DNA from: a virus
Taxonomy: Duplodnaviria; Heunggongvirae; Uroviricota; Caudoviricetes
Virus record (IMG/VR): IMGVR_UViG_3300050821_008494
Strand: one strand, 5' to 3'
Length of the DNA stretch: 64,000 nucleotides
Shown here: in pieces, positions 1 through 64,000 of the stretch
Numbering within the stretch: the first letter of the stretch is position 1
Layout: each line of letters opens with the position of its first letter
The notes under the pieces: model-generated
What the model was told of the DNA's origin: nothing
Database searches by the model: none
The model's input: the letters and a program-made list of their open reading frames with translations, nothing else
Translations under genes and position numbers: made by a program

Positions 1-60
1 TGGGAAAGACACGACAGCTACGGCAAGAGATGGCGTAGACTCTCGGAGAAGAGCAAGGTA

Positions 61-249
61 GTGACAGCAGGCAAGGGAACACTACGTTGCGCCTTCTGCG
101 AAGGCTCAGGAAAGGACCCCAACTCATTCATCGTCCATCGTCCCTGCCAAGTTTGTCGTGGAACAGGAGCTGTCCCCATAAGCTCCTTGGCAAAGCCGGG
201 AGCCCAATACTCTAGGAAGACGTCTCTTTCCGGAGGTCAGAGAGCTTGA
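61..249 (+). CDS. small DnaJ-type zinc-finger protein (two CxxCxGxG motifs: CAFCEGSGK, CQVCRGTGA)
   Basis: ORF track; motif read from translation. Confidence 0.45.
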   Translation: MTAGKGTLRCAFCEGSGKDPNSFIVHRPCQVCRGTGAVPISSLAKPGAQYSRKTSLSGGQRA

Positions 250-409
250 GCGGTCGCAACGAACCAGAGTGCGAGAACGACGAGCTGCGCATCAGATTGG
301 TCAAAGGGATTCTCCAAGACAACCCGTTTGTCCGACAGGAGATAACCTCGTGGCTCGTCGGAGAGAACATCAAGGAAGCTCTGGGACTCAAGGAGGAGAA
401 GACCAAGAG

Positions 410-589
410 ATGACACTTCGACTTAGAGTAACAGCATCTCTCCTACTCATAGGTGCAGTCCTCATGGGAATCTCCTTCTTCGGAATCTACAGAGACCTCT
501 TCCTCTCAGTTGAGACGTGGGCTCTCTTGTTTGTCGTAGGCTTCATCATAGTCTACATAGCAGTAGAATCCCGGAGCTTTTCGAAATGA
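410..589 (+). CDS. small 2-TM membrane protein
   Basis: internal ATG at 410 preceded by AAGGAGGAG; hydrophobic translation; stop overlaps next start (ATGA). Confidence 0.4.
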   Translation: MTLRLRVTASLLLIGAVLMGISFFGIYRDLFLSVETWALLFVVGFIIVYIAVESRSFSK

Positions 590-876
590 GTCCGGAGCCT
601 CCGAAGAGATGGGCTGTCGTATCCTACTGCTTCGACACAGAAGGAGACACCTACGTCAGGGCAGACACCTTCTTAGAAGGAGCGGCAGGTCTCGCTCGCG
701 ACTACTATCAGAGGTGCATCGGTCACCACGGCACATCTCTTCTCGCCGGGGAAATTGTCAAGTGTCTTATTCTCCCTGACGGAGCAACAGCAACGAGAGT
801 TATTCTAACAGAGATTAAGGCTCTCGCCGAGTTCGACGGAACTGAGCAGTATCACTTGGAGGGTGACTACAGCTGA
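586..876 (+). CDS. hypothetical protein
   Basis: ATGA overlap with upstream gene; ORF track frame 517..876. Confidence 0.4.
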   Translation: MSPEPPKRWAVVSYCFDTEGDTYVRADTFLEGAAGLARDYYQRCIGHHGTSLLAGEIVKCLILPDGATATRVILTEIKALAEFDGTEQYHLEGDYS

Positions 877-938
877 GTCAGATTCACGAGGGACACAGGG
901 AAAGCCTCAGCATCCTACTGACCTCCGAGAACAGGCGC

Positions 939-1238
939 TTGGTAGAGTTCTCTCAGCGCCTTCACTCGGCTCTAGGAGACTTAGACGTATGGGATGAGGA
1001 GTTCCATTCCGGTATTCCCTACATCCAGATGACCTCGGAGCACACGTGCCGTGTTCTTCTTCCCGTCATGGCCTTTCTCAAAGACGGGAAGGACTACGAC
1101 GATATGGGGCTCTGTGTATACGTCGCATCAGACGGGACCTTCTTCGGAGAGACCAAAGTTGGAATCTACATCGACGGGAAACCGAACCCAGACATGAGAC
1201 TTCACGTCAATCCAAAACATCTGGACTTGATAGCATGA
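939..1238 (+). CDS. hypothetical protein
   Basis: ORF track. Confidence 0.4.
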   Translation: MVEFSQRLHSALGDLDVWDEEFHSGIPYIQMTSEHTCRVLLPVMAFLKDGKDYDDMGLCVYVASDGTFFGETKVGIYIDGKPNPDMRLHVNPKHLDLIA

Positions 1239-1369
1239 GTCAATGTAAGAACGGCGACCACTTCGAGTTCCCTGTATATGTAAAGGAATACTCCGTCAAG
1301 CTAGGAGAGGTATACTACAGTCAGCTCATGGTCCCTGCCTGTCCCAAGTGTGGAGTAGTTCTAGAATGA
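1235..1369 (+). CDS. small zinc-ribbon protein (C..C...CPKCG)
   Basis: ATGA overlap at 1235-1238; Cys pairs. Confidence 0.35.
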   Translation: MSQCKNGDHFEFPVYVKEYSVKLGEVYYSQLMVPACPKCGVVLE

Positions 1370-1542
1370 CCCAATACTCTACTCCTGCGGGAGTCACCTT
1401 CGAAGAAAAGTGCCCATACTGCGGAGTCCACGTTGAAGTCAGGAAGTTCTCCAATACTCCTACCATAACTATTCAGAGGCACAAGACTCCTAGAGGGCAC
1501 ACCTGTCCTGCTTCCGGGCTTAACGTCAAGGAGGTCTCTTGA
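1366..1542 (+). CDS. small zinc-ribbon protein (CPYCG...HTCP)
   Basis: ATGA overlap at 1366-1369. Confidence 0.4.
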   Translation: MTQYSTPAGVTFEEKCPYCGVHVEVRKFSNTPTITIQRHKTPRGHTCPASGLNVKEVS

Positions 1543-1546
1543 TGCT

Positions 1547-1566
1547 CCTTAAGATAAGCCCTGTTG
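1547..1566. repeat. 20-nt exact repeat CCTTAAGATAAGCCCTGTTG (copy 1)
   Basis: identical copy at 4518-4537; both upstream of gene starts. Confidence 0.6.
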
Positions 1567-1618
1567 TATCTGCCAGCGCAGAAGCCCTCATAAGCTACCG
1601 AAGCGAGGAGACTTCGAT

Positions 1619-2170
1619 ATGATGAAACTAGAATCAAAGCTCGACTGCGAGCAGAACAACTGCAAGATTCCCGCAATAGGCTTCATCTACTTCGCTGGAG
1701 GCGACACATTGATGCTGCTCTGCAAAGAGCATGAGAACGAACTCGCTAGAGAATTCTCAATCTTGGAGTTGGAGGAGTTCCTTTTCGACGACCCTGATTG
1801 GGCAGCGAAACTCGTCAAGCACATGAACGAGCGAGCCAATCGGAGAGCCGCAAAATACAGTCATCTCCTCCAAGAATACGACGAAGTCCGTGGCGCACGA
1901 GTTCCGGGAGGCAAGGACATAGAGCGGGTCTTCAGAGGTCTTGTCGCTTGGAAGAAAGTCTATCCAACAGTCAGAATAACTACCATGCTTGACGGTGCGA
2001 TAGATGAGGACAATCCTTCCGGAGTCTCAGACCCAGACCTCACAGACAAGAGACTTGCCGATGCCATAGAGAGGGTTGTTGCGACTCGTCTTCCAAAGCC
2101 GAAGTCGGAAGAATCCAGAGATGCTGACCTAGAGGAGCAGCAAGAGCGCAAGGAAGCAGGCGAGACCTAG
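1619..2170 (+). CDS. hypothetical protein with acidic C-terminus
   Basis: ORF track; preceded by conserved 20-nt upstream element. Confidence 0.45.
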   Translation: MMKLESKLDCEQNNCKIPAIGFIYFAGGDTLMLLCKEHENELAREFSILELEEFLFDDPDWAAKLVKHMNERANRRAAKYSHLLQEYDEVRGARVPGGKDIERVFRGLVAWKKVYPTVRITTMLDGAIDEDNPSGVSDPDLTDKRLADAIERVVATRLPKPKSEESRDADLEEQQERKEAGET

Positions 2171-2680
2171 ATGGTGCTTCCTTTTCTGACACTCAAGGTT
2201 TCAAAGGAGCCACAGGCTCTGAGGCCTAGAGTCGTCATAAGCGAGTTTGCTCTTCCAACAGACACTCGCATAGAGTCTCGCAGGGCGAATGCCAGAAGCA
2301 TACTGGCGGTCCTCGATATGATACGGTCCGCGAAGGCAGGGCAAATCGACTTAGTCATAGAGACTCAAAAGCTCAGCTCCATAGACCCTGCCATAGTGAA
2401 AGCCCTCGGAGGATTCGAAAACATGATTCCAGAGGAATGGAAGGTCTCGAAGTATCAACTCATCCCTCTCAAGGGCACACCGGAGGAGATGATGGCAACT
2501 TGGTCTATGAACGACTGGGCGATGATATGCGGAGAACTCTCTGCATATCATAGGGGAGAAACACCAGACGTTCGGACAGACACGATAAGAGCAGGTCGCA
2601 GGCTCGAAGAAGTTCTAGGTGCATACCAGAGCAAAATCTCAAAGCTCGAAGTAAAGAAGAAGAGGAAGTCATCGCGATGA
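2171..2680 (+). CDS. hypothetical protein, basic C-terminus
   Basis: ORF track; TAGATG junction. Confidence 0.45.
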   Translation: MVLPFLTLKVSKEPQALRPRVVISEFALPTDTRIESRRANARSILAVLDMIRSAKAGQIDLVIETQKLSSIDPAIVKALGGFENMIPEEWKVSKYQLIPLKGTPEEMMATWSMNDWAMICGELSAYHRGETPDVRTDTIRAGRRLEEVLGAYQSKISKLEVKKKRKSSR

Positions 2681-2976
2681 AATGTCAAATCGACGGCTGC
2701 GAGAACGAAGAGGAGATGCCAGAAGCCAAGGGCCACATCTACCCGAGCAAGTTCATACAGAAGGTGAAGCTCGCCAAGAATGGCGACATCATCAGTCCTC
2801 GTTACGGGCCTCGCCTCTGCACATCCTGCTCAGAGACAATTTACCATCTCTTCTGGCTCGAAAGTCACGGATGGTTCGACGGACTCCCGGAGAAGCTCAT
2901 AGAGCAGCAGGACAAGATAGACAAGGAGCGGGACAAATACAATCGGCTCGTTGCAGAGCTAGGAAGGAACGCCTAG
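2677..2976 (+). CDS. zinc-ribbon protein (CQIDGC...CTSC)
   Basis: ATGA overlap; Cys motifs. Confidence 0.45.
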   Translation: MKCQIDGCENEEEMPEAKGHIYPSKFIQKVKLAKNGDIISPRYGPRLCTSCSETIYHLFWLESHGWFDGLPEKLIEQQDKIDKERDKYNRLVAELGRNA

Positions 2977-3195
2977 CGTGGCATCTCTCCTAGAGCTTGC
3001 GATAGTCTACAATGGGTTCATGGGAGCATCTCTCTTGATTGGGACATCTAGCCTCTGGTGGCCAAAGAGGAAGAGCTGATATGATGTCTTTAGACGAATG
3101 GGCGAATACACCGGAGTCAAGATGCAAAACTTGCGGAGGTCTACTTCTAGTTCCTCATCCCAAAGGTTTGCACAGCCTCAAGGTGAACATCTGAC

Positions 3196-3708
3196 TTGAA
3201 CAAGTTGCAGGTCAAACCCGGTCCAAGAGTGAGTGTCTCTCTGTATTCACAAGAGCTTCAGAGTCTCCGAAAGAGGCTTCACGAACTTATAGCAGGAAGG
3301 AAATTCTTCATCATCCTAGTCACAGGAGACCGCAATTGGCCTTGGTCGGCTCGCTTCATCATAGGTAAGGCTCTCCAAGATGTCACCAGAACTCTCGCAC
3401 CGGACGTCTTCATAGTTCTCATAGAAGGAGGAGCCAAGGGAGCCGACTACTGCGCCAAGACCTACGCCGAGAAATGCGGTTGGGGAGTCCTCGAAGTCGA
3501 GGCTCATTGGGACCTCTACGGCAATCGGGCAGGCCCCGTCCGTAACAGGCAGATGTTCGAACTAGGGCAGAATGTCATCCTAGCCTTCCACGACGATTTG
3601 TCCAAGTCACGCGGGACGAAGAGCATGGTAGGAATCTGCACCGAATCTGGAAGTCAGGTAACGCTCTACGGCACAGATGGAAAGGCCTCTACTCTCGGAA
3701 GCGAGTGA
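3196..3708 (+). CDS. DUF2493/SLOG-superfamily (DprA/LOG-like Rossmann) protein
   Basis: motifs GGAKGADYCAKTYA and W.LYGNRAGPVRNRQM resemble the phage-associated DUF2493 family. Confidence 0.5.
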   Translation: MNKLQVKPGPRVSVSLYSQELQSLRKRLHELIAGRKFFIILVTGDRNWPWSARFIIGKALQDVTRTLAPDVFIVLIEGGAKGADYCAKTYAEKCGWGVLEVEAHWDLYGNRAGPVRNRQMFELGQNVILAFHDDLSKSRGTKSMVGICTESGSQVTLYGTDGKASTLGSE

Positions 3709-3712
3709 TAGC

Positions 3713-4003
3713 ATGGCAGACTGCTCAATACCCGGTTGCGACGGTGGAGCAATCACAATGGAGTATCTCTGCCCCAAACACAAGCAGGGCATAACGGGTC
3801 ACGAGCTATACCTTCTCGCAATGGAGAATGCGAAGCGCTGGAACCACGGGACCCTTCCGTCGGCCCACATCTGCTATGGCTTTCTCTTCAGCGCCCTCCA
3901 CTACCCAGACGAAGAGTTCAAGTTCAAAGTCCCTCCGATAACCCTAGTGGACTACAGCGGAATGATTCGCGACGGCGAACTCATTGAGGAGAAGAAGGCA
4001 TGA
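3713..4003 (+). CDS. hypothetical Cys/His-containing protein
   Basis: ATG at 3713 in frame of ORF 3677..4003. Confidence 0.4.
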   Translation: MADCSIPGCDGGAITMEYLCPKHKQGITGHELYLLAMENAKRWNHGTLPSAHICYGFLFSALHYPDEEFKFKVPPITLVDYSGMIRDGELIEEKKA

Positions 4004-4254
4004 TAACTCCAGAGCGCATACTGTCTAGATACTACCCTAGCATCGACGTCGTCTGCGAAGGCAACGAGAAAGAGAAGTGCGAGAGGAAGACCCCAATCCA
4101 CTACGGTAAACCATTCAGAACCGGTGCTAGCATGGCAACTAACGAACTGATGTGGGAATCCCTAGCAGAGCATATGCGTCAGAGTAGCCACACCAAGTTC
4201 TCCTTCGAACTGAAGGATGACCCCGACTGGAAACCAAAGGAGATACTACCATGA
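4000..4254 (+). CDS. hypothetical protein
   Basis: ATGA overlap. Confidence 0.4.
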   Translation: MITPERILSRYYPSIDVVCEGNEKEKCERKTPIHYGKPFRTGASMATNELMWESLAEHMRQSSHTKFSFELKDDPDWKPKEILP

Positions 4255-4517
4255 GACGCATAACCAAAATCCTCGCTCTCCTAATCGTAGCTTCAATCCT
4301 CCCGGACTTCCTTCTTCTTCTAGGCCTGTATCTCTACTACAACATACTCAATCCTTCTCTACTCTCCTACCCTGCCCCTCACTGGCTCCTGTCTCTTCTT
4401 CTCTGGCTTCCTGCCTCGTTGATAGTATCGGTATTCTCTAGCATAGCTCTCACGACTCTAGCTTTCTTTCCCAACTTTGACATCAGGAGGAAGAGCCCTG
4501 TTGCCTCAAACCAATAG
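4251..4517 (+). CDS. small membrane protein
   Basis: ATGA overlap; hydrophobic Leu-rich translation. Confidence 0.4.
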   Translation: MRRITKILALLIVASILPDFLLLLGLYLYYNILNPSLLSYPAPHWLLSLLLWLPASLIVSVFSSIALTTLAFFPNFDIRRKSPVASNQ

Positions 4518-4537
4518 CCTTAAGATAAGCCCTGTTG
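4518..4537. repeat. 20-nt exact repeat CCTTAAGATAAGCCCTGTTG (copy 2)
   Basis: see copy 1. Confidence 0.6.
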
Positions 4538-4553
4538 AACCCTGCGCGAGGGT

Positions 4554-5027
4554 ATGAAATTGGAAGACATTGAAGCGAAAGCTAAGGAATACGCTAGGGT
4601 CGCCCATGCAGGCAAAGTCTACGGCGACAATCAGAATTACTTCGAAGCTCATCTCACGAAGGTCGCCGACATCGTCGCCTCCGTTACAGATGACCCGGAG
4701 GTCATAGCAATGGCGTGGCTTCACGACATCCTAGAAGACACATCATTCAGAGACCTCTACGGACTCTTCGGTCTCAGAATCTCTGATGGAGTAATCTGCC
4801 TCACTCGCTACAAGGAATACAAAAGTCGCGAGAAAAACGAGGAGGTCTACATCAAGAAGCTCTCTGTTGCTCCTCCCGAAGTGAAGCTCGTCAAGCTCGC
4901 CGACATCATCGTCAACATTAGCAACCTCTCGACAAAGAAGGGTGACAAGAAATTCTACCTCCGCGAGAAGCTCACAGAGCTTCAGTCCATTGGACTTGAA
5001 TCCATCTACGAGGTCATAACATCTTGA
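4554..5027 (+). CDS. RelA/SpoT-type HD-domain hydrolase, small alarmone hydrolase (Mesh1/SAH)-like
   Basis: H..H...AWLHDILEDT...FGLRISDGVICLTR matches the Rel/Spo HD hydrolase signature (HDxxEDT, FG.xV..V.gvTK). Confidence 0.6.
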   Translation: MKLEDIEAKAKEYARVAHAGKVYGDNQNYFEAHLTKVADIVASVTDDPEVIAMAWLHDILEDTSFRDLYGLFGLRISDGVICLTRYKEYKSREKNEEVYIKKLSVAPPEVKLVKLADIIVNISNLSTKKGDKKFYLREKLTELQSIGLESIYEVITS

Positions 5028-5326
5028 GCGTCAAGGTAGACTACAGGCTCACAGAACGTTACACCTCCGACTATCATGCTACGTGGAAGGCAATCGAGGC
5101 AGAAGGCCTCATTCCATTAAAATCGTTCGATGGCAAAGTAGAAGTCATGGAGAGACGTCCTCATTGGTATGAACTAATCGGACCAACACCAATCGGGGAG
5201 CTTGACTTTTATGAATACGGTATAATCTTCGGAAGAGTCAGGGACAGAGCCACACTTCAGAGAGTCCTAGACCTAGCTCAGACCATATCGAAGGCTACCG
5301 GCAAGCACGTTGAGGTTAGACCGTGA
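5024..5326 (+). CDS. hypothetical protein
   Basis: ATGA overlap. Confidence 0.4.
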   Translation: MSVKVDYRLTERYTSDYHATWKAIEAEGLIPLKSFDGKVEVMERRPHWYELIGPTPIGELDFYEYGIIFGRVRDRATLQRVLDLAQTISKATGKHVEVRP

Positions 5327-5967
5327 GCCTCACAATCCCTCCCATAGTCAAAGTCATACCCAAGGGCCGCTCTGGCAAATGGTCTGTAGACCACTACACC
5401 CCGGAGGAAGACGAGGTTGCAGCAGAGAGCTACAAGTGGCATACCTACGGAGCCGGACTAGCTCGCTACACCCAGAAGGGAGGAACCTTTGCCGTCCTCA
5501 GAGACCACAGTATGTGGGGCTCCGGCGAAGTAGTCATGTCAGACACCCCAATGGAACGCGAGTCCAACCGCCAAGTCATAGAGCACGCCCACGGCAAAGT
5601 CCTCATCGCCGGTCTAGGCCTTGGGATGGTCGTTCTTCCTCTCTTCTCCAAGAAGGAAGCGACTTCAATCCTCGTAGTTGAGAAGGAGCAGGACGTCATC
5701 AATCTAGTCCTCAAACATCTCAAGAAGCTCGATAAGCGCAACAAGCTCACAGTAGTCCTCGGAGACATCAAGACCTACGAGACCACGGAGAAGTTCGACA
5801 CCATATACTTCGACATCTGGGAAGGCATCTCTGCCCAAATCTGGGAAGACTACAAGGAACTCAAGGCACGCTTCGCTCGCAACCGGGCGAAGGGCTTCTG
5901 GATGAGCTGCTGGATGAGGGAAGAAACCAGAGCCATGTTCCATAGTGAGAACCGGAGCGGATGGTAA
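5323..5967 (+). CDS. spermidine-synthase-like (PABS fold) class I SAM-dependent transferase
   Basis: GKVLIAGLGLGM (G-rich motif I), VVEKEQDV (acidic motif II), FDTIYFDIW. Confidence 0.4.
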   Translation: MSLTIPPIVKVIPKGRSGKWSVDHYTPEEDEVAAESYKWHTYGAGLARYTQKGGTFAVLRDHSMWGSGEVVMSDTPMERESNRQVIEHAHGKVLIAGLGLGMVVLPLFSKKEATSILVVEKEQDVINLVLKHLKKLDKRNKLTVVLGDIKTYETTEKFDTIYFDIWEGISAQIWEDYKELKARFARNRAKGFWMSCWMREETRAMFHSENRSGW

Positions 5968-5968
5968 A

Positions 5969-6544
5969 ATGGACGAGTGGAAAGAATCCATGAAGCGTCT
6001 CCCTCGCGATGAGAGGTTGGTAGTCCTTCACATCATGGAGGAAATCGAATCCGTTCGAGGTATGCGCTCCTCAATAGACCAGAAGGAAGTCGAGAGAGTC
6101 ACGACCTCCGTATTCAGCAAGGCAGAGGCTCTCGTGAAAGACGCCAACGACAGGCTAGAGGGCATCGACAAGTCTTTGGCCTCGGTCTTTCATAGGTTCG
6201 CTGTCGGAGTAATAGACACTCAGTCGTATGTAGTCTCCTCCGCTCTCGTCATAGGAGCCTTGTGCAAACTAATGGGTGCCAAGATAGAGTTCAGGATAAG
6301 ACCGGAGCACAAGAGCCGGTCTGGAGTCCTCTCCGAATTCGGAGACGGGTGGGTCCCCATCTCAACGGCCAATGGAGAGAAATTCCTCTTCAGAGTCGTG
6401 AAGGACGGCGTCCCTCTCCTCCCTCTACAAAGCCTTCTGGACGACGAATCTGCTCAGGCGTTTGTCACGTGGTCGAAGGGCTTAGACGGTGCCATAAAGA
6501 GGATTGGAACCATAGCAGAGGGGCCGGGAGCACAGGAGGAATGA
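5969..6544 (+). CDS. hypothetical protein
   Basis: ATG just after upstream stop, in frame of ORF 5945..6544. Confidence 0.4.
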   Translation: MDEWKESMKRLPRDERLVVLHIMEEIESVRGMRSSIDQKEVERVTTSVFSKAEALVKDANDRLEGIDKSLASVFHRFAVGVIDTQSYVVSSALVIGALCKLMGAKIEFRIRPEHKSRSGVLSEFGDGWVPISTANGEKFLFRVVKDGVPLLPLQSLLDDESAQAFVTWSKGLDGAIKRIGTIAEGPGAQEE

Positions 6545-6759
6545 GCACCGCAACAGATGAAGAGCACTGGCGTAGGATATACTGGCTTACAACATGTGTT
6601 CTATTCGGTCTCTTCTGTCTCGGACTCTCCGGACTATTCGTGATAGGATGGGATTCTGAGACTCCTGCCGTTGTGAGATACTTCTTCGTGGCAGCCTTCC
6701 TAATTCTGTCCGCTATGTTCGACATAATGGGGATTGCAGGATGGAGAAGGAGACACTGA
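6541..6759 (+). CDS. small membrane protein
   Basis: ATGA overlap; two hydrophobic helices. Confidence 0.35.
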   Translation: MSTATDEEHWRRIYWLTTCVLFGLFCLGLSGLFVIGWDSETPAVVRYFFVAAFLILSAMFDIMGIAGWRRRH

Positions 6760-7049
6760 AACAAGACTTCTTCGACGAAGAGAAGGCAAAGTATGACAGA
6801 GCCTTCCCTAGTCTCTCCAAGGTCTTCCCGAAGAACGTCTACATCGCTCTAGGCCCCATGATGGTAAAGCTCCAATGGCTCATGGAAGGTCAGTGCAGAA
6901 TCTGCTCGGGTTGGAATTGCGACCGATACGTCATAGGCCACTACAAAATCCTCGGTCAGAACGTCAACGGAATCTGCACAACCTGCTTTCTGAGCCTCCT
7001 GAAGTTCAAGAAGCTCGCGAGAGTCGTGAAGCCGAGCGAGATGAAATGA
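6741..7049 (+). CDS. zinc-finger protein (CRICSGWNC...CTTC)
   Basis: ORF track. Confidence 0.4.
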   Translation: MEKETLKQDFFDEEKAKYDRAFPSLSKVFPKNVYIALGPMMVKLQWLMEGQCRICSGWNCDRYVIGHYKILGQNVNGICTTCFLSLLKFKKLARVVKPSEMK

Positions 7050-7050
7050 A

Positions 7051-7179
7051 ATGGGTCTCGAATGCCGGAACTGCCACACCATAGGGAAAATTAACTCCAA
7101 CAGCGACGGCTCTCTCTACTGCCTAGCCTGCGATACTCGGCTCAAGCCAAGCGAAGTCATAATGACACCTCCACTCTAG
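7051..7179 (+). CDS. 42-aa zinc-ribbon peptide (CRNC...CLAC)
   Basis: found by hand; below ORF-track length cutoff. Confidence 0.25.
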   Translation: MGLECRNCHTIGKINSNSDGSLYCLACDTRLKPSEVIMTPPL

Positions 7180-7187
7180 TGACAACA

Positions 7188-7706
7188 ATGATTACAACTC
7201 GTCAAATTCGCTCCCTCTTCATCTCAGTAATAGGCCTGCGTTTGTCGGCTCTTTTCATTACAGTCTACGCTCTCAACTTCAGCCACTTCTACGAGAAGGA
7301 CCCTGCAGTCAGCCCAATCTTCGACACAGTCGGGACGGTCGGAGGAACCTTCATCTACACAGTCATCCTCCTCTTCGCCCTGCTACTCATCTACGACTCT
7401 CTAGCCAAGACCCATGAGCAATGGCATGGCTGGATATTCGGCACATACTACCTAGTCCTCCTCATAACATTCCTCGACGTCCTGAATGACGTCTTCATAG
7501 TCTTCCTGCCTACTCTCTACCTCTACTTCTCCGACGTCACGGCTCTCACAATCCTCTTCTTCGCGCAAGGCGCAGGAGTCCTAGTCGGACTACACATCAT
7601 GTCAATGGCAAACTTCCAAGTCAAAACCCGTGCCCAGAGATTCGCCGTTGATGCTCTTATCTGGCCGGTTAAGCTCATCAAAGTCTACAGGAGAAGACCT
7701 TCATGA
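7188..7706 (+). CDS. polytopic membrane protein
   Basis: ATG at 7188 in frame of ORF 7179..7706; multiple TM segments. Confidence 0.45.
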   Translation: MITTRQIRSLFISVIGLRLSALFITVYALNFSHFYEKDPAVSPIFDTVGTVGGTFIYTVILLFALLLIYDSLAKTHEQWHGWIFGTYYLVLLITFLDVLNDVFIVFLPTLYLYFSDVTALTILFFAQGAGVLVGLHIMSMANFQVKTRAQRFAVDALIWPVKLIKVYRRRPS

Positions 7707-7945
7707 CTTCTGAATCAAAGAAGAAGTTCTGGACTCTGCCAAGAGTTATTCTCTATGTGTTCTTCTTCTCCTTTTTCGTGACTCCTCAAATCGCAATAGA
7801 ATTCTTCGGAGGCTACCCTCTAGGAGTTCAGAGACTCTACAACATACTTTTGTCAGCTTTCCCTTACGTCACGGTAGCAGTGGTTGCCGTTACGGCGACT
7901 CTCGCAGCACTCATCCTGCTTTTCGGAAAGGAGAAGAAAAAGTAA
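7703..7945 (+). CDS. small membrane protein
   Basis: ATGA overlap. Confidence 0.4.
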   Translation: MTSESKKKFWTLPRVILYVFFFSFFVTPQIAIEFFGGYPLGVQRLYNILLSAFPYVTVAVVAVTATLAALILLFGKEKKK

Positions 7946-8275
7946 ATGCCTCGCTGCGTCGTCTGTGGAACAACCGAAGGTCTCGAACTCGACAAGGGCC
8001 GCTACAAGTGCCCAGACCATCGCGGCTCCCTCGAAGAGATTGAGTCCAAGATTCCCTTCGTTGACCCTTTCCCGGAGGTCGCCATTATGATAGAGACCCT
8101 TGAAGGGAGACCTCACGTTCATAAGGACAGGAACTCAGATGTCATCAAAGCGAGCGTCACTTGGGACTACGTCCTCAAGGAGAAAGCCAAGAGAGAGGCT
8201 CGCGAGAACTCTCCAAGGAAGATTCCAAGCCAAGCCGACATATCACGCCAAGAGGTGAAGACGAGATACCACTAA
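7946..8275 (+). CDS. zinc-ribbon protein
   Basis: CVVCG...CPDH. Confidence 0.4.
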   Translation: MPRCVVCGTTEGLELDKGRYKCPDHRGSLEEIESKIPFVDPFPEVAIMIETLEGRPHVHKDRNSDVIKASVTWDYVLKEKAKREARENSPRKIPSQADISRQEVKTRYH

Positions 8276-8505
8276 CCTCAGACTTCATCCTTGGCCTCTC
8301 TCTTGGCCTGTCTCTCGGAGTCTTCCTCTACATAGTAGTCCTCCTGCTCAACTCCTCTCGCTCATTCTGTCATCGCTGTCACAAGCCAATTTACGTGAGG
8401 CCTGTCATAATCAAGGACGAGAACGCTAACGACTTCGAAGAATGGCGCAGCTATCATCGCAAGTGTTACATGATAGCTCACGGCAAAGAGGAGGTCACTA
8501 CTTAG

Positions 8506-8634
8506 ATGCCGAAGGCCAAAATAAAGCGCACCAAGAAGAAGAATCCTATGACTTCCGAGTCCCTTATGAGAGAGGCAACAGAACGAATCGAGAAAATGTG
8601 GGAGCGCAATGAGAAGGAAGTCAAAGCGCTATGA
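8506..8634 (+). CDS. small basic protein
   Basis: TAGATG junction; stop overlaps next start (ATGA). Confidence 0.3.
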   Translation: MPKAKIKRTKKKNPMTSESLMREATERIEKMWERNEKEVKAL

Positions 8635-8888
8635 ATCTCGATACATTCTTCCTCTTCAGTCAGGGTTTCATAACAGGCTACTTCGTAGGAATACTCTCAG
8701 TTGTAATTTTCATGGTCTATGTGACAGCCAGAGACCAATGCGAGGTCTGTAAGAAGGACATATGGTTCAGGACACTAGAGATTGTAGAGCCTCAGCTGAC
8801 ATACGAAAACGGCTACCGCTATCACAAGCGCCACACATACCACAGAGACTGCTACTCTAATCGTCTCCCGAAGGGGATTCAGGTTTGA
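8631..8888 (+). CDS. membrane-anchored Cys/His protein
   Basis: N-terminal TM then CEVCKK...H..H..C. Confidence 0.4.
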   Translation: MNLDTFFLFSQGFITGYFVGILSVVIFMVYVTARDQCEVCKKDIWFRTLEIVEPQLTYENGYRYHKRHTYHRDCYSNRLPKGIQV

Positions 8889-9045
8889 GGCTAGTCCTTC
8901 CTACAGTCTCCCTTGGAGCCTGCTCGTGCTCCTACTGTATCTCCTTCTTCTCCATCAGGGACATGAACCTCCTAGACAAGCACCAATACCAAGGCCATCT
9001 CGTAGGATGTCACGGACTTCACTTCGCAACCAAGGAAGACCTCCG

Positions 9046-9609
9046 ATGATACGCAAGCTCGAAGTCCTAACAGACGGCTCGGAGACGAACCGCTCCGGAA
9101 AGAGAATCCATGTCTACGCCTTCGTAATCAACAGCTTCGAAACCATCAGCTTCGATGGCGGCACTGAGATGTATCGAGAGTCCGGAGCAGAAATTGAGCC
9201 ACGTATGGGCTACGAGAAGCGCTACGCAGAATGGCTTGCCTTCTCCAAGGCAGTTGACTACATTGCCAAGTTCCTCGACGAAAACAGAACACCGAACCTC
9301 AAAGTAGAGTTCTACTCAGACTACACACCCCTCGTAAGATTCCTCAGAGGAACACAGGCGATAAAGAGGGCAAGAGCCCAATATATCGCCAATATGATGC
9401 AGCGCCCTCAATCCATACTCAAGAGATTTGGCGACGTCTCCTTCTTCCATGTGGAGCGGAACCGCATCAGAGAGGCAGACCTTCTGGCTCGAAGAGAGCG
9501 CAAGTTCCAAGAGCAGATAGCAAGTAGTAACAGCAATGTTCCCTACGTGCTTCTGTATGCTCAGGAACCGGACGGAATCAAAGTCATTCGAAAGGAGTCT
9601 AGACTTTGA
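9046..9609 (+). CDS. ribonuclease H (RNase HI-like)
   Basis: catalytic DEDD pattern: LTDGS ... E ... SDY ... FHVERN..EADLLAR, collinear with E. coli RNase HI; alternative ATG at 9007. Confidence 0.6.
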   Translation: MIRKLEVLTDGSETNRSGKRIHVYAFVINSFETISFDGGTEMYRESGAEIEPRMGYEKRYAEWLAFSKAVDYIAKFLDENRTPNLKVEFYSDYTPLVRFLRGTQAIKRARAQYIANMMQRPQSILKRFGDVSFFHVERNRIREADLLARRERKFQEQIASSNSNVPYVLLYAQEPDGIKVIRKESRL

Positions 9610-9943
9610 GCAGCCTCTACGCCTACACAGCAGGCTGGTGCACTCACTCGTGTAGCCATCACAGCGAGCTTGTCTGTAGAGCGGATAAATGCACAGCCAT
9701 AGGAATAGCAAATCCTCCTCCTGTTCTACCAAGAGGACCTCATACTCACATTCAGCAGCCTTCCTACAGAAGGAGTCGTAACCGTCATCGGGGTGTTAAA
9801 GTCCCGGAGGACGACATGGACTCAAGAGCCTCTCCTCAAGAGAATCCTGTCAACAGAGACCCGTAAATACTCGCGCCGCTTTCTCTCCCTCCAGAGAGCG
9901 ACAGAAACGTGCGTCAGAGTCGAACCCCGCAGAGGTATGGGAC

Positions 9944-12900
9944 ATGAGTCTGAACGCACTTTCTCCAACGTCGGTCGGAAGAAATTCTCCCGCATTCTCC
10001 CCGACTTCAGTATTCAACGCACCAACCGCTGTTGGCTATGTCCCGGCTCCCGTAAACCCTAACCCATCTCTCAAAGTTGACACCTCTCCCTCTGCTCATC
10101 TTAATCCTGCGAAAGTCTCGGCAGCTACCTCGAATGCCGCAGCTCTCAATCAGACTCTTGCTGCCAACGCCTCTCAAAAGTTTCTGACAATCACGATGCC
10201 AGACGGCTCAACCGTCTACGCCGAATACGGAAGAGTCGTGCCCCAAGCTCGCTTCCAGAACGACATGGCAGCGGCAGGCCTCAGTGCTACTCTTCAGCAG
10301 AACAAGAGTTCCCCGTTTGCTCAGATTCAAACTCCAAACGGAATAGTCTACGCGGAGAACGGAGTTGTCGTCTCCGCAGAGCAGTTTACCAGAGACCTCG
10401 CGGCATCTGGCATAGCTCAGACCTTGAAGCAGAACGCTAGTCAATCCTTCGTCCAGATTCAGACCGACTCAGGAATCATCTACGCCGAGAAGGGAGTCCA
10501 AGTCTCTGCTGCCAAGTTCCAGCAGGACCTCCAGAATGCGCAAGCTCCCAATCCGAAGACTCTAAACTTGTTCAGCAAGCTCTCTCTCAATCAACAGGCT
10601 AACTCCCTCTCTACTCTCTCCGAGCTTATAGCAAACCTGAAGGCAGAACTGGGTTCTTCGCCTTCATCTGACCGTGTGAATGCCTACAACCAAGCCGTCA
10701 ACACCTACAACCAAGAGACCTCAATCTACAACGCTGGAGCGAACAAGGCTAACGCGGCCTCCCAAGCTCAGGCAAGCGCAATCCTCTCACTCTCCGGGCA
10801 AACTCTAAGTGCCCTGACTCTTTCTCAGTATCTGAACAACGAGGGAGTCAACCAGCCTACGATAACAGTCAACGGGAAGTCTATGACTCTAAGTCAATAC
10901 GCTCAGCAGAACCCTTCTCAGAAGTTTGCTGTGACTGCTACCAAGAGCGCAGACGGCACAGTGAACTTCTCTCTCAAGAGCACAACGGCTCCAGCAGCGT
11001 CCGCTCCAAAGTCATCTCCGGTTGAGAGCGCGTCAGCTACTGCTTACAACGACATCACTGCAGGATTCACTGACCTCTTTAGAGCCGGAGTCTCAACCGG
11101 CATAGCCACAAGACAGGCCGCAGCCAAAGTGGGAATAGGCAAGGCCCCGCCGAAGGGCACTCAGCCCTCAGACCTCAGCCTCCTCGGATTCTCCGAGGCA
11201 GAGACAGAGCAGTTTGCAGGGAGCACGGCAGGCTACCTATTCCCCGGCGCTGCGGTCTTGAAGGGCATCGGAAGCCCCGGCGAAGGAACAGGAGCCAGAC
11301 TCTTCGACATAGGCGTTGGTGTCCTTCCATTCCTTCCTCTCGGAGACGTAGCAGGCGTAGCCGCAAAAGCAGGAGGTAAGGCAGCAACCGTGGCGAAGTT
11401 CGGAACATCGTTTGCCGGCAGGACCCTAATCGGTTCTGGATTCGGAGCAGTAGGAGGCCTAGCATACGGTGAAGACCCTCTCCAAATCGGAGAGAGCGCC
11501 CTTCTTGGTGGACTCTTCGGAGGACCCGGAGGCAGCATCGCAAGCCGTGTCAGTGGTAGGCTCGGAGAATCGCTGAGTGGCGCAACATCAAGCATCTCTC
11601 AGAAGCTCAAGGTTTCAGACGTCGGTGTAGCAGTAGCCAAGGCCAAAGTTGCTCTGAGCAGGCCACAGAACCCCGGTTCTAACTTCATGGCAAGCATAGA
11701 CCAACTCTTTGGGAGAGAGCCCGGTCTTGCCGAGGAAGAGTCCATAGACTACTACGCCGTAGGCAGTCGGACAAGCACCACTGCCAGAGGAGCGCCCATA
11801 CGCAGTGGCCTTACTCAGGACATAGTCCGAGAGTCCTCAGACGCTATCGGTGGTTTGGCGGGTCTTTCATCTCGGCGTAGCTTCATTGAGAACTACCTCA
11901 GCGAAGGCATACCAAGCCAATACGAGGAGTCTGCCCAAGTCCAAATAGAAAGCTCTCGCTCCGTTGCCAAGGGAGGCCCCCCAACTTCAAAACTCGCAGA
12001 TGAATTCCGTTTCGTCAAGGGTCTCGAAGAGGGCTCAGGAGGCCCCGAGCTGATGCTCAGAACAAAATCAGACCGTGCACTCTATGAGGACCAGCTCAAT
12101 TTTGGACGCCTAGACGACTACTTCGGTGTCAAGTCTTCGGAAGAGGGAGTTGGTGAGTCTACCGCTTCCAAGAGTCAGAAGGTTGGGGATGTAGCATCTC
12201 TTCAGAGAGGTGCCCAAGAACTTAACGACATCGACTCACTGTTTTCGCAGGAGCAGGAATCTGCCAAGGTTGCCAAGGCCGCGAGGGTAGCAAAGGCTAC
12301 TGACGACACTTCTGGTCAGACTGAAGTGGCTTCCAAGAGCGGACAATCTTCAATGCAAGTTGCTCGTGAAGAGGAGACTTCCACTCTCATGAGCATAGAT
12401 GACATGGTGGCTGAATCTCGTCCTGCGACTACAGGACGCAGTAGACCGAGGATTGACTACGACTACCTCTCATACACACCTTCTCCTCCCGGTTACGAAG
12501 GACCTTCGATTGGAGAGCGTTCCTACGACCCAACCCAATCATATCTCTCCGGACTCCGCAACGAGGTCCGCGCACCATCAGACCAAGGCACATCCTCCTT
12601 CCTGAACTCCTACCTCGGACTTGGCGGTCGTTCGTCACTAGGACTAGGTTCAGGCCTCGGTCTCGGAACAATCCAGCCTCTCGGACTTAGAGCACCGTCC
12701 GTCCTCGGGCTCGGTCTCTCAGAGACCTCAATCCTCGGCCTCGGTCAAGCTACCCAGATGCAGCAGCTCCTCGGAGTCCAGAGCGTCCAAGCTACCGTTC
12801 AAGCTACACAACAGGTTCAGACAACGGAGACTACTACTCGCACAATCCTCGAAGAGATTGGCGACTATACTCTGGCAGACGAGTTGACAACCAACGAGGA

Positions 12901-13111
12901 CTTTTCATTCCTCCCTCCACTTCAAAGTGATGTCCCAGAGCAGCCGAGGCGAAGCAGGAAGCGGACCGTCTACAAGCCTACCAAAGTCAGGAACCGTATT
13001 GCCCTGAACATAGCAGGCAGCTTCGGCGACGTCGCAGAGGACCTCTTGGGCGACATGTCGTCCGGCCTCATGGACTTCGGCGCAGAAGGAATACTCGGAG
13101 GCCTCTTCTGA
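9944..13111 (+). CDS. large (1055 aa) virion-associated or structural protein
   Basis: three tandem ~57-aa repeats at N-terminus (about nt 10170-10540), Gly-rich hydrophobic core and C-terminal LGLG repeats; no signal peptide. Confidence 0.55.
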   Translation: MSLNALSPTSVGRNSPAFSPTSVFNAPTAVGYVPAPVNPNPSLKVDTSPSAHLNPAKVSAATSNAAALNQTLAANASQKFLTITMPDGSTVYAEYGRVVPQARFQNDMAAAGLSATLQQNKSSPFAQIQTPNGIVYAENGVVVSAEQFTRDLAASGIAQTLKQNASQSFVQIQTDSGIIYAEKGVQVSAAKFQQDLQNAQAPNPKTLNLFSKLSLNQQANSLSTLSELIANLKAELGSSPSSDRVNAYNQAVNTYNQETSIYNAGANKANAASQAQASAILSLSGQTLSALTLSQYLNNEGVNQPTITVNGKSMTLSQYAQQNPSQKFAVTATKSADGTVNFSLKSTTAPAASAPKSSPVESASATAYNDITAGFTDLFRAGVSTGIATRQAAAKVGIGKAPPKGTQPSDLSLLGFSEAETEQFAGSTAGYLFPGAAVLKGIGSPGEGTGARLFDIGVGVLPFLPLGDVAGVAAKAGGKAATVAKFGTSFAGRTLIGSGFGAVGGLAYGEDPLQIGESALLGGLFGGPGGSIASRVSGRLGESLSGATSSISQKLKVSDVGVAVAKAKVALSRPQNPGSNFMASIDQLFGREPGLAEEESIDYYAVGSRTSTTARGAPIRSGLTQDIVRESSDAIGGLAGLSSRRSFIENYLSEGIPSQYEESAQVQIESSRSVAKGGPPTSKLADEFRFVKGLEEGSGGPELMLRTKSDRALYEDQLNFGRLDDYFGVKSSEEGVGESTASKSQKVGDVASLQRGAQELNDIDSLFSQEQESAKVAKAARVAKATDDTSGQTEVASKSGQSSMQVAREEETSTLMSIDDMVAESRPATTGRSRPRIDYDYLSYTPSPPGYEGPSIGERSYDPTQSYLSGLRNEVRAPSDQGTSSFLNSYLGLGGRSSLGLGSGLGLGTIQPLGLRAPSVLGLGLSETSILGLGQATQMQQLLGVQSVQATVQATQQVQTTETTTRTILEEIGDYTLADELTTNEDFSFLPPLQSDVPEQPRRSRKRTVYKPTKVRNRIALNIAGSFGDVAEDLLGDMSSGLMDFGAEGILGGLF

Positions 13112-13262
13112 TGCAAGAACGCTGTGGCCACTGCGGTCATCCTCCTCATGCAGGTGTCTGCTTGAAGAGAGGACTTAGGTCAGGGCACGATTGTGGCTGC
13201 ACGAACTACGAGTCCAACGTCCAGATGCTCGGAGAATCTTGGGTCAAGGAGGCAGGAGTCTA
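13110..13262 (+). CDS. small Cys/His zinc-binding protein
   Basis: TGATG overlap; ends ...WVKEAGV (embedded SD). Confidence 0.35.
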
Positions 13263-13263
13263 G

Positions 13264-13425
13264 ATGCCAAAGAAGTTCAAGGTCTACTACCGGCCACCGA
13301 AGGTCAGGACTGCAATCTATCAAGGAATCTTCGAGGACGAGACAGAAGAAGGGGCACGCAGGAAGGCCATAGCGAATTATCCAGCTATGGTATTCGAATT
13401 CACGGGGGCCTTGGAAATTGGCTAA
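13264..13425 (+). CDS. small hypothetical protein
   Basis: ATG 8 nt after GGAGGCAGGAG. Confidence 0.35.
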   Translation: MPKKFKVYYRPPKVRTAIYQGIFEDETEEGARRKAIANYPAMVFEFTGALEIG

Positions 13426-13732
13426 CCAGCCAGCCTACATCTGGGCAATAGTCTTCTCATCCATCGGCCTCTTCCTCACATGGTTCGGCTACAAGCTCCT
13501 CGTCCCGGTCTTCAACATGACTGTCGGCTCCGTCGCTCCGGGCTACCCCGCGATGGTAAACAACAACCCGACCTACGTCAATGGATTCAATACAATCGTC
13601 TCCGAGGTCAACATACTCTTCCAATACTCCTTTGCCGTGATAGGCCTCGGCATCGTCGCCGTCTTCGTAGTCATCTTCGCATACCGCACTGTCTTCGGCT
13701 CCACAGCTGCATCCTACGAGGAGGCCTACTAA
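13418..13732 (+). CDS. membrane protein (2 TM)
   Basis: TTG start overlapping upstream stop; ORF track. Confidence 0.45.
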   Translation: MANQPAYIWAIVFSSIGLFLTWFGYKLLVPVFNMTVGSVAPGYPAMVNNNPTYVNGFNTIVSEVNILFQYSFAVIGLGIVAVFVVIFAYRTVFGSTAASYEEAY

Positions 13733-14043
13733 TGAACACCCGCAAACTCCTCAACCGATTCTTCGGCAAGAAGCGCCATGCAGTCGGAGGGTGGGTCATC
13801 GCCGTAGTCTTTCTGGGTTTGATAGTCTTCGCCTTCATAATGACTCCAATCAACTTCCTCCAGAACTCAATAAACACATGGACATCAGTTCAGCCCGGCT
13901 TCACGGCATCATACGACCCAAGCACTAACACTTTCATGGACTTGCTACTTTCTGCAGGTCTTGCAATCATGGTAGCCTTCGGAGCCATCATAGAGATAGT
14001 CAATGTGACTCAGAAGAGGACGAGTGGGGAGGAGGTCATCTGA
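13732..14043 (+). CDS. membrane protein (2 TM)
   Basis: TAATG junction; hydrophobic segments. Confidence 0.45.
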   Translation: MNTRKLLNRFFGKKRHAVGGWVIAVVFLGLIVFAFIMTPINFLQNSINTWTSVQPGFTASYDPSTNTFMDLLLSAGLAIMVAFGAIIEIVNVTQKRTSGEEVI

Positions 14044-14044
14044 C

Positions 14045-14233
14045 ATGGGGCACGCTAATAAGACGGAGTCTTGTCAGATTTGCGGGGCAGTGATAGGTCC
14101 GTTCCATGTCTACTCGACAGGAACCAAGATGATGGCAAAGCATCTCAAGACTCATGGAGTAGCAGCGGAGCCTTACATCGCTCAATACTCCGACGACACC
14201 ATCAGGTGGCTGAAAGAGGCCGGGGTGCTCTAG
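14045..14233 (+). CDS. small zinc-binding protein (CQICG...H..H)
   Basis: ends ...WLKEAGVL (embedded SD). Confidence 0.4.
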   Translation: MGHANKTESCQICGAVIGPFHVYSTGTKMMAKHLKTHGVAAEPYIAQYSDDTIRWLKEAGVL

Positions 14234-14234
14234 A

Positions 14235-16115
14235 ATGCAAGTTCAGAAACGGAGGCGTAGACCCCTACCCCTTTTGGGCTCATTAGTCGTCCTCATGCTC
14301 TACGCCCTCTCAGCAATCCCTTCGGTCTTCGCGGACTTCCCAGATGGGTTCGACACCTACCAGACCAACGTCCAGAATCCGGGGCCTTGGACTTTCCTTC
14401 CCGATTCTTCGAACTGCTGGACAGGAGGAGTCCTGACCGGCCAGCAGAACTCAGTAGTTCCTCAGAGCCCTCCGAATATGTATGGAATCGGTTTCGTGGC
14501 AGGCTGTGGAGGAACATTTCATAACTCCTTCTTTACGGTAGGAGCTAACGTCACCAGCAACACGTTGAACTTCACTTTCTACGCTAACGTAGACTCTCAG
14601 CCTTCGACCGCATCCTCAGACGGGATACAGCTCGTGATGTGCGGGACCACAGAGCAGCTCTTCGTCAACGGGACTTCATCAGGTAATCCCTTCATACTCA
14701 TATCTTCGATACGTCACTGGACTAAGGTCTCCGCGACCCAATTCTTTGCGGTCGGGCAGGTATGCACAGGAGGCATCCAAATCGAAGTCACCGCAGTAGT
14801 CGGGGATTCCGGAGGCTTCAGAGTTGACGTTGACACTACCAACATGATAGGAGCCAACGCGATAAGCGCAGGCGTCAACTTCTTCCTCATGAACTACCCT
14901 TCCCAAACGTGGTTCCCAATCAGCAGCTTCTCCGGGTCGAGCGTCCGCGTGAACTACAACCAAGCCGTGACCTGTCCGAACAATATGGTTCAGGCTTCTC
15001 CTACAGTCTGCATCACCAAGTCCCCTCTCACAATACCAGACCTGAACCTTCCTCTTACTCACGCAACTCTCGTCACGGTAAACATAGGAGGCTCAGTCCC
15101 ATACACTCGCACAATCATTCCTCAGCCGAACCTTCTCAATCCGACAACTCCTTCTAGTCAAGTCATGTATCTCGACGTTCCGGCAGCTTGTCCCTCAATC
15201 TGTTCATACACGCTCACAGTCAACGACTTCACGAACTTCTTTCCAGCCGGCACATCCGGAGCTTTCATACAGCAGGGAGGGTTTACGATAACTTCTGCCC
15301 TACTAGACTCCCAATCCGCACTCGCGATGACGATGCAGCCCGGACTTTACAATCTGACTCTCATAAGCGCTAACGGACTCCACACTAGCAGCCAACCTCT
15401 CAGTCTCTCTGCGACAGACGCATCTCCCAGCATACTCATACAGAATGGTTCATCTCCTCTCGTCATAGGACCGTTCCAGCAGTTCTCGTATGTGGCCTTC
15501 TGGGATTGTGACACAGGAGGCATAACATCTCTAGTAGGGGACTCTCTCGGGACTATGACTCAGGAGACCTTCAACCTCTACCGCTACAACACTACATTCA
15601 TGGGAGGCCAGCTCATAGGGACCAACACCCAGACAGTCACAGGAGGACCCGGATTCACAGTCAACTACGACTTCCGCAATCTGACGCTTGGAACGAAGAA
15701 CCTGAACTTCAACACACCGAACGAGTATCAAGTCTCATACGTCCTATCAACTCCTCAAGGTCCTCAGAACTTCGGGCGTTACCCAATAGGAGTGAACTCT
15801 CACTGCTCTAGGCAGCCTCCATACGTCGGCTCTGCGAGCGGGTTCAACTTGCCTCCGTCAGTTCTCGGACTTAGCCAGCTATTCGCTGTGAAGAACGCAT
15901 ACGAGCTTCTTCTCTCTCTGATAGTCGAAGTCCTCACAGTAGGAATCGTAGCAGCTCGCTTCGGACACATGTCGATGCTCCTCCTCGGAGGCGAAGTCGG
16001 AATCTTCGCCCTAATGGGATGGGAGCCTCTAGCGGCAGCGCCTTTGTGTCCCGTATTCTTCTTCATGGGCTCCATAGGAACCCTAGCCAACCGTAGCAGG
16101 AGGCCTATCACGTAA
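14235..16115 (+). CDS. secreted surface or virion protein with C-terminal TM anchor (626 aa)
   Basis: N-terminal signal peptide (RRRRPLPLLGSLVVLMLYALSAIPSVFA), Ser/Thr/Asn-rich, hydrophobic C-terminus. Confidence 0.55.
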   Translation: MQVQKRRRRPLPLLGSLVVLMLYALSAIPSVFADFPDGFDTYQTNVQNPGPWTFLPDSSNCWTGGVLTGQQNSVVPQSPPNMYGIGFVAGCGGTFHNSFFTVGANVTSNTLNFTFYANVDSQPSTASSDGIQLVMCGTTEQLFVNGTSSGNPFILISSIRHWTKVSATQFFAVGQVCTGGIQIEVTAVVGDSGGFRVDVDTTNMIGANAISAGVNFFLMNYPSQTWFPISSFSGSSVRVNYNQAVTCPNNMVQASPTVCITKSPLTIPDLNLPLTHATLVTVNIGGSVPYTRTIIPQPNLLNPTTPSSQVMYLDVPAACPSICSYTLTVNDFTNFFPAGTSGAFIQQGGFTITSALLDSQSALAMTMQPGLYNLTLISANGLHTSSQPLSLSATDASPSILIQNGSSPLVIGPFQQFSYVAFWDCDTGGITSLVGDSLGTMTQETFNLYRYNTTFMGGQLIGTNTQTVTGGPGFTVNYDFRNLTLGTKNLNFNTPNEYQVSYVLSTPQGPQNFGRYPIGVNSHCSRQPPYVGSASGFNLPPSVLGLSQLFAVKNAYELLLSLIVEVLTVGIVAARFGHMSMLLLGGEVGIFALMGWEPLAAAPLCPVFFFMGSIGTLANRSRRPIT

Positions 16116-16528
16116 TGAACATGGCAGGAATCGTGGTATGGTGCATCCTCATGGGAGCTTGCGTCACGTTCGTCAACGGGCTCGGACTGTTTGCCGCTAC
16201 CCTCTCACAGCCGGGAGCCCCATCCGTGACTTCGGCACTCCAGAACACAAGCTGTAAGATTAGCGCCTCCGGCCTCCCCTACAACTGCACAGGCAACACA
16301 AACTCTCCCGGAGGCTCTCCGACTACAGTCCAGACCTTCGGCAACTTCATCTGGTCGTTTGTTCAGGCTCTTCCTACAATCGCTCAAGGGGCACTTACAC
16401 CGGGCTCAATCGCCAACTCATGGTTCGGAGGAATCGGAGCAGTGGTCAACGTAGTGATGCTAATCCTTCTCTCTCTTTGGGGTTGGTCGGTAGTCGGCAA
16501 CAGAGACCCGCAGTTCAAGCCAGAGTGA
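16115..16528 (+). CDS. secreted or membrane protein (137 aa)
   Basis: ATGA overlap; signal peptide and C-terminal TM. Confidence 0.5.
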   Translation: MNMAGIVVWCILMGACVTFVNGLGLFAATLSQPGAPSVTSALQNTSCKISASGLPYNCTGNTNSPGGSPTTVQTFGNFIWSFVQALPTIAQGALTPGSIANSWFGGIGAVVNVVMLILLSLWGWSVVGNRDPQFKPE

Positions 16529-16535
16529 CAACAAT

Positions 16536-17885
16536 ATGGAACACATTAAACCCAAGACTTCCGTCGCGAGAGGCCAGAGAAAGGTCTTGCCAAGATTCGC
16601 GAGCCGTCGAGGCACATCACGCCGCACGGCTTCGGGCTTGGTCCTCGTCAGCTGCATGTTCGCCCTAGTCTTCGTTGCATACGGCATATACCCGGCCTAC
16701 ATTCAGGGTCAGCAGAATCTTCAGGCTTCTCAAACCATTTCTCAGCAGTTCGGAAGCGACCTCCAAAGAGCCCTCAAGCCAGTTCTCATCATAAGCGTCT
16801 ACAAGTCTTCTACAGACCACACACTCATTCACAAATACGTTGACAAGAACGACCTCATACTGGCTCCAGTTCTCTCATTCTTCGAGGCTTGGTTTGGAGC
16901 AAACAGCTTGGGGGGTGCCGTTCAGATTACTGCCACAGACACAGGTGGGGGCTCTAGGACATTCGACCTCACTGACACTTCTAGTCTTTGCACCTCAAGC
17001 GCTCAAACTGTAATCTGTAACACTACCCTCGGGCTTACTGGGTCTACAATCCAGCTTGGAACGGGAGTCTGCGTTCCCGCTCGGACTGACACAGCTCTAT
17101 GCTCTCCATTCCAAGTAGCTGTAGGGACGGGTCAAGCGGGTTACAGCACTACGACAGGTAACGTAACCATGTCATCTACCATCGTGTCGTCTAGCACGGC
17201 AACCATATCGGAAACCGGCATGATTATGAATTGGGGAGACTCCGGAGGAAGCCTTCGAAACGTTCTATTTTTCCACGACTCATTCTCCGGATTCGGAGTC
17301 GTCAACGGGAACGTGATAGTCATTCAATACGTCCTAGAGCTAAACAACACAGGATTTACCAACGCCTTTGGAGAGGCTTTGGCGCTGATTTTCTCGTCTG
17401 TTACTACAAGTCAGAGAGAGACGAATCCATATCCTAACGTTCTCGATACAGGAGGGAACAGCGAGGCTCTTCCAATCCAATACGCTGAGACCGCAGTGAC
17501 ATTTCTTGTCCAGCCTTCATCTGTAGACACTCCAATAATTCAAATTGGTATAGGGTCGGCTGCGGTAGCTCGAAGTCAGAACTCTCTCGCTACGAGCACC
17601 TGCTCTACCAACAAGATTCAAGAACCCATCACTACTCTCGCGACCTCCACCCTAATACTTCAGGCTGGCGTATCGTGCCCATCTCCACAGACGATAAGAG
17701 AGGCAGACCTCATCCAGTATATGCCTGCCCTTAGCGGCACAGTTTACTTCATGGTATGGAGAGCTACATTCACAGGAGTTCCTGTAGGAGCAGGAGCTAC
17801 AATTGGAGTCTCTTGGAATCTAATCTTCAATACGATACTCCCTTCCATCTTCTGCATTCCGACAGTTGCAAGGAGCTGTGGATAG
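16536..17885 (+). CDS. secreted surface or virion protein (449 aa)
   Basis: N-terminal signal anchor; Thr/Ser/Gly-rich. Confidence 0.55.
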   Translation: MEHIKPKTSVARGQRKVLPRFASRRGTSRRTASGLVLVSCMFALVFVAYGIYPAYIQGQQNLQASQTISQQFGSDLQRALKPVLIISVYKSSTDHTLIHKYVDKNDLILAPVLSFFEAWFGANSLGGAVQITATDTGGGSRTFDLTDTSSLCTSSAQTVICNTTLGLTGSTIQLGTGVCVPARTDTALCSPFQVAVGTGQAGYSTTTGNVTMSSTIVSSSTATISETGMIMNWGDSGGSLRNVLFFHDSFSGFGVVNGNVIVIQYVLELNNTGFTNAFGEALALIFSSVTTSQRETNPYPNVLDTGGNSEALPIQYAETAVTFLVQPSSVDTPIIQIGIGSAAVARSQNSLATSTCSTNKIQEPITTLATSTLILQAGVSCPSPQTIREADLIQYMPALSGTVYFMVWRATFTGVPVGAGATIGVSWNLIFNTILPSIFCIPTVARSCG

Positions 17886-17888
17886 AGT

Positions 17889-20612
17889 GTGGCTCGTTTC
17901 ATTGACAGAAGGATTCCAGTCCTCCTCTTCTCAGCCGTCTCTATACTCGGACTTCTGACATTCAATCAACTATCTCCAGCATTCGCAGTAGTCGGGACAC
18001 CAATCTCAAGCACGACTGCCACTTCTCCTAACGGCTACGGATATCAAGGCAAAATCTACCAAGATGGTGGTCTTGTCTTTACAATAGGAACCTCAGACGG
18101 CACAGCTCTCACCTGCCAAACCTCTTCTGACGGAGGAGCTACTTGGTCAACATTATACGGAATGCGAAGTCAGGGGCAGACTACCCAAGGAAGCTACTTC
18201 GCTACATACGTCACTCAGACCACATTTACGACTACTGTGCCCACAGTTTCTGAAATCGGAACTCCTAGCGGAGGAGCTACCAAGAGCTTCACCTACAGCT
18301 CTGGGACACTGACTTCGAACGGATGCCCTCAAGCGGTGTCTCTTGGAACGCTCTCCACTAACTCCGGAACAACAGGGACCTCGGACGCTATGACTCTCAA
18401 CGACGTTGTTTCTGGTGACAAACTTCTAGTAGTTGCCACATCTCTCACTGCGGCATCTACTCCTGCTACTGCTACTGCCGCAGACGGAGGGGACTCTTTC
18501 TCAAGTCAATCTTCGACATCTCTTTCCAATACCTGCCTTGCCGGAGCTTCTTGTTACGTCAACATACTCACGGCAACAGCAGGTAGCAGCTCTAGCTCTC
18601 TCTCTGTGACCGTGACATACAGTCAGTCTACCTTCCATCAGAGCGTGGCATACGACCTTCACGGTTACACTTTGACAGGAATACAGCAGAACGTCGGAAG
18701 CTCTACAAGCTGCGTGAGCCCTTGCTCTGCGTCGGTTGGGGGCTTCACTCCTTCTTCGGGCTCAATCGTCGTATCGGCAATCGCGATAGATAACAGCGCA
18801 GGAACTCAGACGGCAGGGACAGGATTCATAACCATACCCTCGGCTAACACGGGAGACTCCTCTTACCTCCAAGGAAGCTCCGGAGCCCAAACTGCCCCAT
18901 GGACAGTTCCCGGAGGCTCAGGAAATCCCATAGCATATGTAGAGGCAGCCGTTGGTTTGGCTTGCGCTAATTCACCTTGTTCTAGTCAAGAGGCCAAAGT
19001 ATCCACAACCAACAACGTCGTAGACGGAGGAGGACCTTCTGTAGTTCAAGACCAGAACGGAGTTACCTACGCATCAATCGAGACGAACGACGGGACCCTC
19101 AATCACATAGAGGTCTACAAGTGCGCTGCAGGTTGCACGACTTCTTCGAATTGGTCTAAGATTAACGACATCTCTGCGGCAGGGGTCACAGAGAACGGAA
19201 TCATAGGAGTCTACAACGCAGGAATCTATCTCATCTGGCGCAATCAAATCACCTGCGGTCTCTCAACGTGCCATCAGCTTTCCATAGAGACTTCGACAAA
19301 CGCCGGAGCTAGTTGGTCTGGCGCATTCAGCAGTGGGGCAGTTGACATAGTGACGATGCACAGCGGAGGAGTAATCGCTTCTGGTCACATGGTCATGGTA
19401 GCCGCTCCTTGCGCTAGTGCCGACGGAGGAGGCTGCGCTACCACAACTATCAACTGGGTTTCATTCGACATCTCAGTATCCAAATGGGCAGAGTCTCAAT
19501 ACTCATTCGATACAGGTGCCTCCGCTTCAATATCTTGGGACCCTGCCTTCCATCAGTTCTTCTCCTTCTTCACGAGCGCCGAGCAGCAAGTCATAATCTA
19601 CGTTACCAACAACACAGACACTACGATGAATCCGAATATGTATGCCATAGCCACTCCGAGCTTCAAGTCAGCGAGTGCCGCAGCGGTCAGTGCAGGCAAT
19701 CAGCCCGTAGACCCTCCAGCTGTCCTGTGGCGGTCTGGAGCAGGCTCTCCCTACGTCATCAAGGACGCAGTCCTCGCGAGCTTCCCTCCGAAGCCTAACG
19801 AAGTCCCGACAGAGAGTATCAGCCTCTTCGGAACAGAACAAGCTCCAAACGCAGCCCTACACGAGATAGTGGGACTTGCAGGAACACTCTCAGCAGGCCT
19901 CCCCGCTAATCGCGAAATCATGAACGTCTTTGTCTGCATCGAGGGAGGAGGCACCAACGGCACGGCCATAGGAGGAGCTTGCGTAGCTTCGGGTCAACCA
20001 GTCTCGATAACTGTAGTGACTTCGCCTAGCACTCTCATCAACGCACTAACAATAGACGGAGTGACCTACGGCTCCGGTTTGCACGTCTTCAACTGGATTG
20101 TAGGAAGTAACCACACCCTACTAGCTCAACCGACATCTCTTGGTGCTGGTCTCATAATGTATTCGTTCCAGAGCTGGTCTGATGGAGGAGCCGCAACTCA
20201 TACCTTCACAGTCCCCTCACTTCCAACTACTGTCACGGCTGCATACGGGACAGGAGGAAGTGGTGGTGGCGGTAGTGGAGGACCTCCGACCGGAGGAGCC
20301 TGCACAACCACAAACCTAGAGACCGCTCTCAACTCAGGCTGCGCCTTTGGAGTAGTCTTCTACTTCTGGTTCGGAATCTTCGGGCCTTGGGCTCTCGCTT
20401 TCCTAGACTTTCTGCCAGCCCTAGCAGTCTACCTCCGCACAGAGTCTCCTGCGGCAGCTGTCGGAGTCTACGTCCTCATAGACGTCGTGATAGTTACAGG
20501 CCTCATCGCAGCAAACTTCCCGGCAGCTCTGTCCACTGTAGGCCCCGGACTTCTCGGAGCCGTCATAGCGGGAGGAGTCTTCCAACTGGTTAGGAGTAAC
20601 AAGGGAGGCTAG
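17889..20612 (+). CDS. large surface or virion protein with BNR/Asp-box repeat(s) and C-terminal TM anchors (907 aa)
   Basis: signal peptide; SSDGGATWS (SxDxGxTW) and NAGASWS motifs; poly-Gly linker then hydrophobic C-terminus; GTG start. Confidence 0.55.
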   Translation: MARFIDRRIPVLLFSAVSILGLLTFNQLSPAFAVVGTPISSTTATSPNGYGYQGKIYQDGGLVFTIGTSDGTALTCQTSSDGGATWSTLYGMRSQGQTTQGSYFATYVTQTTFTTTVPTVSEIGTPSGGATKSFTYSSGTLTSNGCPQAVSLGTLSTNSGTTGTSDAMTLNDVVSGDKLLVVATSLTAASTPATATAADGGDSFSSQSSTSLSNTCLAGASCYVNILTATAGSSSSSLSVTVTYSQSTFHQSVAYDLHGYTLTGIQQNVGSSTSCVSPCSASVGGFTPSSGSIVVSAIAIDNSAGTQTAGTGFITIPSANTGDSSYLQGSSGAQTAPWTVPGGSGNPIAYVEAAVGLACANSPCSSQEAKVSTTNNVVDGGGPSVVQDQNGVTYASIETNDGTLNHIEVYKCAAGCTTSSNWSKINDISAAGVTENGIIGVYNAGIYLIWRNQITCGLSTCHQLSIETSTNAGASWSGAFSSGAVDIVTMHSGGVIASGHMVMVAAPCASADGGGCATTTINWVSFDISVSKWAESQYSFDTGASASISWDPAFHQFFSFFTSAEQQVIIYVTNNTDTTMNPNMYAIATPSFKSASAAAVSAGNQPVDPPAVLWRSGAGSPYVIKDAVLASFPPKPNEVPTESISLFGTEQAPNAALHEIVGLAGTLSAGLPANREIMNVFVCIEGGGTNGTAIGGACVASGQPVSITVVTSPSTLINALTIDGVTYGSGLHVFNWIVGSNHTLLAQPTSLGAGLIMYSFQSWSDGGAATHTFTVPSLPTTVTAAYGTGGSGGGGSGGPPTGGACTTTNLETALNSGCAFGVVFYFWFGIFGPWALAFLDFLPALAVYLRTESPAAAVGVYVLIDVVIVTGLIAANFPAALSTVGPGLLGAVIAGGVFQLVRSNKGG

Positions 20613-20615
20613 ACC

Positions 20616-20918
20616 ATGCCACGTCTCTATCACGGCACTAGGAAGCCCGGCAAGGTTCGAAGAAAAGGCCTCCAAGCCAAATACAGCAAGAGCGACGATG
20701 AAATATTCCTAAGTCCCCTGAAGGGAGTCGCAGCACATTACGGCAAAGTCATAGCTGTCGATGTCCCTGAGTCTATGGTAGTAAGGACATTCGAAGAATA
20801 TGACAGAGACCCCACGAAGATTCTTCTCACACCTTCAATAGCAAGGACTCGTAGGAGAACCATAGCTCCAGAGTTCATATCAGGAGAGAACGTAGACACA
20901 TCGGAGTTCGGATTCTGA
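20616..20918 (+). CDS. hypothetical protein
   Basis: ORF track. Confidence 0.4.
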   Translation: MPRLYHGTRKPGKVRRKGLQAKYSKSDDEIFLSPLKGVAAHYGKVIAVDVPESMVVRTFEEYDRDPTKILLTPSIARTRRRTIAPEFISGENVDTSEFGF

Positions 20919-21133
20919 TGGCAGGAGGCCTACCCCGGACGAAATGTCAATGTTCTTGCGGCTGCACTAACAGTGCCCTCTCCGGAAAGCCTGACATCTT
21001 CTGGACGACGATTACAGGCGACAAGAACCCAATCTGTGCAGAATGTCAGTCAGGTTCTCACAAGGGTGCTCGTCGTCCTCGTGTCTCTCACAGGAGAGAG
21101 CCGTTCAATTGGAGTTTGAGCCAAAGTGGTTAG
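20918..21133 (+). CDS. zinc-finger protein (CQCSCGC...CAEC)
   Basis: ORF track. Confidence 0.4.
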   Translation: MAGGLPRTKCQCSCGCTNSALSGKPDIFWTTITGDKNPICAECQSGSHKGARRPRVSHRREPFNWSLSQSG

Positions 21134-21306
21134 TTCTCGCAATGTCTGTAAGGGCCACTGTGCAGCTTGTGGTCGTCGAGCTTGTGTTCATCCTGTAGGA
21201 CATTACGGAGACCATCAATGCCCTGAGCACGCATCGAGCTTCATCAACGATGCATTCAGCTTCGGTGACGGAGCACTAAATAACTGGCTTGGAGGAGTTC
21301 CGTAGC
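21126..21306 (+). CDS. small zinc-finger protein (CKGHCAACGRRAC...C)
   Basis: GTG start; hand-found, under 60 aa. Confidence 0.25.
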
Positions 21307-21816
21307 ATGGACTCCAACGACTTGATGGCGAAGCCCTTTCTCGGATGGCAGATGAGGACCATAACACTAGCAAAGCTCTACGACACAGAGGCTTTGGTCA
21401 CTTCTTTCATATCTCTTGCATTTGTCTCTTGGTTCATTCACTTCTTCGGTTACTACGAGTCCTACGGCATAACATTCTCCAGAATAATGGCAATCGACCC
21501 TAGCGGTTTTGTCGTGATATTAATCTGCACTCTTTCCCTCGGGTTCATGGCAGCATACTTATTCCACAGAGGGCAGAATCTCACCATGAAAGCCCTAACT
21601 CATATCAATCCTCAGGCACGTTTGAGAAGGTCCACAGCAGTTATGAGGGCTACGACATTCCTCTTTCTATCAGGACTATCGGGATGGTTTTTCGTGTCAG
21701 ACATCCTCATCTGTATTGCATTTTGCCTAGTAACAGGAATCTATGTAGGTCTCTACTTCTCATACGTCGGTAAGAAAAACGCGGCCTTCAAGTCAGGACA
21801 TATTCAGGTGACTTAG
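21307..21816 (+). CDS. polytopic membrane protein
   Basis: ATG at 21307 within ORF 21289..21816. Confidence 0.45.
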   Translation: MDSNDLMAKPFLGWQMRTITLAKLYDTEALVTSFISLAFVSWFIHFFGYYESYGITFSRIMAIDPSGFVVILICTLSLGFMAAYLFHRGQNLTMKALTHINPQARLRRSTAVMRATTFLFLSGLSGWFFVSDILICIAFCLVTGIYVGLYFSYVGKKNAAFKSGHIQVT

Positions 21817-21819
21817 GGA

Positions 21820-22155
21820 ATGGCATTCCAGCCCGAGCCCGACGGCCCCGATGTCCCTCCTCTCATGAGGCGCATCCTCGGAATCCTGATACTCATAATC
21901 ATACTTCTCGGGACAGCAGTCACCATAGTCTACGGCTACATCATCAACACGACATTCGACTCCAACCTCCAAGGCCTCCCTCTCTACGCTCAACTTCCTG
22001 CCGCAGCTCAAGGAGTCTTCGGGACAGTAGTGACTTGGCAGCTCAACACCTACGCCTTCATTCCGGGAGTAGTCCTCATCCTAGCAATCTTCGGAACAAT
22101 AGCCGCAATCTTCGGCACAAGGTCCCGCCACGAGGACGTTCAGGAGAGCTACTAA
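21820..22155 (+). CDS. membrane protein
   Basis: ORF track; TM segments. Confidence 0.45.
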   Translation: MAFQPEPDGPDVPPLMRRILGILILIIILLGTAVTIVYGYIINTTFDSNLQGLPLYAQLPAAAQGVFGTVVTWQLNTYAFIPGVVLILAIFGTIAAIFGTRSRHEDVQESY

Positions 22156-22156
22156 C

Positions 22157-22363
22157 ATGAAAGCCAAAGAGGCAGTTGGCAGAAAGGTCCGCTACAAATC
22201 TCCTTCTACAGGTCACACATACGAAGGTGTAGTCAAGTCTCATCCGTTCAATATTGGGACTAGAGACCTTCGCCTAGAACTTTCTAAAGACTATACAGAA
22301 TTCGACCTTCGTCTGGGCAAAGGGCATCTCATGTCTCTAGACGAAGAATCGGAGGTCTCTTGA
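22157..22363 (+). CDS. hypothetical protein
   Basis: ORF track. Confidence 0.4.
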   Translation: MKAKEAVGRKVRYKSPSTGHTYEGVVKSHPFNIGTRDLRLELSKDYTEFDLRLGKGHLMSLDEESEVS

Positions 22364-22548
22364 TGAAGCGCCTCGACAAACGGCACATCATCATAACAGA
22401 CTCCGAGCTTGACGGCCTAGTCGCTCCTCTCCGAGCCATGATAGAGGGAGGCAGTGACCCCGGTCTCCAGCCCAACGAGCTTCGGGCTCTTGCGTTTGGC
22501 GGGCGCGTCCTCAACTACGCTCCTGTGAAGAGACCACGAGGGACTTAG
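22360..22548 (+). CDS. hypothetical protein
   Basis: ATGA overlap. Confidence 0.4.
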   Translation: MMKRLDKRHIIITDSELDGLVAPLRAMIEGGSDPGLQPNELRALAFGGRVLNYAPVKRPRGT

Positions 22549-22550
22549 GC

Positions 22551-22811
22551 ATGGTTCAATACAAGCGCAAGACCAGAGTCAACTCTCAAGGAATAGTCGA
22601 AGAATACGGTCCTTGGCGTGTCTACGGAGACTCTAGAGTCCGCAATGGCACAGCAGTCCACGAGTGGGGCACGACTCTTGACAATCACGGAGACTACTGC
22701 GGTGTGGCCGAAATCTGCGGGACTTGCCCCAAGTTCAAGGTCAACGGCACAATCATGACGAAGCAGCAGTATCTCGATTACCTCCTTCCTCAATACAGGT
22801 TGTTGGTGTAA
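22551..22811 (+). CDS. hypothetical Cys-containing protein
   Basis: ORF track. Confidence 0.4.
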   Translation: MVQYKRKTRVNSQGIVEEYGPWRVYGDSRVRNGTAVHEWGTTLDNHGDYCGVAEICGTCPKFKVNGTIMTKQQYLDYLLPQYRLLV

Positions 22812-23018
22812 ATGGCTCACAAGTTTCGAGTCAAATACAAAGAGGAAGAACGCAGTCGGAAGACTTCAGGGTTTGACACAGAGACAGAAGCAAGGGACTT
22901 CATTCACGAGTATGTCAATGGTGTAGCTGACGAAGAGACAGTCAAGGTTGAGACATACTTGTGGTTCCCTCACGAGAGACCGGGCGCAGGAAATCCTCGC
23001 GTCAGAAGGGGAGGCTAG
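22812..23018 (+). CDS. hypothetical protein
   Basis: ORF track. Confidence 0.35.
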   Translation: MAHKFRVKYKEEERSRKTSGFDTETEARDFIHEYVNGVADEETVKVETYLWFPHERPGAGNPRVRRGG

Positions 23019-23315
23019 ATGCCCCATAACGTTGACATTCCTTTGATGTCAATCGACTACGAAGGAGGAGACCCAACTCAATCCATAGTCGTCTACTTAG
23101 AAAACGAACGCCTTGCGTGGCGCAACATGAACGGGACACTTGTCTACTACAAGACAGTAGAGAAACTCATGGAAGACCCGAAGGTCAAGGCTCTCCTCGA
23201 AGAATTCTTTCCAAATTCGGTATTCGATAGAGTTGACCCTGAGTCCCTTCGCCAAATTGAGGCTCTAGAGGGTAGGCCTCCTCCTCTCGAAAGAGAAGAG
23301 GTCTCTGCTCCCTAG
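23019..23315 (+). CDS. hypothetical protein
   Basis: ORF track. Confidence 0.4.
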   Translation: MPHNVDIPLMSIDYEGGDPTQSIVVYLENERLAWRNMNGTLVYYKTVEKLMEDPKVKALLEEFFPNSVFDRVDPESLRQIEALEGRPPPLEREEVSAP

Positions 23316-23362
23316 CCTCACGAGATGAGCATATTACTCGACTACAGGATACATCTCTCCGT

Positions 23363-23677
23363 ATGAAAACCAAGCGCACCCGGCTCCAGATGAAGGTAGA
23401 CGTCCTCACTCATCTTCACAACAACGGCTCCTTCGCGAAAACAGCAATCATGCTTACCTGTAACTTCTCTTGGGTAGTCATCTGCGAGATAATATCTAAC
23501 CTAGAGAGCATAGGCCTCATATCAGAGAACTCCGAATCCAAGTGGGGCATCACATCGAAGGGAATAGACCTCCTAAACTCTCTAAAGGACTCATCTCAAT
23601 CTATCGACCTAGACGGCAAGCTTGCATTCTTGGGGCTCTTGCCTATTACTACTGAACAGCCCATCTTAAATAACTGA
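23363..23677 (+). CDS. winged-helix DNA-binding protein (putative regulator)
   Basis: wHTH-like pattern; perfect palindrome immediately downstream. Confidence 0.4.
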   Translation: MKTKRTRLQMKVDVLTHLHNNGSFAKTAIMLTCNFSWVVICEIISNLESIGLISENSESKWGITSKGIDLLNSLKDSSQSIDLDGKLAFLGLLPITTEQPILNN

Positions 23678-23681
23678 CCTA

Positions 23682-23696
23682 CCCTTATGATAAGGG
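23682..23696. promoter_or_regulatory. perfect palindrome CCCTTAT-G-ATAAGGG (operator-like)
   Basis: between wHTH gene stop (23677) and ATG 23698. Confidence 0.45.
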
Positions 23697-23697
23697 T

Positions 23698-24036
23698 ATG
23701 CCGAGACGCAAAGACTTGCCGAGGGCCGTCTTCCTCAGGCACCAGCTAGACGAGTTCCTCGAAGAGATGTTTCACCGCTTCGAACTCGCAGAGCCAAAGC
23801 ACAAGGGCAACAGCGTCATGGACGACTCAATCGACTGGAACAGCTTCGACTGGAAGGCCATAGAGCTTCACGCTATCAACGAACTCGGTCAATTCTTCGG
23901 CCTCACCGAACGCGAGGCCAATCACCTCTTCGACCTCCTAGCCCCACACCTCACCGACCCACACGAGCCCAGACGCGCCGTTCACGTGTCCAACATGTTC
24001 TTCCTGCTCTGGTGGAAAGCCCAGCAAACCCAATGA
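23698..24036 (+). CDS. hypothetical protein
   Basis: ATG 2 nt after the palindrome CCCTTATGATAAGGG. Confidence 0.4.
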   Translation: MPRRKDLPRAVFLRHQLDEFLEEMFHRFELAEPKHKGNSVMDDSIDWNSFDWKAIELHAINELGQFFGLTEREANHLFDLLAPHLTDPHEPRRAVHVSNMFFLLWWKAQQTQ

Positions 24037-24344
24037 GGGCTCTTGGTTTGGCTCTTTCTTTCACATCAAAGGTCCCTCTCCCCGAAGGGGAAGTCATTGC
24101 CCTCTCTCCATTAGACATAGTCGAAGCTCTCGCAATCCTGACCTCCCTCATAGGCCTCATTATGGGAATCGTCTCCATAATCCTACAACTCACTAAAGCA
24201 GTATTCATCTCGGAGAACCCCGGCATCTCTGCACCGTTTCCTCTATCAAGCTCGACTATCGTCTGGCTCGGCTACATAGGCCTCTTCCTCTTTGCGTTCG
24301 GTGGCGTCATTGCACTAATCAGGTCAAGGAAGAAGCACCAATGA
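24033..24344 (+). CDS. membrane protein
   Basis: ATGA overlap. Confidence 0.4.
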   Translation: MRALGLALSFTSKVPLPEGEVIALSPLDIVEALAILTSLIGLIMGIVSIILQLTKAVFISENPGISAPFPLSSSTIVWLGYIGLFLFAFGGVIALIRSRKKHQ

Positions 24345-24547
24345 CGCCGAATCTCAGACACCGTATAGGCACAGGATTCGGAGCCGCTCTTGTCTTCACA
24401 GGCGTCTTCATAATAGGCATAGCCACAGAGGCTTCTTCCGGAGCGGTCTTCCCACGTTCTTTCTTTGTAGGCCTCTCAATCTGGGCAGGAGTCCTAGCCA
24501 CTATCGGTGGAATCATCATAGTCTTCGGGAGGTCAGAGGCCCCATGA
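24341..24547 (+). CDS. membrane protein
   Basis: ATGA overlap. Confidence 0.4.
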   Translation: MTPNLRHRIGTGFGAALVFTGVFIIGIATEASSGAVFPRSFFVGLSIWAGVLATIGGIIIVFGRSEAP

Positions 24548-24876
24548 CTTCTCAAAAGCGCGTCAGCGTCTTCACAAAGCAGTCCTTCATCCACGGCTTC
24601 TCCGAAGGCATAGTCATCGGCAAAGAGCACGGCCTCGGTGGCAACAAGGTCATCGTCCGCTACGACCCCGGCTCCTCCGCATTCATCCCTCGCGAAGGCA
24701 TAGGTTGGGAATGGCCGAGCGACCTCCTCAAAGACACACCTCGAAACCGCAAGCTGATTGCCAAAATCAAGAGGACTCGCGACCAGATGTCACGCCTCGG
24801 AGCCAAGGAGCGTTTAGCCATAGGCCTGCTCGAAAAGTTCAAAGATTCGACAGAGTTCGAGGAGACCGTGAGATGA
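24544..24876 (+). CDS. hypothetical protein
   Basis: ATGA overlap. Confidence 0.4.
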   Translation: MTSQKRVSVFTKQSFIHGFSEGIVIGKEHGLGGNKVIVRYDPGSSAFIPREGIGWEWPSDLLKDTPRNRKLIAKIKRTRDQMSRLGAKERLAIGLLEKFKDSTEFEETVR

Positions 24877-25445
24877 ACTCTCTCCCACGCAAGGTCTCAG
24901 AGCAGATGGAGAACTCTCGCATACGCGGCAAAGAAGGAGAGACCCTATCACACAAGCAATTCCGCTCCGGTTGGAACGGCTGTCTTGATGCTTTCATTCC
25001 TCAAGTCAAAAATCTAGAGCGCAGCTCTCATGCCTTACCGGCACAGGTTGACGATAGCAGGGGCGATTCTGCAAAGCTCTCCGAGCAAATGCAGATTCAG
25101 GTTGACATCTTGGACATCCTAATCGCGGACCACAAGAAGGAGCATCCTGACGACGACATATCCAACGCCGAGAAGTTCAGGGACGCGACGAAACAATGGA
25201 TTCCCCACGTCAAGGCCCTCGAAGCCCCACCCCAGACGGAGGACAAGCTCATGGCGGGGCTGAGAAAGGCAGTTGAGGCGAAGAGGGTAGAGCATCAGAG
25301 AGATGTTGCCGACATCTACGAATCTCAAGGAATCAGCCCAGAGTTGAAGGACGATTACGCGGACTGGCATCTGAGATGGATAGCCTCCTGTGAGTGGTTC
25401 CTCAAGCTCATCACCGCTACTGCCGAGAAGGGCGAGCCCGAATGA
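24873..25445 (+). CDS. hypothetical protein
   Basis: ATGA overlap at 24873. Confidence 0.45.
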   Translation: MNSLPRKVSEQMENSRIRGKEGETLSHKQFRSGWNGCLDAFIPQVKNLERSSHALPAQVDDSRGDSAKLSEQMQIQVDILDILIADHKKEHPDDDISNAEKFRDATKQWIPHVKALEAPPQTEDKLMAGLRKAVEAKRVEHQRDVADIYESQGISPELKDDYADWHLRWIASCEWFLKLITATAEKGEPE

Positions 25446-25744
25446 CCACCCGCCCGAAAGCGTCAGCACAGACGAGGCCGCCGAATCCTGACATTGAGAC
25501 GAGGACGCTTGAGGAGCATCTGATGATGGGCATGGGTTCGGCTTGGCTGAAAGAGCCGGTGAAGGGTTTGGTAATCAAGCTGCTGAGGGAGGACGCGAAG
25601 GAGCAGTTGGCGATACTCCGAAGGTCGCTCAACGGCCAAACCTACGCTCGCAACCCAACACATGGCGAATACTACGCCAACATGACCGACATCAACAGGC
25701 TCCTGCACCGTCTCGAAAAGGCCGCCGGGGAAAAGTCGCCATGA
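25442..25744 (+). CDS. hypothetical protein
   Basis: ATGA overlap. Confidence 0.4.
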   Translation: MTTRPKASAQTRPPNPDIETRTLEEHLMMGMGSAWLKEPVKGLVIKLLREDAKEQLAILRRSLNGQTYARNPTHGEYYANMTDINRLLHRLEKAAGEKSP

Positions 25745-25929
25745 CCTCCTCAAAGCCACAGACGAGAGGCGGGACGGGGCGAATTTGCGGCTACCAGTGG
25801 GGCGATAAGTGGCACGAAGCGGTCGCCCATGTCTGTTTCCGAGACTACGGCCATTCTGAGGTCTGCCAGTGTCGGTGCGGCCAAGAAGTCCTCGGTATAA
25901 ACTACAACGTGGAGCAGATTCCGCGATGA
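25741..25929 (+). CDS. small Cys/His protein
   Basis: ATGA overlap. Confidence 0.35.
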   Translation: MTSSKPQTRGGTGRICGYQWGDKWHEAVAHVCFRDYGHSEVCQCRCGQEVLGINYNVEQIPR

Positions 25930-26138
25930 CCAAGCCCGAGACCAGCAAGAGCGAGAAGGCGGTCGCGTGTCAGGAGCAAATCCACTACACGATAGACCCT
26001 GTTGGCGAAGGAACGCCGGTCGGTAGCTTCTACTGCATCCTGAGCAAGGGCCACGAAGGGCCGCATAGGATATTCACCCCGAATGAGCTTGACCTTGGGG
26101 AAGAGGAGCCGGACGCCTTTCCGGTCGAATCGCCATGA
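25926..26138 (+). CDS. small hypothetical protein
   Basis: ATGA overlap. Confidence 0.35.
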   Translation: MTKPETSKSEKAVACQEQIHYTIDPVGEGTPVGSFYCILSKGHEGPHRIFTPNELDLGEEEPDAFPVESP

Positions 26139-26260
26139 CCAAAGAATCAAACTCCTCCTCCGTCGCCGCGAAGCGGCTCAGACGATTCTACTGGAAGGTC
26201 AAGAGGATACTTGAAGGCCGAAAGGAATACGAGGGGATTGGAGACGCTTTTGGATTCTAA
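26135..26260 (+). CDS. small basic protein
   Basis: ATGA overlap; 41 aa. Confidence 0.25.
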   Translation: MTKESNSSSVAAKRLRRFYWKVKRILEGRKEYEGIGDAFGF

Positions 26261-26276
26261 GCCTCTCAGCAAGCAG

Positions 26277-27089
26277 ATGAAGGAGTATGTGGAGATTTAT
26301 CCGATGGGGCCTGTCTCAGACGTAATCCGAGGCTGGATAGCAGAGGCGAAAGCCCTCGAAAACTCCTCCTCCGTCAGCGTGGCGGATGCGGGCGGCGATG
26401 TCTTGAGGCTACTGAGAACTTACACGGTCAAGGAAATCAGGTTCAAGGAGAAGGGCTACTGCGGAACCTGCGAAGGCTATGAGGTCATTGTCGCTCAGAT
26501 GGCCGATGAAGGGGGCGACGAATGGGAAGTCTGCGCAGACTGTCTCAAACAGTTCCGAGAGCAAGCCGCCAAATTTGCCGAAGAGAGCATCCTCAAAGCC
26601 GCAGCCGCCTTGGAAAGCTCTACACAGACGGCGGGCAAAGCGGGCGATGGAGAAGACTCTGGGGCCAAGGCCGAGCCGAGTGGTGGGGCACACAGAAAGG
26701 AAATCCTGACTGAGCGAACTACGAAGGTCAATGAAGCAAAGCCCGAAGTTAGCGCATCTTCTCCATCCCCGCGCCCAGAGCCTACACAGACGCAGGAGCA
26801 TTTTGAAGCTGCTTCTGACGCAGACACCGAGGACACGAGGGCCTTCTTGACGAAGATGGGCTTGATGGAGACGCAGCCGCACTTTTGGGAGTTCCCGCCT
26901 AACTGGAAGCCGACACAGACGCAGGAGGACGTGAGGCGCGAAATCGAGGCGTTGAAGATTGACCACACACAGGCCCCAGACAGAGAGGTTAGAGTCCACA
27001 ACAGAGCCATTGATAACGTCCTCGCCCTCCTCGACAAGAAAGCTACGGAGGGCGAAACTCTTGAAGCATCCACAGGAGACGAAACCTGA
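26277..27089 (+). CDS. acidic hypothetical protein with CGTCEGYE cluster
   Basis: ORF track frame 26211..27089; internal ATG. Confidence 0.45.
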   Translation: MKEYVEIYPMGPVSDVIRGWIAEAKALENSSSVSVADAGGDVLRLLRTYTVKEIRFKEKGYCGTCEGYEVIVAQMADEGGDEWEVCADCLKQFREQAAKFAEESILKAAAALESSTQTAGKAGDGEDSGAKAEPSGGAHRKEILTERTTKVNEAKPEVSASSPSPRPEPTQTQEHFEAASDADTEDTRAFLTKMGLMETQPHFWEFPPNWKPTQTQEDVRREIEALKIDHTQAPDREVRVHNRAIDNVLALLDKKATEGETLEASTGDET

Positions 27090-27260
27090 ATGAGCAAATT
27101 GGACTGGTTCATGTTCGGATATGGTGGCTGCCTGTTCGTCTTCATGACAATCCTAACGGCTTGGGGCTGCTTCTTCGTGCTTCCTGCAGTATTCTTTCTC
27201 GCGTGGACAATCAGACTTCACGGTAATCCCAGCACCCCGACAGGAGCCGGAGAACAATGA
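27090..27260 (+). CDS. small membrane protein
   Basis: TGAATG junction. Confidence 0.3.
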   Translation: MSKLDWFMFGYGGCLFVFMTILTAWGCFFVLPAVFFLAWTIRLHGNPSTPTGAGEQ

Positions 27261-27550
27261 ACTTCTCAGACCGCTCAGGGCATCCGCTCGATTCTAAGTC
27301 TCCAGAGAGGGCTCCAAACATGATTCATTCCCTCCTCCCTTCAACCTCCTACTCAGGAAATATCGACGGCATCCCATTCATTCTCACATGGGACCACTCG
27401 AAGCTCACAATGACATTCCGCATCAACCCGAAGTGCCCGCATAGGGTCCGCAAAATCCTCTACCTAGAAGGCCGAGAGTTCAACAACTCAAAGCCCACGA
27501 ACGTCCCTGACTACAAGGTCCAAATAATCGAGGACTCTGACTTCCAATGA
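27257..27550 (+). CDS. hypothetical protein
   Basis: ATGA overlap. Confidence 0.4.
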   Translation: MNFSDRSGHPLDSKSPERAPNMIHSLLPSTSYSGNIDGIPFILTWDHSKLTMTFRINPKCPHRVRKILYLEGREFNNSKPTNVPDYKVQIIEDSDFQ

Positions 27551-27960
27551 AGAACACTATCAAATCTATCATAGTCGTGGCCTTGGTAGCACTTCTCATT
27601 GGTGGTAGTGGCTATGTCTTTTCCGGAAACGCTCAAAGCTATGCACCAAAATATCTCGTGAAGGCCGAGATATCATACTGCCCCCAAGGCCTCAGCCCAG
27701 ACGGTAACTGTTATCCTTCGTTCTCCCACGAGACCATAACCTTTCTAGCCAACAGCTTCTGGCAGCCCACTGCCATGTCTCTAGATTGCATGTATTGCCA
27801 CGAGTTCTCCGGGGTCTCTTTCCTTAACGGGACACGATGTCAGAATGGTGCCACCATATACGACTCAGGAATACTCTCTCTGAGAACCTACAACGGAACT
27901 CCGACCTTCGTAGCGTCCCCAGTCACAAAGGAACCTAATTGCTGGTTGACAGGTCCATGA
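27547..27960 (+). CDS. secreted Cys-rich protein
   Basis: signal peptide; 8 Cys. Confidence 0.45.
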   Translation: MKNTIKSIIVVALVALLIGGSGYVFSGNAQSYAPKYLVKAEISYCPQGLSPDGNCYPSFSHETITFLANSFWQPTAMSLDCMYCHEFSGVSFLNGTRCQNGATIYDSGILSLRTYNGTPTFVASPVTKEPNCWLTGP

Positions 27961-28139
27961 AGCTAGACCCTTTCTTCAAGAGGAGCATCGGCCTCGACCT
28001 CTTCGGAGTATCAATTGTAGTAAACATAGTCAACCTCTCTTCTGCCAACCCGGACCGCATCGAATCAATCGTCCTCTTCGTCATAATGGGACTAGGAGCT
28101 GCTCTGTTCTCAGACGGTCTGGAGCTGACTAGCAAATGA
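27957..28139 (+). CDS. small membrane protein
   Basis: ATGA overlap. Confidence 0.35.
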   Translation: MKLDPFFKRSIGLDLFGVSIVVNIVNLSSANPDRIESIVLFVIMGLGAALFSDGLELTSK

Positions 28140-28375
28140 TTCCCCGAACCAAACAGCCTGCACATTCGAACCTCAAACTAGCCGTATGGCTCATATCATT
28201 CGGAGGTTTGTTCGCTTCTATCATCTGGGCATGCATCATACAAACACCCCTCGGTCTCGTTCTCGCGATAGTTCAGATGGTCATCTGCGCAGTAGTCATG
28301 ATGAAGTCCTACCAGTATGACCCGGATGTTGCATTTGCCATGTATCAAGCAACGGGAGTAGACAACTGCCCTTGA
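28136..28375 (+). CDS. membrane protein
   Basis: ATGA overlap. Confidence 0.4.
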   Translation: MIPRTKQPAHSNLKLAVWLISFGGLFASIIWACIIQTPLGLVLAIVQMVICAVVMMKSYQYDPDVAFAMYQATGVDNCP

Positions 28376-28734
28376 GCAACCTCAAAGAACACGACAAGCG
28401 AGCCATGCTTGAGACTCTCCAGAACTACATAGACCGCCAATTCCCTCCTTCCTCAATACAAGCAGCATGGAGCAAGGCAAAGGCCATACTCGAATCCGAC
28501 ACAGTAGAGGTATTCGTCAAGTCGAGACCTCTCACCCGCTCTGACGTGGACTACGATTGGCGCACTTCATCACCTATCACCTGCGCGGGGCCCTGCGGCA
28601 AGGAGTTCAAAGAAGGAGACTACACCAACTGGCTCATAGCCAATATCCCAGTCCATATGAGCAGCAGGATGTTCTGCGACTCTTGCGCAAATCAGCTAGG
28701 CTTCCCTAAGCAAAAGGAGAGAGTCTCTCAATGA
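28372..28734 (+). CDS. hypothetical protein with C-terminal Cys cluster
   Basis: TTG start overlapping stop. Confidence 0.4.
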   Translation: MSNLKEHDKRAMLETLQNYIDRQFPPSSIQAAWSKAKAILESDTVEVFVKSRPLTRSDVDYDWRTSSPITCAGPCGKEFKEGDYTNWLIANIPVHMSSRMFCDSCANQLGFPKQKERVSQ

Positions 28735-29015
28735 ACTTCTTCACGACCTCCCAAATCAAGAAGCTCTTCGACCTCGCGAAGCCAGACCCCGGTCTCTTCG
28801 ACTTTCCTGTAGTCGGCGAAGTCCTCGGGGACCCAGACGCAGACTTCTTTGCAGGTAGCCTCCACGATGCTCGCCTCCTCTCAATGCTCTGCCGGGTAGC
28901 CAACCCTCAACTAGAGAGCGTTGACCCCGTCCCAATGATTGGTGCAGCAAACCCAGACATGACAAGCCCACTACTCGGCTACAGAATCGCCTTCTTGGAG
29001 AGAGATTCTAAATGA
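28731..29015 (+). CDS. hypothetical protein
   Basis: ATGA overlap. Confidence 0.4.
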   Translation: MNFFTTSQIKKLFDLAKPDPGLFDFPVVGEVLGDPDADFFAGSLHDARLLSMLCRVANPQLESVDPVPMIGAANPDMTSPLLGYRIAFLERDSK

Positions 29016-29087
29016 CCTTCGAGTCTCCTGCCGGAGGGCCCTGTAACTGCCAGTCCTGCAAAGAGGAGCATCATCGAGAGTGGTAGT

Positions 29088-29564
29088 ATGACCCTGCGAG
29101 CACACAAGAGAGATGGAATCTGCGAGTGCGGGGACGAATTATCCAGTCATGGTATCGATTCCTGTGATTGCGGGCACTGTTCTCTCATGGGCTACCAAGA
29201 AGAAGGCCCTCTCAAAATGACAGTCGAGGAACGAAAGCAGAGGTTCCCTGTAACAGTTCACAGGGAGAAGGACGGCCTCACATTTTATGTCTGCCCCAAA
29301 GGCCACAAGTTCGGTCTTCCCATGACTATTGGGAAGGTTAGGAACTTCATAATATTCAGCAGGTTCGAAGAAGGCACAGCCTGCCCTGTCTGTTGGTTCG
29401 GAGAAGATTGGAACTTCAAAGAGAAAGGCTTCGACGTCTCCAAGCCTGCTAAGGTGCTAACTGTTCTCGGCCTCAAGTATGACGAGATAGACTGGGAACA
29501 TAGAGGCCAACACTTTGGCTGTCAGTTCTGTCAATATGAATTGAAGCGGAGAGCGAAGTCATGA
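29088..29564 (+). CDS. multi-zinc-ribbon protein
   Basis: CECG..C.C.HC...CPKGH...CPVC...CQFC. Confidence 0.45.
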   Translation: MTLRAHKRDGICECGDELSSHGIDSCDCGHCSLMGYQEEGPLKMTVEERKQRFPVTVHREKDGLTFYVCPKGHKFGLPMTIGKVRNFIIFSRFEEGTACPVCWFGEDWNFKEKGFDVSKPAKVLTVLGLKYDEIDWEHRGQHFGCQFCQYELKRRAKS

Positions 29565-29863
29565 CGACAGAAGAGCGGGTCATCAGAACCTCCCTGTCAG
29601 TCTTCGACAAGGTCCTGTTAGCCGCTTCATTCCTAGTAGGCTTCACCTGTGCAGGCTTCGAGACACTAGGTCTTCAGGCCGTCTTCCGTGCACTCTCTGA
29701 TGCTTATCCAAACACTCCTAACGCTCAGTATGGAGAGATATTCGCAGACTTCGTCTTCGGAGTCCTCACATTCCTAGTCTCCATGTCAACATTCCTCCGA
29801 ATAGCCGACTTAGTCGATTCCCGGATTCACCCGAAGCCGGTTACCCCAGAGGCCCGGTCATGA
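29561..29863 (+). CDS. membrane protein
   Basis: ATGA overlap. Confidence 0.4.
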   Translation: MTTEERVIRTSLSVFDKVLLAASFLVGFTCAGFETLGLQAVFRALSDAYPNTPNAQYGEIFADFVFGVLTFLVSMSTFLRIADLVDSRIHPKPVTPEARS

Positions 29864-30621
29864 ACACCGACTCCATAGCCTTCAAGGGTCTTGTTGGCTT
29901 TGCCTTCATCTTGATGCTCCTCATCGGCCTCGGAGTCTACGCCTACCTCCCAGCAGACCTCTCCCAGACGACAACATCAACCGTAACCTCAGCCACAACC
30001 CTCCCTGCGGTGACTTCAACGATAACCCGGACAACGACCTCAGTCTTCGCCACAACTCTCCCGGTCCCCACAACCCTCGTTCAGACCTCAGTCCAGACAG
30101 AGACCACCAGCATAGTCTCCACCTCCATCTACACAACCCTCTCAGTATCAGTAGTCACACTCACCCAGAACTTCACGAAGACCACAACCCAAACCTCTTT
30201 CCTAACCTCAGTCTCAACAACCACAGTAACCTCCACAGTATCCTCAACGCCAACTACCACATCCTCAACCTCCACAAGCACAGGCCCTCTTAGCATCACG
30301 AGTGTCGGCATCACCGGCTCCGCGAACGGCTCATGTCAGCCTCAGAGCCCTCCCTTCGGAGCCTTCGCTCAATACCAATGTGTCGTCGTAGTCGGCCAGA
30401 GCGGGGCCATCACCTTCACCGGAAGGAACTCCCTAGCAGCAACCCAATGCCTAACATGGACAACCAACAGCACATCCATAATCGCCGTTGCCCAGACGCA
30501 ATCCTTCGCCTCCTGTTCGAACGGAGGCATCCAAATCGTCTACTCCTCGTGGTCTCTTGGGTTTGGGCTCTCGTCTTCATCTCCAAACACCCTTCAGGAA
30601 GTCACGTTCGTCTTCTACTAG
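29860..30621 (+). CDS. Thr-rich secreted or membrane-anchored protein
   Basis: signal anchor then about 150 aa of Thr/Ser/Val-rich low complexity; reminiscent of Thr-rich virion proteins of crenarchaeal viruses. Confidence 0.5.
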   Translation: MNTDSIAFKGLVGFAFILMLLIGLGVYAYLPADLSQTTTSTVTSATTLPAVTSTITRTTTSVFATTLPVPTTLVQTSVQTETTSIVSTSIYTTLSVSVVTLTQNFTKTTTQTSFLTSVSTTTVTSTVSSTPTTTSSTSTSTGPLSITSVGITGSANGSCQPQSPPFGAFAQYQCVVVVGQSGAITFTGRNSLAATQCLTWTTNSTSIIAVAQTQSFASCSNGGIQIVYSSWSLGFGLSSSSPNTLQEVTFVFY

Positions 30622-30638
30622 ACCAACAGTTCTGTAAA

Positions 30639-30666
30639 CAGACAGTCGTGTCTGCTCATTAAATAT
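30639..30666. promoter_or_regulatory. palindrome CAGACA-gtcg-TGTCTG followed by TATA-like cattaaatat
   Basis: about 25-50 nt upstream of the 30689/30707 start. Confidence 0.3.
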
Positions 30667-30688
30667 CAGAAATCCTCTCCCGAAGCCG

Positions 30689-31096
30689 TTGTCCAAGACG
30701 CGCCTGATGCTCGGCTCCTGCTCTGTCATTGTCCTAGTAGCCCTACTTTCGGCTCCTGCTGCATTCGCCAGCGTCTATGAGAGCGGCTCATTCGGTCGCT
30801 CAAGTGCCTACGGCTGCGGCTCAGCATACGTGACATACGAGGTAGACTACAACGGACCCGGTGACTACTCCTACTCCTACTCCGTCTCCACATGGTGGGC
30901 TTCTAGCTGCTCAGCAGGGGCACCGTGTTCACTTCCCTCCTACTGGTATGACTCTGACCAATCTGGAAGCGGCGACACCTCTTCTCCTCCTCAATGGACA
31001 AGCATCAGCTTCTCTAGTGACTACTGGGGATATTGCCCTGACGGAAACCTCTACGCTACAGGCGACCAGATTGTAGTCTCTGTCCCAACCGGGTAA
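30689..31096 (+). CDS. secreted Tyr/Ser-rich protein
   Basis: signal peptide; TTG or ATG (30707) start. Confidence 0.45.
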   Translation: MSKTRLMLGSCSVIVLVALLSAPAAFASVYESGSFGRSSAYGCGSAYVTYEVDYNGPGDYSYSYSVSTWWASSCSAGAPCSLPSYWYDSDQSGSGDTSSPPQWTSISFSSDYWGYCPDGNLYATGDQIVVSVPTG

Positions 31097-31147
31097 ATCA
31101 TTCTAGCAGAACATCTTAAAAGTCTCCGCCATTGAAAGAGAATTCTG

Positions 31148-31246
31148 ATGAAGCCCTGCCCCCAATGCGGTGCTACTCCTCCAGAAGAGCATCAGTTCTG
31201 GTGTCCATACGGGTCCGGGACCCTCTACGTCAACGAGACGATTTGA
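31148..31246 (+). CDS. 32-aa zinc-ribbon peptide (CPQCG...CPYG)
   Basis: hand-found. Confidence 0.3.
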   Translation: MKPCPQCGATPPEEHQFWCPYGSGTLYVNETI

Positions 31247-31485
31247 CATGAACAAAGAAGAAGCCGTCACAATTCTCCTAGTTGCCGCACTCTCAATCTG
31301 TGGAATAGTCCTCGCCTCTCCCCTCAAGGTGTGAGCCTGTCTTGGGTCTGGCAGCATTTTTCAAATCAATCCTCGACCTGCTAGACCCTCCTCTTCCAGA
31401 TGGGACATACGAGCTTATCGACTACAACTTCCCTCCGAAGCGCCGCAGAAGATATGGCAGCAGAGCTTCTTAAATACAGATTGAC

Positions 31486-31496
31486 CTTATCTTAAG
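31486..31496. promoter_or_regulatory. CTTATCTTAAG operator-like motif 10 nt upstream of SPFH gene
   Basis: reverse complement of the core of the 20-nt repeats. Confidence 0.4.
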
Positions 31497-31505
31497 CCCA
31501 CAACA

Positions 31506-32519
31506 ATGTCACGAAGATTCGGCGACAATACCGACGAACGAACAATAGGAGGGCTGCAGCGCAGGCTAGGCCTAATCCTCTTTCTCCTCATAGTAGGAGC
31601 AGTAGTGTTTAGCGTAGTCGGAGTCACTTCGACATATTCAGTCGGAGTATCGCAATCGGCAGTCCTCGTCAACGGGGTCAGCGGAGAAATCTCAGGCCCT
31701 GTCCCGGGACCCACAACTCACTTCTTCGGGAAGTATCCATGGGTCAACACAATCATCATACCAACATCAGTCCAGACTCTGACCCTTCAAGGCAACAGCA
31801 CAGGCGTCTTCGTCCTCTCTCAAGACAACCTCGAAATCGAGTTCGACATCAACTTCAGATACCAAGTCCTCTCGAACCACGCAATCCAACTCTACGAGAA
31901 GTTCCCCGGTCAGAATTGGGAGGCAGCAGCCATAGAGCCTCACATCAGGACCGCTTTCAGGGACGTCGTAGCGAAGTATGCGGCGGACCAAATCCAAATC
32001 GTGCGCGACCAGATTCAGACAGGAGTCGAGCAAGAGATTAGTAACAACATCGGCAACGACTCTTCTCTAGCAGGAGCAATCAGCGTAGTCTCCGTGCAGA
32101 TTACCGACATCACCCTGCCCGCGAGCTTCCTCGGTGCAATCCAAGCCAAGCTCAACGCGCAGCAGCAATACCTCCAAGCTCAGTTCGACGCGCAGAAGGT
32201 AGTCCTTCTAGCGACCGCGAACGCCAACGCTACCATACAGCAGGCTCTAGGAGTCAAGTCATCCCAACTCATCATAGCGAACGGCACAGCAGCGTCCCTC
32301 CAATACATAGGGAGAGAACTCAACCTGAACGCAACTCAGATTGCAGCCCTCACCCAGACCTACGTGTTCATGCAGCAACTCCAGACCCTCTGCCAGCAGT
32401 CCAGCACTTCGAGTAGCTCTGCCGGTGCTAGCACAACCTCCACGTCAGGAGCGTGCCAGAACATGGTGATGATACTCGGGTCCTCCAACGGCCAGCTCAT
32501 CCAAATCCCGGTGAAGTAG
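31506..32519 (+). CDS. SPFH/band-7 (stomatin/prohibitin-like) membrane protein
   Basis: N-terminal TM, then SPFH-like core (VSVQITDITLPASFLGAIQAKLNAQQQ...AQ) and coiled-coil tail. Confidence 0.55.
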   Translation: MSRRFGDNTDERTIGGLQRRLGLILFLLIVGAVVFSVVGVTSTYSVGVSQSAVLVNGVSGEISGPVPGPTTHFFGKYPWVNTIIIPTSVQTLTLQGNSTGVFVLSQDNLEIEFDINFRYQVLSNHAIQLYEKFPGQNWEAAAIEPHIRTAFRDVVAKYAADQIQIVRDQIQTGVEQEISNNIGNDSSLAGAISVVSVQITDITLPASFLGAIQAKLNAQQQYLQAQFDAQKVVLLATANANATIQQALGVKSSQLIIANGTAASLQYIGRELNLNATQIAALTQTYVFMQQLQTLCQQSSTSSSSAGASTTSTSGACQNMVMILGSSNGQLIQIPVK

Positions 32520-32521
32520 CC

Positions 32522-32818
32522 ATGACAAACGACCACCCGACTCCGGAGTCCTTGTCAGGCTACCAACTTTTTATCTCCTTGATATCGTTCCTAGCAGGAA
32601 TCATGACGGCAGCTCTATCGGTCACACTGATACTAGAGGACCTTACGATTTCCGTAGGAGTAGCAATATTCTTGGTGGGTGTTGTGATACTCGTAAAGAA
32701 GGAGTCCAAGGATTGGGCTTGGAAAGAGGCAACGAGCTTCTACAACACATACCTTCCATTCATCATAGGATTTGGATTCGCTCTAGTATTCTTCGGCCTC
32801 GTGATAGACCTCCCGTGA
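32522..32818 (+). CDS. small membrane protein (possible SPFH partner)
   Basis: ATG 3 nt after SPFH stop; three TM helices. Confidence 0.4.
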   Translation: MTNDHPTPESLSGYQLFISLISFLAGIMTAALSVTLILEDLTISVGVAIFLVGVVILVKKESKDWAWKEATSFYNTYLPFIIGFGFALVFFGLVIDLP

Positions 32819-33195
32819 CGCGAAAATACCTAAGTCACGGCGAGCGCAAACTAGCAGGTATCATTAGACGGAACGGCATAGCTCTCAGCTACACCGGCAA
32901 CCCAAAGCACAAGACGGCCTTCTGGGTAACATTCTCAGATGGCACGCACGCCTGCCCGGACTACATGAACCAGAACAAGAGGAAGGTCCTAGAGCTTTGG
33001 GGCTCGGGAGTTCATACAATAGAAGAAATGACAGCACGAGCAGGCAAATACCGCGAGAAGAATTGGGACTGCTTTCTACTCAATGACTTCGACCTCTATC
33101 ATACCCCGGAGCCGAAGCTAGTGAAGCAGATTGTGGACTTTGTCGAACGTCAGATGCCTTCTGTTTCTGCCGGAACTACAACACCTTTGCCGTAG
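32815..33195 (+). CDS. hypothetical protein
   Basis: GTGA overlap; convergent overlap with minus-strand nuclease gene. Confidence 0.4.
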   Translation: MTRKYLSHGERKLAGIIRRNGIALSYTGNPKHKTAFWVTFSDGTHACPDYMNQNKRKVLELWGSGVHTIEEMTARAGKYREKNWDCFLLNDFDLYHTPEPKLVKQIVDFVERQMPSVSAGTTTPLP

Positions 33196-33659
33196 ATTAT
33201 CTCTCTCTGAATCTTCCTAGCTTGTGTTGAGAGTTTCTGGTCGTATTCGTCGAGCTGCACTAACATAGAGGCAAGTCTGGCATCTTTTACCTCTATGAAT
33301 CTAACCGTTTGTGAATTAGATACCACTCCTACTACCAGATTCAGTTTCAAATTCATAATCTTGCCGAGTCTCCAAGCCCTCTCTATTGCTATGTTCTCCA
33401 GAAATCCTCCCCTGATTACCGAGCCATGTGATTTCACTTCTATGAAGATTTTGCCGTCCTCATCTAGCAAGTCTCCCTTTGGCAACCCAGAATGAAACTT
33501 CTTTCCATATTTCTCCTCGGCCCATTGCATAGCCTTGGCTTCCGACAGCATTCCAGTCTTTCCGTCTCTTAGCTTTGAGGTCAAGTATCTAGAGAAGACC
33601 TCTTGAGAAAGAGAGTAATCAGAGCACAAGTCTTCTATCAATTTGAGTCCGTAACTCAT
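33150..33659 (-). CDS. PD-(D/E)xK nuclease, Hjc-like (putative Holliday junction resolvase or restriction-like nuclease)
   Basis: GDLLDEDGKIFIEVKS resembles the Hjc VDLIA....IFECK core (D...ExK). Confidence 0.45.
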   Translation of the reverse strand: MSYGLKLIEDLCSDYSLSQEVFSRYLTSKLRDGKTGMLSEAKAMQWAEEKYGKKFHSGLPKGDLLDEDGKIFIEVKSHGSVIRGGFLENIAIERAWRLGKIMNLKLNLVVGVVSNSQTVRFIEVKDARLASMLVQLDEYDQKLSTQARKIQREIIYGKGVVVPAETEGI

Positions 33660-34465
33660 TTCGATTTCATCCTCGGAGCGTTTGCTCTTTCCATGAGGAG
33701 CCTCTCTGCTTCAACTTCATCTAAGTAGCCCTCTACCTGCTTCTCCGTCTGTCCTGTAGTCTTGCTGATAGTAGAAGTGCTTGCCCCATCTCTCTTCATC
33801 TTGTTAATCAAAGAGTAGCGAGCTGAGTGCGTGTTGGCTATATGTCTCCGTGCAAACTTCTTGTAACCGTTCAGTGTCCTCGTCTCTAGTATCTTTATGA
33901 ACAAGTCTCTGTCGGAATCTAGACATTCTTGAGGTATGACTAGCAGCCGTGTCTTCGCGTTCTCCATGTCAGGTATGAATTTGGTGCAGACGCAGCCCTT
34001 GTTCTTACACTTGCCTCTTTCTCCCTTGACTCCAGTCAGAGAATGACCGTTCGTCTCGCTCTTCGAAGTCTTGATGTGACTACACGTCTTGCAATGGAGC
34101 ACGGTCTTCCGGACTCGAACTCTCATTGACCTTGCACCAGTCTTGACCCATGTCTGCCAAGCATCGAACCCTTCTATTGCGCGGCAACCTCCTACAATTT
34201 GTATGAGGTAGACCTCGAACCAGCCTAGTCTGACGGGAGCTTCTTCATCTAGGTCGATGCGAGCCTCGTTGTCTAAGTCACCTATGTTAGGCAGAGCCTG
34301 TGCGATTGCGCTCCGAGAAGCTAGGTCTCTCTCCTTCAAAATGTCGGACGCGAGACGCTCGACGGTCGAGTCGTAGTCAACCCTGTGGTCCCACTTCACC
34401 AATTCAGATTCGGGTATTGAGACCCCATTTGATAAACGTAAGGAGCCCAGACCTTCTGCACTCAT
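33656..34465 (-). CDS. tyrosine recombinase/integrase-like protein with inserted Cys-rich Zn cluster
   Basis: box I-like GGCRAIEG (Arg-I); box II-like RRHIANTH ... GQTEKQVEGYL (R-H...H...Y) collinear with XerD LRHSFATH...GHSDLSTTQIYTHV; central CKTCSH...CKNKGCVC. Confidence 0.45.
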   Translation of the reverse strand: MSAEGLGSLRLSNGVSIPESELVKWDHRVDYDSTVERLASDILKERDLASRSAIAQALPNIGDLDNEARIDLDEEAPVRLGWFEVYLIQIVGGCRAIEGFDAWQTWVKTGARSMRVRVRKTVLHCKTCSHIKTSKSETNGHSLTGVKGERGKCKNKGCVCTKFIPDMENAKTRLLVIPQECLDSDRDLFIKILETRTLNGYKKFARRHIANTHSARYSLINKMKRDGASTSTISKTTGQTEKQVEGYLDEVEAERLLMERANAPRMKSK

Positions 34466-34789
34466 CCTCTAGGCTCATCATCGCTCTACCTGTTAGTCCT
34501 CCGAGATAACTACTGACTATGACCACGAGGACTCAGTCGCCGTTCGTCGTAACAACTCCGGGATTTCTACGGTGCGTCCTCTCACCGCCAATTGGACGAC
34601 GGCCTACCGTAGGCATTTCTGACCATGGGGCTCCATCCTATCAGATGAGGTCTCACACAAGCAACGCTCGCGGGTGAGCACCCTTCTCCCCGCCATCTCT
34701 AGGAGTAGGAGTTGAAGCCCTTAGAAAACGACGGTGTTGTATTCCTGTTTAGGAATGACTAAAATAGACGCTGTCTGTTTGTCTACACC

Positions 34790-35242
34790 GTGCAGGCCGC
34801 AGCTGCTGTCCCTCAACCGCGTCCTCCTCAGCCTGCTCCTACCAACCCTGCTACCATTGAGTTTGAGCTTATGGAGTTCGTCAATGATACTCCGAGGGAG
34901 GTCCCTCTTGAGATGCGCAGACAGAACTGGGGCTTTGTGACCCGTCTACTCGGCCTCACTATGCTAGCTGAGAACGAGGCCAACGCACAAATCTACCGCA
35001 TACACGAGCAAGCCCTGTTTCTGCAGTCGTCGGTTCCTGCAAGATTCATAACCGACAATTTCATAAATTGGATTCGTCAGTTCGAAGAACTTTGTGTTCT
35101 GAAGGTCTACCAAGCCAAGCTCCGACCTCGTGGCTGGATTAACGAGCGTATGCTCGGAGCCTACACAGTTCAAGAAACAGTCCAAGCAGGGAGACAGAGC
35201 AGCGGGAGCCGCAAGCGAATCTTCCCCATAGGACCGATTTGA
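34790..35242 (+). CDS. hypothetical protein
   Basis: ORF track; true start may be the internal ATG near 34871. Confidence 0.35.
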   Translation: MQAAAAVPQPRPPQPAPTNPATIEFELMEFVNDTPREVPLEMRRQNWGFVTRLLGLTMLAENEANAQIYRIHEQALFLQSSVPARFITDNFINWIRQFEELCVLKVYQAKLRPRGWINERMLGAYTVQETVQAGRQSSGSRKRIFPIGPI

Positions 35243-36513
35243 GCATGGTAGACCTCACTGTCCCGATAAATGAGATTGCAATTGTAGTAGGCCTCTCCAT
35301 CGCCGGTGTTGTGGCAATTGTCATAGGCCTCAAGGGTCGGGGAGGAAACAAGGCAGTTCGGACCGCAGGCTACCCGTCGGGTCCTGAACAGACGAGCACA
35401 GGAGCCCGACCTACTAAGTCATTACGACGCCCAACTCCAGAAATTGTCGTAGTCTCTGATGTTAAGAGAGACATCCCAGACAGCTGGCGTTCATTTCTTT
35501 GGTTCTGGATTGCCATAGGAACAATCATCAGTGCCCCAATCGGTCTATACGTCTCTCATGTCAATCTGATAGTCTCGATTGCCTACTTCGGAACTTTCCC
35601 TCTCCTTGCCGTTATCGCAGGCTACGCATTCAGCCACTTCCGGGTAGCAGGTCCGGCTCGCGACTTCGACAAAATTTTGAAGCAGAACAACTGCGTAGCT
35701 CTTCACATCGGAACAGACGACAAGGCAAGGTTGGTTGGCGGGAGGAGAGGCTCAACTGGACGCTGGCACCTACCTAACATGGAGATTACGGCAGACGCAA
35801 TCAAGAAGGCGATTTTCCCATTCTACGGAAACGTCATCTCTATAATCCATAGCGTTTCTGACGCCCAGTTGAATCCGGAATTTCTCTACTTCGCCACAGT
35901 CTACAATCGCAACAGTGAACTCATCGGAGAGGACCATCGCCCGAAACTTTCTACGGACATAGCAGACACAATTTCGAAAATGGTAGAGAGAGAGGAAGAA
36001 CTTCTTGAGATGGAGAACGAGATGGTTCGCATCAACAGGGGAGAGACTACTCTTGCGAACGTCATAGAGGAGCGTTACAGGGACATCATCTACGACAAGG
36101 ATGGCAAGCTGATAACAGACGTTCATGACAAGCTCACTGAGTATTGGGGAGGCATGATGAAGGACGATGGCTTCCCTATGAAAATTGAACTTGGAGAAAT
36201 TTCAAGAGCCTTCGAGATAACCATACAGGAGAAGGGCTATCACGTCGAGTTCGAGAAAGACATGAGAGGCAAGCTCATAGGAGCCCATCTCGTCCATGAC
36301 AGAGTCCTCGACGCTCATGACTTCAGAAATTACCTCCCGACAGGAGGCACAGCCGAGTCCTCTCATCTCTTGTCAGAAAACGCTCGTCTCGCCGGAAACG
36401 AGGAGAGAGGGCAGACAGACAACCGGCTCTTCCGTCTCATGCTCTACATCTTGCTTCCGGTCGGAATAGGGGTCATGCTCTACCTCATATTCCTCGGAAT
36501 CAAGCAGCTGTAG
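35239..36513 (+). CDS. membrane protein with large soluble domain (424 aa)
   Basis: N-terminal TMs and C-terminal TM; ATGA overlap. Confidence 0.5.
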   Translation: MSMVDLTVPINEIAIVVGLSIAGVVAIVIGLKGRGGNKAVRTAGYPSGPEQTSTGARPTKSLRRPTPEIVVVSDVKRDIPDSWRSFLWFWIAIGTIISAPIGLYVSHVNLIVSIAYFGTFPLLAVIAGYAFSHFRVAGPARDFDKILKQNNCVALHIGTDDKARLVGGRRGSTGRWHLPNMEITADAIKKAIFPFYGNVISIIHSVSDAQLNPEFLYFATVYNRNSELIGEDHRPKLSTDIADTISKMVEREEELLEMENEMVRINRGETTLANVIEERYRDIIYDKDGKLITDVHDKLTEYWGGMMKDDGFPMKIELGEISRAFEITIQEKGYHVEFEKDMRGKLIGAHLVHDRVLDAHDFRNYLPTGGTAESSHLLSENARLAGNEERGQTDNRLFRLMLYILLPVGIGVMLYLIFLGIKQL

Positions 36514-36528
36514 TGGTGGTCTCGAAAA

Positions 36529-37017
36529 ATGCCGAAGGGCAGCGGTAAAGAGCCACCGTCATACCTAGTAGCCGGAGACCGTCGCTCTCTCGAACTAATC
36601 TTCCAGAGGATGGACTTCGCCACAAACGCCTTGATTTTCGGAGACTACGACAACGCAATGGAAAATATTGAGGCTGCTTGGCAGCGTCTTCCTAACAGGC
36701 TGAAGGAGGATTTCGAAGAACCCAACGAGACTCTCAAGATTCAGATTGACAAGGTCCCTACTGAGAGCCAGCTCTGGGATGACCCAAACTTCATGGCTAC
36801 TAATCCCGGATGGAAGGACATAGAGCGATTCAGGGAGAACGCCATCAAGCGTCTGATTCATCGCCTAGTCTACGACTGCATCAACAAATACACGCAAGCC
36901 ATGGACACGGCAGGACTCTACATGAGGGAGTCCGGAGAAGGCACAGGAGTATTCGGCTCCTACGACGATGCCATCAAGGGACGCTCCTACAAGGTCAAAC
37001 AAATGGAGACTCCTTAG
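36529..37017 (+). CDS. hypothetical protein
   Basis: ORF track. Confidence 0.45.
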   Translation: MPKGSGKEPPSYLVAGDRRSLELIFQRMDFATNALIFGDYDNAMENIEAAWQRLPNRLKEDFEEPNETLKIQIDKVPTESQLWDDPNFMATNPGWKDIERFRENAIKRLIHRLVYDCINKYTQAMDTAGLYMRESGEGTGVFGSYDDAIKGRSYKVKQMETP

Positions 37018-37020
37018 AAA

Positions 37021-38196
37021 ATGTCAACCGTCACTCCAGTTGAGTTGCACAGAGATTCGGGTCCTCTCGAAGATATGAGAGCACCTCTTGAGATTATCAA
37101 GTGGAAGACCAAAAACGGATTTCCTCCCAAGAACGCACCATGCTATGACGCTAGGGCGTTTCCTCTTGAGAAGGCCATGGGAACTCACAAGATTCAAGGA
37201 GACCGTTTCCAAGGTAAGTCCGCTCTCGGAGAGACAATCTGCTTCATGCTCTGGAACACCGGAGCTACAATCTATGACATCTACGCTGCAAACGACCAAG
37301 AGAACGCGGCATGGCTAGAGAGCCCTTGTGCTGACTACGTTACTCTGCTAGTCGGCTCCAATTGTAGCCTCACGTTCGACCACAAGCAATACAAGTTCAT
37401 GAAGGCGATAGACCTCGACCCTAGCAAGCAGGGTATGCGCAACATCTACGTCGCGTGTAAACGCTTCTTCCAGACAGAAGACGACTACTACAAGGCGATG
37501 TGGAACCTCTCTGACAAATTCAAGACCCGCACGACCTATGATTGGGTTGACGTCATATTCCTGCGAGAAGCCCAAGAGGTCATCACAGGAGTGATGCGCG
37601 CAGGAGTCGCTCGAAGCGAGAAGGACGCAGCAACTGCTTTCATAAGATTCCACAACACTCTCTTCCACTTCGGCTACGCCGTTGTCCTAGACTCCCAGAG
37701 AGACGTTGAAGTCTCTAAGTCCGTCAGAGAGTTGGCAGATTGGAACTACTTCAAGAATATGGGAGGCCTCGAAATCCCTCACAAGTATTGGCACACGTTC
37801 CGAAAGGCCGACCCAGACAGGATGTATCGAGAGCTAGAGAAATGGCAGTTCATCCTCTACGCTAAAGGCAAAGTTGGTTTGGGAGTCAATCTTCAACCGG
37901 ATTGGCACATCAACCGTGGAAGAGACCTCCTTCTGAAGCTAGGCATCCATGAGCACTTCGAAGGCTCTCCTAACACTCCAGTGCCTACGTTGAGCGGTCA
38001 GGGAGGCCCCGGTAGGCCAAAGGAGTTCGGAGTCCGCCATGAAATCGAGATAAGAATTCTAGGTGGCAAATCCTACACCACAATAGAGAACGAGCTTAAC
38101 ACTTCAGACAAGACAATCACTAAAGTCAAGAAGGACATGATAGCGCGGGGAATCCTTAACCCTGACGGCTCCCTCAAGGTTACTGCTGTGCCATGA
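37021..38196 (+). CDS. hypothetical 391-aa protein with C-terminal HTH
   Basis: C-terminal ILGGKSYTTIENELNTSDKTITKVKKDM helix-turn-helix-like segment. Confidence 0.5.
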   Translation: MSTVTPVELHRDSGPLEDMRAPLEIIKWKTKNGFPPKNAPCYDARAFPLEKAMGTHKIQGDRFQGKSALGETICFMLWNTGATIYDIYAANDQENAAWLESPCADYVTLLVGSNCSLTFDHKQYKFMKAIDLDPSKQGMRNIYVACKRFFQTEDDYYKAMWNLSDKFKTRTTYDWVDVIFLREAQEVITGVMRAGVARSEKDAATAFIRFHNTLFHFGYAVVLDSQRDVEVSKSVRELADWNYFKNMGGLEIPHKYWHTFRKADPDRMYRELEKWQFILYAKGKVGLGVNLQPDWHINRGRDLLLKLGIHEHFEGSPNTPVPTLSGQGGPGRPKEFGVRHEIEIRILGGKSYTTIENELNTSDKTITKVKKDMIARGILNPDGSLKVTAVP

Positions 38197-38627
38197 GAAC
38201 TCACAGAAGGAGAGAAGAGCAGTCAAAGGCAGAAGCGAAGATAGCAGCGGCAGCCGCAATAGCCTCAGTTCACTTTGGAGGAGACGTCTCGGCTGTCCCT
38301 TCAATAGTAGAGAAGGTCAAGGAGATGAAAGGAGACCTAATCATGTGGCGCATCGTCGCTACTTGTCAGGTCACAGGCTACCGCGAATACATGGTGAAGC
38401 TGTTCTGGGACGACGAGGCTTTGGGGCGTAGAGTGCTAGGGGACTACTACGCAAAACACGCTCATCCGGTCTCTCTGGAATTCACGAAAGTCCCTATGGA
38501 CACACCTATGGTCGAAGACCCTCCTCTGTGTGTAGACTGCAACAAAATTCACGAGGTCTCTTCGGGGAATGTCTGTCAGCCTTGTGTGCCTAGACTGCCG
38601 AGCCCAAGTCTTCGTCAACCTTCTTGA
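38193..38627 (+). CDS. hypothetical protein with C-terminal Cys cluster
   Basis: ATGA overlap. Confidence 0.45.
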   Translation: MRTHRRREEQSKAEAKIAAAAAIASVHFGGDVSAVPSIVEKVKEMKGDLIMWRIVATCQVTGYREYMVKLFWDDEALGRRVLGDYYAKHAHPVSLEFTKVPMDTPMVEDPPLCVDCNKIHEVSSGNVCQPCVPRLPSPSLRQPS

Positions 38628-38856
38628 GCTGAAGGACTGTCTCAAACAGCTTTGACTCTGCGATGTCCCACTCTACAACAGAGCCGTGAGCAATCTCCAT
38701 CTTTCGAGCGAAGGATTGAGGTATGACAGCGAACACTGTGTTGCTATTCTTGTTGACTCTCTGAACACGGACTTGGTTACCTCCGAGCTTCCCTCTGTTC
38801 TTCGGAATCGAAGGACTGCTCTTCGCCACGATGAACAGAGGCGTATTACCTAACAT
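38590..38856 (-). CDS. AbrB/SpoVT-like (swapped-hairpin) transcription regulator
   Basis: VQRVNKNSNTVFAVIPQSFARKMEIAHGSVVEWDI resembles the AbrB/MazE/SpoVT N-domain. Confidence 0.4.
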   Translation of the reverse strand: MLGNTPLFIVAKSSPSIPKNRGKLGGNQVRVQRVNKNSNTVFAVIPQSFARKMEIAHGSVVEWDIAESKLFETVLQLKKVDEDLGSAV

Positions 38857-38921
38857 TTGTATATAGTTATGTTACGAATCTGTGTTTTGTTATATGCCAG
38901 TTTCGTGTCGCCAGTCTTAAG
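38851..38921. promoter_or_regulatory. divergent promoter region with TATA-like boxes and inverted repeat TAACAT-N12-ATGTTA
   Basis: tatata 38860-65 and ttatat 38890-95; the IR arms flank the first TATA and overlap the AbrB start codon. Confidence 0.4.
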
Positions 38922-39260
38922 ATGTTGAGTCACCAAAGCCCGAAGCTCAAGAGGGCACTGGCTCGGTATCGCCACGCACTAGGACCCGTTGAGGGAGTCC
39001 TAACAATCGTCATCGTAGGAGCGCTGCTTGCAGTGTCTCCGTTCGTCATCGGTTCTCTCCAGAACGGATTGAACACGTCCGGTCTGCCTTCGGCAGCCCA
39101 GACTTCCATAGGGAACATCTTCACCCAAATCTACAACGCATTGGGCATCGTGCCCCTTGTGCTGGTCATCCTCGCGCTAGTCATCATCCTGAGCGCCATC
39201 TTCTTGCTAGTCCCAAGAAGGGGTGGCGGAATGGTTGGTGGCGCTGGCGAAGCCGTCTAG
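38922..39260 (+). CDS. 2-TM membrane protein, paralog A1 of a triplicated family
   Basis: LTIVIVGALLAVSPFVIGSLQNGLNTSGLPSAAQTSIGNIF...LVLVILALVIILSAIFLLVPRR. Confidence 0.5.
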   Translation: MLSHQSPKLKRALARYRHALGPVEGVLTIVIVGALLAVSPFVIGSLQNGLNTSGLPSAAQTSIGNIFTQIYNALGIVPLVLVILALVIILSAIFLLVPRRGGGMVGGAGEAV

Positions 39261-39341
39261 TCACCTCTGACCGCTGGAGCCCACGGAGGTAACACTCCGT
39301 GACTCCTTCCCTATCAAAAAACTAGAGAGAAAAAGAGAAAA

Positions 39342-39512
39342 ATGGCAAAGCGCCACGCGAAGCCGAATCCGACGCCGAACTTCAACGTAGTTCTGGCGGC
39401 AGCCGAGTCACTAGCACATGAGGCTCGTAAGGGTCAGCGTGGAGGTTACACCGACCCCGGTTACTTCGCCGAAAAGCTCGGAACGATTGAACGTGAGGTC
39501 TGGGATTCCTGA
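39342..39512 (+). CDS. small hypothetical protein
   Basis: hand-found 56-aa ORF. Confidence 0.3.
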   Translation: MAKRHAKPNPTPNFNVVLAAAESLAHEARKGQRGGYTDPGYFAEKLGTIEREVWDS

Positions 39513-39652
39513 TGGGAAAGAAAAGCCGACAGGATGTCAGGTCCATGGACTCTCACTATGAGTCGAGCGTCCACGACTTCGACATTTCTTCTGCTGACAA
39601 GATTGAAGGACTGACGAAGGGCAAAGGACTCGATACAGAGGGCGCAGTCTGA
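39512..39652 (+). CDS. small hypothetical protein
   Basis: TGATG-type overlaps on both sides. Confidence 0.3.
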   Translation: MGKKSRQDVRSMDSHYESSVHDFDISSADKIEGLTKGKGLDTEGAV

Positions 39653-39981
39653 TGCCTAGAGGCAGCAGGAATTCTCATCTCTACCAGCATGGAGGTAGAA
39701 GGGCTCACGAACCTGAGTTCGAGCGTAGATACGGAGCAGAGCATGGCAAAGAAGTCTATGGAGCAGTTGTAGGTCAAGTCCGAAGAGCCCGCATGGTGAA
39801 AGGCCTCTGTCGAGCAGGAAATTGCGGTCTTCGCTCAAGTCACAAGCATGGAGAGAACGATTGCTGCGGTGCACCTCTTCACTGTGCTCAGATTCTCGGC
39901 ACGGAGCAGCAAAGCAACAATCCGGCTTTCGGCCCTTCGACAATGCATGAAGTTCTTGATGGAGAAGGTCTCTTTGCGTGA
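39652..39981 (+). CDS. His/Cys-rich small protein, family member 1 (C-terminal FGPSTMHEVL)
   Basis: CRAGNCG...HKHGENDCCGAPLHCAQILGTEQ...PAFGPSTMHEVLDG. Confidence 0.45.
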   Translation: MPRGSRNSHLYQHGGRRAHEPEFERRYGAEHGKEVYGAVVGQVRRARMVKGLCRAGNCGLRSSHKHGENDCCGAPLHCAQILGTEQQSNNPAFGPSTMHEVLDGEGLFA

Positions 39982-40307
39982 CTCGGATGTCCTTTCCAGA
40001 CCCTACCGAGGACGCTTCGATAAGAAGCATAAGCCCGGTAGACGCGACGTTGACAATCGTGATAGTCGGAGCCCTGCTAGCAGTAGCTCCGTTTGTCATG
40101 GGGCTTCTTCAGAATGGAATCAAGACGGGAGGCCTACCTTCTACGGCTCAAACTTCCATATCGGGAGTCTTCACTCAAATCTTCAACACATTCAACATTC
40201 TTCCTCTCTACGTGGTAATCATTGCACTGGTCGGAATCCTTTCAACAATGATGCTCTTGTTCCCTCGAAGGAACAAGATAGAGTTTGGGGACGACACGGT
40301 AGTCTAG
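39978..40307 (+). CDS. 2-TM membrane protein, paralog A2
   Basis: GTGA overlap; LTIVIVGALLAVAPFVMGLLQNGIKTGGLPSTAQTSISGVF... Confidence 0.5.
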   Translation: MTRMSFPDPTEDASIRSISPVDATLTIVIVGALLAVAPFVMGLLQNGIKTGGLPSTAQTSISGVFTQIFNTFNILPLYVVIIALVGILSTMMLLFPRRNKIEFGDDTVV

Positions 40308-40319
40308 GAGTAGCTTGAC

Positions 40320-40547
40320 ATGGCCGCAGTCCTCGGAGCCGGAATCGGACTTGGTGCTACTCTCGGTGCTGCTGGAACAGTAACCTGTGCCGCAGGCGGA
40401 TGCGGAAGACCTACCAAGCATCACCACGGAGCTAACCCATGTTGCGGCTCCGAGCTTCATTGTGCCAAAATCCTCGGCGTGGAGCAAAGTAGCTCAAGAC
40501 CTGCATTCGGTCCTACTATGGACGAAGTCCTAACGGGAGTTCCTTGA
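40320..40547 (+). CDS. His/Cys-rich small protein, family member 2 (Gly/Ala-rich N-terminal hydrophobic segment)
   Basis: CAAGGCG...HHHGANPCCGSELHCAKILGVEQ...PAFGPTMDEVLTG. Confidence 0.45.
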   Translation: MAAVLGAGIGLGATLGAAGTVTCAAGGCGRPTKHHHGANPCCGSELHCAKILGVEQSSSRPAFGPTMDEVLTGVP

Positions 40548-40548
40548 C

Positions 40549-40782
40549 TTGGCAAAAGAAGGGGACATCTGTCCTAACTGTCACATAGGAGTCCTCGGTT
40601 GGGCAAAGAACTCTTACGAGGCTTCTATGTATGAGAAGCTGGCCTGTAACAATTGCGGGCACGTAGCAAATGAAAGACGGAAGACTTCCGGGCTTGCTGT
40701 AGATGTTACTCCGAGGATAAGCACAAGAATCACAGGTTCCGGAGTCCCTCAATATGACAACTACTTCGAGAGTGGAATCTGA
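40549..40782 (+). CDS. zinc-ribbon protein (CPNCH...CNNCGH)
   Basis: TTG start. Confidence 0.35.
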   Translation: MAKEGDICPNCHIGVLGWAKNSYEASMYEKLACNNCGHVANERRKTSGLAVDVTPRISTRITGSGVPQYDNYFESGI

Positions 40783-40967
40783 TGCCTAGAGACAAGAGAC
40801 GGGTTACGGAGAGCAACGTTGCGGAGAACCTGAAGGACATTCACACCCTTCACGGAATCCAGAACCCACACGACACCGTCGTCGGAGAAGTCACTCACAA
40901 CGTCGTAGACGGCTACATGGGTGACGTTCAGAAGCACGCAAAGGAAGCGAGAGAAAGAAAGCTGTAG
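40782..40967 (+). CDS. hypothetical His-rich protein
   Basis: TGATG overlap. Confidence 0.35.
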   Translation: MPRDKRRVTESNVAENLKDIHTLHGIQNPHDTVVGEVTHNVVDGYMGDVQKHAKEARERKL

Positions 40968-40973
40968 AGAGTC

Positions 40974-41462
40974 ATGGCAACCAGCTACAACGTCCAAAGT
41001 CTGGCGCTTCTAGCTGGTCCTCTGACTTTCGCATTCGCCTCCATAATGATAGGAGTCGATGATGGCATACCGGCCATTCACGACATGGCTCTGATAACCG
41101 GAGCCTTATTCTTCGTCTTCTCTCACTTCGCCCATTCCATTACCTCCTTCGGCATCGTAGGAGTTCCTCGCGTAGGGCTCGGTCCGATAGAAGGCACACT
41201 CACAATCGTCGTAGTCGGAACTCTGAGCGCGGTCTCTCCATTCGTCGTAGGGAGCCTTCAGAACGGTCTCAATACCAGCGGCCTTCCTTCTGCCGCGAAG
41301 GTCTCAATCGGTAACATCTTCCAGCAAATCTACAACGCTCTTGGAATAGTCCCTCTCGTCCTCGTAATCCTCGCCCTAGTCGTAATCTTGTCTGCGGTCT
41401 TCCTTCTTGTTCCTCGACGCTCCGGCATGATGCTCGACACAGGAGGTTCGCAAGCGGTATGA
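40974..41462 (+). CDS. membrane protein, paralog A3 (extra N-terminal TMs)
   Basis: LTIVVVGTLSAVSPFVVGSLQNGLNTSGLPSAAKVSIGNIF...LVLVILALVVILSAVFLLVPRR. Confidence 0.5.
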   Translation: MATSYNVQSLALLAGPLTFAFASIMIGVDDGIPAIHDMALITGALFFVFSHFAHSITSFGIVGVPRVGLGPIEGTLTIVVVGTLSAVSPFVVGSLQNGLNTSGLPSAAKVSIGNIFQQIYNALGIVPLVLVILALVVILSAVFLLVPRRSGMMLDTGGSQAV

Positions 41463-41485
41463 GAAAGTCCGAGAAGAGAACCAAG

Positions 41486-41635
41486 ATGGAACAGGAGTTT
41501 GTCACACTCTATCGCCTCAATTGGGGCAACACAATAGGTCTGGAGACCTCTCGCGTAACAGGAATGTCAGACCGCGAGCTTGAGATGTCACTCGACAGTC
41601 AACGGAAGTTTCCGGGGAAGTTCAGAGGACCATGA
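41486..41635 (+). CDS. small hypothetical protein
   Basis: hand-found; stop overlaps next ATG. Confidence 0.25.
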   Translation: MEQEFVTLYRLNWGNTIGLETSRVTGMSDRELEMSLDSQRKFPGKFRGP

Positions 41636-41880
41636 GCGCAGCAGGTGCGGCCTTCGGGGTCATTGGTGCGGGTCTTCCTCTCATAGCAGGATTCATAGTC
41701 CTCGATGCAATAGCAGGGACAGTCAAGTGCACTCATCCCGGCTGCGGTGAAGAGATGCATCATTCAAAGCAAGCCTCTCATTCGAAGGCTCATCAGTCGA
41801 AAGGAGAGCACACCACTCACAAGACGATACAGCGGCACGAATTCGGTGGAGACATGGACTCGTGGCTCGGCCTTGGTTAA
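41632..41880 (+). CDS. His/Cys-rich small protein, family member 3 (Gly/Ala-rich N-terminal segment)
   Basis: TVKCTHPGCGEEMHHSKQASHSKAH...FGGDMDSWLGLG. Confidence 0.4.
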   Translation: MSAAGAAFGVIGAGLPLIAGFIVLDAIAGTVKCTHPGCGEEMHHSKQASHSKAHQSKGEHTTHKTIQRHEFGGDMDSWLGLG

Positions 41881-42070
41881 TCCTAACAAGCGTCATTACT
41901 TCCAAGCGGACTCCTACGAGTCCAATTACTGTAAGTGCGGTAAGTGGTCTCTCGACCCAATCCACAACGACCCTATGAGAGTAGCAACAAGGGTTGCTGT
42001 CGGTATTGCAGACAAGCAGTCCGGAATAAAACACAAGGGGCTGGTGCCTCCTGTTCCGGAGTGGGATTGA
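41873..42070 (+). CDS. small Zn-ribbon protein (YCKCGKW...), tandem paralog 1
   Basis: TTG start; motif shared with next ORF. Confidence 0.3.
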   Translation: MVNPNKRHYFQADSYESNYCKCGKWSLDPIHNDPMRVATRVAVGIADKQSGIKHKGLVPPVPEWD

Positions 42071-42072
42071 GT

Positions 42073-42249
42073 ATGGCTTCCAACGTCCGTCGCCACTCAT
42101 TTACCGAGAGGGAGCCCGGCAGTGAATACTGTAAGCACTGCGAGAAGCACTACTCGAATCCAGTTCACATAATCCTCCGCTCTACTCCTGTCGGAAAGTT
42201 TACTCCTAACGACGAAGACAGGATTGTTGGGAAGGTCCCGAAGTGGTAG
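42073..42249 (+). CDS. small Zn-ribbon protein (YCKHCEKH...), tandem paralog 2
   Basis: ATG at 42073 in frame of ORF 41944..42249. Confidence 0.3.
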   Translation: MASNVRRHSFTEREPGSEYCKHCEKHYSNPVHIILRSTPVGKFTPNDEDRIVGKVPKW

Positions 42250-42251
42250 AA

Positions 42252-42479
42252 ATGGCTAGTGAAGACTACAGAGGCTCTCCATACTCTAGAGTCACCGGCT
42301 CCGGAATCTTCGGGAGGAGTCCTGCCCTCGATGAGAAGTGCACAGAATGCTACGGCCCCATGGAGATAACCGTCTTCGGCGAGAAGGTCTGCGCATCGAA
42401 CCCGTCTTGCGATTCTCCTCTCAACCCTCTCAACAAGAAGGCCAAGCACAAGACTAGAATTAGGGTAGCATTGATGTAG
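42252..42479 (+). CDS. zinc-ribbon protein (CTECYGP...C...C)
   Basis: ORF track. Confidence 0.35.
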   Translation: MASEDYRGSPYSRVTGSGIFGRSPALDEKCTECYGPMEITVFGEKVCASNPSCDSPLNPLNKKAKHKTRIRVALM

Positions 42480-42481
42480 CC

Positions 42482-42703
42482 ATGGCCAAGAGAGTCTTCG
42501 TGAAGAGGAGTCCCAACGCGAGCTTCGAGGATTTACAGAGCAGGCTCAAGCAGGACAACGTGCCTTTCCAATTCCTCAAGGACATCAACGCTGGAGTCGA
42601 ATACGTCGAGGCAGACATTGACCCTGCCTATGCAAACCTAGTGGGAGGTAGCACAGGCATGGCGGTAGGGAAAGTCAAGAGGACGGGGATGTGGGACTTC
42701 TAA
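42482..42703 (+). CDS. hypothetical protein
   Basis: ORF track. Confidence 0.35.
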   Translation: MAKRVFVKRSPNASFEDLQSRLKQDNVPFQFLKDINAGVEYVEADIDPAYANLVGGSTGMAVGKVKRTGMWDF

Positions 42704-42960
42704 TGGCAGGGAGACATAGCCGACGTCAAGGAAGGGGACCCGGAGGGAAACCTACAATGGAAGACTACCAATCAGACTCATTCTTCACCATAGGTGCCAT
42801 TCAGGGAACGATAGCGAAGACCAAAGAGAAGTCCGGACGCATGGGTCCTACCGCAGCACTAAGGGAGATAGAAGAGACCATAGGAACATTCGAGCATCAG
42901 CGCCACGTTCGTAGAGAGGCAGGTCTCGTTCCGGGAGCTTTCGAGGAGCCAGAAGAATAA
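42703..42960 (+). CDS. hypothetical basic protein
   Basis: TAATG overlap. Confidence 0.35.
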   Translation: MAGRHSRRQGRGPGGKPTMEDYQSDSFFTIGAIQGTIAKTKEKSGRMGPTAALREIEETIGTFEHQRHVRREAGLVPGAFEEPEE

Positions 42961-43106
42961 TGGTAAAAAAGTCCGAGCCCAAGCTTGTAGCATACGGAAC
43001 CATTAACGTCTACGAGATAGAGGGAAAGGCCTACTACAGATGGAGAGGAAAATACACGCGAGCACCCGAGAGGGACAATCTCATCCCTCAGGCACCGGAG
43101 TGGTAG
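42960..43106 (+). CDS. small hypothetical protein
   Basis: TAATG overlap; 48 aa. Confidence 0.25.
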   Translation: MVKKSEPKLVAYGTINVYEIEGKAYYRWRGKYTRAPERDNLIPQAPEW

Positions 43107-43109
43107 AGC

Positions 43110-43304
43110 ATGGCACGCAAGAGCAAAGACCATCTCGTTCACTTCAAGTGCTACCGCTGCGGAACCGACAACACAGAGATTACTACATACTACGACGGAG
43201 TCACGGAGAAGATTGGCGGTGACTTGGTCACTTGCAAAGGCTGTGGGGCTTATCTGTCATTCCCTTCCGACTACGGCCTCGTGAGAATGAAGCACTTTGG
43301 CTAG
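43110..43304 (+). CDS. zinc-ribbon protein (CYRCG...CKGCG)
   Basis: ORF track. Confidence 0.35.
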   Translation: MARKSKDHLVHFKCYRCGTDNTEITTYYDGVTEKIGGDLVTCKGCGAYLSFPSDYGLVRMKHFG

Positions 43305-43462
43305 ACGAAAGTGCACAGACTGTGGCAAGATGAAGGACTGCAAGACTTGCATCGAATACGGAGCACCATACTGCTCAGGCTGCGAGGCTCAGCATAGCCA
43401 CATAGTCCGGATGCAGCCGGTAATCCCGAGGAGATTCCTCGGAGGTTAAGAACTTGGCAGGA

Positions 43463-43609
43463 ATGCACATCTGCGGCTATTGTGGGAAGGACGACTTCAA
43501 GACTCGTGCGGAGCAGGAATCTCACGAGAGGAGAGTTCACGGTGCATCGGATTCTCCGATAGTCCAGAAGTATGAATGGCGTGGCAGCTACAAGGTGAGG
43601 CCAGCCTAA
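43463..43609 (+). CDS. small C2H2-type zinc-finger protein
   Basis: CGYCGKDDFKTRAEQESHERRVH = C-x2-C-x13-H-x4-H. Confidence 0.3.
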   Translation: MHICGYCGKDDFKTRAEQESHERRVHGASDSPIVQKYEWRGSYKVRPA

Positions 43610-43794
43610 TGGCAAACTGCGGAGTCTGCAAACTTTCTCTAAGTCCCGCTATGGGCCCTACAGTCCACGACAAGGAATATGGAAAGATTCACAGAGGCTG
43701 CTCTGTCTGGCTCAACGACCGCAGATGGGAACAGAAGCAGAGGGAGGCTAACGCAGGACCCGCAGAGCATTGGGTCAAGGAGGCCGGTCTCTGA
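43609..43794 (+). CDS. small Cys protein ending ...WVKEAGL
   Basis: TAATG overlap; embedded SD at 3' end. Confidence 0.3.
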   Translation: MANCGVCKLSLSPAMGPTVHDKEYGKIHRGCSVWLNDRRWEQKQREANAGPAEHWVKEAGL

Positions 43795-44015
43795 TGCCAA
43801 GAGCCTACACTGTGGAGGATTTGCTCAAGAAGCGCCGTGGTGCTAAAAGAGAATTGAACTCCGTAGTGAGAGAGTTCGGAGAGGTTGGCGGTTTCGCTCT
43901 TCATCATGGCAAGAAGGTCGCTCAGAAGAGCATAGAAGATATAGACATAAGGCTCGCGAGACTAGGCTACAATCCTGAAGGAACCCCGTTGTCGGAATTC
44001 AGTGACAATTCATGA
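43794..44015 (+). CDS. hypothetical protein
   Basis: TGATG overlap. Confidence 0.35.
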   Translation: MPRAYTVEDLLKKRRGAKRELNSVVREFGEVGGFALHHGKKVAQKSIEDIDIRLARLGYNPEGTPLSEFSDNS

Positions 44016-44122
44016 TGCTATCATACAAGAGCTTGGAGGAGACTCTTCGCAAGCATCACAAGGGAGCCGACCATACTTTCAAGCTCTTCCCTACCTACAC
44101 CTACGAGCTGGAGGGACTCTGA
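44012..44122 (+). CDS. small protein YKSLEETLRKHHKG..., tandem paralog 1
   Basis: hand-found in frame 2; similar to next ORF. Confidence 0.3.
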   Translation: MMLSYKSLEETLRKHHKGADHTFKLFPTYTYELEGL

Positions 44123-44247
44123 TGGGAAAGCCCTACAAGAGCTTACAGGAGAGCCTGCGGAAGCAGCACACGCTAGGCGAATACAAAGTCCTTGACTCCG
44201 GCTCCTTCATAGGAGACGACCTCTTCAGCGAAATGGAGGGAGTCTGA
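44122..44247 (+). CDS. small protein YKSLQESLRKQHTLG..., tandem paralog 2
   Basis: internal ATG of track ORF 44002..44247. Confidence 0.3.
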   Translation: MGKPYKSLQESLRKQHTLGEYKVLDSGSFIGDDLFSEMEGV

Positions 44248-44384
44248 TGGCGTGCATCTGCGGCGACTCTACATACATAGACTCTCACCACAAGATTCAT
44301 TGTATGGGATGCGCAAAGCTCAAGTCGAGATGCGACTGCCCTCGAAAAGAATCTGGGCACCTCCAAAGGATGGAGTTCGGTTAG
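44247..44384 (+). CDS. small Cys/His zinc-binding protein
   Basis: hand-found. Confidence 0.3.
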   Translation: MACICGDSTYIDSHHKIHCMGCAKLKSRCDCPRKESGHLQRMEFG

Positions 44385-44386
44385 CC

Positions 44387-44548
44387 ATGGCACGAAAGTG
44401 TCCCAAGTGCGGAGGCACAATGACCGATTTGGGTTGGAGCGCATTTCATAACGCTCATGTCTACCAATGTCGCAAGAAGAGTTGTCGCTCCGTAGAGCAC
44501 GTGTCCTACGTGAACAACGTAGAAACAACGGAGACGCCGAAGTGGTAA
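44387..44548 (+). CDS. zinc-ribbon protein (CPKCGG...C..C)
   Basis: ATG in frame of ORF 44252..44548. Confidence 0.35.
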   Translation: MARKCPKCGGTMTDLGWSAFHNAHVYQCRKKSCRSVEHVSYVNNVETTETPKW

Positions 44549-44550
44549 CC

Positions 44551-44682
44551 ATGGGAAGTCAAAAAAGAGAGCATGACCCAACTCTGAAGTTCCTCGTCGC
44601 CCTAGAGCAGGGCACAATATCCTCCCAGAAGTTCAACGAGCTGGCTAGAAACACGGACGTCTACATAGCTGAGTTGATTTGA
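44551..44682 (+). CDS. small hypothetical protein
   Basis: hand-found. Confidence 0.25.
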   Translation: MGSQKREHDPTLKFLVALEQGTISSQKFNELARNTDVYIAELI

Positions 44683-44889
44683 ATGGCTAAGTCACGCTCA
44701 CGCGACGACAGCGCGGCCTTCGTCGAACTCGAAGAGCTTGAGGGAGAGATTGAGGCTATGAAGTCAAGAGCCCTCTTCAGGACAGGCTCGCGGAGAGAAA
44801 TCTCCCGCAGAGACCGTCAGCGCTACGACTACGCAACTCAACGCGAGGCCGAAATCCTAGACGCTGCAGGAATCGAGTGGAGGACTTAG
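44683..44889 (+). CDS. hypothetical coiled-coil protein
   Basis: ORF track. Confidence 0.35.
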   Translation: MAKSRSRDDSAAFVELEELEGEIEAMKSRALFRTGSRREISRRDRQRYDYATQREAEILDAAGIEWRT

Positions 44890-45205
44890 AGCTTGCCAAA
44901 GAGGAACCCTCATCTGGTTGAGTTCGGCACGAGTCATTTCGTTCATCTTGACGAGGGACATATCGAGCAAGAAATCAAGAGGTCTCATGGAGTTGCCGGT
45001 GACCTTCCTCTAGACCCTGTGGCAAACTCGAAGCTCATACCGAGGCTCGATTGGTGACATGACAGAGAAGCTCCCCAATCACGAGTTCGAAGATATCACT
45101 ATGACCGACATTGTCGGAATATCAGAGGAGACTGAGAGCTTCATATCAGCGGGAGGAGAGCTTTGAGATGGCTACCTTAAACAAGACAAGGAGAGACGTC
45201 TAGGT

Positions 45206-45463
45206 ATGGGACAGAACATCGAGACTCTCGAAGGCTTCAGCCTCTTGGATTCTACAAGAGGTCTTGTAGTCTGCAAGCGGTGTAAGTCCGAAGTCCATCA
45301 TACGAAGCAACAGGAGCATACTAGGTTGCATCACCCCGCTAACTCTCGTGGAGTAGAACCCGGCCACACAATGGCAGAAATCCTCGGGGTTGCCGGAGTA
45401 TCTCACGAGACAGGGAAGGACTCCGACCCGTTCGACGTCAACATGGACGACCTGCTCAAGTGA
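45206..45463 (+). CDS. His/Cys-rich small protein, family member 4
   Basis: CKRCKSEVHHTKQQEHTRLHH...HTMAEILGV...DPFDVNMDDLLK. Confidence 0.4.
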   Translation: MGQNIETLEGFSLLDSTRGLVVCKRCKSEVHHTKQQEHTRLHHPANSRGVEPGHTMAEILGVAGVSHETGKDSDPFDVNMDDLLK

Positions 45464-45469
45464 TATTCC

Positions 45470-45709
45470 GTGCACAAAGAGTGGCTCGCTTTAATCGGAC
45501 GGAAGCTCGACGAATACAAATACAGCAACGACCCTAACGAGAGAGCCATTTACGAGCGCATTGAGCGGGTCTATCTTGCTCCAGCAGTCAACGAGATAAA
45601 CGCCAACGAACAATCCAAAGGCCGAATGGCTCCTTCTCGTGGAGGCAGAAGGGCTCCTGACCCATTCGACGGAATGCCCGGCGTCTCTATGGACGACGTG
45701 CTGGGTTGA
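45470..45709 (+). CDS. hypothetical protein with the family C-terminal motif (DPFDGMPGVSMDDVLG)
   Basis: GTG start. Confidence 0.35.
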   Translation: MHKEWLALIGRKLDEYKYSNDPNERAIYERIERVYLAPAVNEINANEQSKGRMAPSRGGRRAPDPFDGMPGVSMDDVLG

Positions 45710-45712
45710 ATC

Positions 45713-45750
45713 CTGTTGACTGTCAACAGTCCGATTTCCTTAAGAGTCGG
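45713..45750. promoter_or_regulatory. two palindromic operator-like elements
   Basis: CTGTTGAC-T-GTCAACAG (8-bp arms) and CCGA-tttCCTTAAGag-TCGG upstream of wHTH gene 45794. Confidence 0.4.
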
Positions 45751-45793
45751 AACAAACATTCCTGTTAGGCGTGGCGACGCAGGGAGCAGATGA

Positions 45794-46072
45794 GTGATTT
45801 TGGACGAGACACAACTCATCAACTACATGAAATCTAACAACTGTATGGCTAAGGTCGGTAAGCCAGACACAATGGAGGCTGCTGCGGCCTTAGAGCGGAG
45901 AGGCATGATTGAGAAGGTCGGGTCTCACAAGGGTCAACCAATCTACCATATGACCGACAAGGCAATAGAGGTCTACACCGGGAAGCGTCCTGCTCCAGTT
46001 GCTACTCTGAACGACTCAATAGCAGTCGGCTCAAGACTCAACCTGAAGACGGAGATGCCAATAAGGGCATGA
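45794..46072 (+). CDS. winged-helix DNA-binding protein, paralog of the 46972 N-terminus
   Basis: GTG start; wHTH-like. Confidence 0.4.
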   Translation: MILDETQLINYMKSNNCMAKVGKPDTMEAAAALERRGMIEKVGSHKGQPIYHMTDKAIEVYTGKRPAPVATLNDSIAVGSRLNLKTEMPIRA

Positions 46073-46905
46073 GCGAGTCTCCAAAGGTGAGAGTCGATTC
46101 ATCCGGCGATACAGGAACACGGACCACCTTTTCAAACATCTCAGAAGAGGAGCGTAGGAAGCTCAACGCGCCTCCAAGCAAGATAAAGACAGTTCCTATT
46201 AAAATCAAGAACATCGCCGTTGAGGCAGCAAAGGCAACTCCCGGAGCGTTGAAGTCAGGAGCGACATTAGGAGCCAAGGCCATAGCTACCGCAGCGGCAG
46301 AAGGCACCAAAGGTTATCGCGAAGACCGACAACGTGCCGACTCTGTTAGGAGAATCAACGCGGAGATAGCACAAGATGCCTACCTCAAAGGACTTCAGAC
46401 CGGAGTTGCCAAGAGAGCTTACGCTAGAGGTCAGCAAAGAGGTCTTGGTAGCAGAACCAACGGTCGTCAGAGCATAGAGCAACAGGCCTACGAGTATGGT
46501 CTCAAGAAAGGAATTGCGAAGCGAGCCGCACAGAAGGGCTACGAGCGAGGCCTTGGAGTTCAGCAAAGACCTTCTCCTTCTGGAGAGTTCGGACTTGGAG
46601 GAGGTCTCTCTGGTTACACTCTTGGCGGTGACTTAGGCATTATCGGCATGGGACCTAGCTCTACCGTCCGACAGGTTCCGGGCAAAGGAGGGAAGCCACA
46701 GCTCGTCCGTGTAGCCGAAGAGCCAGCTAGAATCGGAGGAGGGGAGGCAGAAGTCCTCTCTTGGATGAACCAACCTGCGCCTCCTGCCAGCAAGGTCGTC
46801 ATAAAGAAGGGAAAGCCTGTCACAATCAAGGCAGCTCCTCGAAGAGGCGACTCTATGGAAGACATTCTCGGATTCGGAGCCCTCGACTCAATGCGAATAG
46901 AGTGA
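46069..46905 (+). CDS. repeat protein (278 aa) with Y.KGL..G.AKRAY.RG...RGLG repeats
   Basis: ATGA overlap; three internal repeats. Confidence 0.5.
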   Translation: MSESPKVRVDSSGDTGTRTTFSNISEEERRKLNAPPSKIKTVPIKIKNIAVEAAKATPGALKSGATLGAKAIATAAAEGTKGYREDRQRADSVRRINAEIAQDAYLKGLQTGVAKRAYARGQQRGLGSRTNGRQSIEQQAYEYGLKKGIAKRAAQKGYERGLGVQQRPSPSGEFGLGGGLSGYTLGGDLGIIGMGPSSTVRQVPGKGGKPQLVRVAEEPARIGGGEAEVLSWMNQPAPPASKVVIKKGKPVTIKAAPRRGDSMEDILGFGALDSMRIE

Positions 46906-46949
46906 GCTTTGTTTGGTTTCATCATCTCAACAGAGTCATCTAAATGCGT

Positions 46950-46964
46950 CCCTTAACTTAAGGG
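46950..46964. promoter_or_regulatory. perfect palindrome CCCTTAA-C-TTAAGGG (operator-like)
   Basis: 8 nt upstream of ATG 46972. Confidence 0.45.
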
Positions 46965-46971
46965 CTGTGTA

Positions 46972-47481
46972 ATGAACGGTCCCGAGTTCGTGAAGTATCT
47001 CTCAACTCACAAAGGAGAGGCTATGATAGGAAACGACGAGACTCTCGCTGTAGCACGCTACATGGAGAGCAAAGGCCTCCTAACCAAAATAGGAACCAAG
47101 GACAATCATCCAATATTCCGAGTCACTTCAGATGGAAGGGCTTTCGTTACTCAGGCTCTGAAGGCTGCAGGTCAAACCAAGGGAGAGAAGGCGAAGGACT
47201 TTCTCAAGTCAGCAGTTGGAGCCTTCCAAGATTACGCCGAGGCATATCGCAACATGCATCCTGTAGGCATGGAAGACGTCCGAAGGACGTTCGGTGGAGG
47301 AGGCCTCGGAGGAAGAGCCTCAGACGAGCCAATACTTCTTCCTCCCATAGAGCCAATGAGGCTCGACGTCGGACAATCTGCTCTCCCGAAGAAAGGCAAG
47401 CAGGTCGAGGAGGTCATCAAGATTGACGGCCAATACTACAAGAAGGTCGGCAAGAACCGCTACGAGAAGGTTAGTTCTTGA
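46972..47481 (+). CDS. winged-helix domain protein
   Basis: perfect palindrome CCCTTAACTTAAGGG 8 nt upstream of ATG. Confidence 0.45.
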   Translation: MNGPEFVKYLSTHKGEAMIGNDETLAVARYMESKGLLTKIGTKDNHPIFRVTSDGRAFVTQALKAAGQTKGEKAKDFLKSAVGAFQDYAEAYRNMHPVGMEDVRRTFGGGGLGGRASDEPILLPPIEPMRLDVGQSALPKKGKQVEEVIKIDGQYYKKVGKNRYEKVSS

Positions 47482-47591
47482 GTTCGCTCCCAAAGAACCT
47501 CACCGCATAAATAACGCCACACAGGAGAAGTTCGCTCCTTTAGTTAGCTCCTAACCTACTCTCTACCCCTCTCTCTATCGAAACGAACCTA

Positions 47592-47616
47592 CTGAACTGA
47601 ACTGAACCAACCTGAA
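47592..47616. repeat. pentamer micro-repeat (CTGAA)x3 + CCAAC + CTGAA
   Basis: in intergenic region 47482-47674, which also carries direct repeat AGTTCGCTCC at 47483 and 47524. Confidence 0.5.
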
Positions 47617-47644
47617 TGTTGTATCCTGATTCGTGTAGTATGAC

Positions 47645-47651
47645 TTTAAAA
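47645..47651 (+). promoter_or_regulatory. TATA-like box TTTAAAA 24 nt upstream of ATG 47675 (leaderless-type spacing)
   Basis: seen in sequence. Confidence 0.4.
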
Positions 47652-47674
47652 GGCGCACCGACCGACCTTAACTT

Positions 47675-47899
47675 ATGCCCAAGGTTCAAGCTGAGGCCGA
47701 ACAAGTTTTCGTTTTCACCTGCAAAGAAATTCTCACACACGGCATCACACGCGAGAAGCGTGAGTGCGGGAAGGTCATTCGCTCAATCTCTAGAGGTCAA
47801 TTCGACTACTGGGTTCAGGAGCACAAGGCCAAGCACGCTGCCAAGAAGAGAGGCATCAAGACCTCTCAAGCCCTCGCTTCAAAATCAAAGGCGAAGTAG
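47675..47899 (+). CDS. small basic protein
   Basis: ORF track. Confidence 0.4.
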   Translation: MPKVQAEAEQVFVFTCKEILTHGITREKRECGKVIRSISRGQFDYWVQEHKAKHAAKKRGIKTSQALASKSKAK

Positions 47900-48817
47900 T
47901 TGGCCGCTCCGTCACCGGAGCCCTTGAGCGGACTCCGCAAGTATCTCTCCGGTCGTCGAGCTAACGGCATCATCTCAGCCATAGCAGCAGGCGCACTCAT
48001 TCAAGCGATGCTCATCTTCGCAGTCGAACTCTTCCAAGTCAACGTCCCTCTCATCCAATTCTTCATAGGCCAAACTTCCGGCTCCGGAGGTCAGAGCCTC
48101 CAATACCAACCTCTCGGTTCCTCCCCATCAGGGCAAGCAGTCTCCGGATTCCTCTACATCATACCTGCCATAGCAGCCACCTTCGGCATGGTCTACCTAG
48201 CACGGCGCAATCCTCGTGTCTGGTTCAAGCTCGTGATAGGAATTGCCTTCGCGCTCGGCTCCTTCTTCATCGGCTTCGTCTCCTATTGGTGGTGGCTCGG
48301 CTTCTGGCCAACGGCAATCCTCATAGTCGGTCTGGCCACGGCAGTCTTGGTATCCTTTACGTTCAAGTCACGCACAAGAGCAGCTCTCGCAGGAGCACCT
48401 TTCAAAATCTGGTTCGCCGTAGGTTTTGCCTTTCTCTCTTTCCTCACACTCCCATTCTTCATGTGCCTAGCCATAATCTGCGGCTTTGCAGTCTGGGACA
48501 TAATCGCCGTCTTCCGAGGACCTCTCAAAGAAGTCGTCAAGTCAGAAGGCAAGGCCTTCCAATTCCTCCGCACTGCCCTGATGCTTGACTTCGGTCTCGG
48601 TGGCATCGGCCTCGGAGACCTCTACCTCTACAGCCTCATGACAATGCTCGCAGCGTCCCTCGGCTTCCATCAAGTCGAGGCCTCATACATTGCAATCCTC
48701 GCCGGAGTCATGCTCAGCTACTACCTCCTCCGCACACGCGAGAAGATTGGCCTGCCGGGGCTTCCTTTGCCGGTCCTCTTCTTCATAGTCTCCGTAGGAG
48801 CACTCACACTTGCCTAG
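47900..48817 (+). CDS. presenilin/signal-peptide-peptidase family (GxGD-type) intramembrane aspartyl protease homolog
   Basis: VWDIIAVFRGPLKEV vs PS1 VYDLVAVLCPKGPLRMLVE; GIGLGDLYLYS vs LGLGDFIFYS; LPGLPLPV vs LPALPISI (PAL motif). Confidence 0.55.
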   Translation: MAAPSPEPLSGLRKYLSGRRANGIISAIAAGALIQAMLIFAVELFQVNVPLIQFFIGQTSGSGGQSLQYQPLGSSPSGQAVSGFLYIIPAIAATFGMVYLARRNPRVWFKLVIGIAFALGSFFIGFVSYWWWLGFWPTAILIVGLATAVLVSFTFKSRTRAALAGAPFKIWFAVGFAFLSFLTLPFFMCLAIICGFAVWDIIAVFRGPLKEVVKSEGKAFQFLRTALMLDFGLGGIGLGDLYLYSLMTMLAASLGFHQVEASYIAILAGVMLSYYLLRTREKIGLPGLPLPVLFFIVSVGALTLA

Positions 48818-49016
48818 AGTCAACCCTCTCGAAGGGTGGAAGCTCTACAGCTCCTTCGGTATCAAACCTATTCCGAAACGCCTATGGTGGGTGTTCAGAT
48901 ACATTCCTCCTTCACGTCTTCGAAGGATGCGAGAAGGAACTTATCTCGCCATAGGTCCAAAGAGCCAAGTTGCCATGGTCACGGTTAGTTACGCTACTCC
49001 CAAGAGGGAGAGATAA
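48810..49016 (+). CDS. hypothetical basic protein
   Basis: TTG start. Confidence 0.3.
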   Translation: MPRVNPLEGWKLYSSFGIKPIPKRLWWVFRYIPPSRLRRMREGTYLAIGPKSQVAMVTVSYATPKRER

Positions 49017-49192
49017 TCACATCCTACAACGGAGGCATCTTCTGGACTTCGGGCAACGTCCACAACGTCGAATACGGCACAGTCCTCCTTGTCCTGACAA
49101 TCGTCGAACTCCGCTTCAACGTCCTCAAGCGCTTCCGCAGCTACATTGGCGACTTCTTCGGACGCCCAATTCACACCATCGAAATCTTCTCA

Positions 49193-49774
49193 ATGTCGGT
49201 CATCGTCTGGTTCTGGCTGAGCCTCTACTTCTTCGTTAAGTTCAACACCAACCTCATCAACCTCCGCGTAGTCAACGCCCTCGTTGGCACAGGGGTCGGC
49301 ACAGGACATTGGTTCGCATGGCTCGCAATAGCAGCCATAGCAACCCGTTGGGGATGGGACAACGCCCCAGCAGGCTTCCTCACGGTCGGACTCTACAGCG
49401 CCCTCCACGAAGGCTTCTGGTATGTCTTCTACTATGCCATCTACCCCGGCCAGATTGCACTGACATGGCTCTTCTATCTCCCATTCGGCTACCTCGGCCT
49501 CTGCCTGTCAATCTCCTACCTCCTCCTCTCCCGCAACCGCAAAGTTGACGAGCGCTACGCCAGCATACCCAAGATTCCAACCCGCATCTTCCTCATGACA
49601 ATCGCCCTCTTCCTAGTCACCGACATCATGTGGGCTATGGCAGGCTTCCCCGTCACTGTCCGTCTCGACACCGGACCCACTCCTCAATTCCCAGACCTCT
49701 CAACAAATCTCATCGAGGACAACAGCTGGGTGACCCCGGCACTTCCGCTCATCTTCTCCGAGAGGGAAAACTAG
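49193..49774 (+). CDS. polytopic membrane protein, member 1 of triplicated membrane-domain family
   Basis: TRWGWDNAPAGFLTVGLYSALHEGFW motif; in-frame upstream extension lacks ATG. Confidence 0.45.
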   Translation: MSVIVWFWLSLYFFVKFNTNLINLRVVNALVGTGVGTGHWFAWLAIAAIATRWGWDNAPAGFLTVGLYSALHEGFWYVFYYAIYPGQIALTWLFYLPFGYLGLCLSISYLLLSRNRKVDERYASIPKIPTRIFLMTIALFLVTDIMWAMAGFPVTVRLDTGPTPQFPDLSTNLIEDNSWVTPALPLIFSEREN

Positions 49775-49777
49775 CCC

Positions 49778-49936
49778 GTGTGCGACAGAACCTGCACAGT
49801 TCACAAGAAGCCCTGTAAGGCAACTCACAACGGCAAAGACCCAATCCAAGGCCTCCTCAAAAGCCGGAGAGAACACTATCACCAAGGTTGGGCAATCTTC
49901 GGCAACGAGAACTGCAAATGGAGCCGTCCGAAATGA
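49778..49936 (+). CDS. small Cys-rich protein
   Basis: GTG start; stop overlaps next ATG. Confidence 0.3.
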   Translation: MCDRTCTVHKKPCKATHNGKDPIQGLLKSRREHYHQGWAIFGNENCKWSRPK

Positions 49937-50547
49937 GCGCCACACATGGCATCCCTGTTGAAAGTGACTTAGCGAAATCCGTCACTCGCCCCATCTACTA
50001 CTTCATATCAATCGTAGCAGTCGCGGCAGGCTTCTACTACATCTACACATACGACGGCCTCTCAAACCTCTCCCAAGCCTTCCCCGGCAACTTCAACGAC
50101 CGCATCGAGATTCCCGTCCCATTCACTCACTACCTTCTCCCAATCCTCCCTCCATCAGCGTTCGCCCTCGGCATCTCCCTCTTCTTCTACGAGCGCAAGT
50201 TTGGCTGGCGAGCCCTTCCACTTATCTTCATGGTCTCTGGCGCATTCGACTTCCTCTGGAACCGCGATGCCATCACCTTCATCTTCCAAGGAGACTTCTG
50301 GGTCTTCTTCCAACTCGCTATAATGATTGGTGGCTGGCTCGCTGCAGGACGTCCCAAGTTCCTCTCAACCAAGTATCTCTTCATCTGCCTCTTCCTCTTC
50401 GCTGTGACAAACTTCACCTACAACCAGCCATTCGAGTTCGGCCTTCTCCTCTACGTCTACACTTCGACATCTTGGCCATCAAAGCGAGATACTGTCCTCA
50501 TTCGCGAGGCCTCCGAATATATTCCAAGCAGGAGTCCTCCAACTTGA
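49933..50547 (+). CDS. polytopic membrane protein, member 2
   Basis: RKFGWRALPLIFMVSGAFDFLWN motif. Confidence 0.45.
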   Translation: MSATHGIPVESDLAKSVTRPIYYFISIVAVAAGFYYIYTYDGLSNLSQAFPGNFNDRIEIPVPFTHYLLPILPPSAFALGISLFFYERKFGWRALPLIFMVSGAFDFLWNRDAITFIFQGDFWVFFQLAIMIGGWLAAGRPKFLSTKYLFICLFLFAVTNFTYNQPFEFGLLLYVYTSTSWPSKRDTVLIREASEYIPSRSPPT

Positions 50548-50831
50548 GTGACGACTCTTCCAAGGCAGACAAGCTCGGCCTCTTCCAGAAAGTCCTCGAT
50601 GCCTTCGCGGAAGGCAGGACAATATCACGCAAAGACCTTCACCTCCTCCAAGACCTAGCCTACAGGCTTACAGAGACAGACGATGTCCGAAGGTTCCGTC
50701 TCAAGCTCCTGTTCGTGAAGGACATCGTAATCTGGATTAGCTTCCTCGCCACAGTCATCTTCGTAGTCCAGTATGCCTTCGATTTCATAGCCGCACTTCA
50801 CGGCTTTGGAAGGATTGGGAACAGCTTTTGA
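50544..50831 (+). CDS. small protein with C-terminal TM
   Basis: TTGA overlap. Confidence 0.35.
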   Translation: MSDDSSKADKLGLFQKVLDAFAEGRTISRKDLHLLQDLAYRLTETDDVRRFRLKLLFVKDIVIWISFLATVIFVVQYAFDFIAALHGFGRIGNSF

Positions 50832-52069
50832 CAATCACCCAGACGCTCGGCAACTCGAAGCTCCTCAACATAGGAGCCTACGCAGGAACCATATTCTTCA
50901 TGCTCTGGGCTCTCTACAACGCACTCACCTACGGTTGGGACTACTACAGCGACTACATCCCATTCCTCCCGAAGGGCTTCCGCATCTTTGCGGCATGGCC
51001 ATACTCCATCCTAGTCTTCGGAATCCTCGCCCTCTACTGCATCAAGCGCTACGGCTGGCCGGGTCTCTTCTTTGCCGCAGCCATCAACGAACTCTGGGAA
51101 CTCGCCTACGACATGACACCGGCAGTCATCCAAGTCCGCTACTGCCCCGAGGTCTACTCCGTCCCCGGCCAAAACTACCTCTTCTGCGCAGTCAACGAGT
51201 CAGCAATCTTCGACCCGCACTTCTTCCTCTACATTGGCCAAGGCATAGCTCTCGTCCTCTTCGCATTCGCAATGGTCCTCCAATTCAGAGGCTACACCTT
51301 CAGCATCAAGAACCTCGGCAAGCTCTTCATCCTCCAATGGCTCTTCTCCATAGCAACGTGGCCATGGAGCATCTGGTATGAGTTCCTCGCCGAAGTCTCG
51401 GTCGTCCTTCTCTTCTTCCTTCTCGAAGTCCCGCAAGATGCCGTGAGCATCTACGGTCAAGCAACCGACAAGCTTGACGAGAAGTTCTTTGACCATCAAA
51501 CCGAGCAGGGCTTCTCCGTAGCAGCGACCGCTGTGGCAAACTCTCTCAAGACAATTCTGTCACCCACAGAGGCCCTCGATGTTGGCTGTGGCAAAGGCTT
51601 TCTCGTGCGCCAGCTTAACCTCTTGGGAGTCAAGTCCTGCGGAATGGACAAGAGCCTCTACGCCATACAACACAGAGCCTCCGGTCTCGACCAAAATGAA
51701 CTCATGTTAGGCGACATATCCGCACGCACATCACTAATGGACGGCTACTTCGACCTAGTCACCTGCATCGGAGTCCTTCAATACCTAGACGACAAGCACT
51801 CTGCTCTCAGGGAGATGAGGCGTCTACTCCAGACCGGAGGAAAGCTCTTCATAGCGTTCCCACTTCATAGGCGTAGCCAGAAGCCCTTTGCCGAATCCGT
51901 AGAGCATCTCGGCTTCAAGTTCCTTCCCGACTCCTCCGAGGAACTCGCCAAGCTCTACCCATACATCCTCGGCAGAAAGTTCGGCCTCCTCAGCAAGTGG
52001 CCATTCAAAGTCCTGATACCCCGTTTCCAGAAAGACGACTTCGCCTTCCTCTGCTTTCAGGCGATATGA
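50828..52069 (+). CDS. membrane domain (member 3) fused to class I SAM-dependent methyltransferase
   Basis: N-terminal KRYGWPGLFFAAAINELWELAYD; C-terminal LDVGCGKGFLVRQL (motif I), DLVTCIGVLQYL, GGKLFIAFP. Confidence 0.55.
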   Translation: MTITQTLGNSKLLNIGAYAGTIFFMLWALYNALTYGWDYYSDYIPFLPKGFRIFAAWPYSILVFGILALYCIKRYGWPGLFFAAAINELWELAYDMTPAVIQVRYCPEVYSVPGQNYLFCAVNESAIFDPHFFLYIGQGIALVLFAFAMVLQFRGYTFSIKNLGKLFILQWLFSIATWPWSIWYEFLAEVSVVLLFFLLEVPQDAVSIYGQATDKLDEKFFDHQTEQGFSVAATAVANSLKTILSPTEALDVGCGKGFLVRQLNLLGVKSCGMDKSLYAIQHRASGLDQNELMLGDISARTSLMDGYFDLVTCIGVLQYLDDKHSALREMRRLLQTGGKLFIAFPLHRRSQKPFAESVEHLGFKFLPDSSEELAKLYPYILGRKFGLLSKWPFKVLIPRFQKDDFAFLCFQAI

Positions 52070-52770
52070 TGGAGCCACAATCTAGGATTCCAGAGTTCTC
52101 CGGCACCACAGTATCCATTGTCATCCCTGCTCACAACGAGCGCGACACAATACGCAACATAGTGGCAGGCTGTCTCCCATACGGCGAAGTCATCGTTGTA
52201 GATGACGGCAGCACGGATGACACTTCAGCACAAGCCACAGAAGCAGGGACTAGAGCTAACCCCAAGCTCGTAATCCTACACAAGAACTTCGGTTACTCCT
52301 ACGCCATCAAGAAAGGCTATGAAGCCTCAACAGGCGAAATCATAGCCCTCGTAGATGCAGACGGACAGCAGAACCCCGACGAACTCCACAGGCTCCTTTC
52401 CCCAATCCTCAACGACGAAGCCGACATGGTCATCGGTTCCAAAATCCTCGGCACCATGGACTACGAGCCAGCAATCGCGAACTCCCTTATGAACGAGACA
52501 TGGCAGAACCTCATCCTGTGGCGCTTCGGAGTAAACCTCACTCACCCCTTCAGCGGCATGAGGGCAATGCGCAAGTCCTGCATCGACATGAGCGCCCTCA
52601 AATCTAATCGCTTCGAGTCCATGCTGGAGCTTGACATCTCATTCATCAAGAACGGTTACAGGATTCTCGAAGTCCCTCGCGTCGCCCGAGCCCGGACCAA
52701 AGGCAAGTCTCATGTCACACTAGCAGACGGCCTTCGTGTCATGTGGAGAGGAGCACAGCTCCTCCTATGA
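52066..52770 (+). CDS. GT2-family glycosyltransferase (dolichyl-phosphate sugar synthase / GtrB-like)
   Basis: VSIVIPAHNE, VIVVDDGSTDDT, DADGQ. Confidence 0.6.
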   Translation: MMEPQSRIPEFSGTTVSIVIPAHNERDTIRNIVAGCLPYGEVIVVDDGSTDDTSAQATEAGTRANPKLVILHKNFGYSYAIKKGYEASTGEIIALVDADGQQNPDELHRLLSPILNDEADMVIGSKILGTMDYEPAIANSLMNETWQNLILWRFGVNLTHPFSGMRAMRKSCIDMSALKSNRFESMLELDISFIKNGYRILEVPRVARARTKGKSHVTLADGLRVMWRGAQLLL

Positions 52771-53264
52771 CTCTCTTCAGCTGGACCTTCCGCAGAGTCC
52801 TCGCCGTCTCAGTAGCAACCCCAGCACTAGCCATAGGCTACATAGTCACATGGCTCCTCATAGTCCATGTCCACTACCAAACAGTAGGCGTCCTCTCCTC
52901 CGTCTTCATAGGAGACATCTCAGCATTCATATTCGGCCAAGCCACACAAGACTACCAATACAGGTTCATGCTCCGCTTCAAGTCCTTCCGCGAGATAATG
53001 CCGCAGCGCAAGAGCCCCAAATCAGACACACCACAGAAGTTCATCAAGCGCAGGTTCCTCAGCTTCCTAACCCTCTTCCCTCCCATGGCATTCAACTACC
53101 TCGCCGTCTTCGTCCTCATCTCCTTCATCCACTTCCACACCGTCTGGATTCTCTCGGCAGTCCTAGTCGGCGATGGTCTGGGTTTCGCTTTCAACAGTCT
53201 CACCCTCGACTATCAGTTTAAGTTCCTCATGCACTTCGAGTCCTTCAAGGAGCTTCTAGATTGA
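52767..53264 (+). CDS. GtrA-like 4-TM protein with internal tandem duplication
   Basis: two halves each TM + DYQ(Y/F)(R/K)F(M/L)(L/M)(R/H)F(K/E)SF(R/K)E(I/L)(M/L); ATGA overlap with GT2. Confidence 0.45.
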   Translation: MTLFSWTFRRVLAVSVATPALAIGYIVTWLLIVHVHYQTVGVLSSVFIGDISAFIFGQATQDYQYRFMLRFKSFREIMPQRKSPKSDTPQKFIKRRFLSFLTLFPPMAFNYLAVFVLISFIHFHTVWILSAVLVGDGLGFAFNSLTLDYQFKFLMHFESFKELLD

Positions 53265-53406
53265 AGCCCGAACCAGCCAAGCCTATGCCGTCCAAGAAGA
53301 CAGCATCACAGCAAGAGACCATCGAAGAGCAGGACATCAACAAAGAAGCAGCAGCATGGTGCGACCCTCCCTAAGTTAAATAGCAGCCCAACAGACAAGC
53401 CCTTCC

Positions 53407-54546
53407 GTGCAGAGCGACCCTTTGCAACTGAGCCTCAACATTTGCGGCGTCTCTGGAAGTCGTCGCCACGGAAACACTCTCTACCTCGTAGAGCGAGCCC
53501 TTAGAGCTGCCAGCGTCTTCTTCGACGAGATGAATGTCTCCTCCAGAGGGCACCTCAAGATAACCTCAACCTTCTCCAAAGTGGAGACTGGCTTCGACAA
53601 ATCCTCAGATGCCGAGGTCCTTATGTCACGAGCAGACGGCCTCCTTCTGGCCTCTCCCGTTTACTTCGGTTCCATATCCCCGTCCCTCAATCAAGCACTC
53701 AAGAACATATCACGAATCGAGGGACTCTCCGAGAAGTCCGGAGCCTGCGTAACTATCGGCACTCAGCGCAATGGAGGGCAAGAGACCGCCATCGAAGACA
53801 TCTACCGCTGGTTCATGGCTCGCAGCGTGACCTTCGTCGGTAACGGTCCCGTGACATCCCAATACGGAGGCACAGTCTGGGGAGGCGCAATCGGCACGGC
53901 AGAGAACGACGAGTATGGACTTCACACGACAGAAGGCACAGGCAAGCGCCTAGCCCAAGACGTCCTCCTGCGAGCCATAGGCAAGAAGGTCACATTGGAG
54001 AACTCCACAATCCGTGTCCCTCGCTTCCTCTTCTTCTGCGACTCCGAAACACCCCAGTGGCGTCTCGACCATTCCAAAGGCCGAGTCCCTCCATACACCG
54101 CAGACTACCTATTCCTCAAGGAGGACTTGGCCAACGTCGAAGACTGCGTCGCCTGCGCAACCTGCCCTCCCGGCAATCTCAAGGAGCCGGGAGTCTACGG
54201 TTGCATCTTCAACGACGACCTCAACACCAACTACGAGCGCTTCTACTCAGCCAACACAATCATCTGTTCCGCGAACGACCAAGACGGCCTCTGCTCTCCA
54301 GACTACTGGAAAGTCCTCAACCGCATGAGAAGCGTCCGACGGAACAACTACGACCTTACGGGACGCTGCGGAGCCATGATGGGAACTTCCATGGTTCCTC
54401 TCAAGTGGCTTATCCGCAACAATCTTCCCATCGTCCCCTCAGAGCCCAACCTCATGTATCGCGAATCCCTCTACCGCATGGCAGGCCTCGAATACATGAA
54501 GTCAATCGGAATGTCCCCTTGGACGGAGCCGACAATCCATGAGTAG
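53407..54546 (+). CDS. NAD(P)H-dependent FMN reductase-like flavoprotein with Cys-rich C-terminal domain
   Basis: ADGLLLASPVYFGSISPSLNQALK (flavodoxin-like FMN reductase); C-terminal CVACATCPP plus 5 more Cys; GTG start. Confidence 0.5.
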   Translation: MQSDPLQLSLNICGVSGSRRHGNTLYLVERALRAASVFFDEMNVSSRGHLKITSTFSKVETGFDKSSDAEVLMSRADGLLLASPVYFGSISPSLNQALKNISRIEGLSEKSGACVTIGTQRNGGQETAIEDIYRWFMARSVTFVGNGPVTSQYGGTVWGGAIGTAENDEYGLHTTEGTGKRLAQDVLLRAIGKKVTLENSTIRVPRFLFFCDSETPQWRLDHSKGRVPPYTADYLFLKEDLANVEDCVACATCPPGNLKEPGVYGCIFNDDLNTNYERFYSANTIICSANDQDGLCSPDYWKVLNRMRSVRRNNYDLTGRCGAMMGTSMVPLKWLIRNNLPIVPSEPNLMYRESLYRMAGLEYMKSIGMSPWTEPTIHE

Positions 54547-54736
54547 TAGAACAAAACTGTCACAATCTCAGATAATACAGCTAGCAGACGACTTAGTCGT
54601 CGAGATTCTATCTAGCCCTGCCATGGCTCCATTCCGTGAAGCGTGGTTCTCTGGAAGATGGGACTTGCCAATGTTCGAATACTCACGAAGACAGAAGCAG
54701 CGAATCCGTTTGGCTATGAGGGGCTTCTTCACTTGA
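54539..54736 (+). CDS. small hypothetical protein
   Basis: ATGA overlap. Confidence 0.3.
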   Translation: MSSRTKLSQSQIIQLADDLVVEILSSPAMAPFREAWFSGRWDLPMFEYSRRQKQRIRLAMRGFFT

Positions 54737-55017
54737 CAGACTCAAAGCTCCTCGGGACATTCCAGCAAGGTCACACCAAGGTCTTTCCCGACCGCATAGA
54801 GATTGACGGCAACAAGCTCCTCTTCTCCGACCTCCATCACATCGAAGGAGAAGGCACCGAAGTCATCATAGTCCTTCACAACGGCCTACCAGTCTCTCTC
54901 AGCATCACAGGCGAGGAAATCGTCTCAGCTTCCAACTTCAAGATAATGGTCTGGAGGGCCTACAAGCTCTGGAAGAAAGACCCCACAGCAGGCAGTCACG
55001 GAGTCGTCGGCTATTGA
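54733..55017 (+). CDS. hypothetical protein
   Basis: TTGA overlap in frame of ORF 54643..55017. Confidence 0.35.
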   Translation: MTDSKLLGTFQQGHTKVFPDRIEIDGNKLLFSDLHHIEGEGTEVIIVLHNGLPVSLSITGEEIVSASNFKIMVWRAYKLWKKDPTAGSHGVVGY

Positions 55018-55123
55018 ACGACACACTCAAGGGATTTCTGGCTCTGGTTGGCTTCCTCCTTTTCATAGACGGGCTCGCATTAGGAATGACCTTCTTTACA
55101 GTTCACATGGTAGCTCTGATACC

Positions 55124-55999
55124 ATGAAGACCGTCCTAGTCACCGGAGCAGGAGGCCCCGCAGGAATGGCAGTCCTCCAGTCTCTCAAAGTAGCCCCAGA
55201 GAAGTTCAAGACCGTTGCCGTAGATTCAAGCCCACGCGCCGCAGGCCTTCTCAAGGCCACATACTCCAGAGTCGTCCTCAAGTGCAACGAGCCCGGTTAC
55301 ATAGACCAGCTCAGAGCACTCTGCGAGGAATACCACGTTGACGTCATCATACCTACCGTCGATGAAGAGATTCCATACCTCGTCCAATCCGGAGTCTTTA
55401 GCGATGGCATGGCACGCGCAATCCTTCCGGACGAGCGAGCAGTCAAGATGGCACAGGACAAACTCTCCTACCAATTTCTCGAAGTCGATACTCCAACAAC
55501 CGTCCCCTTCCCCGCCATAATCAAGATGCGCCGAGGTCGAGGCTCCAAGGGCATCCGCTTCCTCGACAAGGAGCCAATAGACATGATAGTCCAAGAGCGC
55601 ATCCCCGGTGACGTCTACCTCGCACAAGCCCTCTGCAAAGACGGTGAAGTCCTGCGCTGGTGCATCACAAAGCGCCTCGACCCTGCCGTCGGTCCGGCAA
55701 CCTCGGCAGTCTCAGCCTACGACCTCAACATAGCCGACCGGCTTCAGAAAGTCGTCAAGACCCTCCGCTGGAACGGAGCCATAGGAATCGAGTTCATCCT
55801 TTCCAAGACCAACGGCTCATACTACCTCATAGACATCAACGCCCGCATCTGCGGTCAGTCCCATCTCTGCACCATGGCAGGCATGAACCTCGCATACGGT
55901 CTAGTCCAGCTCTCCCTCGGCCAAGAGGTCACAATCTCCAAGGAATACAAAACAGACGTCACCTTCGTCCGCGCATGGGAGGACACCACAATTGGATGA
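55124..55999 (+). CDS. ATP-grasp family enzyme (carboxylate-amine ligase-like)
   Basis: VLVTGAGGPAG N-domain; EFILSKTNGSYYLIDINARICGQS C-domain. Confidence 0.5.
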   Translation: MKTVLVTGAGGPAGMAVLQSLKVAPEKFKTVAVDSSPRAAGLLKATYSRVVLKCNEPGYIDQLRALCEEYHVDVIIPTVDEEIPYLVQSGVFSDGMARAILPDERAVKMAQDKLSYQFLEVDTPTTVPFPAIIKMRRGRGSKGIRFLDKEPIDMIVQERIPGDVYLAQALCKDGEVLRWCITKRLDPAVGPATSAVSAYDLNIADRLQKVVKTLRWNGAIGIEFILSKTNGSYYLIDINARICGQSHLCTMAGMNLAYGLVQLSLGQEVTISKEYKTDVTFVRAWEDTTIG

Positions 56000-56219
56000 A
56001 GACATCTACTCTGTGGACTCCATACGGAAGTTCGCGAATCAAACCGAGGTCGAACCTACAGGCGAGTTCCATTCTGTCTTATGTCGCGTCGCCTATCAAC
56101 TCCAATCCAAAATAATCACTCGCGAGCAGGCAATCGAGAGGCTCAAGCCCTACGATTATCCAAACAGGCTGAACCCCGAAATCAACCAAGTCGATTTCTC
56201 CGAGGGTCCCACACGATGA
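55992..56219 (+). CDS. hypothetical protein
   Basis: ORF track. Confidence 0.35.
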   Translation: MDEDIYSVDSIRKFANQTEVEPTGEFHSVLCRVAYQLQSKIITREQAIERLKPYDYPNRLNPEINQVDFSEGPTR

Positions 56220-56752
56220 GCCCTACTCGACCGGGTGTAGCTACACGTCCGAGCGAGCAACGTCTCAAGAGTAAAATTTACCAGAGTCACGTCATTCGTA
56301 GAATCATATCCGGTTCCGAAGTCTGCAACAAGTGTGGTGCACCTTTAGTCCTCGACGAGAATTGGCAGGTCTACTACGCGAATCTCGTTTGCAAGTCGTG
56401 TAGAAGCGAAGAGGGCAAAAGGGAATATTGGAAATCCGGCAGGCTCCTAAAATCTACCAAAGCTCCGTTTCTCGCCATGAGGATGAAGGTAGAGGTTTTC
56501 TCTCATTATTGCAGAGGCAAGATTAAGTGTCTTCGATGCGGAGAAAACGATTTGAGAGTTCTTAGCCTAGACCATATCAACGGAAGCACTAAGGAGGAGA
56601 AGCTACTACGAAGGGCTACCGGCTCTAATCTCTACAAGCATCTCAGACGCAACAATTACCCTCCGGGCTTTCAGGTTCTGTGTATGAACTGCCAATATAG
56701 GAAGAGGTGGGATAAGAGAGAATTCAGGAAGATGGCGGAGAAGCGCAATTGA
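56216..56752 (+). CDS. HNH endonuclease-like protein
   Basis: CNKCG...CKSC and LSLDHINGS...N...LCMNCQ; locally AT-richer. Confidence 0.5.
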   Translation: MSPTRPGVATRPSEQRLKSKIYQSHVIRRIISGSEVCNKCGAPLVLDENWQVYYANLVCKSCRSEEGKREYWKSGRLLKSTKAPFLAMRMKVEVFSHYCRGKIKCLRCGENDLRVLSLDHINGSTKEEKLLRRATGSNLYKHLRRNNYPPGFQVLCMNCQYRKRWDKREFRKMAEKRN

Positions 56753-57357
56753 ACGTATTAGCTATCGGGGCTCATCCGGACGATTGCGAGTTTGGCGTCT
56801 TCGGAACTCTTCACCGTCATGTCAAGAAGGGTGACAAGGTCACCATCCTCGTCCTTACGAAGGGCGAGCAGGGAGGAAACTGCAACATGAGAGAAGCTGA
56901 GGCCACAAGAGCTGCCAAGCTCCTCGAATCTGAAATCATCTTCGGTGAGTTCCAAGACGGCTACCTTCGCGACAACCACAAGCTAGTCAACGAAATAGAG
57001 GAGGTCATCAATGCCGCAGAAGCCGACCTTGTCTATACCCACAGCGACAAAGACCGTCACCAAGACCATAGATACTGCTCTCTTGCATCAGTTGCCGCTG
57101 CCCGTCGAGTCAACACAGTCCTCCTCTTCGAGACCCCAAGCACAGTCCATGGTTTCATCCCTCAACTCTTCATAGACATCACAGACAGCGTCGATGTGAA
57201 GCTCAAGTCCCTCCGTCAACACGAGAGCCAGCTTCCAAAGCGCTACCTCGAAGAGGGAGCAGTCACTGGCCTCGCTACATACCGCGCATATCAGGCTGGC
57301 CTTCCCGGTCGTATGGCAGAGGCATTCGAAGTTGTCCGTGAGGTGCGTCAAATCTGA
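56749..57357 (+). CDS. PIG-L/LmbE-family N-acetylglucosaminyl deacetylase
   Basis: LAIGAHPDDCEFG, HQDHRY; TTGA overlap. Confidence 0.6.
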   Translation: MNVLAIGAHPDDCEFGVFGTLHRHVKKGDKVTILVLTKGEQGGNCNMREAEATRAAKLLESEIIFGEFQDGYLRDNHKLVNEIEEVINAAEADLVYTHSDKDRHQDHRYCSLASVAAARRVNTVLLFETPSTVHGFIPQLFIDITDSVDVKLKSLRQHESQLPKRYLEEGAVTGLATYRAYQAGLPGRMAEAFEVVREVRQI

Positions 57358-57473
57358 ACCGTGATGGCCAGTTCCTCGACCGTGCGGCAGAGGTCAGCGT
57401 CACAGAGAAAGAGATAGACCGCGTCATTGGAGAACTCACGGAGAGCTTTGGCTTCTCCGTCGTCTACTCCGCA

Positions 57474-57617
57474 ATGAAGATGCACGTCCTCTTTATGGAG
57501 ATGTCATTCACAGACAAACAGCTGAGCCGCATCAAGTCCGAGATAGAAGACCGCGTCTCAACTCATGCCAAGTTCAGGGAGCGCCGCATATCCGAGCAGA
57601 AGAGGCCTCCCAAATGA
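57474..57617 (+). CDS. small hypothetical protein (possibly longer, non-canonical start)
   Basis: in-frame protein-like extension back to 57342 without ATG/GTG/TTG. Confidence 0.25.
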   Translation: MKMHVLFMEMSFTDKQLSRIKSEIEDRVSTHAKFRERRISEQKRPPK

Positions 57618-57826
57618 ACCACGACGAGAAGGTCGAAGTCATAGCTGCACGTCAGCACGACCTATGGTGTGCCCTAACCAAGACCCTCGCATCAAAGGAG
57701 ACCCTGAACCCTGACCGGCTTCGCCGTTGGGAGACCTTCTGGAAACCCTACGCAGAACTCTCTGATGGCCAGAAGGAGCGAGCCCGCATGGAAGCCGAGA
57801 AGCTCCTCGAACTCATAGGAGAATAA
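57614..57826 (+). CDS. hypothetical protein
   Basis: ATGA overlap. Confidence 0.35.
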   Translation: MNHDEKVEVIAARQHDLWCALTKTLASKETLNPDRLRRWETFWKPYAELSDGQKERARMEAEKLLELIGE

Positions 57827-57832
57827 GCCCAC

Positions 57833-58534
57833 GTGGCTTTCCAGTTCATCAACATCATAGTCCTCGCTCCCGTAGTCTGCACAATCCTAATCCTCCTGAG
57901 ACGCCAACTCAAAGCCCGGAAGCTCTGGCTTCTCATTCCTCTAGATGCAGCATCAGCCTTCGTCCTAGTCGGGGTCCTCTTCACAATAATGACAACTACC
58001 CCAAACCTCTCCGCAAACCCATTTCTCTGGAAGGGAGTCTATGCTTGGCACACACTAACAATATTCGGCCTTCTCATAGAAGCCGTCGTAGCATCATTCC
58101 TTCTTCGCTCTGCCTTCATGGGGCTCCTGACAGTCCTCTTCACAATCGGTCTTCACGAGACCCTCTTCTTCCTCTTCTTCGAAATCCGAGACAGCATCAT
58201 GCTAGGCTTCGGCCACTTCTTCACAGACTGGCTCCAGAATGGAGTCTTCAACCTAGTCCTCGTTGCCCCATCAATCCCTCTCTTCATCTACGTCCGATAC
58301 GACAAGGTCAGCTACAAGTGGCTCCTCCCTGTCCTCTTCTTCTACATGGCTTGGTTGTATGGCAACTTCAACGTCTCAACCTACTCTCCATGGGACGGTC
58401 TCTCCTACGTGAATTCCATACCAGTTGCGATTACAGAAGTCCTCTCTTGGTTCACTACCTCAGCCTGCGTCCTCCTCTCCATCATATTCGGCCTGAAGGC
58501 CTTCAACACCAAACAGAAACCCTCTTCAGCATAA
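57833..58534 (+). CDS. polytopic membrane protein
   Basis: GTG start; about 7 TM. Confidence 0.45.
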   Translation: MAFQFINIIVLAPVVCTILILLRRQLKARKLWLLIPLDAASAFVLVGVLFTIMTTTPNLSANPFLWKGVYAWHTLTIFGLLIEAVVASFLLRSAFMGLLTVLFTIGLHETLFFLFFEIRDSIMLGFGHFFTDWLQNGVFNLVLVAPSIPLFIYVRYDKVSYKWLLPVLFFYMAWLYGNFNVSTYSPWDGLSYVNSIPVAITEVLSWFTTSACVLLSIIFGLKAFNTKQKPSSA

Positions 58535-58696
58535 GTGTCTACACAACTTCCAGACAGCTATGATATTCGGCGCTATGCCTTTCGGTCCTGTTACTTTGAT
58601 TGGGAGGTCAAGAGGACATTACATCGAAGGTCCTTGGGAAGTCGTCGTCGAGAACGGCTCAGTAATCCTGCGTCCAGTCAAGACTGACTCCAAGAA

Positions 58697-59749
58697 TTGA
58701 GAGCCCTCGTAACTGGAGGTGCAGGCTTCCTCGGTAGTCATCTCGTCGAGGCCCTAGTTGCTCAAGGCGACGAGGTCACAATCCTCGACGACTTCTCCGG
58801 AGGTGTCATAGAGAACCTCTTCGGTGACTACGTCATCAAGGGCTCCATCACAAGTCCAGAACTCGTGGCCTCTGCAGTCAAAGGTAAGGACATCGTCTAT
58901 CACCTCGCAGCCCTCATCAACGTAGACGAGAGCATCTCCTTCCCGGAACTCTTCCACGACGTCAACGCCACAGGAACCATGAACGTCCTCAAGGCAGCAA
59001 AGGCCAACAGAGTCCCTCTCGTCCATATGAGCAGCTCCGAAGTCTACGGCACAGCCCTCTACACGCCCATGGACGAGAACCACCCTATGCGTCCGGGCTC
59101 TCCATACGCGGCAACAAAGCTGGCATCAGAGATGTATGTCTCCTCCTTCGTCCGCTCCTACGGCATCAAGGCAGTCATCGTCCGAGGCTTCAATATGTAT
59201 GGTCCCCGCCAGAAGGGCAACGCGACCTTCGGAGGAGTCATCGCCAAAAACATCATCCGCATAATCCTCGGCCTCCCTCCAATCATCCGTGGCGGCACCC
59301 AGAAGCGTGACTACACCTACGTCGAAGACTACGCAAAAGCCCTAGTCACAATCGGCAAGGAAGACCTCTGGGGTGAGGTCTTCAATCTTGGCTCCGGCTA
59401 CTCCACAAGTGTCAACGACATCACATCGCTCCTTCTCAAACTCTGTGACCGTGAAGACATCAAGCCCATAATGGAACCACAACGCGCAGGAGACGTCCTC
59501 GACTTGGTCTCCGACTTCAAGAGGGCGAAGCAGCACATAGGATGGGAGCCCCAGACCTCATTCAAGGACGGCCTCGTGAAGACAATCAAGTGGTATCGCG
59601 ACAATCAAGAGCGCAGCAAGCGCTACCTCTTCCCATCATTCGAGGAGGAACTCAGCTGGATACCATACTCGACGTCTTCTGAGAACGGCTACCAAATTGT
59701 TCGACGGTCTGAACTAGAATCTGCTCAAGCCGTTCAACGACAAGGTTAA
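58697..59749 (+). CDS. NAD-dependent nucleotide-sugar epimerase/dehydratase (extended SDR)
   Basis: TGGAGFLGSHL (GxxGxxG), YAATK (YxxxK), SSSEVYG; TTG start. Confidence 0.7.
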   Translation: MRALVTGGAGFLGSHLVEALVAQGDEVTILDDFSGGVIENLFGDYVIKGSITSPELVASAVKGKDIVYHLAALINVDESISFPELFHDVNATGTMNVLKAAKANRVPLVHMSSSEVYGTALYTPMDENHPMRPGSPYAATKLASEMYVSSFVRSYGIKAVIVRGFNMYGPRQKGNATFGGVIAKNIIRIILGLPPIIRGGTQKRDYTYVEDYAKALVTIGKEDLWGEVFNLGSGYSTSVNDITSLLLKLCDREDIKPIMEPQRAGDVLDLVSDFKRAKQHIGWEPQTSFKDGLVKTIKWYRDNQERSKRYLFPSFEEELSWIPYSTSSENGYQIVRRSELESAQAVQRQG

Positions 59750-60791
59750 GGTCGAACTTCGAGACAACCTTCTTTCTGAGCCTCTCCCCAAACATCATCC
59801 TCAAAGTCGGAGAGGCCTCCATTACCCTCAGGCACTCCGCGAGGTCATCCGAATCTCTTGACTTGAAAAGCAGCCCGTTGTAGTGAGGCTCGATTATCTC
59901 CGGAGAGCCTCCCACGTTCGAAGCGATGCAGGCCTTCCCGCAAGCTCCAGCCTCAAGCAGGGAGTTCGAGACTCCCTCACTAACAGAAGGCAAAACAAAG
60001 ACATCAGACATATCCATTATGTTCTGAAGGTCTCTCCTGTATCCGAGGAACTCCACATTGCTTGGGGCAAGAGACTCCAGACGCTTCTTCTCTATTCCCT
60101 CTCCAACAATCAGGAACCTCGCATCTGGAAACTTCTTCGCTGCCTCAACAAGATAGATGACACCCTTCGTCAAAGTCAGAGACCCGAGGAACGTCACAGT
60201 GAACTTGCCCTGCGCTCTTTCCGGGGACGGATGCAACTTCGTAGTATCAGCAGGCGAGTAGACAACCTCACTATGGGGGACTTTGTAGGCTGCCTTCGAA
60301 GCCTCGCAATCGAATATGACCAAGTCACTCATGGCAATCGTAGCTCTCCCAATAGAGGCAGTCAGGTTCTTCTTCAGGGAGTTCGCCACAGACGCCCCAA
60401 ACGAAGTCCCCGGCCCTCTGATGCCGAGTATTCTCGGAATCCTCAGCTGGTGAGCCGCCAGCATAGCCATGTTAGTCGTAAAGTGAACATAGTGCATCGC
60501 CAATACCACGTCAGGCTTGAATCTCTTCATGATTGCCATAGTCTCCCAGAACGAACCCGGCGTTACTACATACGGCATACCGGGAACACGGAACGAAGGA
60601 AGATATTGAGTCGGGACCCCTACTCCTTTCGCCGCAAACTTCCTCCCATCTGTGGTAGTGTCGGACGTCACTACCATAACGTCGTGCCCTCTCTCCATGA
60701 GCTTCCTCGCGAACTGAAGCGACTCCGAAGTCCCATAGAGCGGGAACGTGTCCATAGCGAACATCACTCTCAAGATAAATACCGACACCAT
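59652..60791 (-). CDS. GT4-family glycosyltransferase
   Basis: EGVSNSLLEAGACGKACIASNVGGSPEII C-terminal GT4 signature; 3' end overlaps epimerase by about 98 nt. Confidence 0.6.
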   Translation of the reverse strand: MVSVFILRVMFAMDTFPLYGTSESLQFARKLMERGHDVMVVTSDTTTDGRKFAAKGVGVPTQYLPSFRVPGMPYVVTPGSFWETMAIMKRFKPDVVLAMHYVHFTTNMAMLAAHQLRIPRILGIRGPGTSFGASVANSLKKNLTASIGRATIAMSDLVIFDCEASKAAYKVPHSEVVYSPADTTKLHPSPERAQGKFTVTFLGSLTLTKGVIYLVEAAKKFPDARFLIVGEGIEKKRLESLAPSNVEFLGYRRDLQNIMDMSDVFVLPSVSEGVSNSLLEAGACGKACIASNVGGSPEIIEPHYNGLLFKSRDSDDLAECLRVMEASPTLRMMFGERLRKKVVSKFDLNLVVERLEQILVQTVEQFGSRSQKTSSMVSS

Positions 60792-60806
60792 CCCACGGCT
60801 ATTAAA

Positions 60807-61919
60807 TTGGTTCGAATCTCAAAGCCTCTGTTCTCAGAAACCGACTTAGACGAAATCACGTCAACCATACGCCGCACTCTCTCCGAAGGCTGGCTAACAA
60901 CCGGCTCAATCACAGAGGCTTTCGAGAAGGAGGTCGCACACTTCGTCGGGACAGAGCACGCAGTTGCTACCAACTCCTGCTCTACAGCACTGACCTCTAT
61001 TCTTCTGGCTCTCGGCATCAAGGCCGGAGACACGGTGATACTCCCAGCAAACACCTTTGCTGCTACGGCCAACTCCATCAAGAACGCTGGAGCTGTCCCT
61101 TTCTTTGTTGACTGTCTCCCAGACACGTTCAACATCAGCCCCGACGAGATAACAGCCAGAGCACCAATCAACACGAAGGCAGTCATAGCCGTAAACATCG
61201 GAGGCAACCCCTGCGACCTCGACAGGCTAGTTGAAATCTGCAAGGCCAACGATTGGTTCTTCGTTCAGGACGCAGCCCATTCATTCGGCTCTCTCTACCA
61301 AGCCGACCTTCCTGCCTCATACGGCATAGCTTCCTCATTCAGCTTCTCTGCTACCAAGGTCATAACTTCCGGAGAAGGAGGGGCAGTCGCTACCGACAGC
61401 GCAGAACTCTACCGCAGAGTGAAGGCCATACGCGACAACGGACGCCTCACCACAGGCCCCAGCGACGTCATGTATCAGGGCAGCAACTTCAAGATGTCGA
61501 ACATCCATGCCGCCATAGGTCTGAGCCAGATGAAGCACGTGCGGCAATTCCTCGGTCACAGGCAGGACTTGGCGGACTACTACATAGCCAACCTCCCAAG
61601 GTGGCTCGTCCCTCAGCTCATCCGTCCCGGAAACACAAGCTCCAACTACGCCTTCATCTGCATGGTCAAGCCCGACTCGCCTGTAACTCGCGACGAGCTG
61701 GCCTCCTTCCTCTCCAGCAAGAACATCGAGACAAGCATCTACTTCAAACCCCTTACCGACATGTCCCTGTTCGTCAGCACCAAAGACCCGTGGGTGCCAG
61801 TCTCCAAGGAAATCGGGGAGCGTTCAATCGGCTTCCCAATCGGCAACTCGACAACCCTCGATGAAGTAAAGTCCGTCATCGAGGCCATCAAGTTCAGCAC
61901 AGAAGAAGTCCGAGTGTGA
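60807..61919 (+). CDS. DegT/DnrJ/EryC1-family PLP-dependent sugar aminotransferase
   Basis: FEKEVAHFVG, DAAHSFGS, FSFSATKVITSGEGG; TTG start 15 nt from divergent GT4 start; upstream part of track ORF 59883..61919 is antisense to GT4. Confidence 0.6.
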   Translation: MVRISKPLFSETDLDEITSTIRRTLSEGWLTTGSITEAFEKEVAHFVGTEHAVATNSCSTALTSILLALGIKAGDTVILPANTFAATANSIKNAGAVPFFVDCLPDTFNISPDEITARAPINTKAVIAVNIGGNPCDLDRLVEICKANDWFFVQDAAHSFGSLYQADLPASYGIASSFSFSATKVITSGEGGAVATDSAELYRRVKAIRDNGRLTTGPSDVMYQGSNFKMSNIHAAIGLSQMKHVRQFLGHRQDLADYYIANLPRWLVPQLIRPGNTSSNYAFICMVKPDSPVTRDELASFLSSKNIETSIYFKPLTDMSLFVSTKDPWVPVSKEIGERSIGFPIGNSTTLDEVKSVIEAIKFSTEEVRV

Positions 61920-62013
61920 CTTCAAAACGAGACCTGTCGGAGAGCTACTTCGTCTGGAAGGAATTAAGTTCGAGGAGCGCGTTAATCGAGAGTTTCGAAG
62001 ATACTTCACAGAA

Positions 62014-62613
62014 GTGAAGTCAGGCAAGACGGCGAGAGGGTTTTCTGGAGCAATATGGTGCCCAGACATAGTCGCTAACGGAAACATATTCGTTGAAGTC
62101 ACTACTTCTCCTCTTTCTGGAAATCTCAGCAACATATTTTTAAAGTTTGCCGACCTTCAAGTCAAGGACAACAAACGAGTTTGCATCGTCGTGGTCGAAA
62201 AACTCTACCGACGCAGAAAGGGATTTCCCCGTTCCGTCTATACAACATTTATGAAGTTCGGGTTTCCCATAATCGGATTTGATAGCATCTCTAAGGTTCT
62301 GGAATTCTCTAAGGGAAAATATTCGGCAGAAGAAATATCTTTGGCGATTCCTGCGAGAGCAGACGGCCACAGGCACATAACAGAATCTGAGAAGTCTAGG
62401 GTTCTAAATCTTGTCAGTCTGAGCCCTAGAAAAAGAGGAGATGTCTCGCGAAGCCTCGGAATCACTTTCAGAAGAGCTGAGCTTATACTCAAGAAGATGC
62501 TCAAGGAAGGCTCTGTAGTTAGAATCCATTATCACTATGGTATCGACTCTTCCCAAATATCGAATTACTTCAAGGCTAATCCTCGACGACGGAGGTATGA
62601 CTTTCCACTATGA
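62014..62613 (+). CDS. hypothetical protein with C-terminal winged helix; possible nuclease-like N-domain
   Basis: locally AT-rich; VSRSLGITFRRAELILKKMLKEG wHTH. Confidence 0.4.
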   Translation: MKSGKTARGFSGAIWCPDIVANGNIFVEVTTSPLSGNLSNIFLKFADLQVKDNKRVCIVVVEKLYRRRKGFPRSVYTTFMKFGFPIIGFDSISKVLEFSKGKYSAEEISLAIPARADGHRHITESEKSRVLNLVSLSPRKRGDVSRSLGITFRRAELILKKMLKEGSVVRIHYHYGIDSSQISNYFKANPRRRRYDFPL

Positions 62614-63371
62614 GGCAAATAGTTCTCGGAAGTTCGGGAGAGAAAGTCCCAATCATCGGAATGGGCACAGCTCGCATGGGCTCAATAAAGTCCAAGCGCC
62701 AGCAGGAACTTGACGCAATCCGGGAAGGCATCAACCTCGGCATGACTCTCATCGACACCGCAGAGGAATACGGCAACGGTGACTCCGAGCGTCTCGTTGG
62801 CGAGGCAATCAAAGGTCAGAGGGAGAAGGTCTTCATAGCCACAAAGGTCGGCACAGAGAACTTCTCCTTTGACAACGTAATCAAGGCCTGCGACCGGAGC
62901 CTCGAACGTTTGGGGGTCTCGTTCATAGACCTCTACCAGCTTCACTGGCCGAGCCGCACAGTCAACATAAGCGACACCATACGTGCTATGGAGTCCCTCG
63001 TCAACCTCGGCAAAATCCGCTACATCGGACTTAGTAACTTCTCGGTCGGTGACTTCATAGACGTCCACTCCTGCCTCAAGCAATATGAGGTCATGTCAGA
63101 CCAACTGCGCTACAACTACTTCGACCGCACGATAGAGACCGGCCTTCTCAAGTTCTGCGAGCAGATGAAGATGACTGTCATATCTTCGAGTCCACTCAAC
63201 ATGATGAATGTCGGTCAGGTCGAGCGCTTCTCTCAAGAGACCAATCAGACAGAATCTCAGTTCATGCTTAGCTGGGTGACTAGGAGCGGCAACGTCTGCG
63301 CCATACCCAAGGCCTCCAATGTGTTTCACGTCGAAGTCAATTCCAAGACTCCAGAATGGCGGACGCCATAA
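62610..63371 (+). CDS. aldo/keto reductase
   Basis: IDTAEEYGNGDSERLVGEAIKG, LYQLHWP; ATGA overlap. Confidence 0.6.
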   Translation: MRQIVLGSSGEKVPIIGMGTARMGSIKSKRQQELDAIREGINLGMTLIDTAEEYGNGDSERLVGEAIKGQREKVFIATKVGTENFSFDNVIKACDRSLERLGVSFIDLYQLHWPSRTVNISDTIRAMESLVNLGKIRYIGLSNFSVGDFIDVHSCLKQYEVMSDQLRYNYFDRTIETGLLKFCEQMKMTVISSSPLNMMNVGQVERFSQETNQTESQFMLSWVTRSGNVCAIPKASNVFHVEVNSKTPEWRTP

Positions 63372-63430
63372 CCGCACCACAGCACTAAGCCTATAAGCCC
63401 ACACTCCAGAACTCTCTCACCTTGTATGAA

Positions 63431-64000
63431 GCCGAGCCCGAGCGAGCAGGCTCCTCCGGGATTGCAGGCCTAGCTCTCATCGTCTCAATCATAGCCCTAG
63501 TCCTCGGCGCTGCCTTCGAGGGAGGCACAGTCCTTTCCGGAGGAGGGAGCGACACCGCTACAAACTGTCCTGCCGCACAAGCCGCTCAGAACGAGACCTC
63601 TGCCGGAGCCTTTCAGTGCACTCCTCTTTCTAGCGCAGGGGTCAACGCGCTCACTCAGGGAGCCCACACATTCACAGGGAGCATAGGACTCCTCAACGCA
63701 ACCAACATAGGGTGGGACTTTAATTCAGGCACCAATACAATCTCCGCTATACTCAGTGGGGTCGTTACCTCAATTACAGTTAGCGGCACCAACGTTCTAT
63801 CCGGAGCACTTACATTCGTTTCATCAGGTCCTATTAGCGTTGGCAACGTAGGAAATCAAGTCATCTTCGGCTGTCCTACCTGCATAACAACTTCGAACAT
63901 AGCATCGGATGCAGTTACAGCACTTACTCAGGGAGGTCATACTTTCGTCGGAAGCATTGGCCTTACTAACTCTACGGGAATAGGATGGGACTTCAACAAT
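63431..64000 (+). CDS. partial (3'-truncated) surface protein with about 86-aa repeats and N-glycosylation sequons
   Basis: signal-anchor; repeats ALTQG(A/G)HTF(T/V)GSIGL.N.T.IGWDFN; NETS/NATN/NSTG; start uncertain (TTG). Confidence 0.4.

What the first reader, a model, noticed from the sequence alone, without database searches (positions are those of the whole stretch)
38922..41462. Triplicated 2-TM membrane-protein family (A1, A2, A3) in a tight cassette array
Three paralogs lie at 38922, 39978 and 40974. They share a nearly identical core, (L)TIV(I/V)VG.L.AV.PFV.G.LQNG(L/I).T(S/G)GLPS.A..SI..(I/V)F.QI(Y/F)N, a second TM helix and a C-terminal (V/F)PRR. Their nucleotide sequences are strongly diverged by synonymous change. 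The duplications are therefore old and maintained under purifying selection, not a recent repeat. Each copy is interleaved with small His/Cys-rich proteins, and A3 carries extra N-terminal TM helices. Nothing in the sequence assigns a function. Candidates include virion membrane proteins, superinfection-exclusion or immunity proteins, or pilin-like subunits. No prepilin peptidase was found, although a GxGD-type protease lies 7 kb downstream at 47900.
Basis: seen in the sequence. Interest (0 to 1): 0.75.

Follow-up and report, generated by a model that had tools for sequence, protein, structure and literature searches.

The report
Capsid-like hairpin proteins, archaeal virus element
The three small membrane-protein genes are real, old paralogs. 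They most likely encode the hydrophobic two-helix coat protein of a previously undescribed, unusually large spindle-virus-like element of peat-soil archaea, here expanded to five copies; the protein type itself is already known.

Summary
A1 (38922-39260), A2 (39978-40307) and A3 (40974-41462) are true paralogs. Their cores are 58-86% identical in protein, but third codon positions are only 36-41% identical. The operon is tightly packed, and small Cys/His proteins sit between the copies.

The close family is rare: 24 clusters among 5.8 billion proteins. Relatives sit in integrase-bearing mobile elements, one of them inserted in a Nitrososphaerales genome, and they usually carry one copy.

A full-library profile search widened the family to about 80 clusters. 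These share one plan: a basic leader ending in [KR][KR][G/A], helix 1, an (N/D)TSG turn that is usually an N-glycosylation site, helix 2, and a basic tail.

That profile links to the coat proteins of spindle-shaped viruses:
- SSV19 VP1 in the PDB: E 0.025, aligned across both helices.
- hhalign against fusellovirus VP1/VP3: 75% probability, score 31.8, against 22 for reversed and at most 20 for shuffled controls.
- His1 VP21 is the only His1 ORF hit.

The Pfam VP1 models do not match, and fold searches are uninformative.

The window holds two more distant copies, at 21820 and 13732.

Best reading (confidence about 0.65): VP1-like capsid proteins of a new, large thaumarchaeal virus-like element. 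This is a new variant of a known kind.

The parts
38922..39260 (+). A1, 112 aa. This is the canonical copy of the two-helix family. Layout: basic leader, R-H-A-LGPVEG junction, helix 1, LNTSGLP turn with sequon N51, helix 2, PRR tail and a C-terminal EAV.
   Evidence: The core is 96% identical to orthologs P0014, P0005 and P0008.
39652..39981 (+). B1, 109 aa. A Cys/His-rich protein (C-x4-C ... H-x-H-G-x3-CC-G-x3-H-C) ending in FGPSTMHEVL. Its stop overlaps the A2 start by 4 nt.
39978..40307 (+). A2, 109 aa, with a GTG start (an alternative ATG lies at 39987). It is the most diverged of the three tandem copies and has no N-glycosylation sequon.
40320..40547 (+). B2, 75 aa. It has a Gly/Ala-rich hydrophobic N-terminus, the same Cys/His pattern as B1 (51% identical), and ends in FGPTMDEVL.
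40974..41462 (+). A3, 162 aa. The family core is 86% identical to A1 and is preceded by two extra hydrophobic helices within the leader. The sequon is at N100.
41632..41880 (+). B3, 82 aa. A related His-rich small protein with a hydrophobic N-terminus that ends in FGGDMDSWLGLG. Its ortholog is L009:13594-13851.
39342..39652 (+). Two tiny ORFs of 56 and 46 aa between A1 and B1, packed with 1-nt overlaps. Function unknown.
40549..40967 (+). Two small ORFs between B2 and A3: 77 aa with a CxxC...CxxC zinc-ribbon pattern, and 61 aa.
41459..41635 (+). A 58-aa ORF between A3 and B3, overlapping both neighbours by 4 nt.
21820..22155 (+). A', 111 aa. A distant fourth family member with an RRILG junction, helix 1, an NTT sequon, a GLP...AAQ turn, helix 2 and an RSR tail. 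Orthologs occur in L010, L009 and L057.
   Evidence: hhalign 61.5% against 0.7% reversed; E 4e-6.
13732..14043 (+). A'', 103 aa, read from an internal ATG preceded by GGAGG. A probable fifth family member with a KKRHA junction, helix 1 containing a Pro, an LQNSINTW turn and helix 2.
   Evidence: (E 0.0017).
21126..21305 (+). A B-like Cys/His-rich 59-aa protein ending in FSFGDGALNNWLGG. It lies upstream of A'.
38590..38856 (-). A divergently transcribed 88-aa protein that is weakly AbrB/MazE-like. Small minus-strand genes sit upstream of A in the relatives as well.
   Evidence: PF04014, E 0.016.
37021..38196 (+). A 391-aa protein conserved just upstream of A in related elements. It carries an invariant Walker A-like GDRFQGKS and a weak C-terminal HTH.
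47900..48817 (+). A presenilin-type GxGD intramembrane protease, 305 aa, with AVWDIIAVFRGPL, GLGD and PGL motifs. Homologs occur in L010 and L054.
17889..20612 (+). A 907-aa protein with a signal-like N-terminus, Asp-box-like SxDxGxTW repeats and a C-terminal cluster of hydrophobic helices. Candidate virion spike or fibre.
   Evidence: read from the sequence. No Pfam or NCBIfam hit.
50828..63371 (+). A sugar-modification module: methyltransferase, GT2, FMN reductase, ATP-grasp, PIG-L, dehydratase/epimerase, DegT aminotransferase and aldo-keto reductase. L009 has a syntenic module.

Best explanation
A1, A2 and A3, with the more distant A' and A'', are paralogous major-capsid-type proteins of the kind that builds spindle-shaped archaeal viruses (SSV1 VP1/VP3, His1 VP21).

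**Shown.**
- They form a strongly conserved family of about 100-aa proteins.
- Each has a variable basic leader, a conserved [KR][KR][G/A] junction, two long hydrophobic helices, a short polar turn that usually carries an N-x-S/T sequon, and a short basic tail.
- The family is found only in archaeal mobile elements.
- It has weak but specific profile similarity to VP1 and VP21.

**Inferred.**
- Each precursor inserts into the host membrane as a hairpin, with both ends inside and the turn outside.
- The turn is N-glycosylated, plausibly using sugars made by the element's own 12-kb sugar module.
- The leader is cut off at the junction, as in SSV1 VP1.
- The mature hairpins pack side by side into the strands that wrap the DNA and bud from the cell.
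- A1 is the main building block. A3, A2, A' and A'' are co-assembling or position-specific variants that tune shell size or curvature, in the way that loss of VP3 changes SSV1 shape.
- The B proteins that follow each copy are zinc-binding partners of unknown role, possibly assembly or packaging adaptors that dock through a shared C-terminal motif.
For: **1. Family and constraint.**
- There are 24 close clusters in 5.8 billion proteins and 17 invariant positions, including polar ones.
- The A1 core is 96% identical to orthologs in elements whose neighbouring 391-aa protein is only 57% and 33% identical. A shell protein would be expected to be the most constrained gene in this way.

**2. Wider family.** About 80 clusters at 50% identity share the same plan. 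72 of 85 carry a sequon in the turn, and most have a [KR][KR][G/A] junction.

**3. Link to known capsid proteins.**
- The A4 profile against 177,635 PDB sequences ranks SSV19 VP1 (7xdi_A) third, at E 0.025. It is the only hit aligned across both helices.
- hhalign of A4 against 23 fusellovirus VP1/VP3 representatives gives 75% probability, P 2.5e-5 and score 31.8, aligned end to end. Reversed controls score 22. One hundred block-shuffles give mean 11.6 and maximum 20.3.
- The A4 HMM picks VP21 as the only His1 ORF hit, at E 0.007 among 5262 ORFs.
- A VP1/VP3 HMM scores extended-family members at 23.5 bits (P0107) and 12.5-17 bits (nine others), against at most 10.4 bits for reversed decoys.
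- In a single-sequence panel, VP1, VP3 and VP21 score 20-22. AtpE, lambda holin, VirB2, TraA, pleolipovirus VP3 and PilA score 8-16. The accepted VP1-VP21 pair scores 24.8 under the same settings.

**4. Shared anatomy with VP1.** The precursors have leaders of variable length. The fusellovirus junction is [KR][KR][G/A] followed by E-G, against R-R-A followed by LGPVEG here. Both have a Pro in helix 1, a TSG turn, a (V/L)PL start to helix 2 and a basic tail.

**5. Context.**
- An A homolog is the first gene after the integrase in an element inserted in a Nitrososphaerales genome. Synteny with four MAGs breaks at L001:8466.
- Related elements have many tiny CxxC ORFs, a DUF5658 gene as in SSV1, large spike-like proteins and a sugar module.
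- A distant element, L016, has two tandem copies beside an integrase.

**6. Precedent.** SSV1 VP1 and VP3 are paralogs, and published putative capsid proteins of new spindle-shaped viruses rest on comparable evidence. One example is 75.4% HHpred probability to SSV19 VP1 (PMC10866085; also PMC10541130, PMC9796341).
Against: - The curated Pfam models for VP1/VP3 (PF06281) and His1 VP21 (PF25665) do not hit A1-A3, or more than two of the 85 extended-family members.
- A VP1/VP3 HMM finds nothing significant among the window's ORFs directly. A1 scores E 2.5.
- hhalign of the narrow family (A2 alignment) against VP1 is not significant. The link appears only after widening the family.
- No fusellovirus or His1 core gene was detected by phmmer.
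- No relative is present in IMG/VR or in the phage collection.
- Whether the element makes particles at all is unknown.
- The element is far larger than any known VP1-type spindle virus. The window holds 64 kb without host genes, and the contig is 114-185 kb.
- A2 and A'' lack the turn sequon.
Confidence: 0.65

Rival explanations
1. A generic membrane protein of a mobile element, with no capsid role. Examples would be a superinfection-exclusion or immunity protein, a holin-like egress protein, or an envelope or vesicle protein of a pleomorphic virus or plasmid vesicle. On this reading the resemblance to VP1 is convergence of short two-helix hydrophobic proteins.
For: - No curated capsid model matches.
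- The direct VP1 HMM search of the window is negative.
- Fold searches are non-specific.
- There is a weak holin-family match for A2 (PF23987, E 0.22).
- The elements are absent from IMG/VR.
Against: - The profile similarity to VP1/VP21 exceeds reversed, shuffled and unrelated two-helix controls, including lambda holin and pleolipovirus VP3.
- There are no PADLOC hits.
- The conservation is extreme: 96% core identity across elements whose other genes have diverged to 33-57%. That is unusual for immunity or holin genes, which evolve fast.
- The conserved leader junction and the glycosylation turn mirror VP1.
Confidence: 0.2
2. Type IV pilin-like subunits. The [KR][KR][G/A] junction would be a class III signal peptide cut by a prepilin-peptidase-type enzyme, and the mature hydrophobic helix would polymerise into a filament.
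For: - The junction motif sits directly before a hydrophobic helix of about 22 residues in most of the 85 family members. Many read RKG-Q or KKG-Q.
- The A4 profile gives weak PDB hits to the N-terminal helices of TcpA (E 0.17), PilE1 (E 0.37) and an archaellin-type flagellin (E 1.7).
- A GxGD protease is encoded in the same element.
Against: - There is no globular C-terminal domain. A second long hydrophobic helix and a basic tail take its place.
- The pilin hits are weaker than the VP1 hit and cover one helix only.
- PilA scores 14.0 against 20-22 for the capsid proteins.
- The protease is presenilin-type (A22), not A24.
- No PilB/FlaI ATPase or PilC/TadC family was found in the window ORFs scanned.
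Confidence: 0.08
3. Conjugative (VirB2/TraA/CedA1/TedC-like) hairpin pilins of an integrative conjugative element.
For: - The general plan matches: a cleaved leader plus a two-helix hairpin of about 70-100 aa carried on an integrating element.
- Thaumarchaeal integrative conjugative elements exist (PMC6563490).
Against: - No VirB2, TraA, CedA1 or TedC chain appears in the PDB profile search at E up to 10.
- VirB2 and TraA score 11.6 and 13.0 in hhalign.
- No VirB4, VirD4 or VirB6 family was found in the window or in related loci.
- The only Walker A motifs in the window's ORFs lie in the 391-aa protein and one small ORF.
- The turn is neutral and carries a glycosylation site, whereas conjugative pilins have a basic loop that faces the lumen (this last point is from memory).
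Confidence: 0.05

Closest known systems
Fuselloviridae VP1/VP3 capsid proteins (SSV1, SSV19; Pfam PF06281, PDB 7XDI)
   Same: - Two long hydrophobic helices joined by a short polar turn with an N-x-S/T site.
- A precursor with an N-terminal leader of variable length, ending in a [KR][KR][G/A] junction next to a conserved acidic residue.
- A Pro in helix 1, a (V/L)PL start to helix 2 and a basic C-terminal tail.
- Paralogs encoded in the same genome.
- The most conserved gene of the element.
- Profile similarity above controls.
   Different: - The Pfam model does not match.
- The second helix is preceded by an extra amphipathic segment (AAQTSIGNIFTQIYN), so the mature protein is about 10-15 residues longer.
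- The C-terminus carries a conserved Gly-rich stretch and an EAV end.
- There are five copies, against one or two.
- The host is a mesophilic Nitrososphaerales archaeon and the element is at least 64 kb, against Sulfolobales hosts and 15-24 kb genomes.
- No other fusellovirus core gene was detected.
His1 VP21 (Halspiviridae; Pfam PF25665)
   Same: - The same two-helix plan with a sequon-bearing turn.
- It is the only His1 ORF hit by the A4 HMM, at E 0.007.
- hhalign scores 20.6 against 11.4 for the reversed sequence.
   Different: - There is no Pfam match.
- VP21 has a very short leader.
- His1 is a 14.5-kb linear genome with a protein-primed polymerase. No such polymerase was found among the window ORFs scanned.
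[quoted passage not shown]
   Same: - The host phylum is the same (Thaumarchaeota/Nitrososphaeria).
- The capsid protein is predicted on the same kind of evidence: an 81-89 aa protein with two hydrophobic helices and a weak HHpred link to SSV19 VP1 (PMC8491892, PMC10866085).
- An NSV protein is the second BFVD Foldseek hit, but it is not significant (E 1.4).
   Different: - Those genomes are 27-38 kb with a single capsid gene.
- Their sequences could not be fetched for a direct comparison. MK570053 is not in the collection.
Archaeal and bacterial type IV pilins (class III signal peptides)
   Same: A basic residue or residues plus Gly/Ala directly before a hydrophobic helix, with weak profile hits to pilin N-terminal helices.
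   Different: No globular domain, a second hydrophobic helix, and no pilus assembly genes. The co-encoded GxGD protease is presenilin-type, not A24.

Membership tests
Fuselloviridae VP1/VP3 capsid family (Pfam PF06281) | Match to the curated family model | tested here: not met
   hmmscan of A1-A3 at E up to 1 does not list PF06281. When the 85 extended-family members were scanned, PF06281 was not among the 25 families shown, so at most 2 members match it. A locally built VP1/VP3 HMM gives A1 an E of 2.5 among the window's ORFs.
Fuselloviridae VP1/VP3 capsid family (Pfam PF06281) | Distant homology detectable by profile-profile comparison | tested here: inconclusive
   hhalign of A4 against VP1/VP3 gives 75% probability, P 2.5e-5 and score 31.8. 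Reversed controls score 22 and shuffled controls at most 20.3. SSV19 VP1 scores E 0.025 in the PDB profile search. Bridging members score up to 23.5 bits. This is above the controls but below the 95% level usually required.
Fuselloviridae VP1/VP3 capsid family (Pfam PF06281) | Small protein made of two long hydrophobic helices joined by a short turn | tested here: met
   The AlphaFold model has helices 22-49 and 57-96, kinked at P78, with mean pLDDT 70. The hydropathy scan gives the same two-segment pattern as SSV1 VP1.
Fuselloviridae VP1/VP3 capsid family (Pfam PF06281) | N-glycosylation sequon in the exposed turn | tested here: met
   A1 has NTS at N51, A3 has NTS at N100 and A' has NTT at N43. 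72 of 85 family members carry a sequon in the turn. A2 and A'' lack one. Actual glycosylation cannot be tested here.
Fuselloviridae VP1/VP3 capsid family (Pfam PF06281) | N-terminal leader removed by proteolysis at a conserved junction | not testable with these tools
   A comparable junction motif is present: R-[RKH]-[AG]-LGPVEG here, against [KR][KR][GA]-E-G in fuselloviruses. Cleavage itself needs protein chemistry. The protease that cuts SSV1 VP1 is unknown (PMC5748691).
Fuselloviridae VP1/VP3 capsid family (Pfam PF06281) | Major component of purified virions | not testable with these tools
   There is no isolate. All the sequences come from metagenomes.
Fuselloviridae (virus family) | Shared core genes (VP2, VP4 end filament, B251 ATPase, SSV-type integrase and others) | tested here: not met
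   phmmer of all SSV1 and His1 ORFs against all window ORFs finds nothing relevant at E below 1. Only a DUF5658 gene in relative L010 is shared with SSV1.
His1 VP21-type capsid protein (Pfam PF25665) | Match to the curated family model, or a reciprocal profile hit | tested here: inconclusive
   There is no Pfam hit. The A4 HMM hits VP21 as the only His1 ORF, at E 0.007. phmmer with VP21 against the window ORFs is not significant.
Type IV pilins / class III signal peptide proteins | [KR]-G/A cleavage motif followed by a hydrophobic helix, plus a globular C-terminal domain and dedicated assembly genes | tested here: not met
   The motif and helix are present. The globular domain is absent. No A24 peptidase, PilB/FlaI or PilC/TadC family was found among the ORFs scanned.
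VirB2/TraA/CedA1/TedC conjugative pilins | Sequence similarity to solved pilins and co-occurrence with VirB4-type ATPases | tested here: not met
   None appears among the PDB profile hits at E up to 10. No VirB4, VirD4 or VirB6 family was found.
Pleolipoviridae VP3 membrane protein | Similarity to HRPV-1 VP3 | tested here: not met
   hhalign gives 0.1% probability and score 8.4.
Presenilin/SPP GxGD proteases (for ORF 47900-48817 only) | YD and GxGD catalytic motifs in adjacent helices, a PAL-like motif, and a match to the family model | tested here: inconclusive
   PF01080 matches at E 1.5e-6 and 27.7 bits, below the 34.3-bit cut-off, over the GxGD-to-PAL region. AVWDIIAVFRGPL, IGLGDLYLYS and PGLP were read directly from the sequence and compared with presenilin-1 motifs from memory. 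There was no PDB or NCBIfam sequence hit.

The most novel reading that the evidence does not exclude
The element would carry a self-contained capsid-maturation module. Its presenilin-type GxGD intramembrane protease (47900-48817, also present in relatives L010 and L054) would be the enzyme that removes the leader from the VP1-like precursors, at the conserved [KR][KR][G/A]-LGPVEG junction on the cytoplasmic face of helix 1.

That would name a candidate enzyme class for the protease that matures spindle-virus capsid proteins, which for SSV1 VP1 has never been identified. It would also tie these capsid proteins to class III (pilin-type) signal processing.

A weaker form of the same idea: the five paralogs and their B partners let a VP1-type lattice scale up to a genome several times larger than any known VP1-type spindle virus.
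Probability: 0.12. Interest if true: 0.8.

Novelty: new variant of a known kind. Interest (0 to 1): 0.55.

Why it matters
Spindle-shaped viruses are an archaea-only lineage. Their shell is built from one tiny hydrophobic hairpin protein, and they are recognised in metagenomes almost entirely through that protein.

- **Detection.** Current models (Pfam PF06281 and PF25665, PHROGs) and IMG/VR miss this family, so a set of elements in peat-soil Nitrososphaerales goes unrecognised as viral. Such elements would currently be filed as 'cryptic integrated elements' (PMC6563490).
- **Scale.** If the assignment holds, this would be a very large VP1-type element, at least 64 kb and possibly more than 100 kb, with five capsid paralogs. 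That makes it possible to ask how a fluid, strand-based lattice scales with genome size and what paralogs contribute to shape.
- **Maturation.** The conserved leader junction and a co-encoded GxGD protease give a concrete, testable handle on the unsolved question of how VP1-type precursors are matured.

Tried and rejected
- **Curated libraries.** Pfam, PHROGs, NCBIfam and PADLOC scans of A1-A3, B1-B3 and their neighbours gave only noise from transmembrane-rich families.
- **Phage collection.** blastn of 38.5-46 kb and tblastn with A1 found no match. The low-complexity filter probably masks A1.
- **Narrow-family searches.** The PDB profile search with the 3-sequence alignment returned only SecY noise. 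hhalign of the narrow family against single VP1 or VP21 sequences was not significant.
- **Collection scans with the A family.** The scans of genome contigs and IMG/VR matched the peptide patterns, but the tblastn confirmation failed, probably through masking.
- **IMG/VR with the 391-aa protein.** Neither the single sequence nor its alignment found anything.
- **Third large protein search.** The search with the wide alignment was limited by the candidate cap and added little.
- **Other dead ends.**
  - The alignment of regions upstream of A orthologs showed no conserved promoter.
  - PDB searches for the presenilin-like protein and the 391-aa protein gave nothing.
  - No tRNA genes were found in the window.
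  - NSV1 (MK570053) is not in the phage collection, and its paper is not held.
- **Hypotheses set aside.** A defence or immunity system, a conjugative pilin, pleolipovirus VP3 and a holin were each considered and rejected for the reasons given under the rival explanations.

Full report
**1. The observation**

They align over a common core with 49 invariant columns.

Across the whole aligned length, amino-acid identity is 48-72% and nucleotide identity 56-60%. Within the 81-codon core:

| Pair | Amino-acid identity | Third-position identity |
|---|---|---|
| A1/A3 | 86% | 36% |
| A1/A2 | 65% | 41% |
| A2/A3 | 58% | 41% |

For A1/A3, 46 of the 70 identical residues use different codons. NG86 dS is above 1.2 or saturated. 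Only a 188-nt core is recognisable as a DNA repeat, at 70-71% identity.

The similarity is not hydrophobic low complexity. Across 24 homologs the invariant positions include P40, F41, G44, Q47, G49, T52, P78 and P98, and the motif LQNGLNTSGLP.

The eleven ORFs from A1 to B3 are packed with overlaps of 1-4 nt or gaps of at most 12 nt, apart from 81 nt after A1. They therefore look like one operon. Upstream of A1 lies a 290-nt region with TATA-like boxes, read, and a divergent AbrB/MazE-like gene (weak, E 0.016).

**2. Relatives and where they live**

The close family is rare: 24 clusters in 5.8 billion proteins, all from metagenomes and none with a Pfam domain. The window's own genome recurs as a 114-kb Logan/ENA contig and a 185-kb JGI contig.

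Other carriers have one close copy:
- L009 (60-kb contig) and L010 (40-kb contig) share the upstream block with the window, with proteins of 150, 424, 162 and 391 aa. L009 also shares the downstream sugar-modification module.
- L011, L012 and L057 are further examples.
- L001-L006 are a different element in which the A homolog is the first gene after a tyrosine integrase.

The host flank of L001 is 99% identical to a Nitrososphaerales MAG from SPRUCE peat. Synteny with four such MAGs stops at L001:8466, just before the integrase. That element is therefore an insertion in a thaumarchaeal chromosome.

A1 is the orthologous copy, with a core 96% identical to P0014, P0005 and P0008. A3 is 86% identical to A1. 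A2 is at most 68% identical to anything. The neighbouring 391-aa protein is only 57% and 33% identical between the same elements, so A is by far the most constrained gene.

**3. Widening the family**

A full-library HMMER search with the 24-sequence profile found 80 cluster representatives at E of 0.001 or better. All are 80-150 aa and share one plan:
- a variable, often basic leader;
- a junction of [KR][KR] followed by G or A;
- a hydrophobic helix of about 22 residues;
- a turn centred on (N/D)TSG(L)P, which carries an N-x-S/T sequon in 72 of 85 members;
- an amphipathic stretch;
- a second hydrophobic helix;
- a short Gly/Arg tail.

Searching all ORFs of the window and 52 loci with this profile revealed two more window members. 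A' at 21820-22155 scores E 4e-6, and hhalign gives 61.5% against 0.7% for the reversed sequence. A'' lies inside ORF 13480-14043 and scores E 0.0017; its likely start is the ATG at 13732, behind a GGAGG. A' has orthologs in L009, L010 and L057. A distant 43% GC element, L016, has two tandem copies next to an integrase and large ORFs.

**4. What the family resembles**

Curated libraries are silent. The wide profile, however, points at the capsid proteins of spindle-shaped archaeal viruses.

- *PDB profile search.* Among 177,635 PDB sequences, SSV19 VP1 (7xdi_A) ranks third at E 0.025. It is the only hit aligned colinearly over both helices and the turn. The two better hits are single-helix FXYD matches. 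Pilin N-terminal helices follow at E 0.17-0.37.
- *Profile against profile.* hhalign against 23 non-redundant fusellovirus VP1/VP3 sequences (gathered, selected) gives 75% probability, P 2.5e-5 and score 31.8, aligned end to end.
- *Controls.* Reversing either profile gives about 22. One hundred block-shuffles of the VP1 alignment give mean 11.6, s.d. 2.1 and maximum 20.3.
- *His1.* VP21 is the only His1 ORF hit by the family HMM.
- *Reverse direction.* A VP1/VP3 HMM scores extended-family members at 23.5 bits (P0107) and 12.5-17 bits (nine others), against at most 10.4 bits for the same sequences reversed. The alignments include the leader junction.
- *Specificity panel.* VP1, VP3 and VP21 score 20-22 against the family profile. 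ATP synthase c, lambda holin, VirB2, TraA, pleolipovirus VP3 and PilA score 8-16. The accepted VP1-VP21 pair scores 24.8 under identical settings.

The anatomy also matches. Fusellovirus VP1 precursors have leaders of very different length, ending in [KR][KR][G/A] followed by E-G. They have a Pro in helix 1, an NLTSG turn, a VPL start to helix 2 and a basic tail. The literature states that the leader is cut by an unknown protease, that the residues just upstream of the cut are essential, and that loss of the paralog VP3 changes particle shape (PMC5748691). Published 'putative capsid proteins' of new spindle viruses rest on evidence of similar strength (PMC10866085, PMC10541130, PMC9796341).

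**5. What speaks against it**

- The Pfam VP1/VP3 and VP21 models do not match.
- A VP1 HMM does not pick A1-A3 out of the window directly.
- The narrow family alone shows no significant similarity.
- Fold comparison cannot discriminate among helical hairpins.
- No other fusellovirus or His1 gene is detectable.
- The elements are absent from IMG/VR and the phage collection.
- The element is far larger than known VP1-type viruses. The window has no host housekeeping genes or tRNAs. The contig continues past the window with an 1838-aa ORF and a helicase.

I therefore treat 'works like a VP1-type capsid protein' as the best-supported reading, at about 0.65. I treat formal membership of the Pfam families as not established.

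**6. Rivals**

A generic membrane protein of a mobile element (immunity, holin or envelope) remains possible, at about 0.2. It fits poorly with the extreme conservation and the specific profile signal. The pilin-like and conjugative-pilin readings were tested and are weak. There is no globular domain, no pilus or type IV secretion genes, and lower scores than for the capsid proteins.

**7. The partners**

Each A copy is followed, directly or after one or two tiny ORFs, by a small Cys/His-rich B protein. The A-then-B order recurs in L009, L011 and L057, and a B-like gene also precedes A'. The ancestral unit is therefore an A-B pair, and the array arose by duplication of that unit.

B1-B3 and three other small proteins between 45.2 and 46.9 kb end in a shared motif, roughly F-G-x-x-M-D-E-V-L-G. 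It occurs in the last 22 residues of 6 of 198 + strand ORFs, against 0.2% of internal windows. A common docking partner is the obvious inference, but this is untested.

The presenilin-type protease recurs in L010 and L054. Its link to maturation of the A precursors is a conjecture, which I rate at about 0.12.

**8. Verdict**

The finding is real and the selection argument is correct. The most likely identity is a divergent, expanded set of VP1-like capsid proteins in a new, large virus-like element of peat Nitrososphaerales. It is a new variant of a known kind. It is of clear interest to archaeal virologists, but the protein type is known, and the assignment still needs protein-level or particle-level proof.

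Noticed in passing
window 39652-39981, 40320-40547, 41632-41880, 45206-45463, 45470-45709, 46069-46905; also L009:11646-11927 and L009:13594-13851: Six otherwise dissimilar small proteins end in a shared motif, about (P)F-G/D-x-x-M-[DE]-[DES]-[VIL]-L-(G). All six lie between 39.6 and 46.9 kb. The motif's background frequency is 0.2% per 22-aa window. It looks like a common docking or targeting peptide.
   Followed up: partly
window 47900-48817; L010:3038-3430 (-); L054:926-1768: A presenilin-type GxGD intramembrane protease (AVWDIIAVFRGPL, GLGD, PGL) recurs in three related elements. In L054 it sits between the 162-aa and 391-aa genes just upstream of where A normally lies.
   Followed up: partly
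window 37021-38196: The 391-aa protein conserved immediately upstream of A carries an invariant Walker A-like GDRFQGKS and a weak C-terminal HTH. It matches no known family in Pfam, NCBIfam or the PDB. It may be the element's ATPase.
   Followed up: partly
window 17889-20612: A 907-aa protein with a signal-like N-terminus, Ser/Thr-rich stretches, Asp-box-like SxDxGxTW motifs and a C-terminal cluster of hydrophobic helices. The gene order (large protein, small ORFs, a 175-aa membrane protein, then A') recalls the VP4-B78-C166-VP1 order of SSV1.
   Followed up: no
A-family C-termini, e.g. window 39249-39257: Nearly all close family members end in E-A-V at the very C-terminus, after a Gly-rich stretch. 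A conserved free C-terminal tripeptide suggests recognition by a binding domain.
   Followed up: no
L016:10001-10806: A distant 43% GC element carries two tandem 132-aa family members next to an integrase, a DNA methylase, a DUF7845 protein and ORFs of 1007 and 841 aa. Tandem duplication of this gene has therefore happened more than once.
   Followed up: partly
L001:8466: Synteny between the provirus-bearing contig and four Nitrososphaerales MAGs ends at the same base, 55 nt before the integrase gene. This marks one end of the insertion. No tRNA gene is annotated at the junction, which lies next to a transaldolase gene.
   Followed up: partly
L058:10813-20762 (contig beyond window end): The contig continues past the window with an 1838-aa ORF that has no Pfam hit and a 970-aa ResIII/DEAD helicase. 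No host housekeeping genes are seen, so the element may exceed 80 kb.
   Followed up: no
window 41459-45709: A run of about 25 tiny + strand ORFs of 35-90 aa, many with CxxC pairs, packed end to end. This is the pattern seen in SSV1 and His1 genomes.
   Followed up: no
window 8926-9609 and 31506-32519: An RNase H-like (RVT_3) protein and an SPFH/Band 7 protein are encoded in the same element.
   Followed up: no

What the first reader, a model, noticed from the sequence alone, without database searches (positions are those of the whole stretch)
39652..45709. Multi-copy His/Cys-rich small-protein family sharing a C-terminal F(G/D)P..M(D/H)(E/D)(V/L)L tail
At least four paralogs (39652, 40320, 41632, 45206) share a core C.(A/T/K)..C(G)...HH.K... 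followed by a CCG..LHCA(Q/K)ILG.EQ or HTMAEILGV block. Each ends within a few residues of the stop with PAFGPSTMHEVL, PAFGPTMDEVL, FGGDMDSWLGLG or DPFDVNMDDLL. ORF 45470 has the tail only (DPFDGMPGVSMDDVLG). Two members, 40320 and 41632, have a Gly/Ala-rich GxxxG-type hydrophobic N-terminus. A conserved extreme C-terminal tag on a diversified metal-binding family suggests a shared docking partner, a sorting or encapsidation signal, or a modification site. No annotated family is recognisable.
Basis: seen in the sequence. Interest (0 to 1): 0.7.

Follow-up and report, generated by a model that had tools for sequence, protein, structure and literature searches.

The report
Zinc-finger mini-proteins sharing a C-terminal tag
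A virus-like element of peat-soil archaea encodes several tiny zinc-finger proteins that end in the same short acidic-hydrophobic tail, and unrelated neighbouring proteins carry that tail too, so it looks like a portable docking tag whose binding partner is still unknown.

Summary
Four small + strand ORFs (39652, 40320, 41632, 45206) are real genes. They form two clear paralog pairs, joined by a weaker link. Each carries a C2H2-type zinc finger, and two have an N-terminal Gly/Ala-rich membrane anchor. All four end in G-x-x-M-(D/H)-(D/E/S)-hydrophobic-L. So do ORF 45470, the 278-aa protein 46069 and, more loosely, the Cys/His-rich ORF 21126.

Shuffled proteins average 0.015.

The tail is not a property of the zinc-finger family. 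Orthologs of 39652/40320 in related metagenomic elements lack it. An unrelated 93-aa protein in the closest syntenic relative ends ...TMDEILGFGS*. The 21126 and 46069 families keep tail-like ends across divergent elements, with synonymous codon changes.

The best reading is a mobile short linear docking motif on flexible linkers, in a new family of integrative virus-like elements of Nitrososphaerales. I infer a viral assembly partner, but this is untested. PIP box, encapsulin cargo peptide, EEVD and ribosomal-stalk mimicry all fail their tests.

Seen in passing: homologs of the neighbouring 2-TM gene carry 21-nt inserts that fold like bulge-helix-bulge mini-introns.

The parts
39652..39981 (+). 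109-aa protein made of an N-terminal ~50-aa domain, a zinc finger (C53-C78, nt 39808-39885), a linker and the tail PAFGPSTMHEVL (nt 39922-39957). The trailing DGEGLFA* overlaps the SD-like sequence and GTG start of the next gene.
   Evidence: ORF. Paralog of 40320, E 1e-19. 16 synonymous-different codons among 51 aligned. Full-length orthologs without the tail in L077 and L078/L079, E 1e-28. The N-domain occurs alone as a 57-aa protein in L005/L006/L007/L076/L080. AF2: hairpin plus helix at residues 50-85, pLDDT 69-76.
40320..40547 (+). 75-aa protein with a Gly/Ala-rich N-terminal hydrophobic anchor (nt 40320-40385), a zinc finger C-x4-C-x12-CC-x4-HC (nt 40386-40463) and the tail PAFGPTMDEVL (nt 40500-40532).
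   Evidence: Not called by the public annotation, which called the antisense ORF 40242-40487 instead. L075 10665-10907 carries the same finger core but ends ...HCGSAMRKEYGG*.
41632..41880 (+). 82-aa protein with an N-terminal TM segment (about nt 41647-41703), a C2H2-type finger C33-x4-C38-x11-H50-x3-H54 (nt 41728-41793) and the tail EFGGDMDSWLGLG* (nt 41839-41877).
   Evidence: E 1e-6 to 45206. AF2: strands 30-33 and 41-43, helix 44-57, pLDDT about 80. Orthologs: P0003 (63% id...GFDIDGMFGSGGIDLPEGW*) and L075 13609-13851 (...FDFGGVDEALGSSPVW*).
45206..45463 (+). 85-aa soluble protein with a finger C23-x2-C26-x11-H38-x3-H42(H43) (nt 45272-45334), an internal TMAEILGV block and the tail DPFDVNMDDLL (nt 45425-45457).
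   Evidence: Pfam zf_UBZ E 0.002, below the curated cut-off. Recovered by the leave-one-out tail HMM, E 4e-4.
45470..45709 (+). 79-aa protein with no finger and no detectable homolog. It shares only the tail DPFDGMPGVSMDDVLG* (nt 45659-45706).
   Evidence: The tail DNA is close to that of the adjacent 45206 (GACCC[G/A]TTCGAC and ATGGACGAC), which suggests a local duplication of the tail module.
46069..46905 (+). 278-aa basic, Gly-rich, repeat-containing protein from a core gene family of these elements. It ends ...PRRGDSMEDILGFGALDSMRIE* (nt 46840-46902). It also has internal tail-like blocks, GGDLGII and IGGGEAEVLSWM.
   Evidence: Orthologs end ...RATNDIDALLG* (L077)...RATNAIDALLE* (L078) and ...GGGESE(V/L)L..MGPRK.KEGLWL* (L006/L076), with synonymous codon differences.
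21126..21305 (+). 59-aa Cys/His-rich protein with a looser version of the tail, FSFGDGALNNWLGGVP* (nt 21255-21302). It lies just downstream of the large membrane-protein genes, next after the 907-aa ORF 17889-20612 and two small ORFs.
   Evidence: Orthologs are L076 about 908-1078 (...YSFGDNSLKNWLGGQ*) and L077 4487-4660 (...PAMSKWLGAE*), E 4e-22 and 4e-16. L/W/L/G are conserved with different codons. Scored E 8e-4 by a second-round tail HMM that included it.
9944..13111 (+). Possible weak carrier. A 1055-aa low-complexity protein with LGLG repeats, ending ...GSFGDVAEDLLGDMSSGLMDFGAEGILGGLF* (nt 13016-13108).
   Evidence: Seen by eye. Not detected by either tail HMM at E<=5, so membership is doubtful.
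38922..41462 (+). Context: three cassettes, each starting with a 2-TM paralog (38922-39260, 39978-40307, 40974-41462; 53-72% identical) and followed by a finger+tail gene. In the first and third cassettes one or two small ORFs intervene.
   Evidence: About 25 relatives of the 2-TM protein exist in public assemblies. Some sit next to a tyrosine integrase in Nitrososphaerales chromosomes.
45794..47481 (+). Context: winged-helix-like paralogs 45794-46072 and 46972-47481 flank 46069. Protein 46972 has an internal PVGMEDVRRTFGGGG block.
   Evidence: The pairing of a 46069-like gene with a wH-like gene is conserved in L006, L076, L077 and L078.
47900..48817 (+). Context: a presenilin/SPP-like polytopic protein with ..AVWD.., ..GLGD.. 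and ..PGLP.. motifs.
   Evidence: Pfam PF01080, E 1.5e-6, 27.7 bits, below the 34.3 cut-off. A homolog is present in L076. There is no evidence linking it to the tail.

Best explanation
Window 39.6-46.9 kb lies in the morphogenesis-like core of an uncharacterised integrative virus-like element of peat Nitrososphaerales (Thaumarchaeota).

In this lineage a small C2H2-type zinc-finger module has been duplicated into four genes. One is fused to a conserved N-terminal domain, two are fused to an N-terminal Gly/Ala-rich membrane anchor, and one is soluble. Each copy carries a short linear motif at the end of a polar linker that AF2 models with low confidence. The core of the motif is G-x-x-[M/L]-[D/E/N/H]-[D/E/N/S]-[V/I/L/W/A]-L, often followed by G.

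The same motif ends several unrelated proteins:
- 45470 in the window.
- The conserved basic protein family 46069.
- The conserved Cys-rich family 21126.
- A 93-aa protein in the syntenic relative L075.

I read it as a portable docking tag. It would bring nucleic-acid-binding fingers, the basic 46069 protein and perhaps a large structural protein to one common partner. My guess is that the partner is virus-encoded and acts at the membrane assembly site, for example the 2-TM protein lattice, the adjacent winged-helix proteins or the conserved polytopic membrane proteins. The anchored fingers would then tether the genome or nucleoprotein to the membrane.

**Shown**
- The genes are real.
- The finger-type spacing is present and the fold is predicted.
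- The tail is enriched at C-termini.
- It occurs on unrelated proteins.
- It is conserved with synonymous codon change in two core families.
- It is absent from the orthologs of 39652/40320.

**Inferred**
- That the tail binds anything.
- The identity and viral origin of the partner.
- Zinc and DNA binding.
- The topology of the anchors.
For: **Genes and family**
- Paralogy and coding signal.
- Finger: the ligand spacing is read directly from the sequence.
- AF2 gives a beta-hairpin plus helix, pLDDT about 70-83.
- The best PDB profile hits are ZNF224, Sp1 and KLF10 fingers, aligned on the C..C..H..H stretch, E 0.3-1.5.
- The non-significant Foldseek hit list includes TRAF6, ATF-2, RAG1 and SWI5 fingers among other unrelated folds.
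- Pfam zf_UBZ, E 0.002.

**Tail**
- 6 of 7 + strand matches lie at ORF ends and there are none on the - strand.
- Shuffle test: 6 observed against a mean of 0.015.
- A window-only tail HMM finds one significant hit in relatives, at the C-terminus of an unrelated protein.
- Tails are kept across divergent elements in the 21126 and 46069 families, with different codons.
- The 41632 orthologs keep an FGG-acidic-hydrophobic-LG end.
- AF2 gives a short helix on MHEVL. Confidence in the linker before it is low (pLDDT about 50-57) and falls below 50 after it.

**Mobility**
- Orthologs of 39652/40320 lack the tail.
- The 45470 tail looks like a copy of the tail of 45206.

**Context**
- Window 16.5-22 kb plus 34.8-50.5 kb match, in the same order, genes spread over most of the 17.5 kb read from the 25.8-kb contig L077, which ends with an integrase.
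- Integrated copies sit next to a tyrosine integrase.
- A remnant lies in a chromosome whose P0 gene is 99% identical to that of a SPRUCE peat Nitrososphaerales MAG.
Against: - No partner was identified and no binding was tested.
- The motif is five to eight residues long and degenerate. Leave-one-out recovery fails for 39652, 41632 and 46069.
- The second-round HMM finds nothing beyond the sequences it was built from.
- Several carriers were picked by eye.
- Within each paralog pair the shared tail may simply be inherited.
- Residues after the core overlap SD-like sequences of downstream genes.
- Virion association is only by analogy. No capsid, portal or packaging gene was recognised and IMG/VR holds no relative.
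- Pfam scores for the finger are below the curated thresholds.
Confidence: 0.45

Rival explanations
1. The tail is a host-hijacking motif. It would mimic a C-terminal peptide that host proteins use to bind a hub, such as the PCNA sliding clamp (PIP-like), the translational GTPases that bind the ribosomal stalk tail, or the Cdv/ESCRT machinery. The viral fingers and other proteins would thereby be recruited to that hub.
For: - The form is right for such motifs: C-terminal, an acidic and hydrophobic core, a predicted short helix and a flexible linker.
- M-D-S-W-L and L-N-N-W-L match the [LIM]-x-x-[W]-[L] half of archaeal PIP boxes. This comparison rests on my own knowledge.
- The host stalk protein P1 ends KKEEEALQGLASLFG*, which has the same general flavour.
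- Multiple unrelated viral proteins sharing one motif is typical of hub binding.
Against: - No copy has the PIP Gln at position 1. Only 2 of about 8 have an aromatic at position 7, and none has one at position 8 (read from the sequences).
- An HMM of 55 host P1 tails retrieves no viral tail; the best hits are unrelated, with E>1.
- MIM2 is proline-rich and MIM1 is Leu/Arg-rich (PMC5840170). Neither resembles the tail.
- Membrane-anchored carriers and a possible large structural carrier fit a replication or translation hub poorly.
Confidence: 0.2
2. There is no dedicated function. The similarity would reflect common descent within the two paralog pairs, a recent local copy (45206 to 45470), a general preference for acidic disordered ends, and nucleotide-level constraints from overlapping ribosome-binding sites and start codons of tightly packed genes.
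For: - The paralog pairs share tails by descent.
- The 45206 and 45470 tails are near-identical at the DNA level.
- 26 of 45 called genes have an SD-like tetramer inside the end of the preceding gene.
- …DGEGLFA*, …TGVP* and …GGVP* overlap GGAG-type sequences.
- The run of ..PEW* ends nearby is largely explained this way.
- Leave-one-out HMM support is weak for half the members.
Against: - The M-D-[DE]-hydrophobic-L core uses varied codons (Leu as CTA, CTT, CTC and CTG; Asp/Glu varied). It sits 1-11 codons from the stop, so it is not a fixed nucleotide signal.
- It recurs on proteins with no other similarity, including one in another element.
- It is kept with synonymous changes in the 21126 and 46069 families across elements whose proteins are only about 30-60% identical.
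- Enrichment at ORF ends is far above shuffles, and the motif is absent on the other strand.
Confidence: 0.2
3. The tail is a processing or turnover signal. It could be a C-terminal degron for a host or viral protease/unfoldase, or a maturation cleavage site. That would give these small regulators a short life or remove the tail during assembly.
For: - C-terminal, exposed and conserved only as a short core.
- A presenilin-like protease gene lies 1 kb downstream.
- Archaeal proteasome substrates with C-terminal determinants are known (PMC12909875, listed; not read in detail).
Against: - Presenilin-type proteases cut inside membrane helices, not soluble tails (established knowledge).
- L075 carries the tail on two proteins, but no presenilin homolog was seen in the 20 kb read.
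- No protease recognition rule matches, and nothing was tested.
Confidence: 0.1

Closest known systems
Small C2H2-type zinc-finger proteins of archaeal viruses and plasmids (Pfam clan zf-C2H2, including UBZ-like fingers)
   Same: A single finger in a protein of 50-110 aa. C-x2/4-C ... H-x3/4-H ligand spacing. Predicted beta-hairpin plus helix. Occurs in arrays of tiny genes in an archaeal mobile element.
   Different: - The spacer is 11 residues rather than 12 in 41632 and 45206.
- The third ligand is Cys in 39652 and 40320, with extra Cys/His.
- No Pfam model reaches its cut-off.
- Two copies are membrane-anchored at the N-terminus.
- All four carry a shared C-terminal motif.
C-terminal clamp-binding peptides (archaeal/eukaryotic PIP box Q-x-x-[LIM]-x-x-[FYW]-[FYWL]; bacterial QL[SD]LF)
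   Same: A short C-terminal peptide on many unrelated proteins, with an aliphatic residue followed three to four positions later by hydrophobic residues. Predicted short helix. Acidic residues lie between the hydrophobic positions.
   Different: No Gln at position 1. Mostly V/I/L rather than aromatic residues. Some carriers are membrane-anchored. No clamp gene is nearby.
Cargo-loading and scaffold C-terminal tails (encapsulin cargo-loading peptides; phage and herpesvirus scaffold C-termini)
   Same: A portable C-terminal tag after a flexible linker that targets diverse proteins to the inside of one shell. Gly/Leu/Ile/Asp-rich (the GGDLGI block in 46069 resembles such peptides, from memory).
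   Different: No HK97-fold or encapsulin shell gene was detected. The element appears membrane-based (2-TM protein, many TM proteins). The motif core is different.
Ribosomal stalk protein P1/P0 C-terminal tail (host: ...KKEEEALQGLASLFG*)
   Same: An acidic run followed by hydrophobic-L-x-G-L at the extreme C-terminus after a flexible linker. It binds several partners.
   Different: A profile of the host tails does not detect the viral tails. The LFG end is absent, except perhaps in protein 9944.

Membership tests
C2H2 zinc finger | Ligand spacing C-x2-4-C-x12-H-x3-5-H | tested here: inconclusive
   Read from the sequences:
- 41632: C-x4-C-x11-H-x3-H.
- 45206: C-x2-C-x11-H-x3-H.
- L075 ortholog: C-x2-C-x12-H-x4-H.
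- P0003: C-x4-C-x11-H-x4-H.
- 39652 and 40320: C-x4-C-x12-C(C)-x4/5-H(C), with Cys as the third ligand.
The spacing is close to the rule but not exact.
C2H2 zinc finger | Beta-beta-alpha fold with the two His on the helix | tested here: met
   AF2 model of 41632: strands 30-33 and 41-43, helix 44-57 carrying H50 and H54, pLDDT about 80. 39652: hairpin plus helix 75-85, pLDDT 69-76. This is prediction only, from shallow alignments.
C2H2 zinc finger | Significant match to a curated profile or a solved finger | tested here: not met
   - Pfam zf_UBZ: 18.1 bits against a cut-off of 25.6, for 45206 only.
- PDB profile hits to ZNF224, Sp1 and KLF10: E 0.26-1.5.
- Foldseek: best E 1.6.
C2H2 zinc finger | Binds one Zn2+ per finger | not testable with these tools
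   Needs metal analysis of purified protein.
PIP box (PCNA-interacting peptide) | Gln at position 1 | tested here: not met
   The position three residues before the M/L is G (4 copies), D (2) or P (1) in the seven window tails.
PIP box (PCNA-interacting peptide) | Aliphatic residue at position 4 and two aromatic or large hydrophobic residues at positions 7-8 | tested here: inconclusive
   Position 4 is M or L in all copies. Positions 7-8 are WL in 41632 and 21126 but VL, LL or IL in the others.
Encapsulin-type cargo-loading peptide | A shell (HK97-fold encapsulin) gene in the same locus | tested here: not met
   No such Pfam or PHROG hit among 75 window proteins scanned.
Ribosomal stalk tail mimic | Sequence similarity to the host P1/P0 C-terminal peptide | tested here: not met
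   An HMM of host P1 tails (from 55 genes) against 4181 segments gave no viral tail among its hits.
Hsp70/Hsp90 EEVD-TPR system | EEVD at the free C-terminus, with a TPR partner | tested here: not met
   The motif ends in L, lies 1-11 residues from the end, and no TPR protein was detected.
Archaeosortase/sortase-type C-terminal sorting signals (PGF-CTERM, LPXTG) | Motif followed by a TM helix and a basic cluster | tested here: not met
   The proteins end 1-11 residues after the motif, with no hydrophobic segment.
Substrates of presenilin/SPP-type GxGD proteases | Single-pass membrane protein with a very short extracytoplasmic stub | tested here: inconclusive
   40320, 41632, P0003, L075 13609 and L006 1065 have one N-terminal Gly/Ala-rich hydrophobic segment. 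A presenilin-like gene lies at 47900. Topology and cleavage were not tested.

The most novel reading that the evidence does not exclude
The tail is the address tag of a previously unseen family of membrane-containing viruses of soil and peat Thaumarchaeota. One short C-terminal peptide would load zinc-finger DNA binders, a basic nucleoprotein-like protein and a large structural protein onto a common viral assembly hub at the host membrane. The Gly/Ala-rich anchored fingers would be held at the membrane and released by the element's own presenilin-like protease. That would be regulated intramembrane proteolysis run by a virus.
Probability: 0.15. Interest if true: 0.75.

Novelty: new variant of a known kind. 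Interest (0 to 1): 0.48.

Why it matters
Short linear motifs organise virus-host and virus-virus protein networks in eukaryotic viruses, but they are almost undescribed in archaeal viruses, where most genes are orphans. Here a motif is defined by sequence, shared by at least four unrelated protein families and conserved across related elements. That gives a concrete handle: a peptide to use as bait on the protein network of an uncultivated thaumarchaeal element family that IMG/VR and the profile libraries do not recognise. It also shows that two real genes were missed by automatic annotation, and that the tail moves between proteins by local duplication. The practical value depends on finding the partner. 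Without it, this is a well-supported curiosity.

Tried and rejected
- **Profile libraries.** Pfam and PHROGs on all members and neighbours gave nothing above threshold.
- **Homolog searches with the family alignment.** The word-indexed search found only the window's own proteins. The full HMMER search of 1.8 billion representatives added one relative, P0003, on a 502-bp contig.
- **IMG/VR scans.** Scans with the 2-TM, 49193 and 37021 alignments found no relatives.
- **GTDB scan with the 2-TM alignment.** None found.
- **tblastn of the 2-TM protein against phage records.** Nothing.
- **PDB profile search with the 2-TM alignment.** Only a spurious SecY hit.
- **Foldseek of both AF2 models.** No significant match.
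- **Stalk-tail mimicry.** Rejected by a profile test.
- **EEVD/TPR, sortase-type signals, encapsulin cargo peptide and canonical PIP box.** Each fails a defining feature.
- **Literature search for the pentapeptides.** Only noise. A sample accession search returned nothing.
- **Scan for further BHB-like hairpin inserts.** A strict structural scan of the window found only one, probably chance, hit on the - strand at 48103.
- **Fetching NSV1 by a remembered accession.** Failed.

Full report
**1. What is at the coordinates**

Between 38.9 and 47.5 kb the window is a dense, one-directional run of small + strand ORFs.

In-window phmmer against all 1284 six-frame segments gives these relations:
- 39652~40320, E 1e-19.
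- 41632~45206, E 1e-6.
- 40320~41632, E 1e-3 to 1e-2. This is the only link between the two pairs.
- 45470, 46069 and 21126 show no global similarity to anything else.

A public annotation of the same contig called 41632, 45206, 45470 and 46069. It missed 39652 and 40320, and called the antisense ORF 40242-40487 instead of 40320. Both missed ORFs are real:
- Each fills a gap exactly, with overlapping stop and start codons.
- Their 51 aligned codons split into 17 identical, 16 synonymous-different and 18 non-synonymous.
- Both have orthologs elsewhere.

**2. The core is a C2H2-type zinc finger**

The ligand spacing can be read directly from the sequences:
- 41632: C33-x4-C38-x11-H50-x3-H54.
- 45206: C23-x2-C26-x11-H38-x3-H42.
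- L075 ortholog of 41632: the classical C-x2-C-x12-H-x4-H.
- 39652 and 40320: C-x4-C-x12-C(C)-x4/5-H(C), so Cys replaces the first His.

Supporting evidence is consistent but weak:
- AF2 on shallow alignments predicts a beta-hairpin plus helix over exactly this stretch. pLDDT is about 80 for 41632 and 69-76 for 39652.
- A profile of the family has classical fingers as its best PDB hits (ZNF224, Sp1, KLF10), E 0.3-1.5.
- Foldseek's hits, all non-significant, include the TRAF6, ATF-2, RAG1 and SWI5 fingers alongside unrelated folds.
- Pfam gives zf_UBZ at E 0.002, below its cut-off.

So the fold and ligand pattern fit, but formal profile membership is not reached.

40320 and 41632 have a Gly/Ala-rich hydrophobic N-terminus with GxxxG spacings. 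Their Kyte-Doolittle 19-residue maxima are 1.56 and 2.26. The relatives P0003, L075 13609 and L006 1065 have one too. Anchor+finger proteins are therefore a recurrent feature of these elements.

**3. The tail**

Enrichment at ORF ends:
- Six matches lie within 11 residues of an ORF end, all within 7.3 kb.
- The sixth carrier is the 278-aa protein 46069 (...PRRGDSMEDILGFGALDSMRIE*).
- Residue shuffles of 126 ORFs give a mean of 0.015 such ORFs against 6 observed. The pattern was chosen post hoc.

Looser copies:
- The Cys/His-rich ORF 21126 ends ...FSFGDGALNNWLGGVP*.
- The 1055-aa protein 9944 may carry one too.

Codon use shows that conservation is at the protein level. Leu is encoded by CTA, CTT, CTC and CTG, and the acidic codons vary.

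Two caveats apply:
- Leave-one-out HMMs recover only 40320 and 45206 significantly.
- Residues after the core (…DGEGLFA*, …TGVP*, …GGVP*) overlap GGAG-type ribosome-binding sequences of the next gene.

**4. Relatives, and what they say about the tail**

The family itself is nearly orphan. The full HMMER search of 1.8 billion representatives added one protein, P0003, on a 502-bp contig.

The neighbouring 2-TM protein was more useful. A JGI scan and a protein search gave about 25 relatives, and their contigs were read.

The context they reveal:
- L075 (60.5 kb) is collinear with window 34.8-57 kb.
- L076, L006/L007, L077, L078 and L080 share the same core.
- Over most of the 17.5 kb read from it, L077 (a 25.8-kb contig) carries, in the same order, homologs of genes from window 16.5-22 kb and 34.8-50.5 kb. 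It ends with an integrase.
- L069-L074 have the 2-TM gene next to a tyrosine integrase beside cellular genes.
- L008 has a disrupted copy in a chromosome whose P0 gene is 99% identical to that of a SPRUCE peat Nitrososphaerales MAG.
- IMG/VR holds no relative.

The window therefore belongs to an expanded member (contig 185 kb) of an unrecognised family of integrative virus-like elements of peat Thaumarchaeota.

Within these relatives the tail behaves as follows:
- (a) A tail HMM built only from the window finds one significant hit in 220 kb of six-frame protein. It is the C-terminus of L075 11646-11927, an unrelated 93-aa protein ending ...TMDEILGFGS* (E 0.004).
- (b) The 41632 orthologs end ...FDFGGVDEALGSSPVW* and ...GFDIDGMFGSGGIDLPEGW*.
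- (c) 21126 orthologs end ...SLKNWLGGQ* and ...AMSKWLGAE*. 46069 orthologs end ...IDALLG*...IDALLE* or ...GGGESEVLAFMG...*. The conserved residues use different codons.
- (d) Orthologs of 39652/40320 keep the finger but not the tail...HCGSAMRKEYGG*...HHCDMIRGMHMTGMMMG* and ...DIGDNFLEATRY*.
- (e) 39652 is a fusion. Its first 50 residues form a free-standing 57-aa protein in L005/L006/L007, L076 and L080.
- (f) The tail of 45470 is nearly identical in DNA to that of the adjacent 45206.

The tail is thus a mobile motif. It is old on two core families and was recently acquired by the finger genes of this lineage.

**5. Mechanism**

The anatomy is that of a short linear docking motif:
- It sits after a polar linker that AF2 models with low confidence.
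- Its hydrophobic positions fall at i, i+3 and i+4, with acidic residues between them.
- A short helix is predicted.
- It occurs on unrelated proteins.

The carriers are fingers (two of them membrane-anchored), a conserved basic Gly-rich protein beside winged-helix proteins, and a Cys-rich protein beside the large membrane proteins. Given that set, I favour a virus-encoded partner at a membrane assembly site.

This is inference. No capsid or packaging gene was recognised and no binding could be tested.

Known C-terminal systems were checked against their defining features:
- PIP box: no Gln at position 1 and few aromatic residues.
- Encapsulin cargo peptide: no shell gene.
- EEVD/TPR: wrong end residue and position.
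- Sortase-type signals: no TM segment after the motif.
- Ribosomal stalk tail: the host P1 ends KKEEEALQGLASLFG*, but its profile retrieves no viral tail.
- MIM1 and MIM2 consensus motifs, from PMC5840170, do not resemble it.

**6. Verdict**

The proteins are new, divergent members of a known kind (small viral C2H2-type fingers). They carry an undescribed shared C-terminal motif.

Interest is moderate. The motif is well defined and gives a testable bait, but the partner and function are unknown.

Noticed in passing
L006 ~750-772 (same in L005 ~931-951 and L007 ~5657-5677); L008 10108-10128, also 10034-10063 and 10211-10240: Homologs of the window's 2-TM gene carry in-frame inserts of 21 nt (L008 also has two of 30 nt) that contain stop codons.
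- Removing each insert restores the reading frame exactly.
- Two independent 21-nt inserts, at different codons, fold with their flanks into the same shape: an outer helix, a 4-bp helix, an AAA bulge, a 5-bp stem with a 4-nt loop, then a 3-5-nt bulge. MFE z-scores are -4.6 to -4.9, and 0 of 200 shuffles fold as well.
- This is the architecture expected of bulge-helix-bulge mini-introns cut by the archaeal tRNA-splicing endonuclease, here inside a protein-coding gene of a virus-like element.
- The window's own three paralogs have no insert.
   Followed up: partly
window 41714-45057 (ORFs ending at 42070, 42249, 43106, 44548, 45057); L075 10372-13851: Many neighbouring mini-ORFs end in ..P(E/K)xW*. 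In the window: VPPVPEWD*, GKVPKW*, QAPEW*, ETPKW*, IPRLDW*. In L075, 5 of the 13 genes downstream of the 2-TM gene (10372-14714) end in W. The GAGTGG/GGTGA codons coincide with Shine-Dalgarno-like sequences 5-10 nt upstream of the next start, so much of this looks like a translational-coupling by-product. The upstream Pro is not explained by that.
   Followed up: partly
window 38922-39260, 39978-40307, 40974-41462: Three paralogs (53-72% identical) of a roughly 100-aa protein with two TM helices.
- They share a conserved ..GPVEG.LTIV.. junction before helix 1 and a ..PRR-Gly-rich end.
- This is the most widespread protein of the element family, with about 25 relatives; one variant occurs in 35 assembly blocks.
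- It is a candidate major membrane or capsid protein.
- It has no detectable similarity to known archaeal virus capsid proteins by BLAST, PHROGs or PDB profile.
   Followed up: partly
window 47900-48817; L076 ~3056-3872 (- strand): A presenilin/SPP-like polytopic protein with WD, GLGD and PGL motifs is encoded by the element (Pfam E 1.5e-6, below the cut-off). It has a 37%-identical homolog in a related element. It sits near single-pass Gly/Ala-rich anchored finger proteins, which would be plausible substrates.
   Followed up: no
window 16536-22155 and 34790-50547 versus L077: The conserved genes of these two window blocks recur, in the same order, along most of the 17.5 kb read from the 25.8-kb contig L077, which ends with an integrase. 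The window's element (contig 185 kb) appears to be a greatly expanded relative, with about 12 kb of extra orphan genes inserted between the blocks and a glycan-synthesis cluster after them.
   Followed up: partly
window 50828-63371; L075 15218-20321: A sugar-modification cluster follows the small-gene array and is collinear in L075 at least through the PIG-L deacetylase, where the L075 locus ends. It comprises a methyltransferase, GT2 glycosyltransferase, FMN reductase, PylC-like ATP-grasp, PIG-L deacetylase, NAD epimerase/dehydratase, DegT aminotransferase and aldo-keto reductase.
   Followed up: no
window 39652-39981 and 40320-40547: Two genuine genes were not called in the public annotation of this contig. 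For 40320 an antisense ORF (40242-40487) was called instead.
   Followed up: yes
window 9944-13111 and 46069-46905: Both proteins contain Gly-Leu low-complexity runs (LGLGSGLGLG..., GEFGLGGGLSGYTLGGDLGIIGMG). The 46069 family also keeps two internal blocks, Y(T/S)L(G/M)GDLGI(I/L) and IGGGE(A/S)EVL(S/A)(W/F)M, that resemble the C-terminal tail.
   Followed up: partly
window 38590-38856 (- strand): One of the few - strand genes is an AbrB/MazE-like small protein that diverges from the first 2-TM gene. The same arrangement is seen in L005, L008 and L077, so it is probably the local transcription regulator.
   Followed up: no
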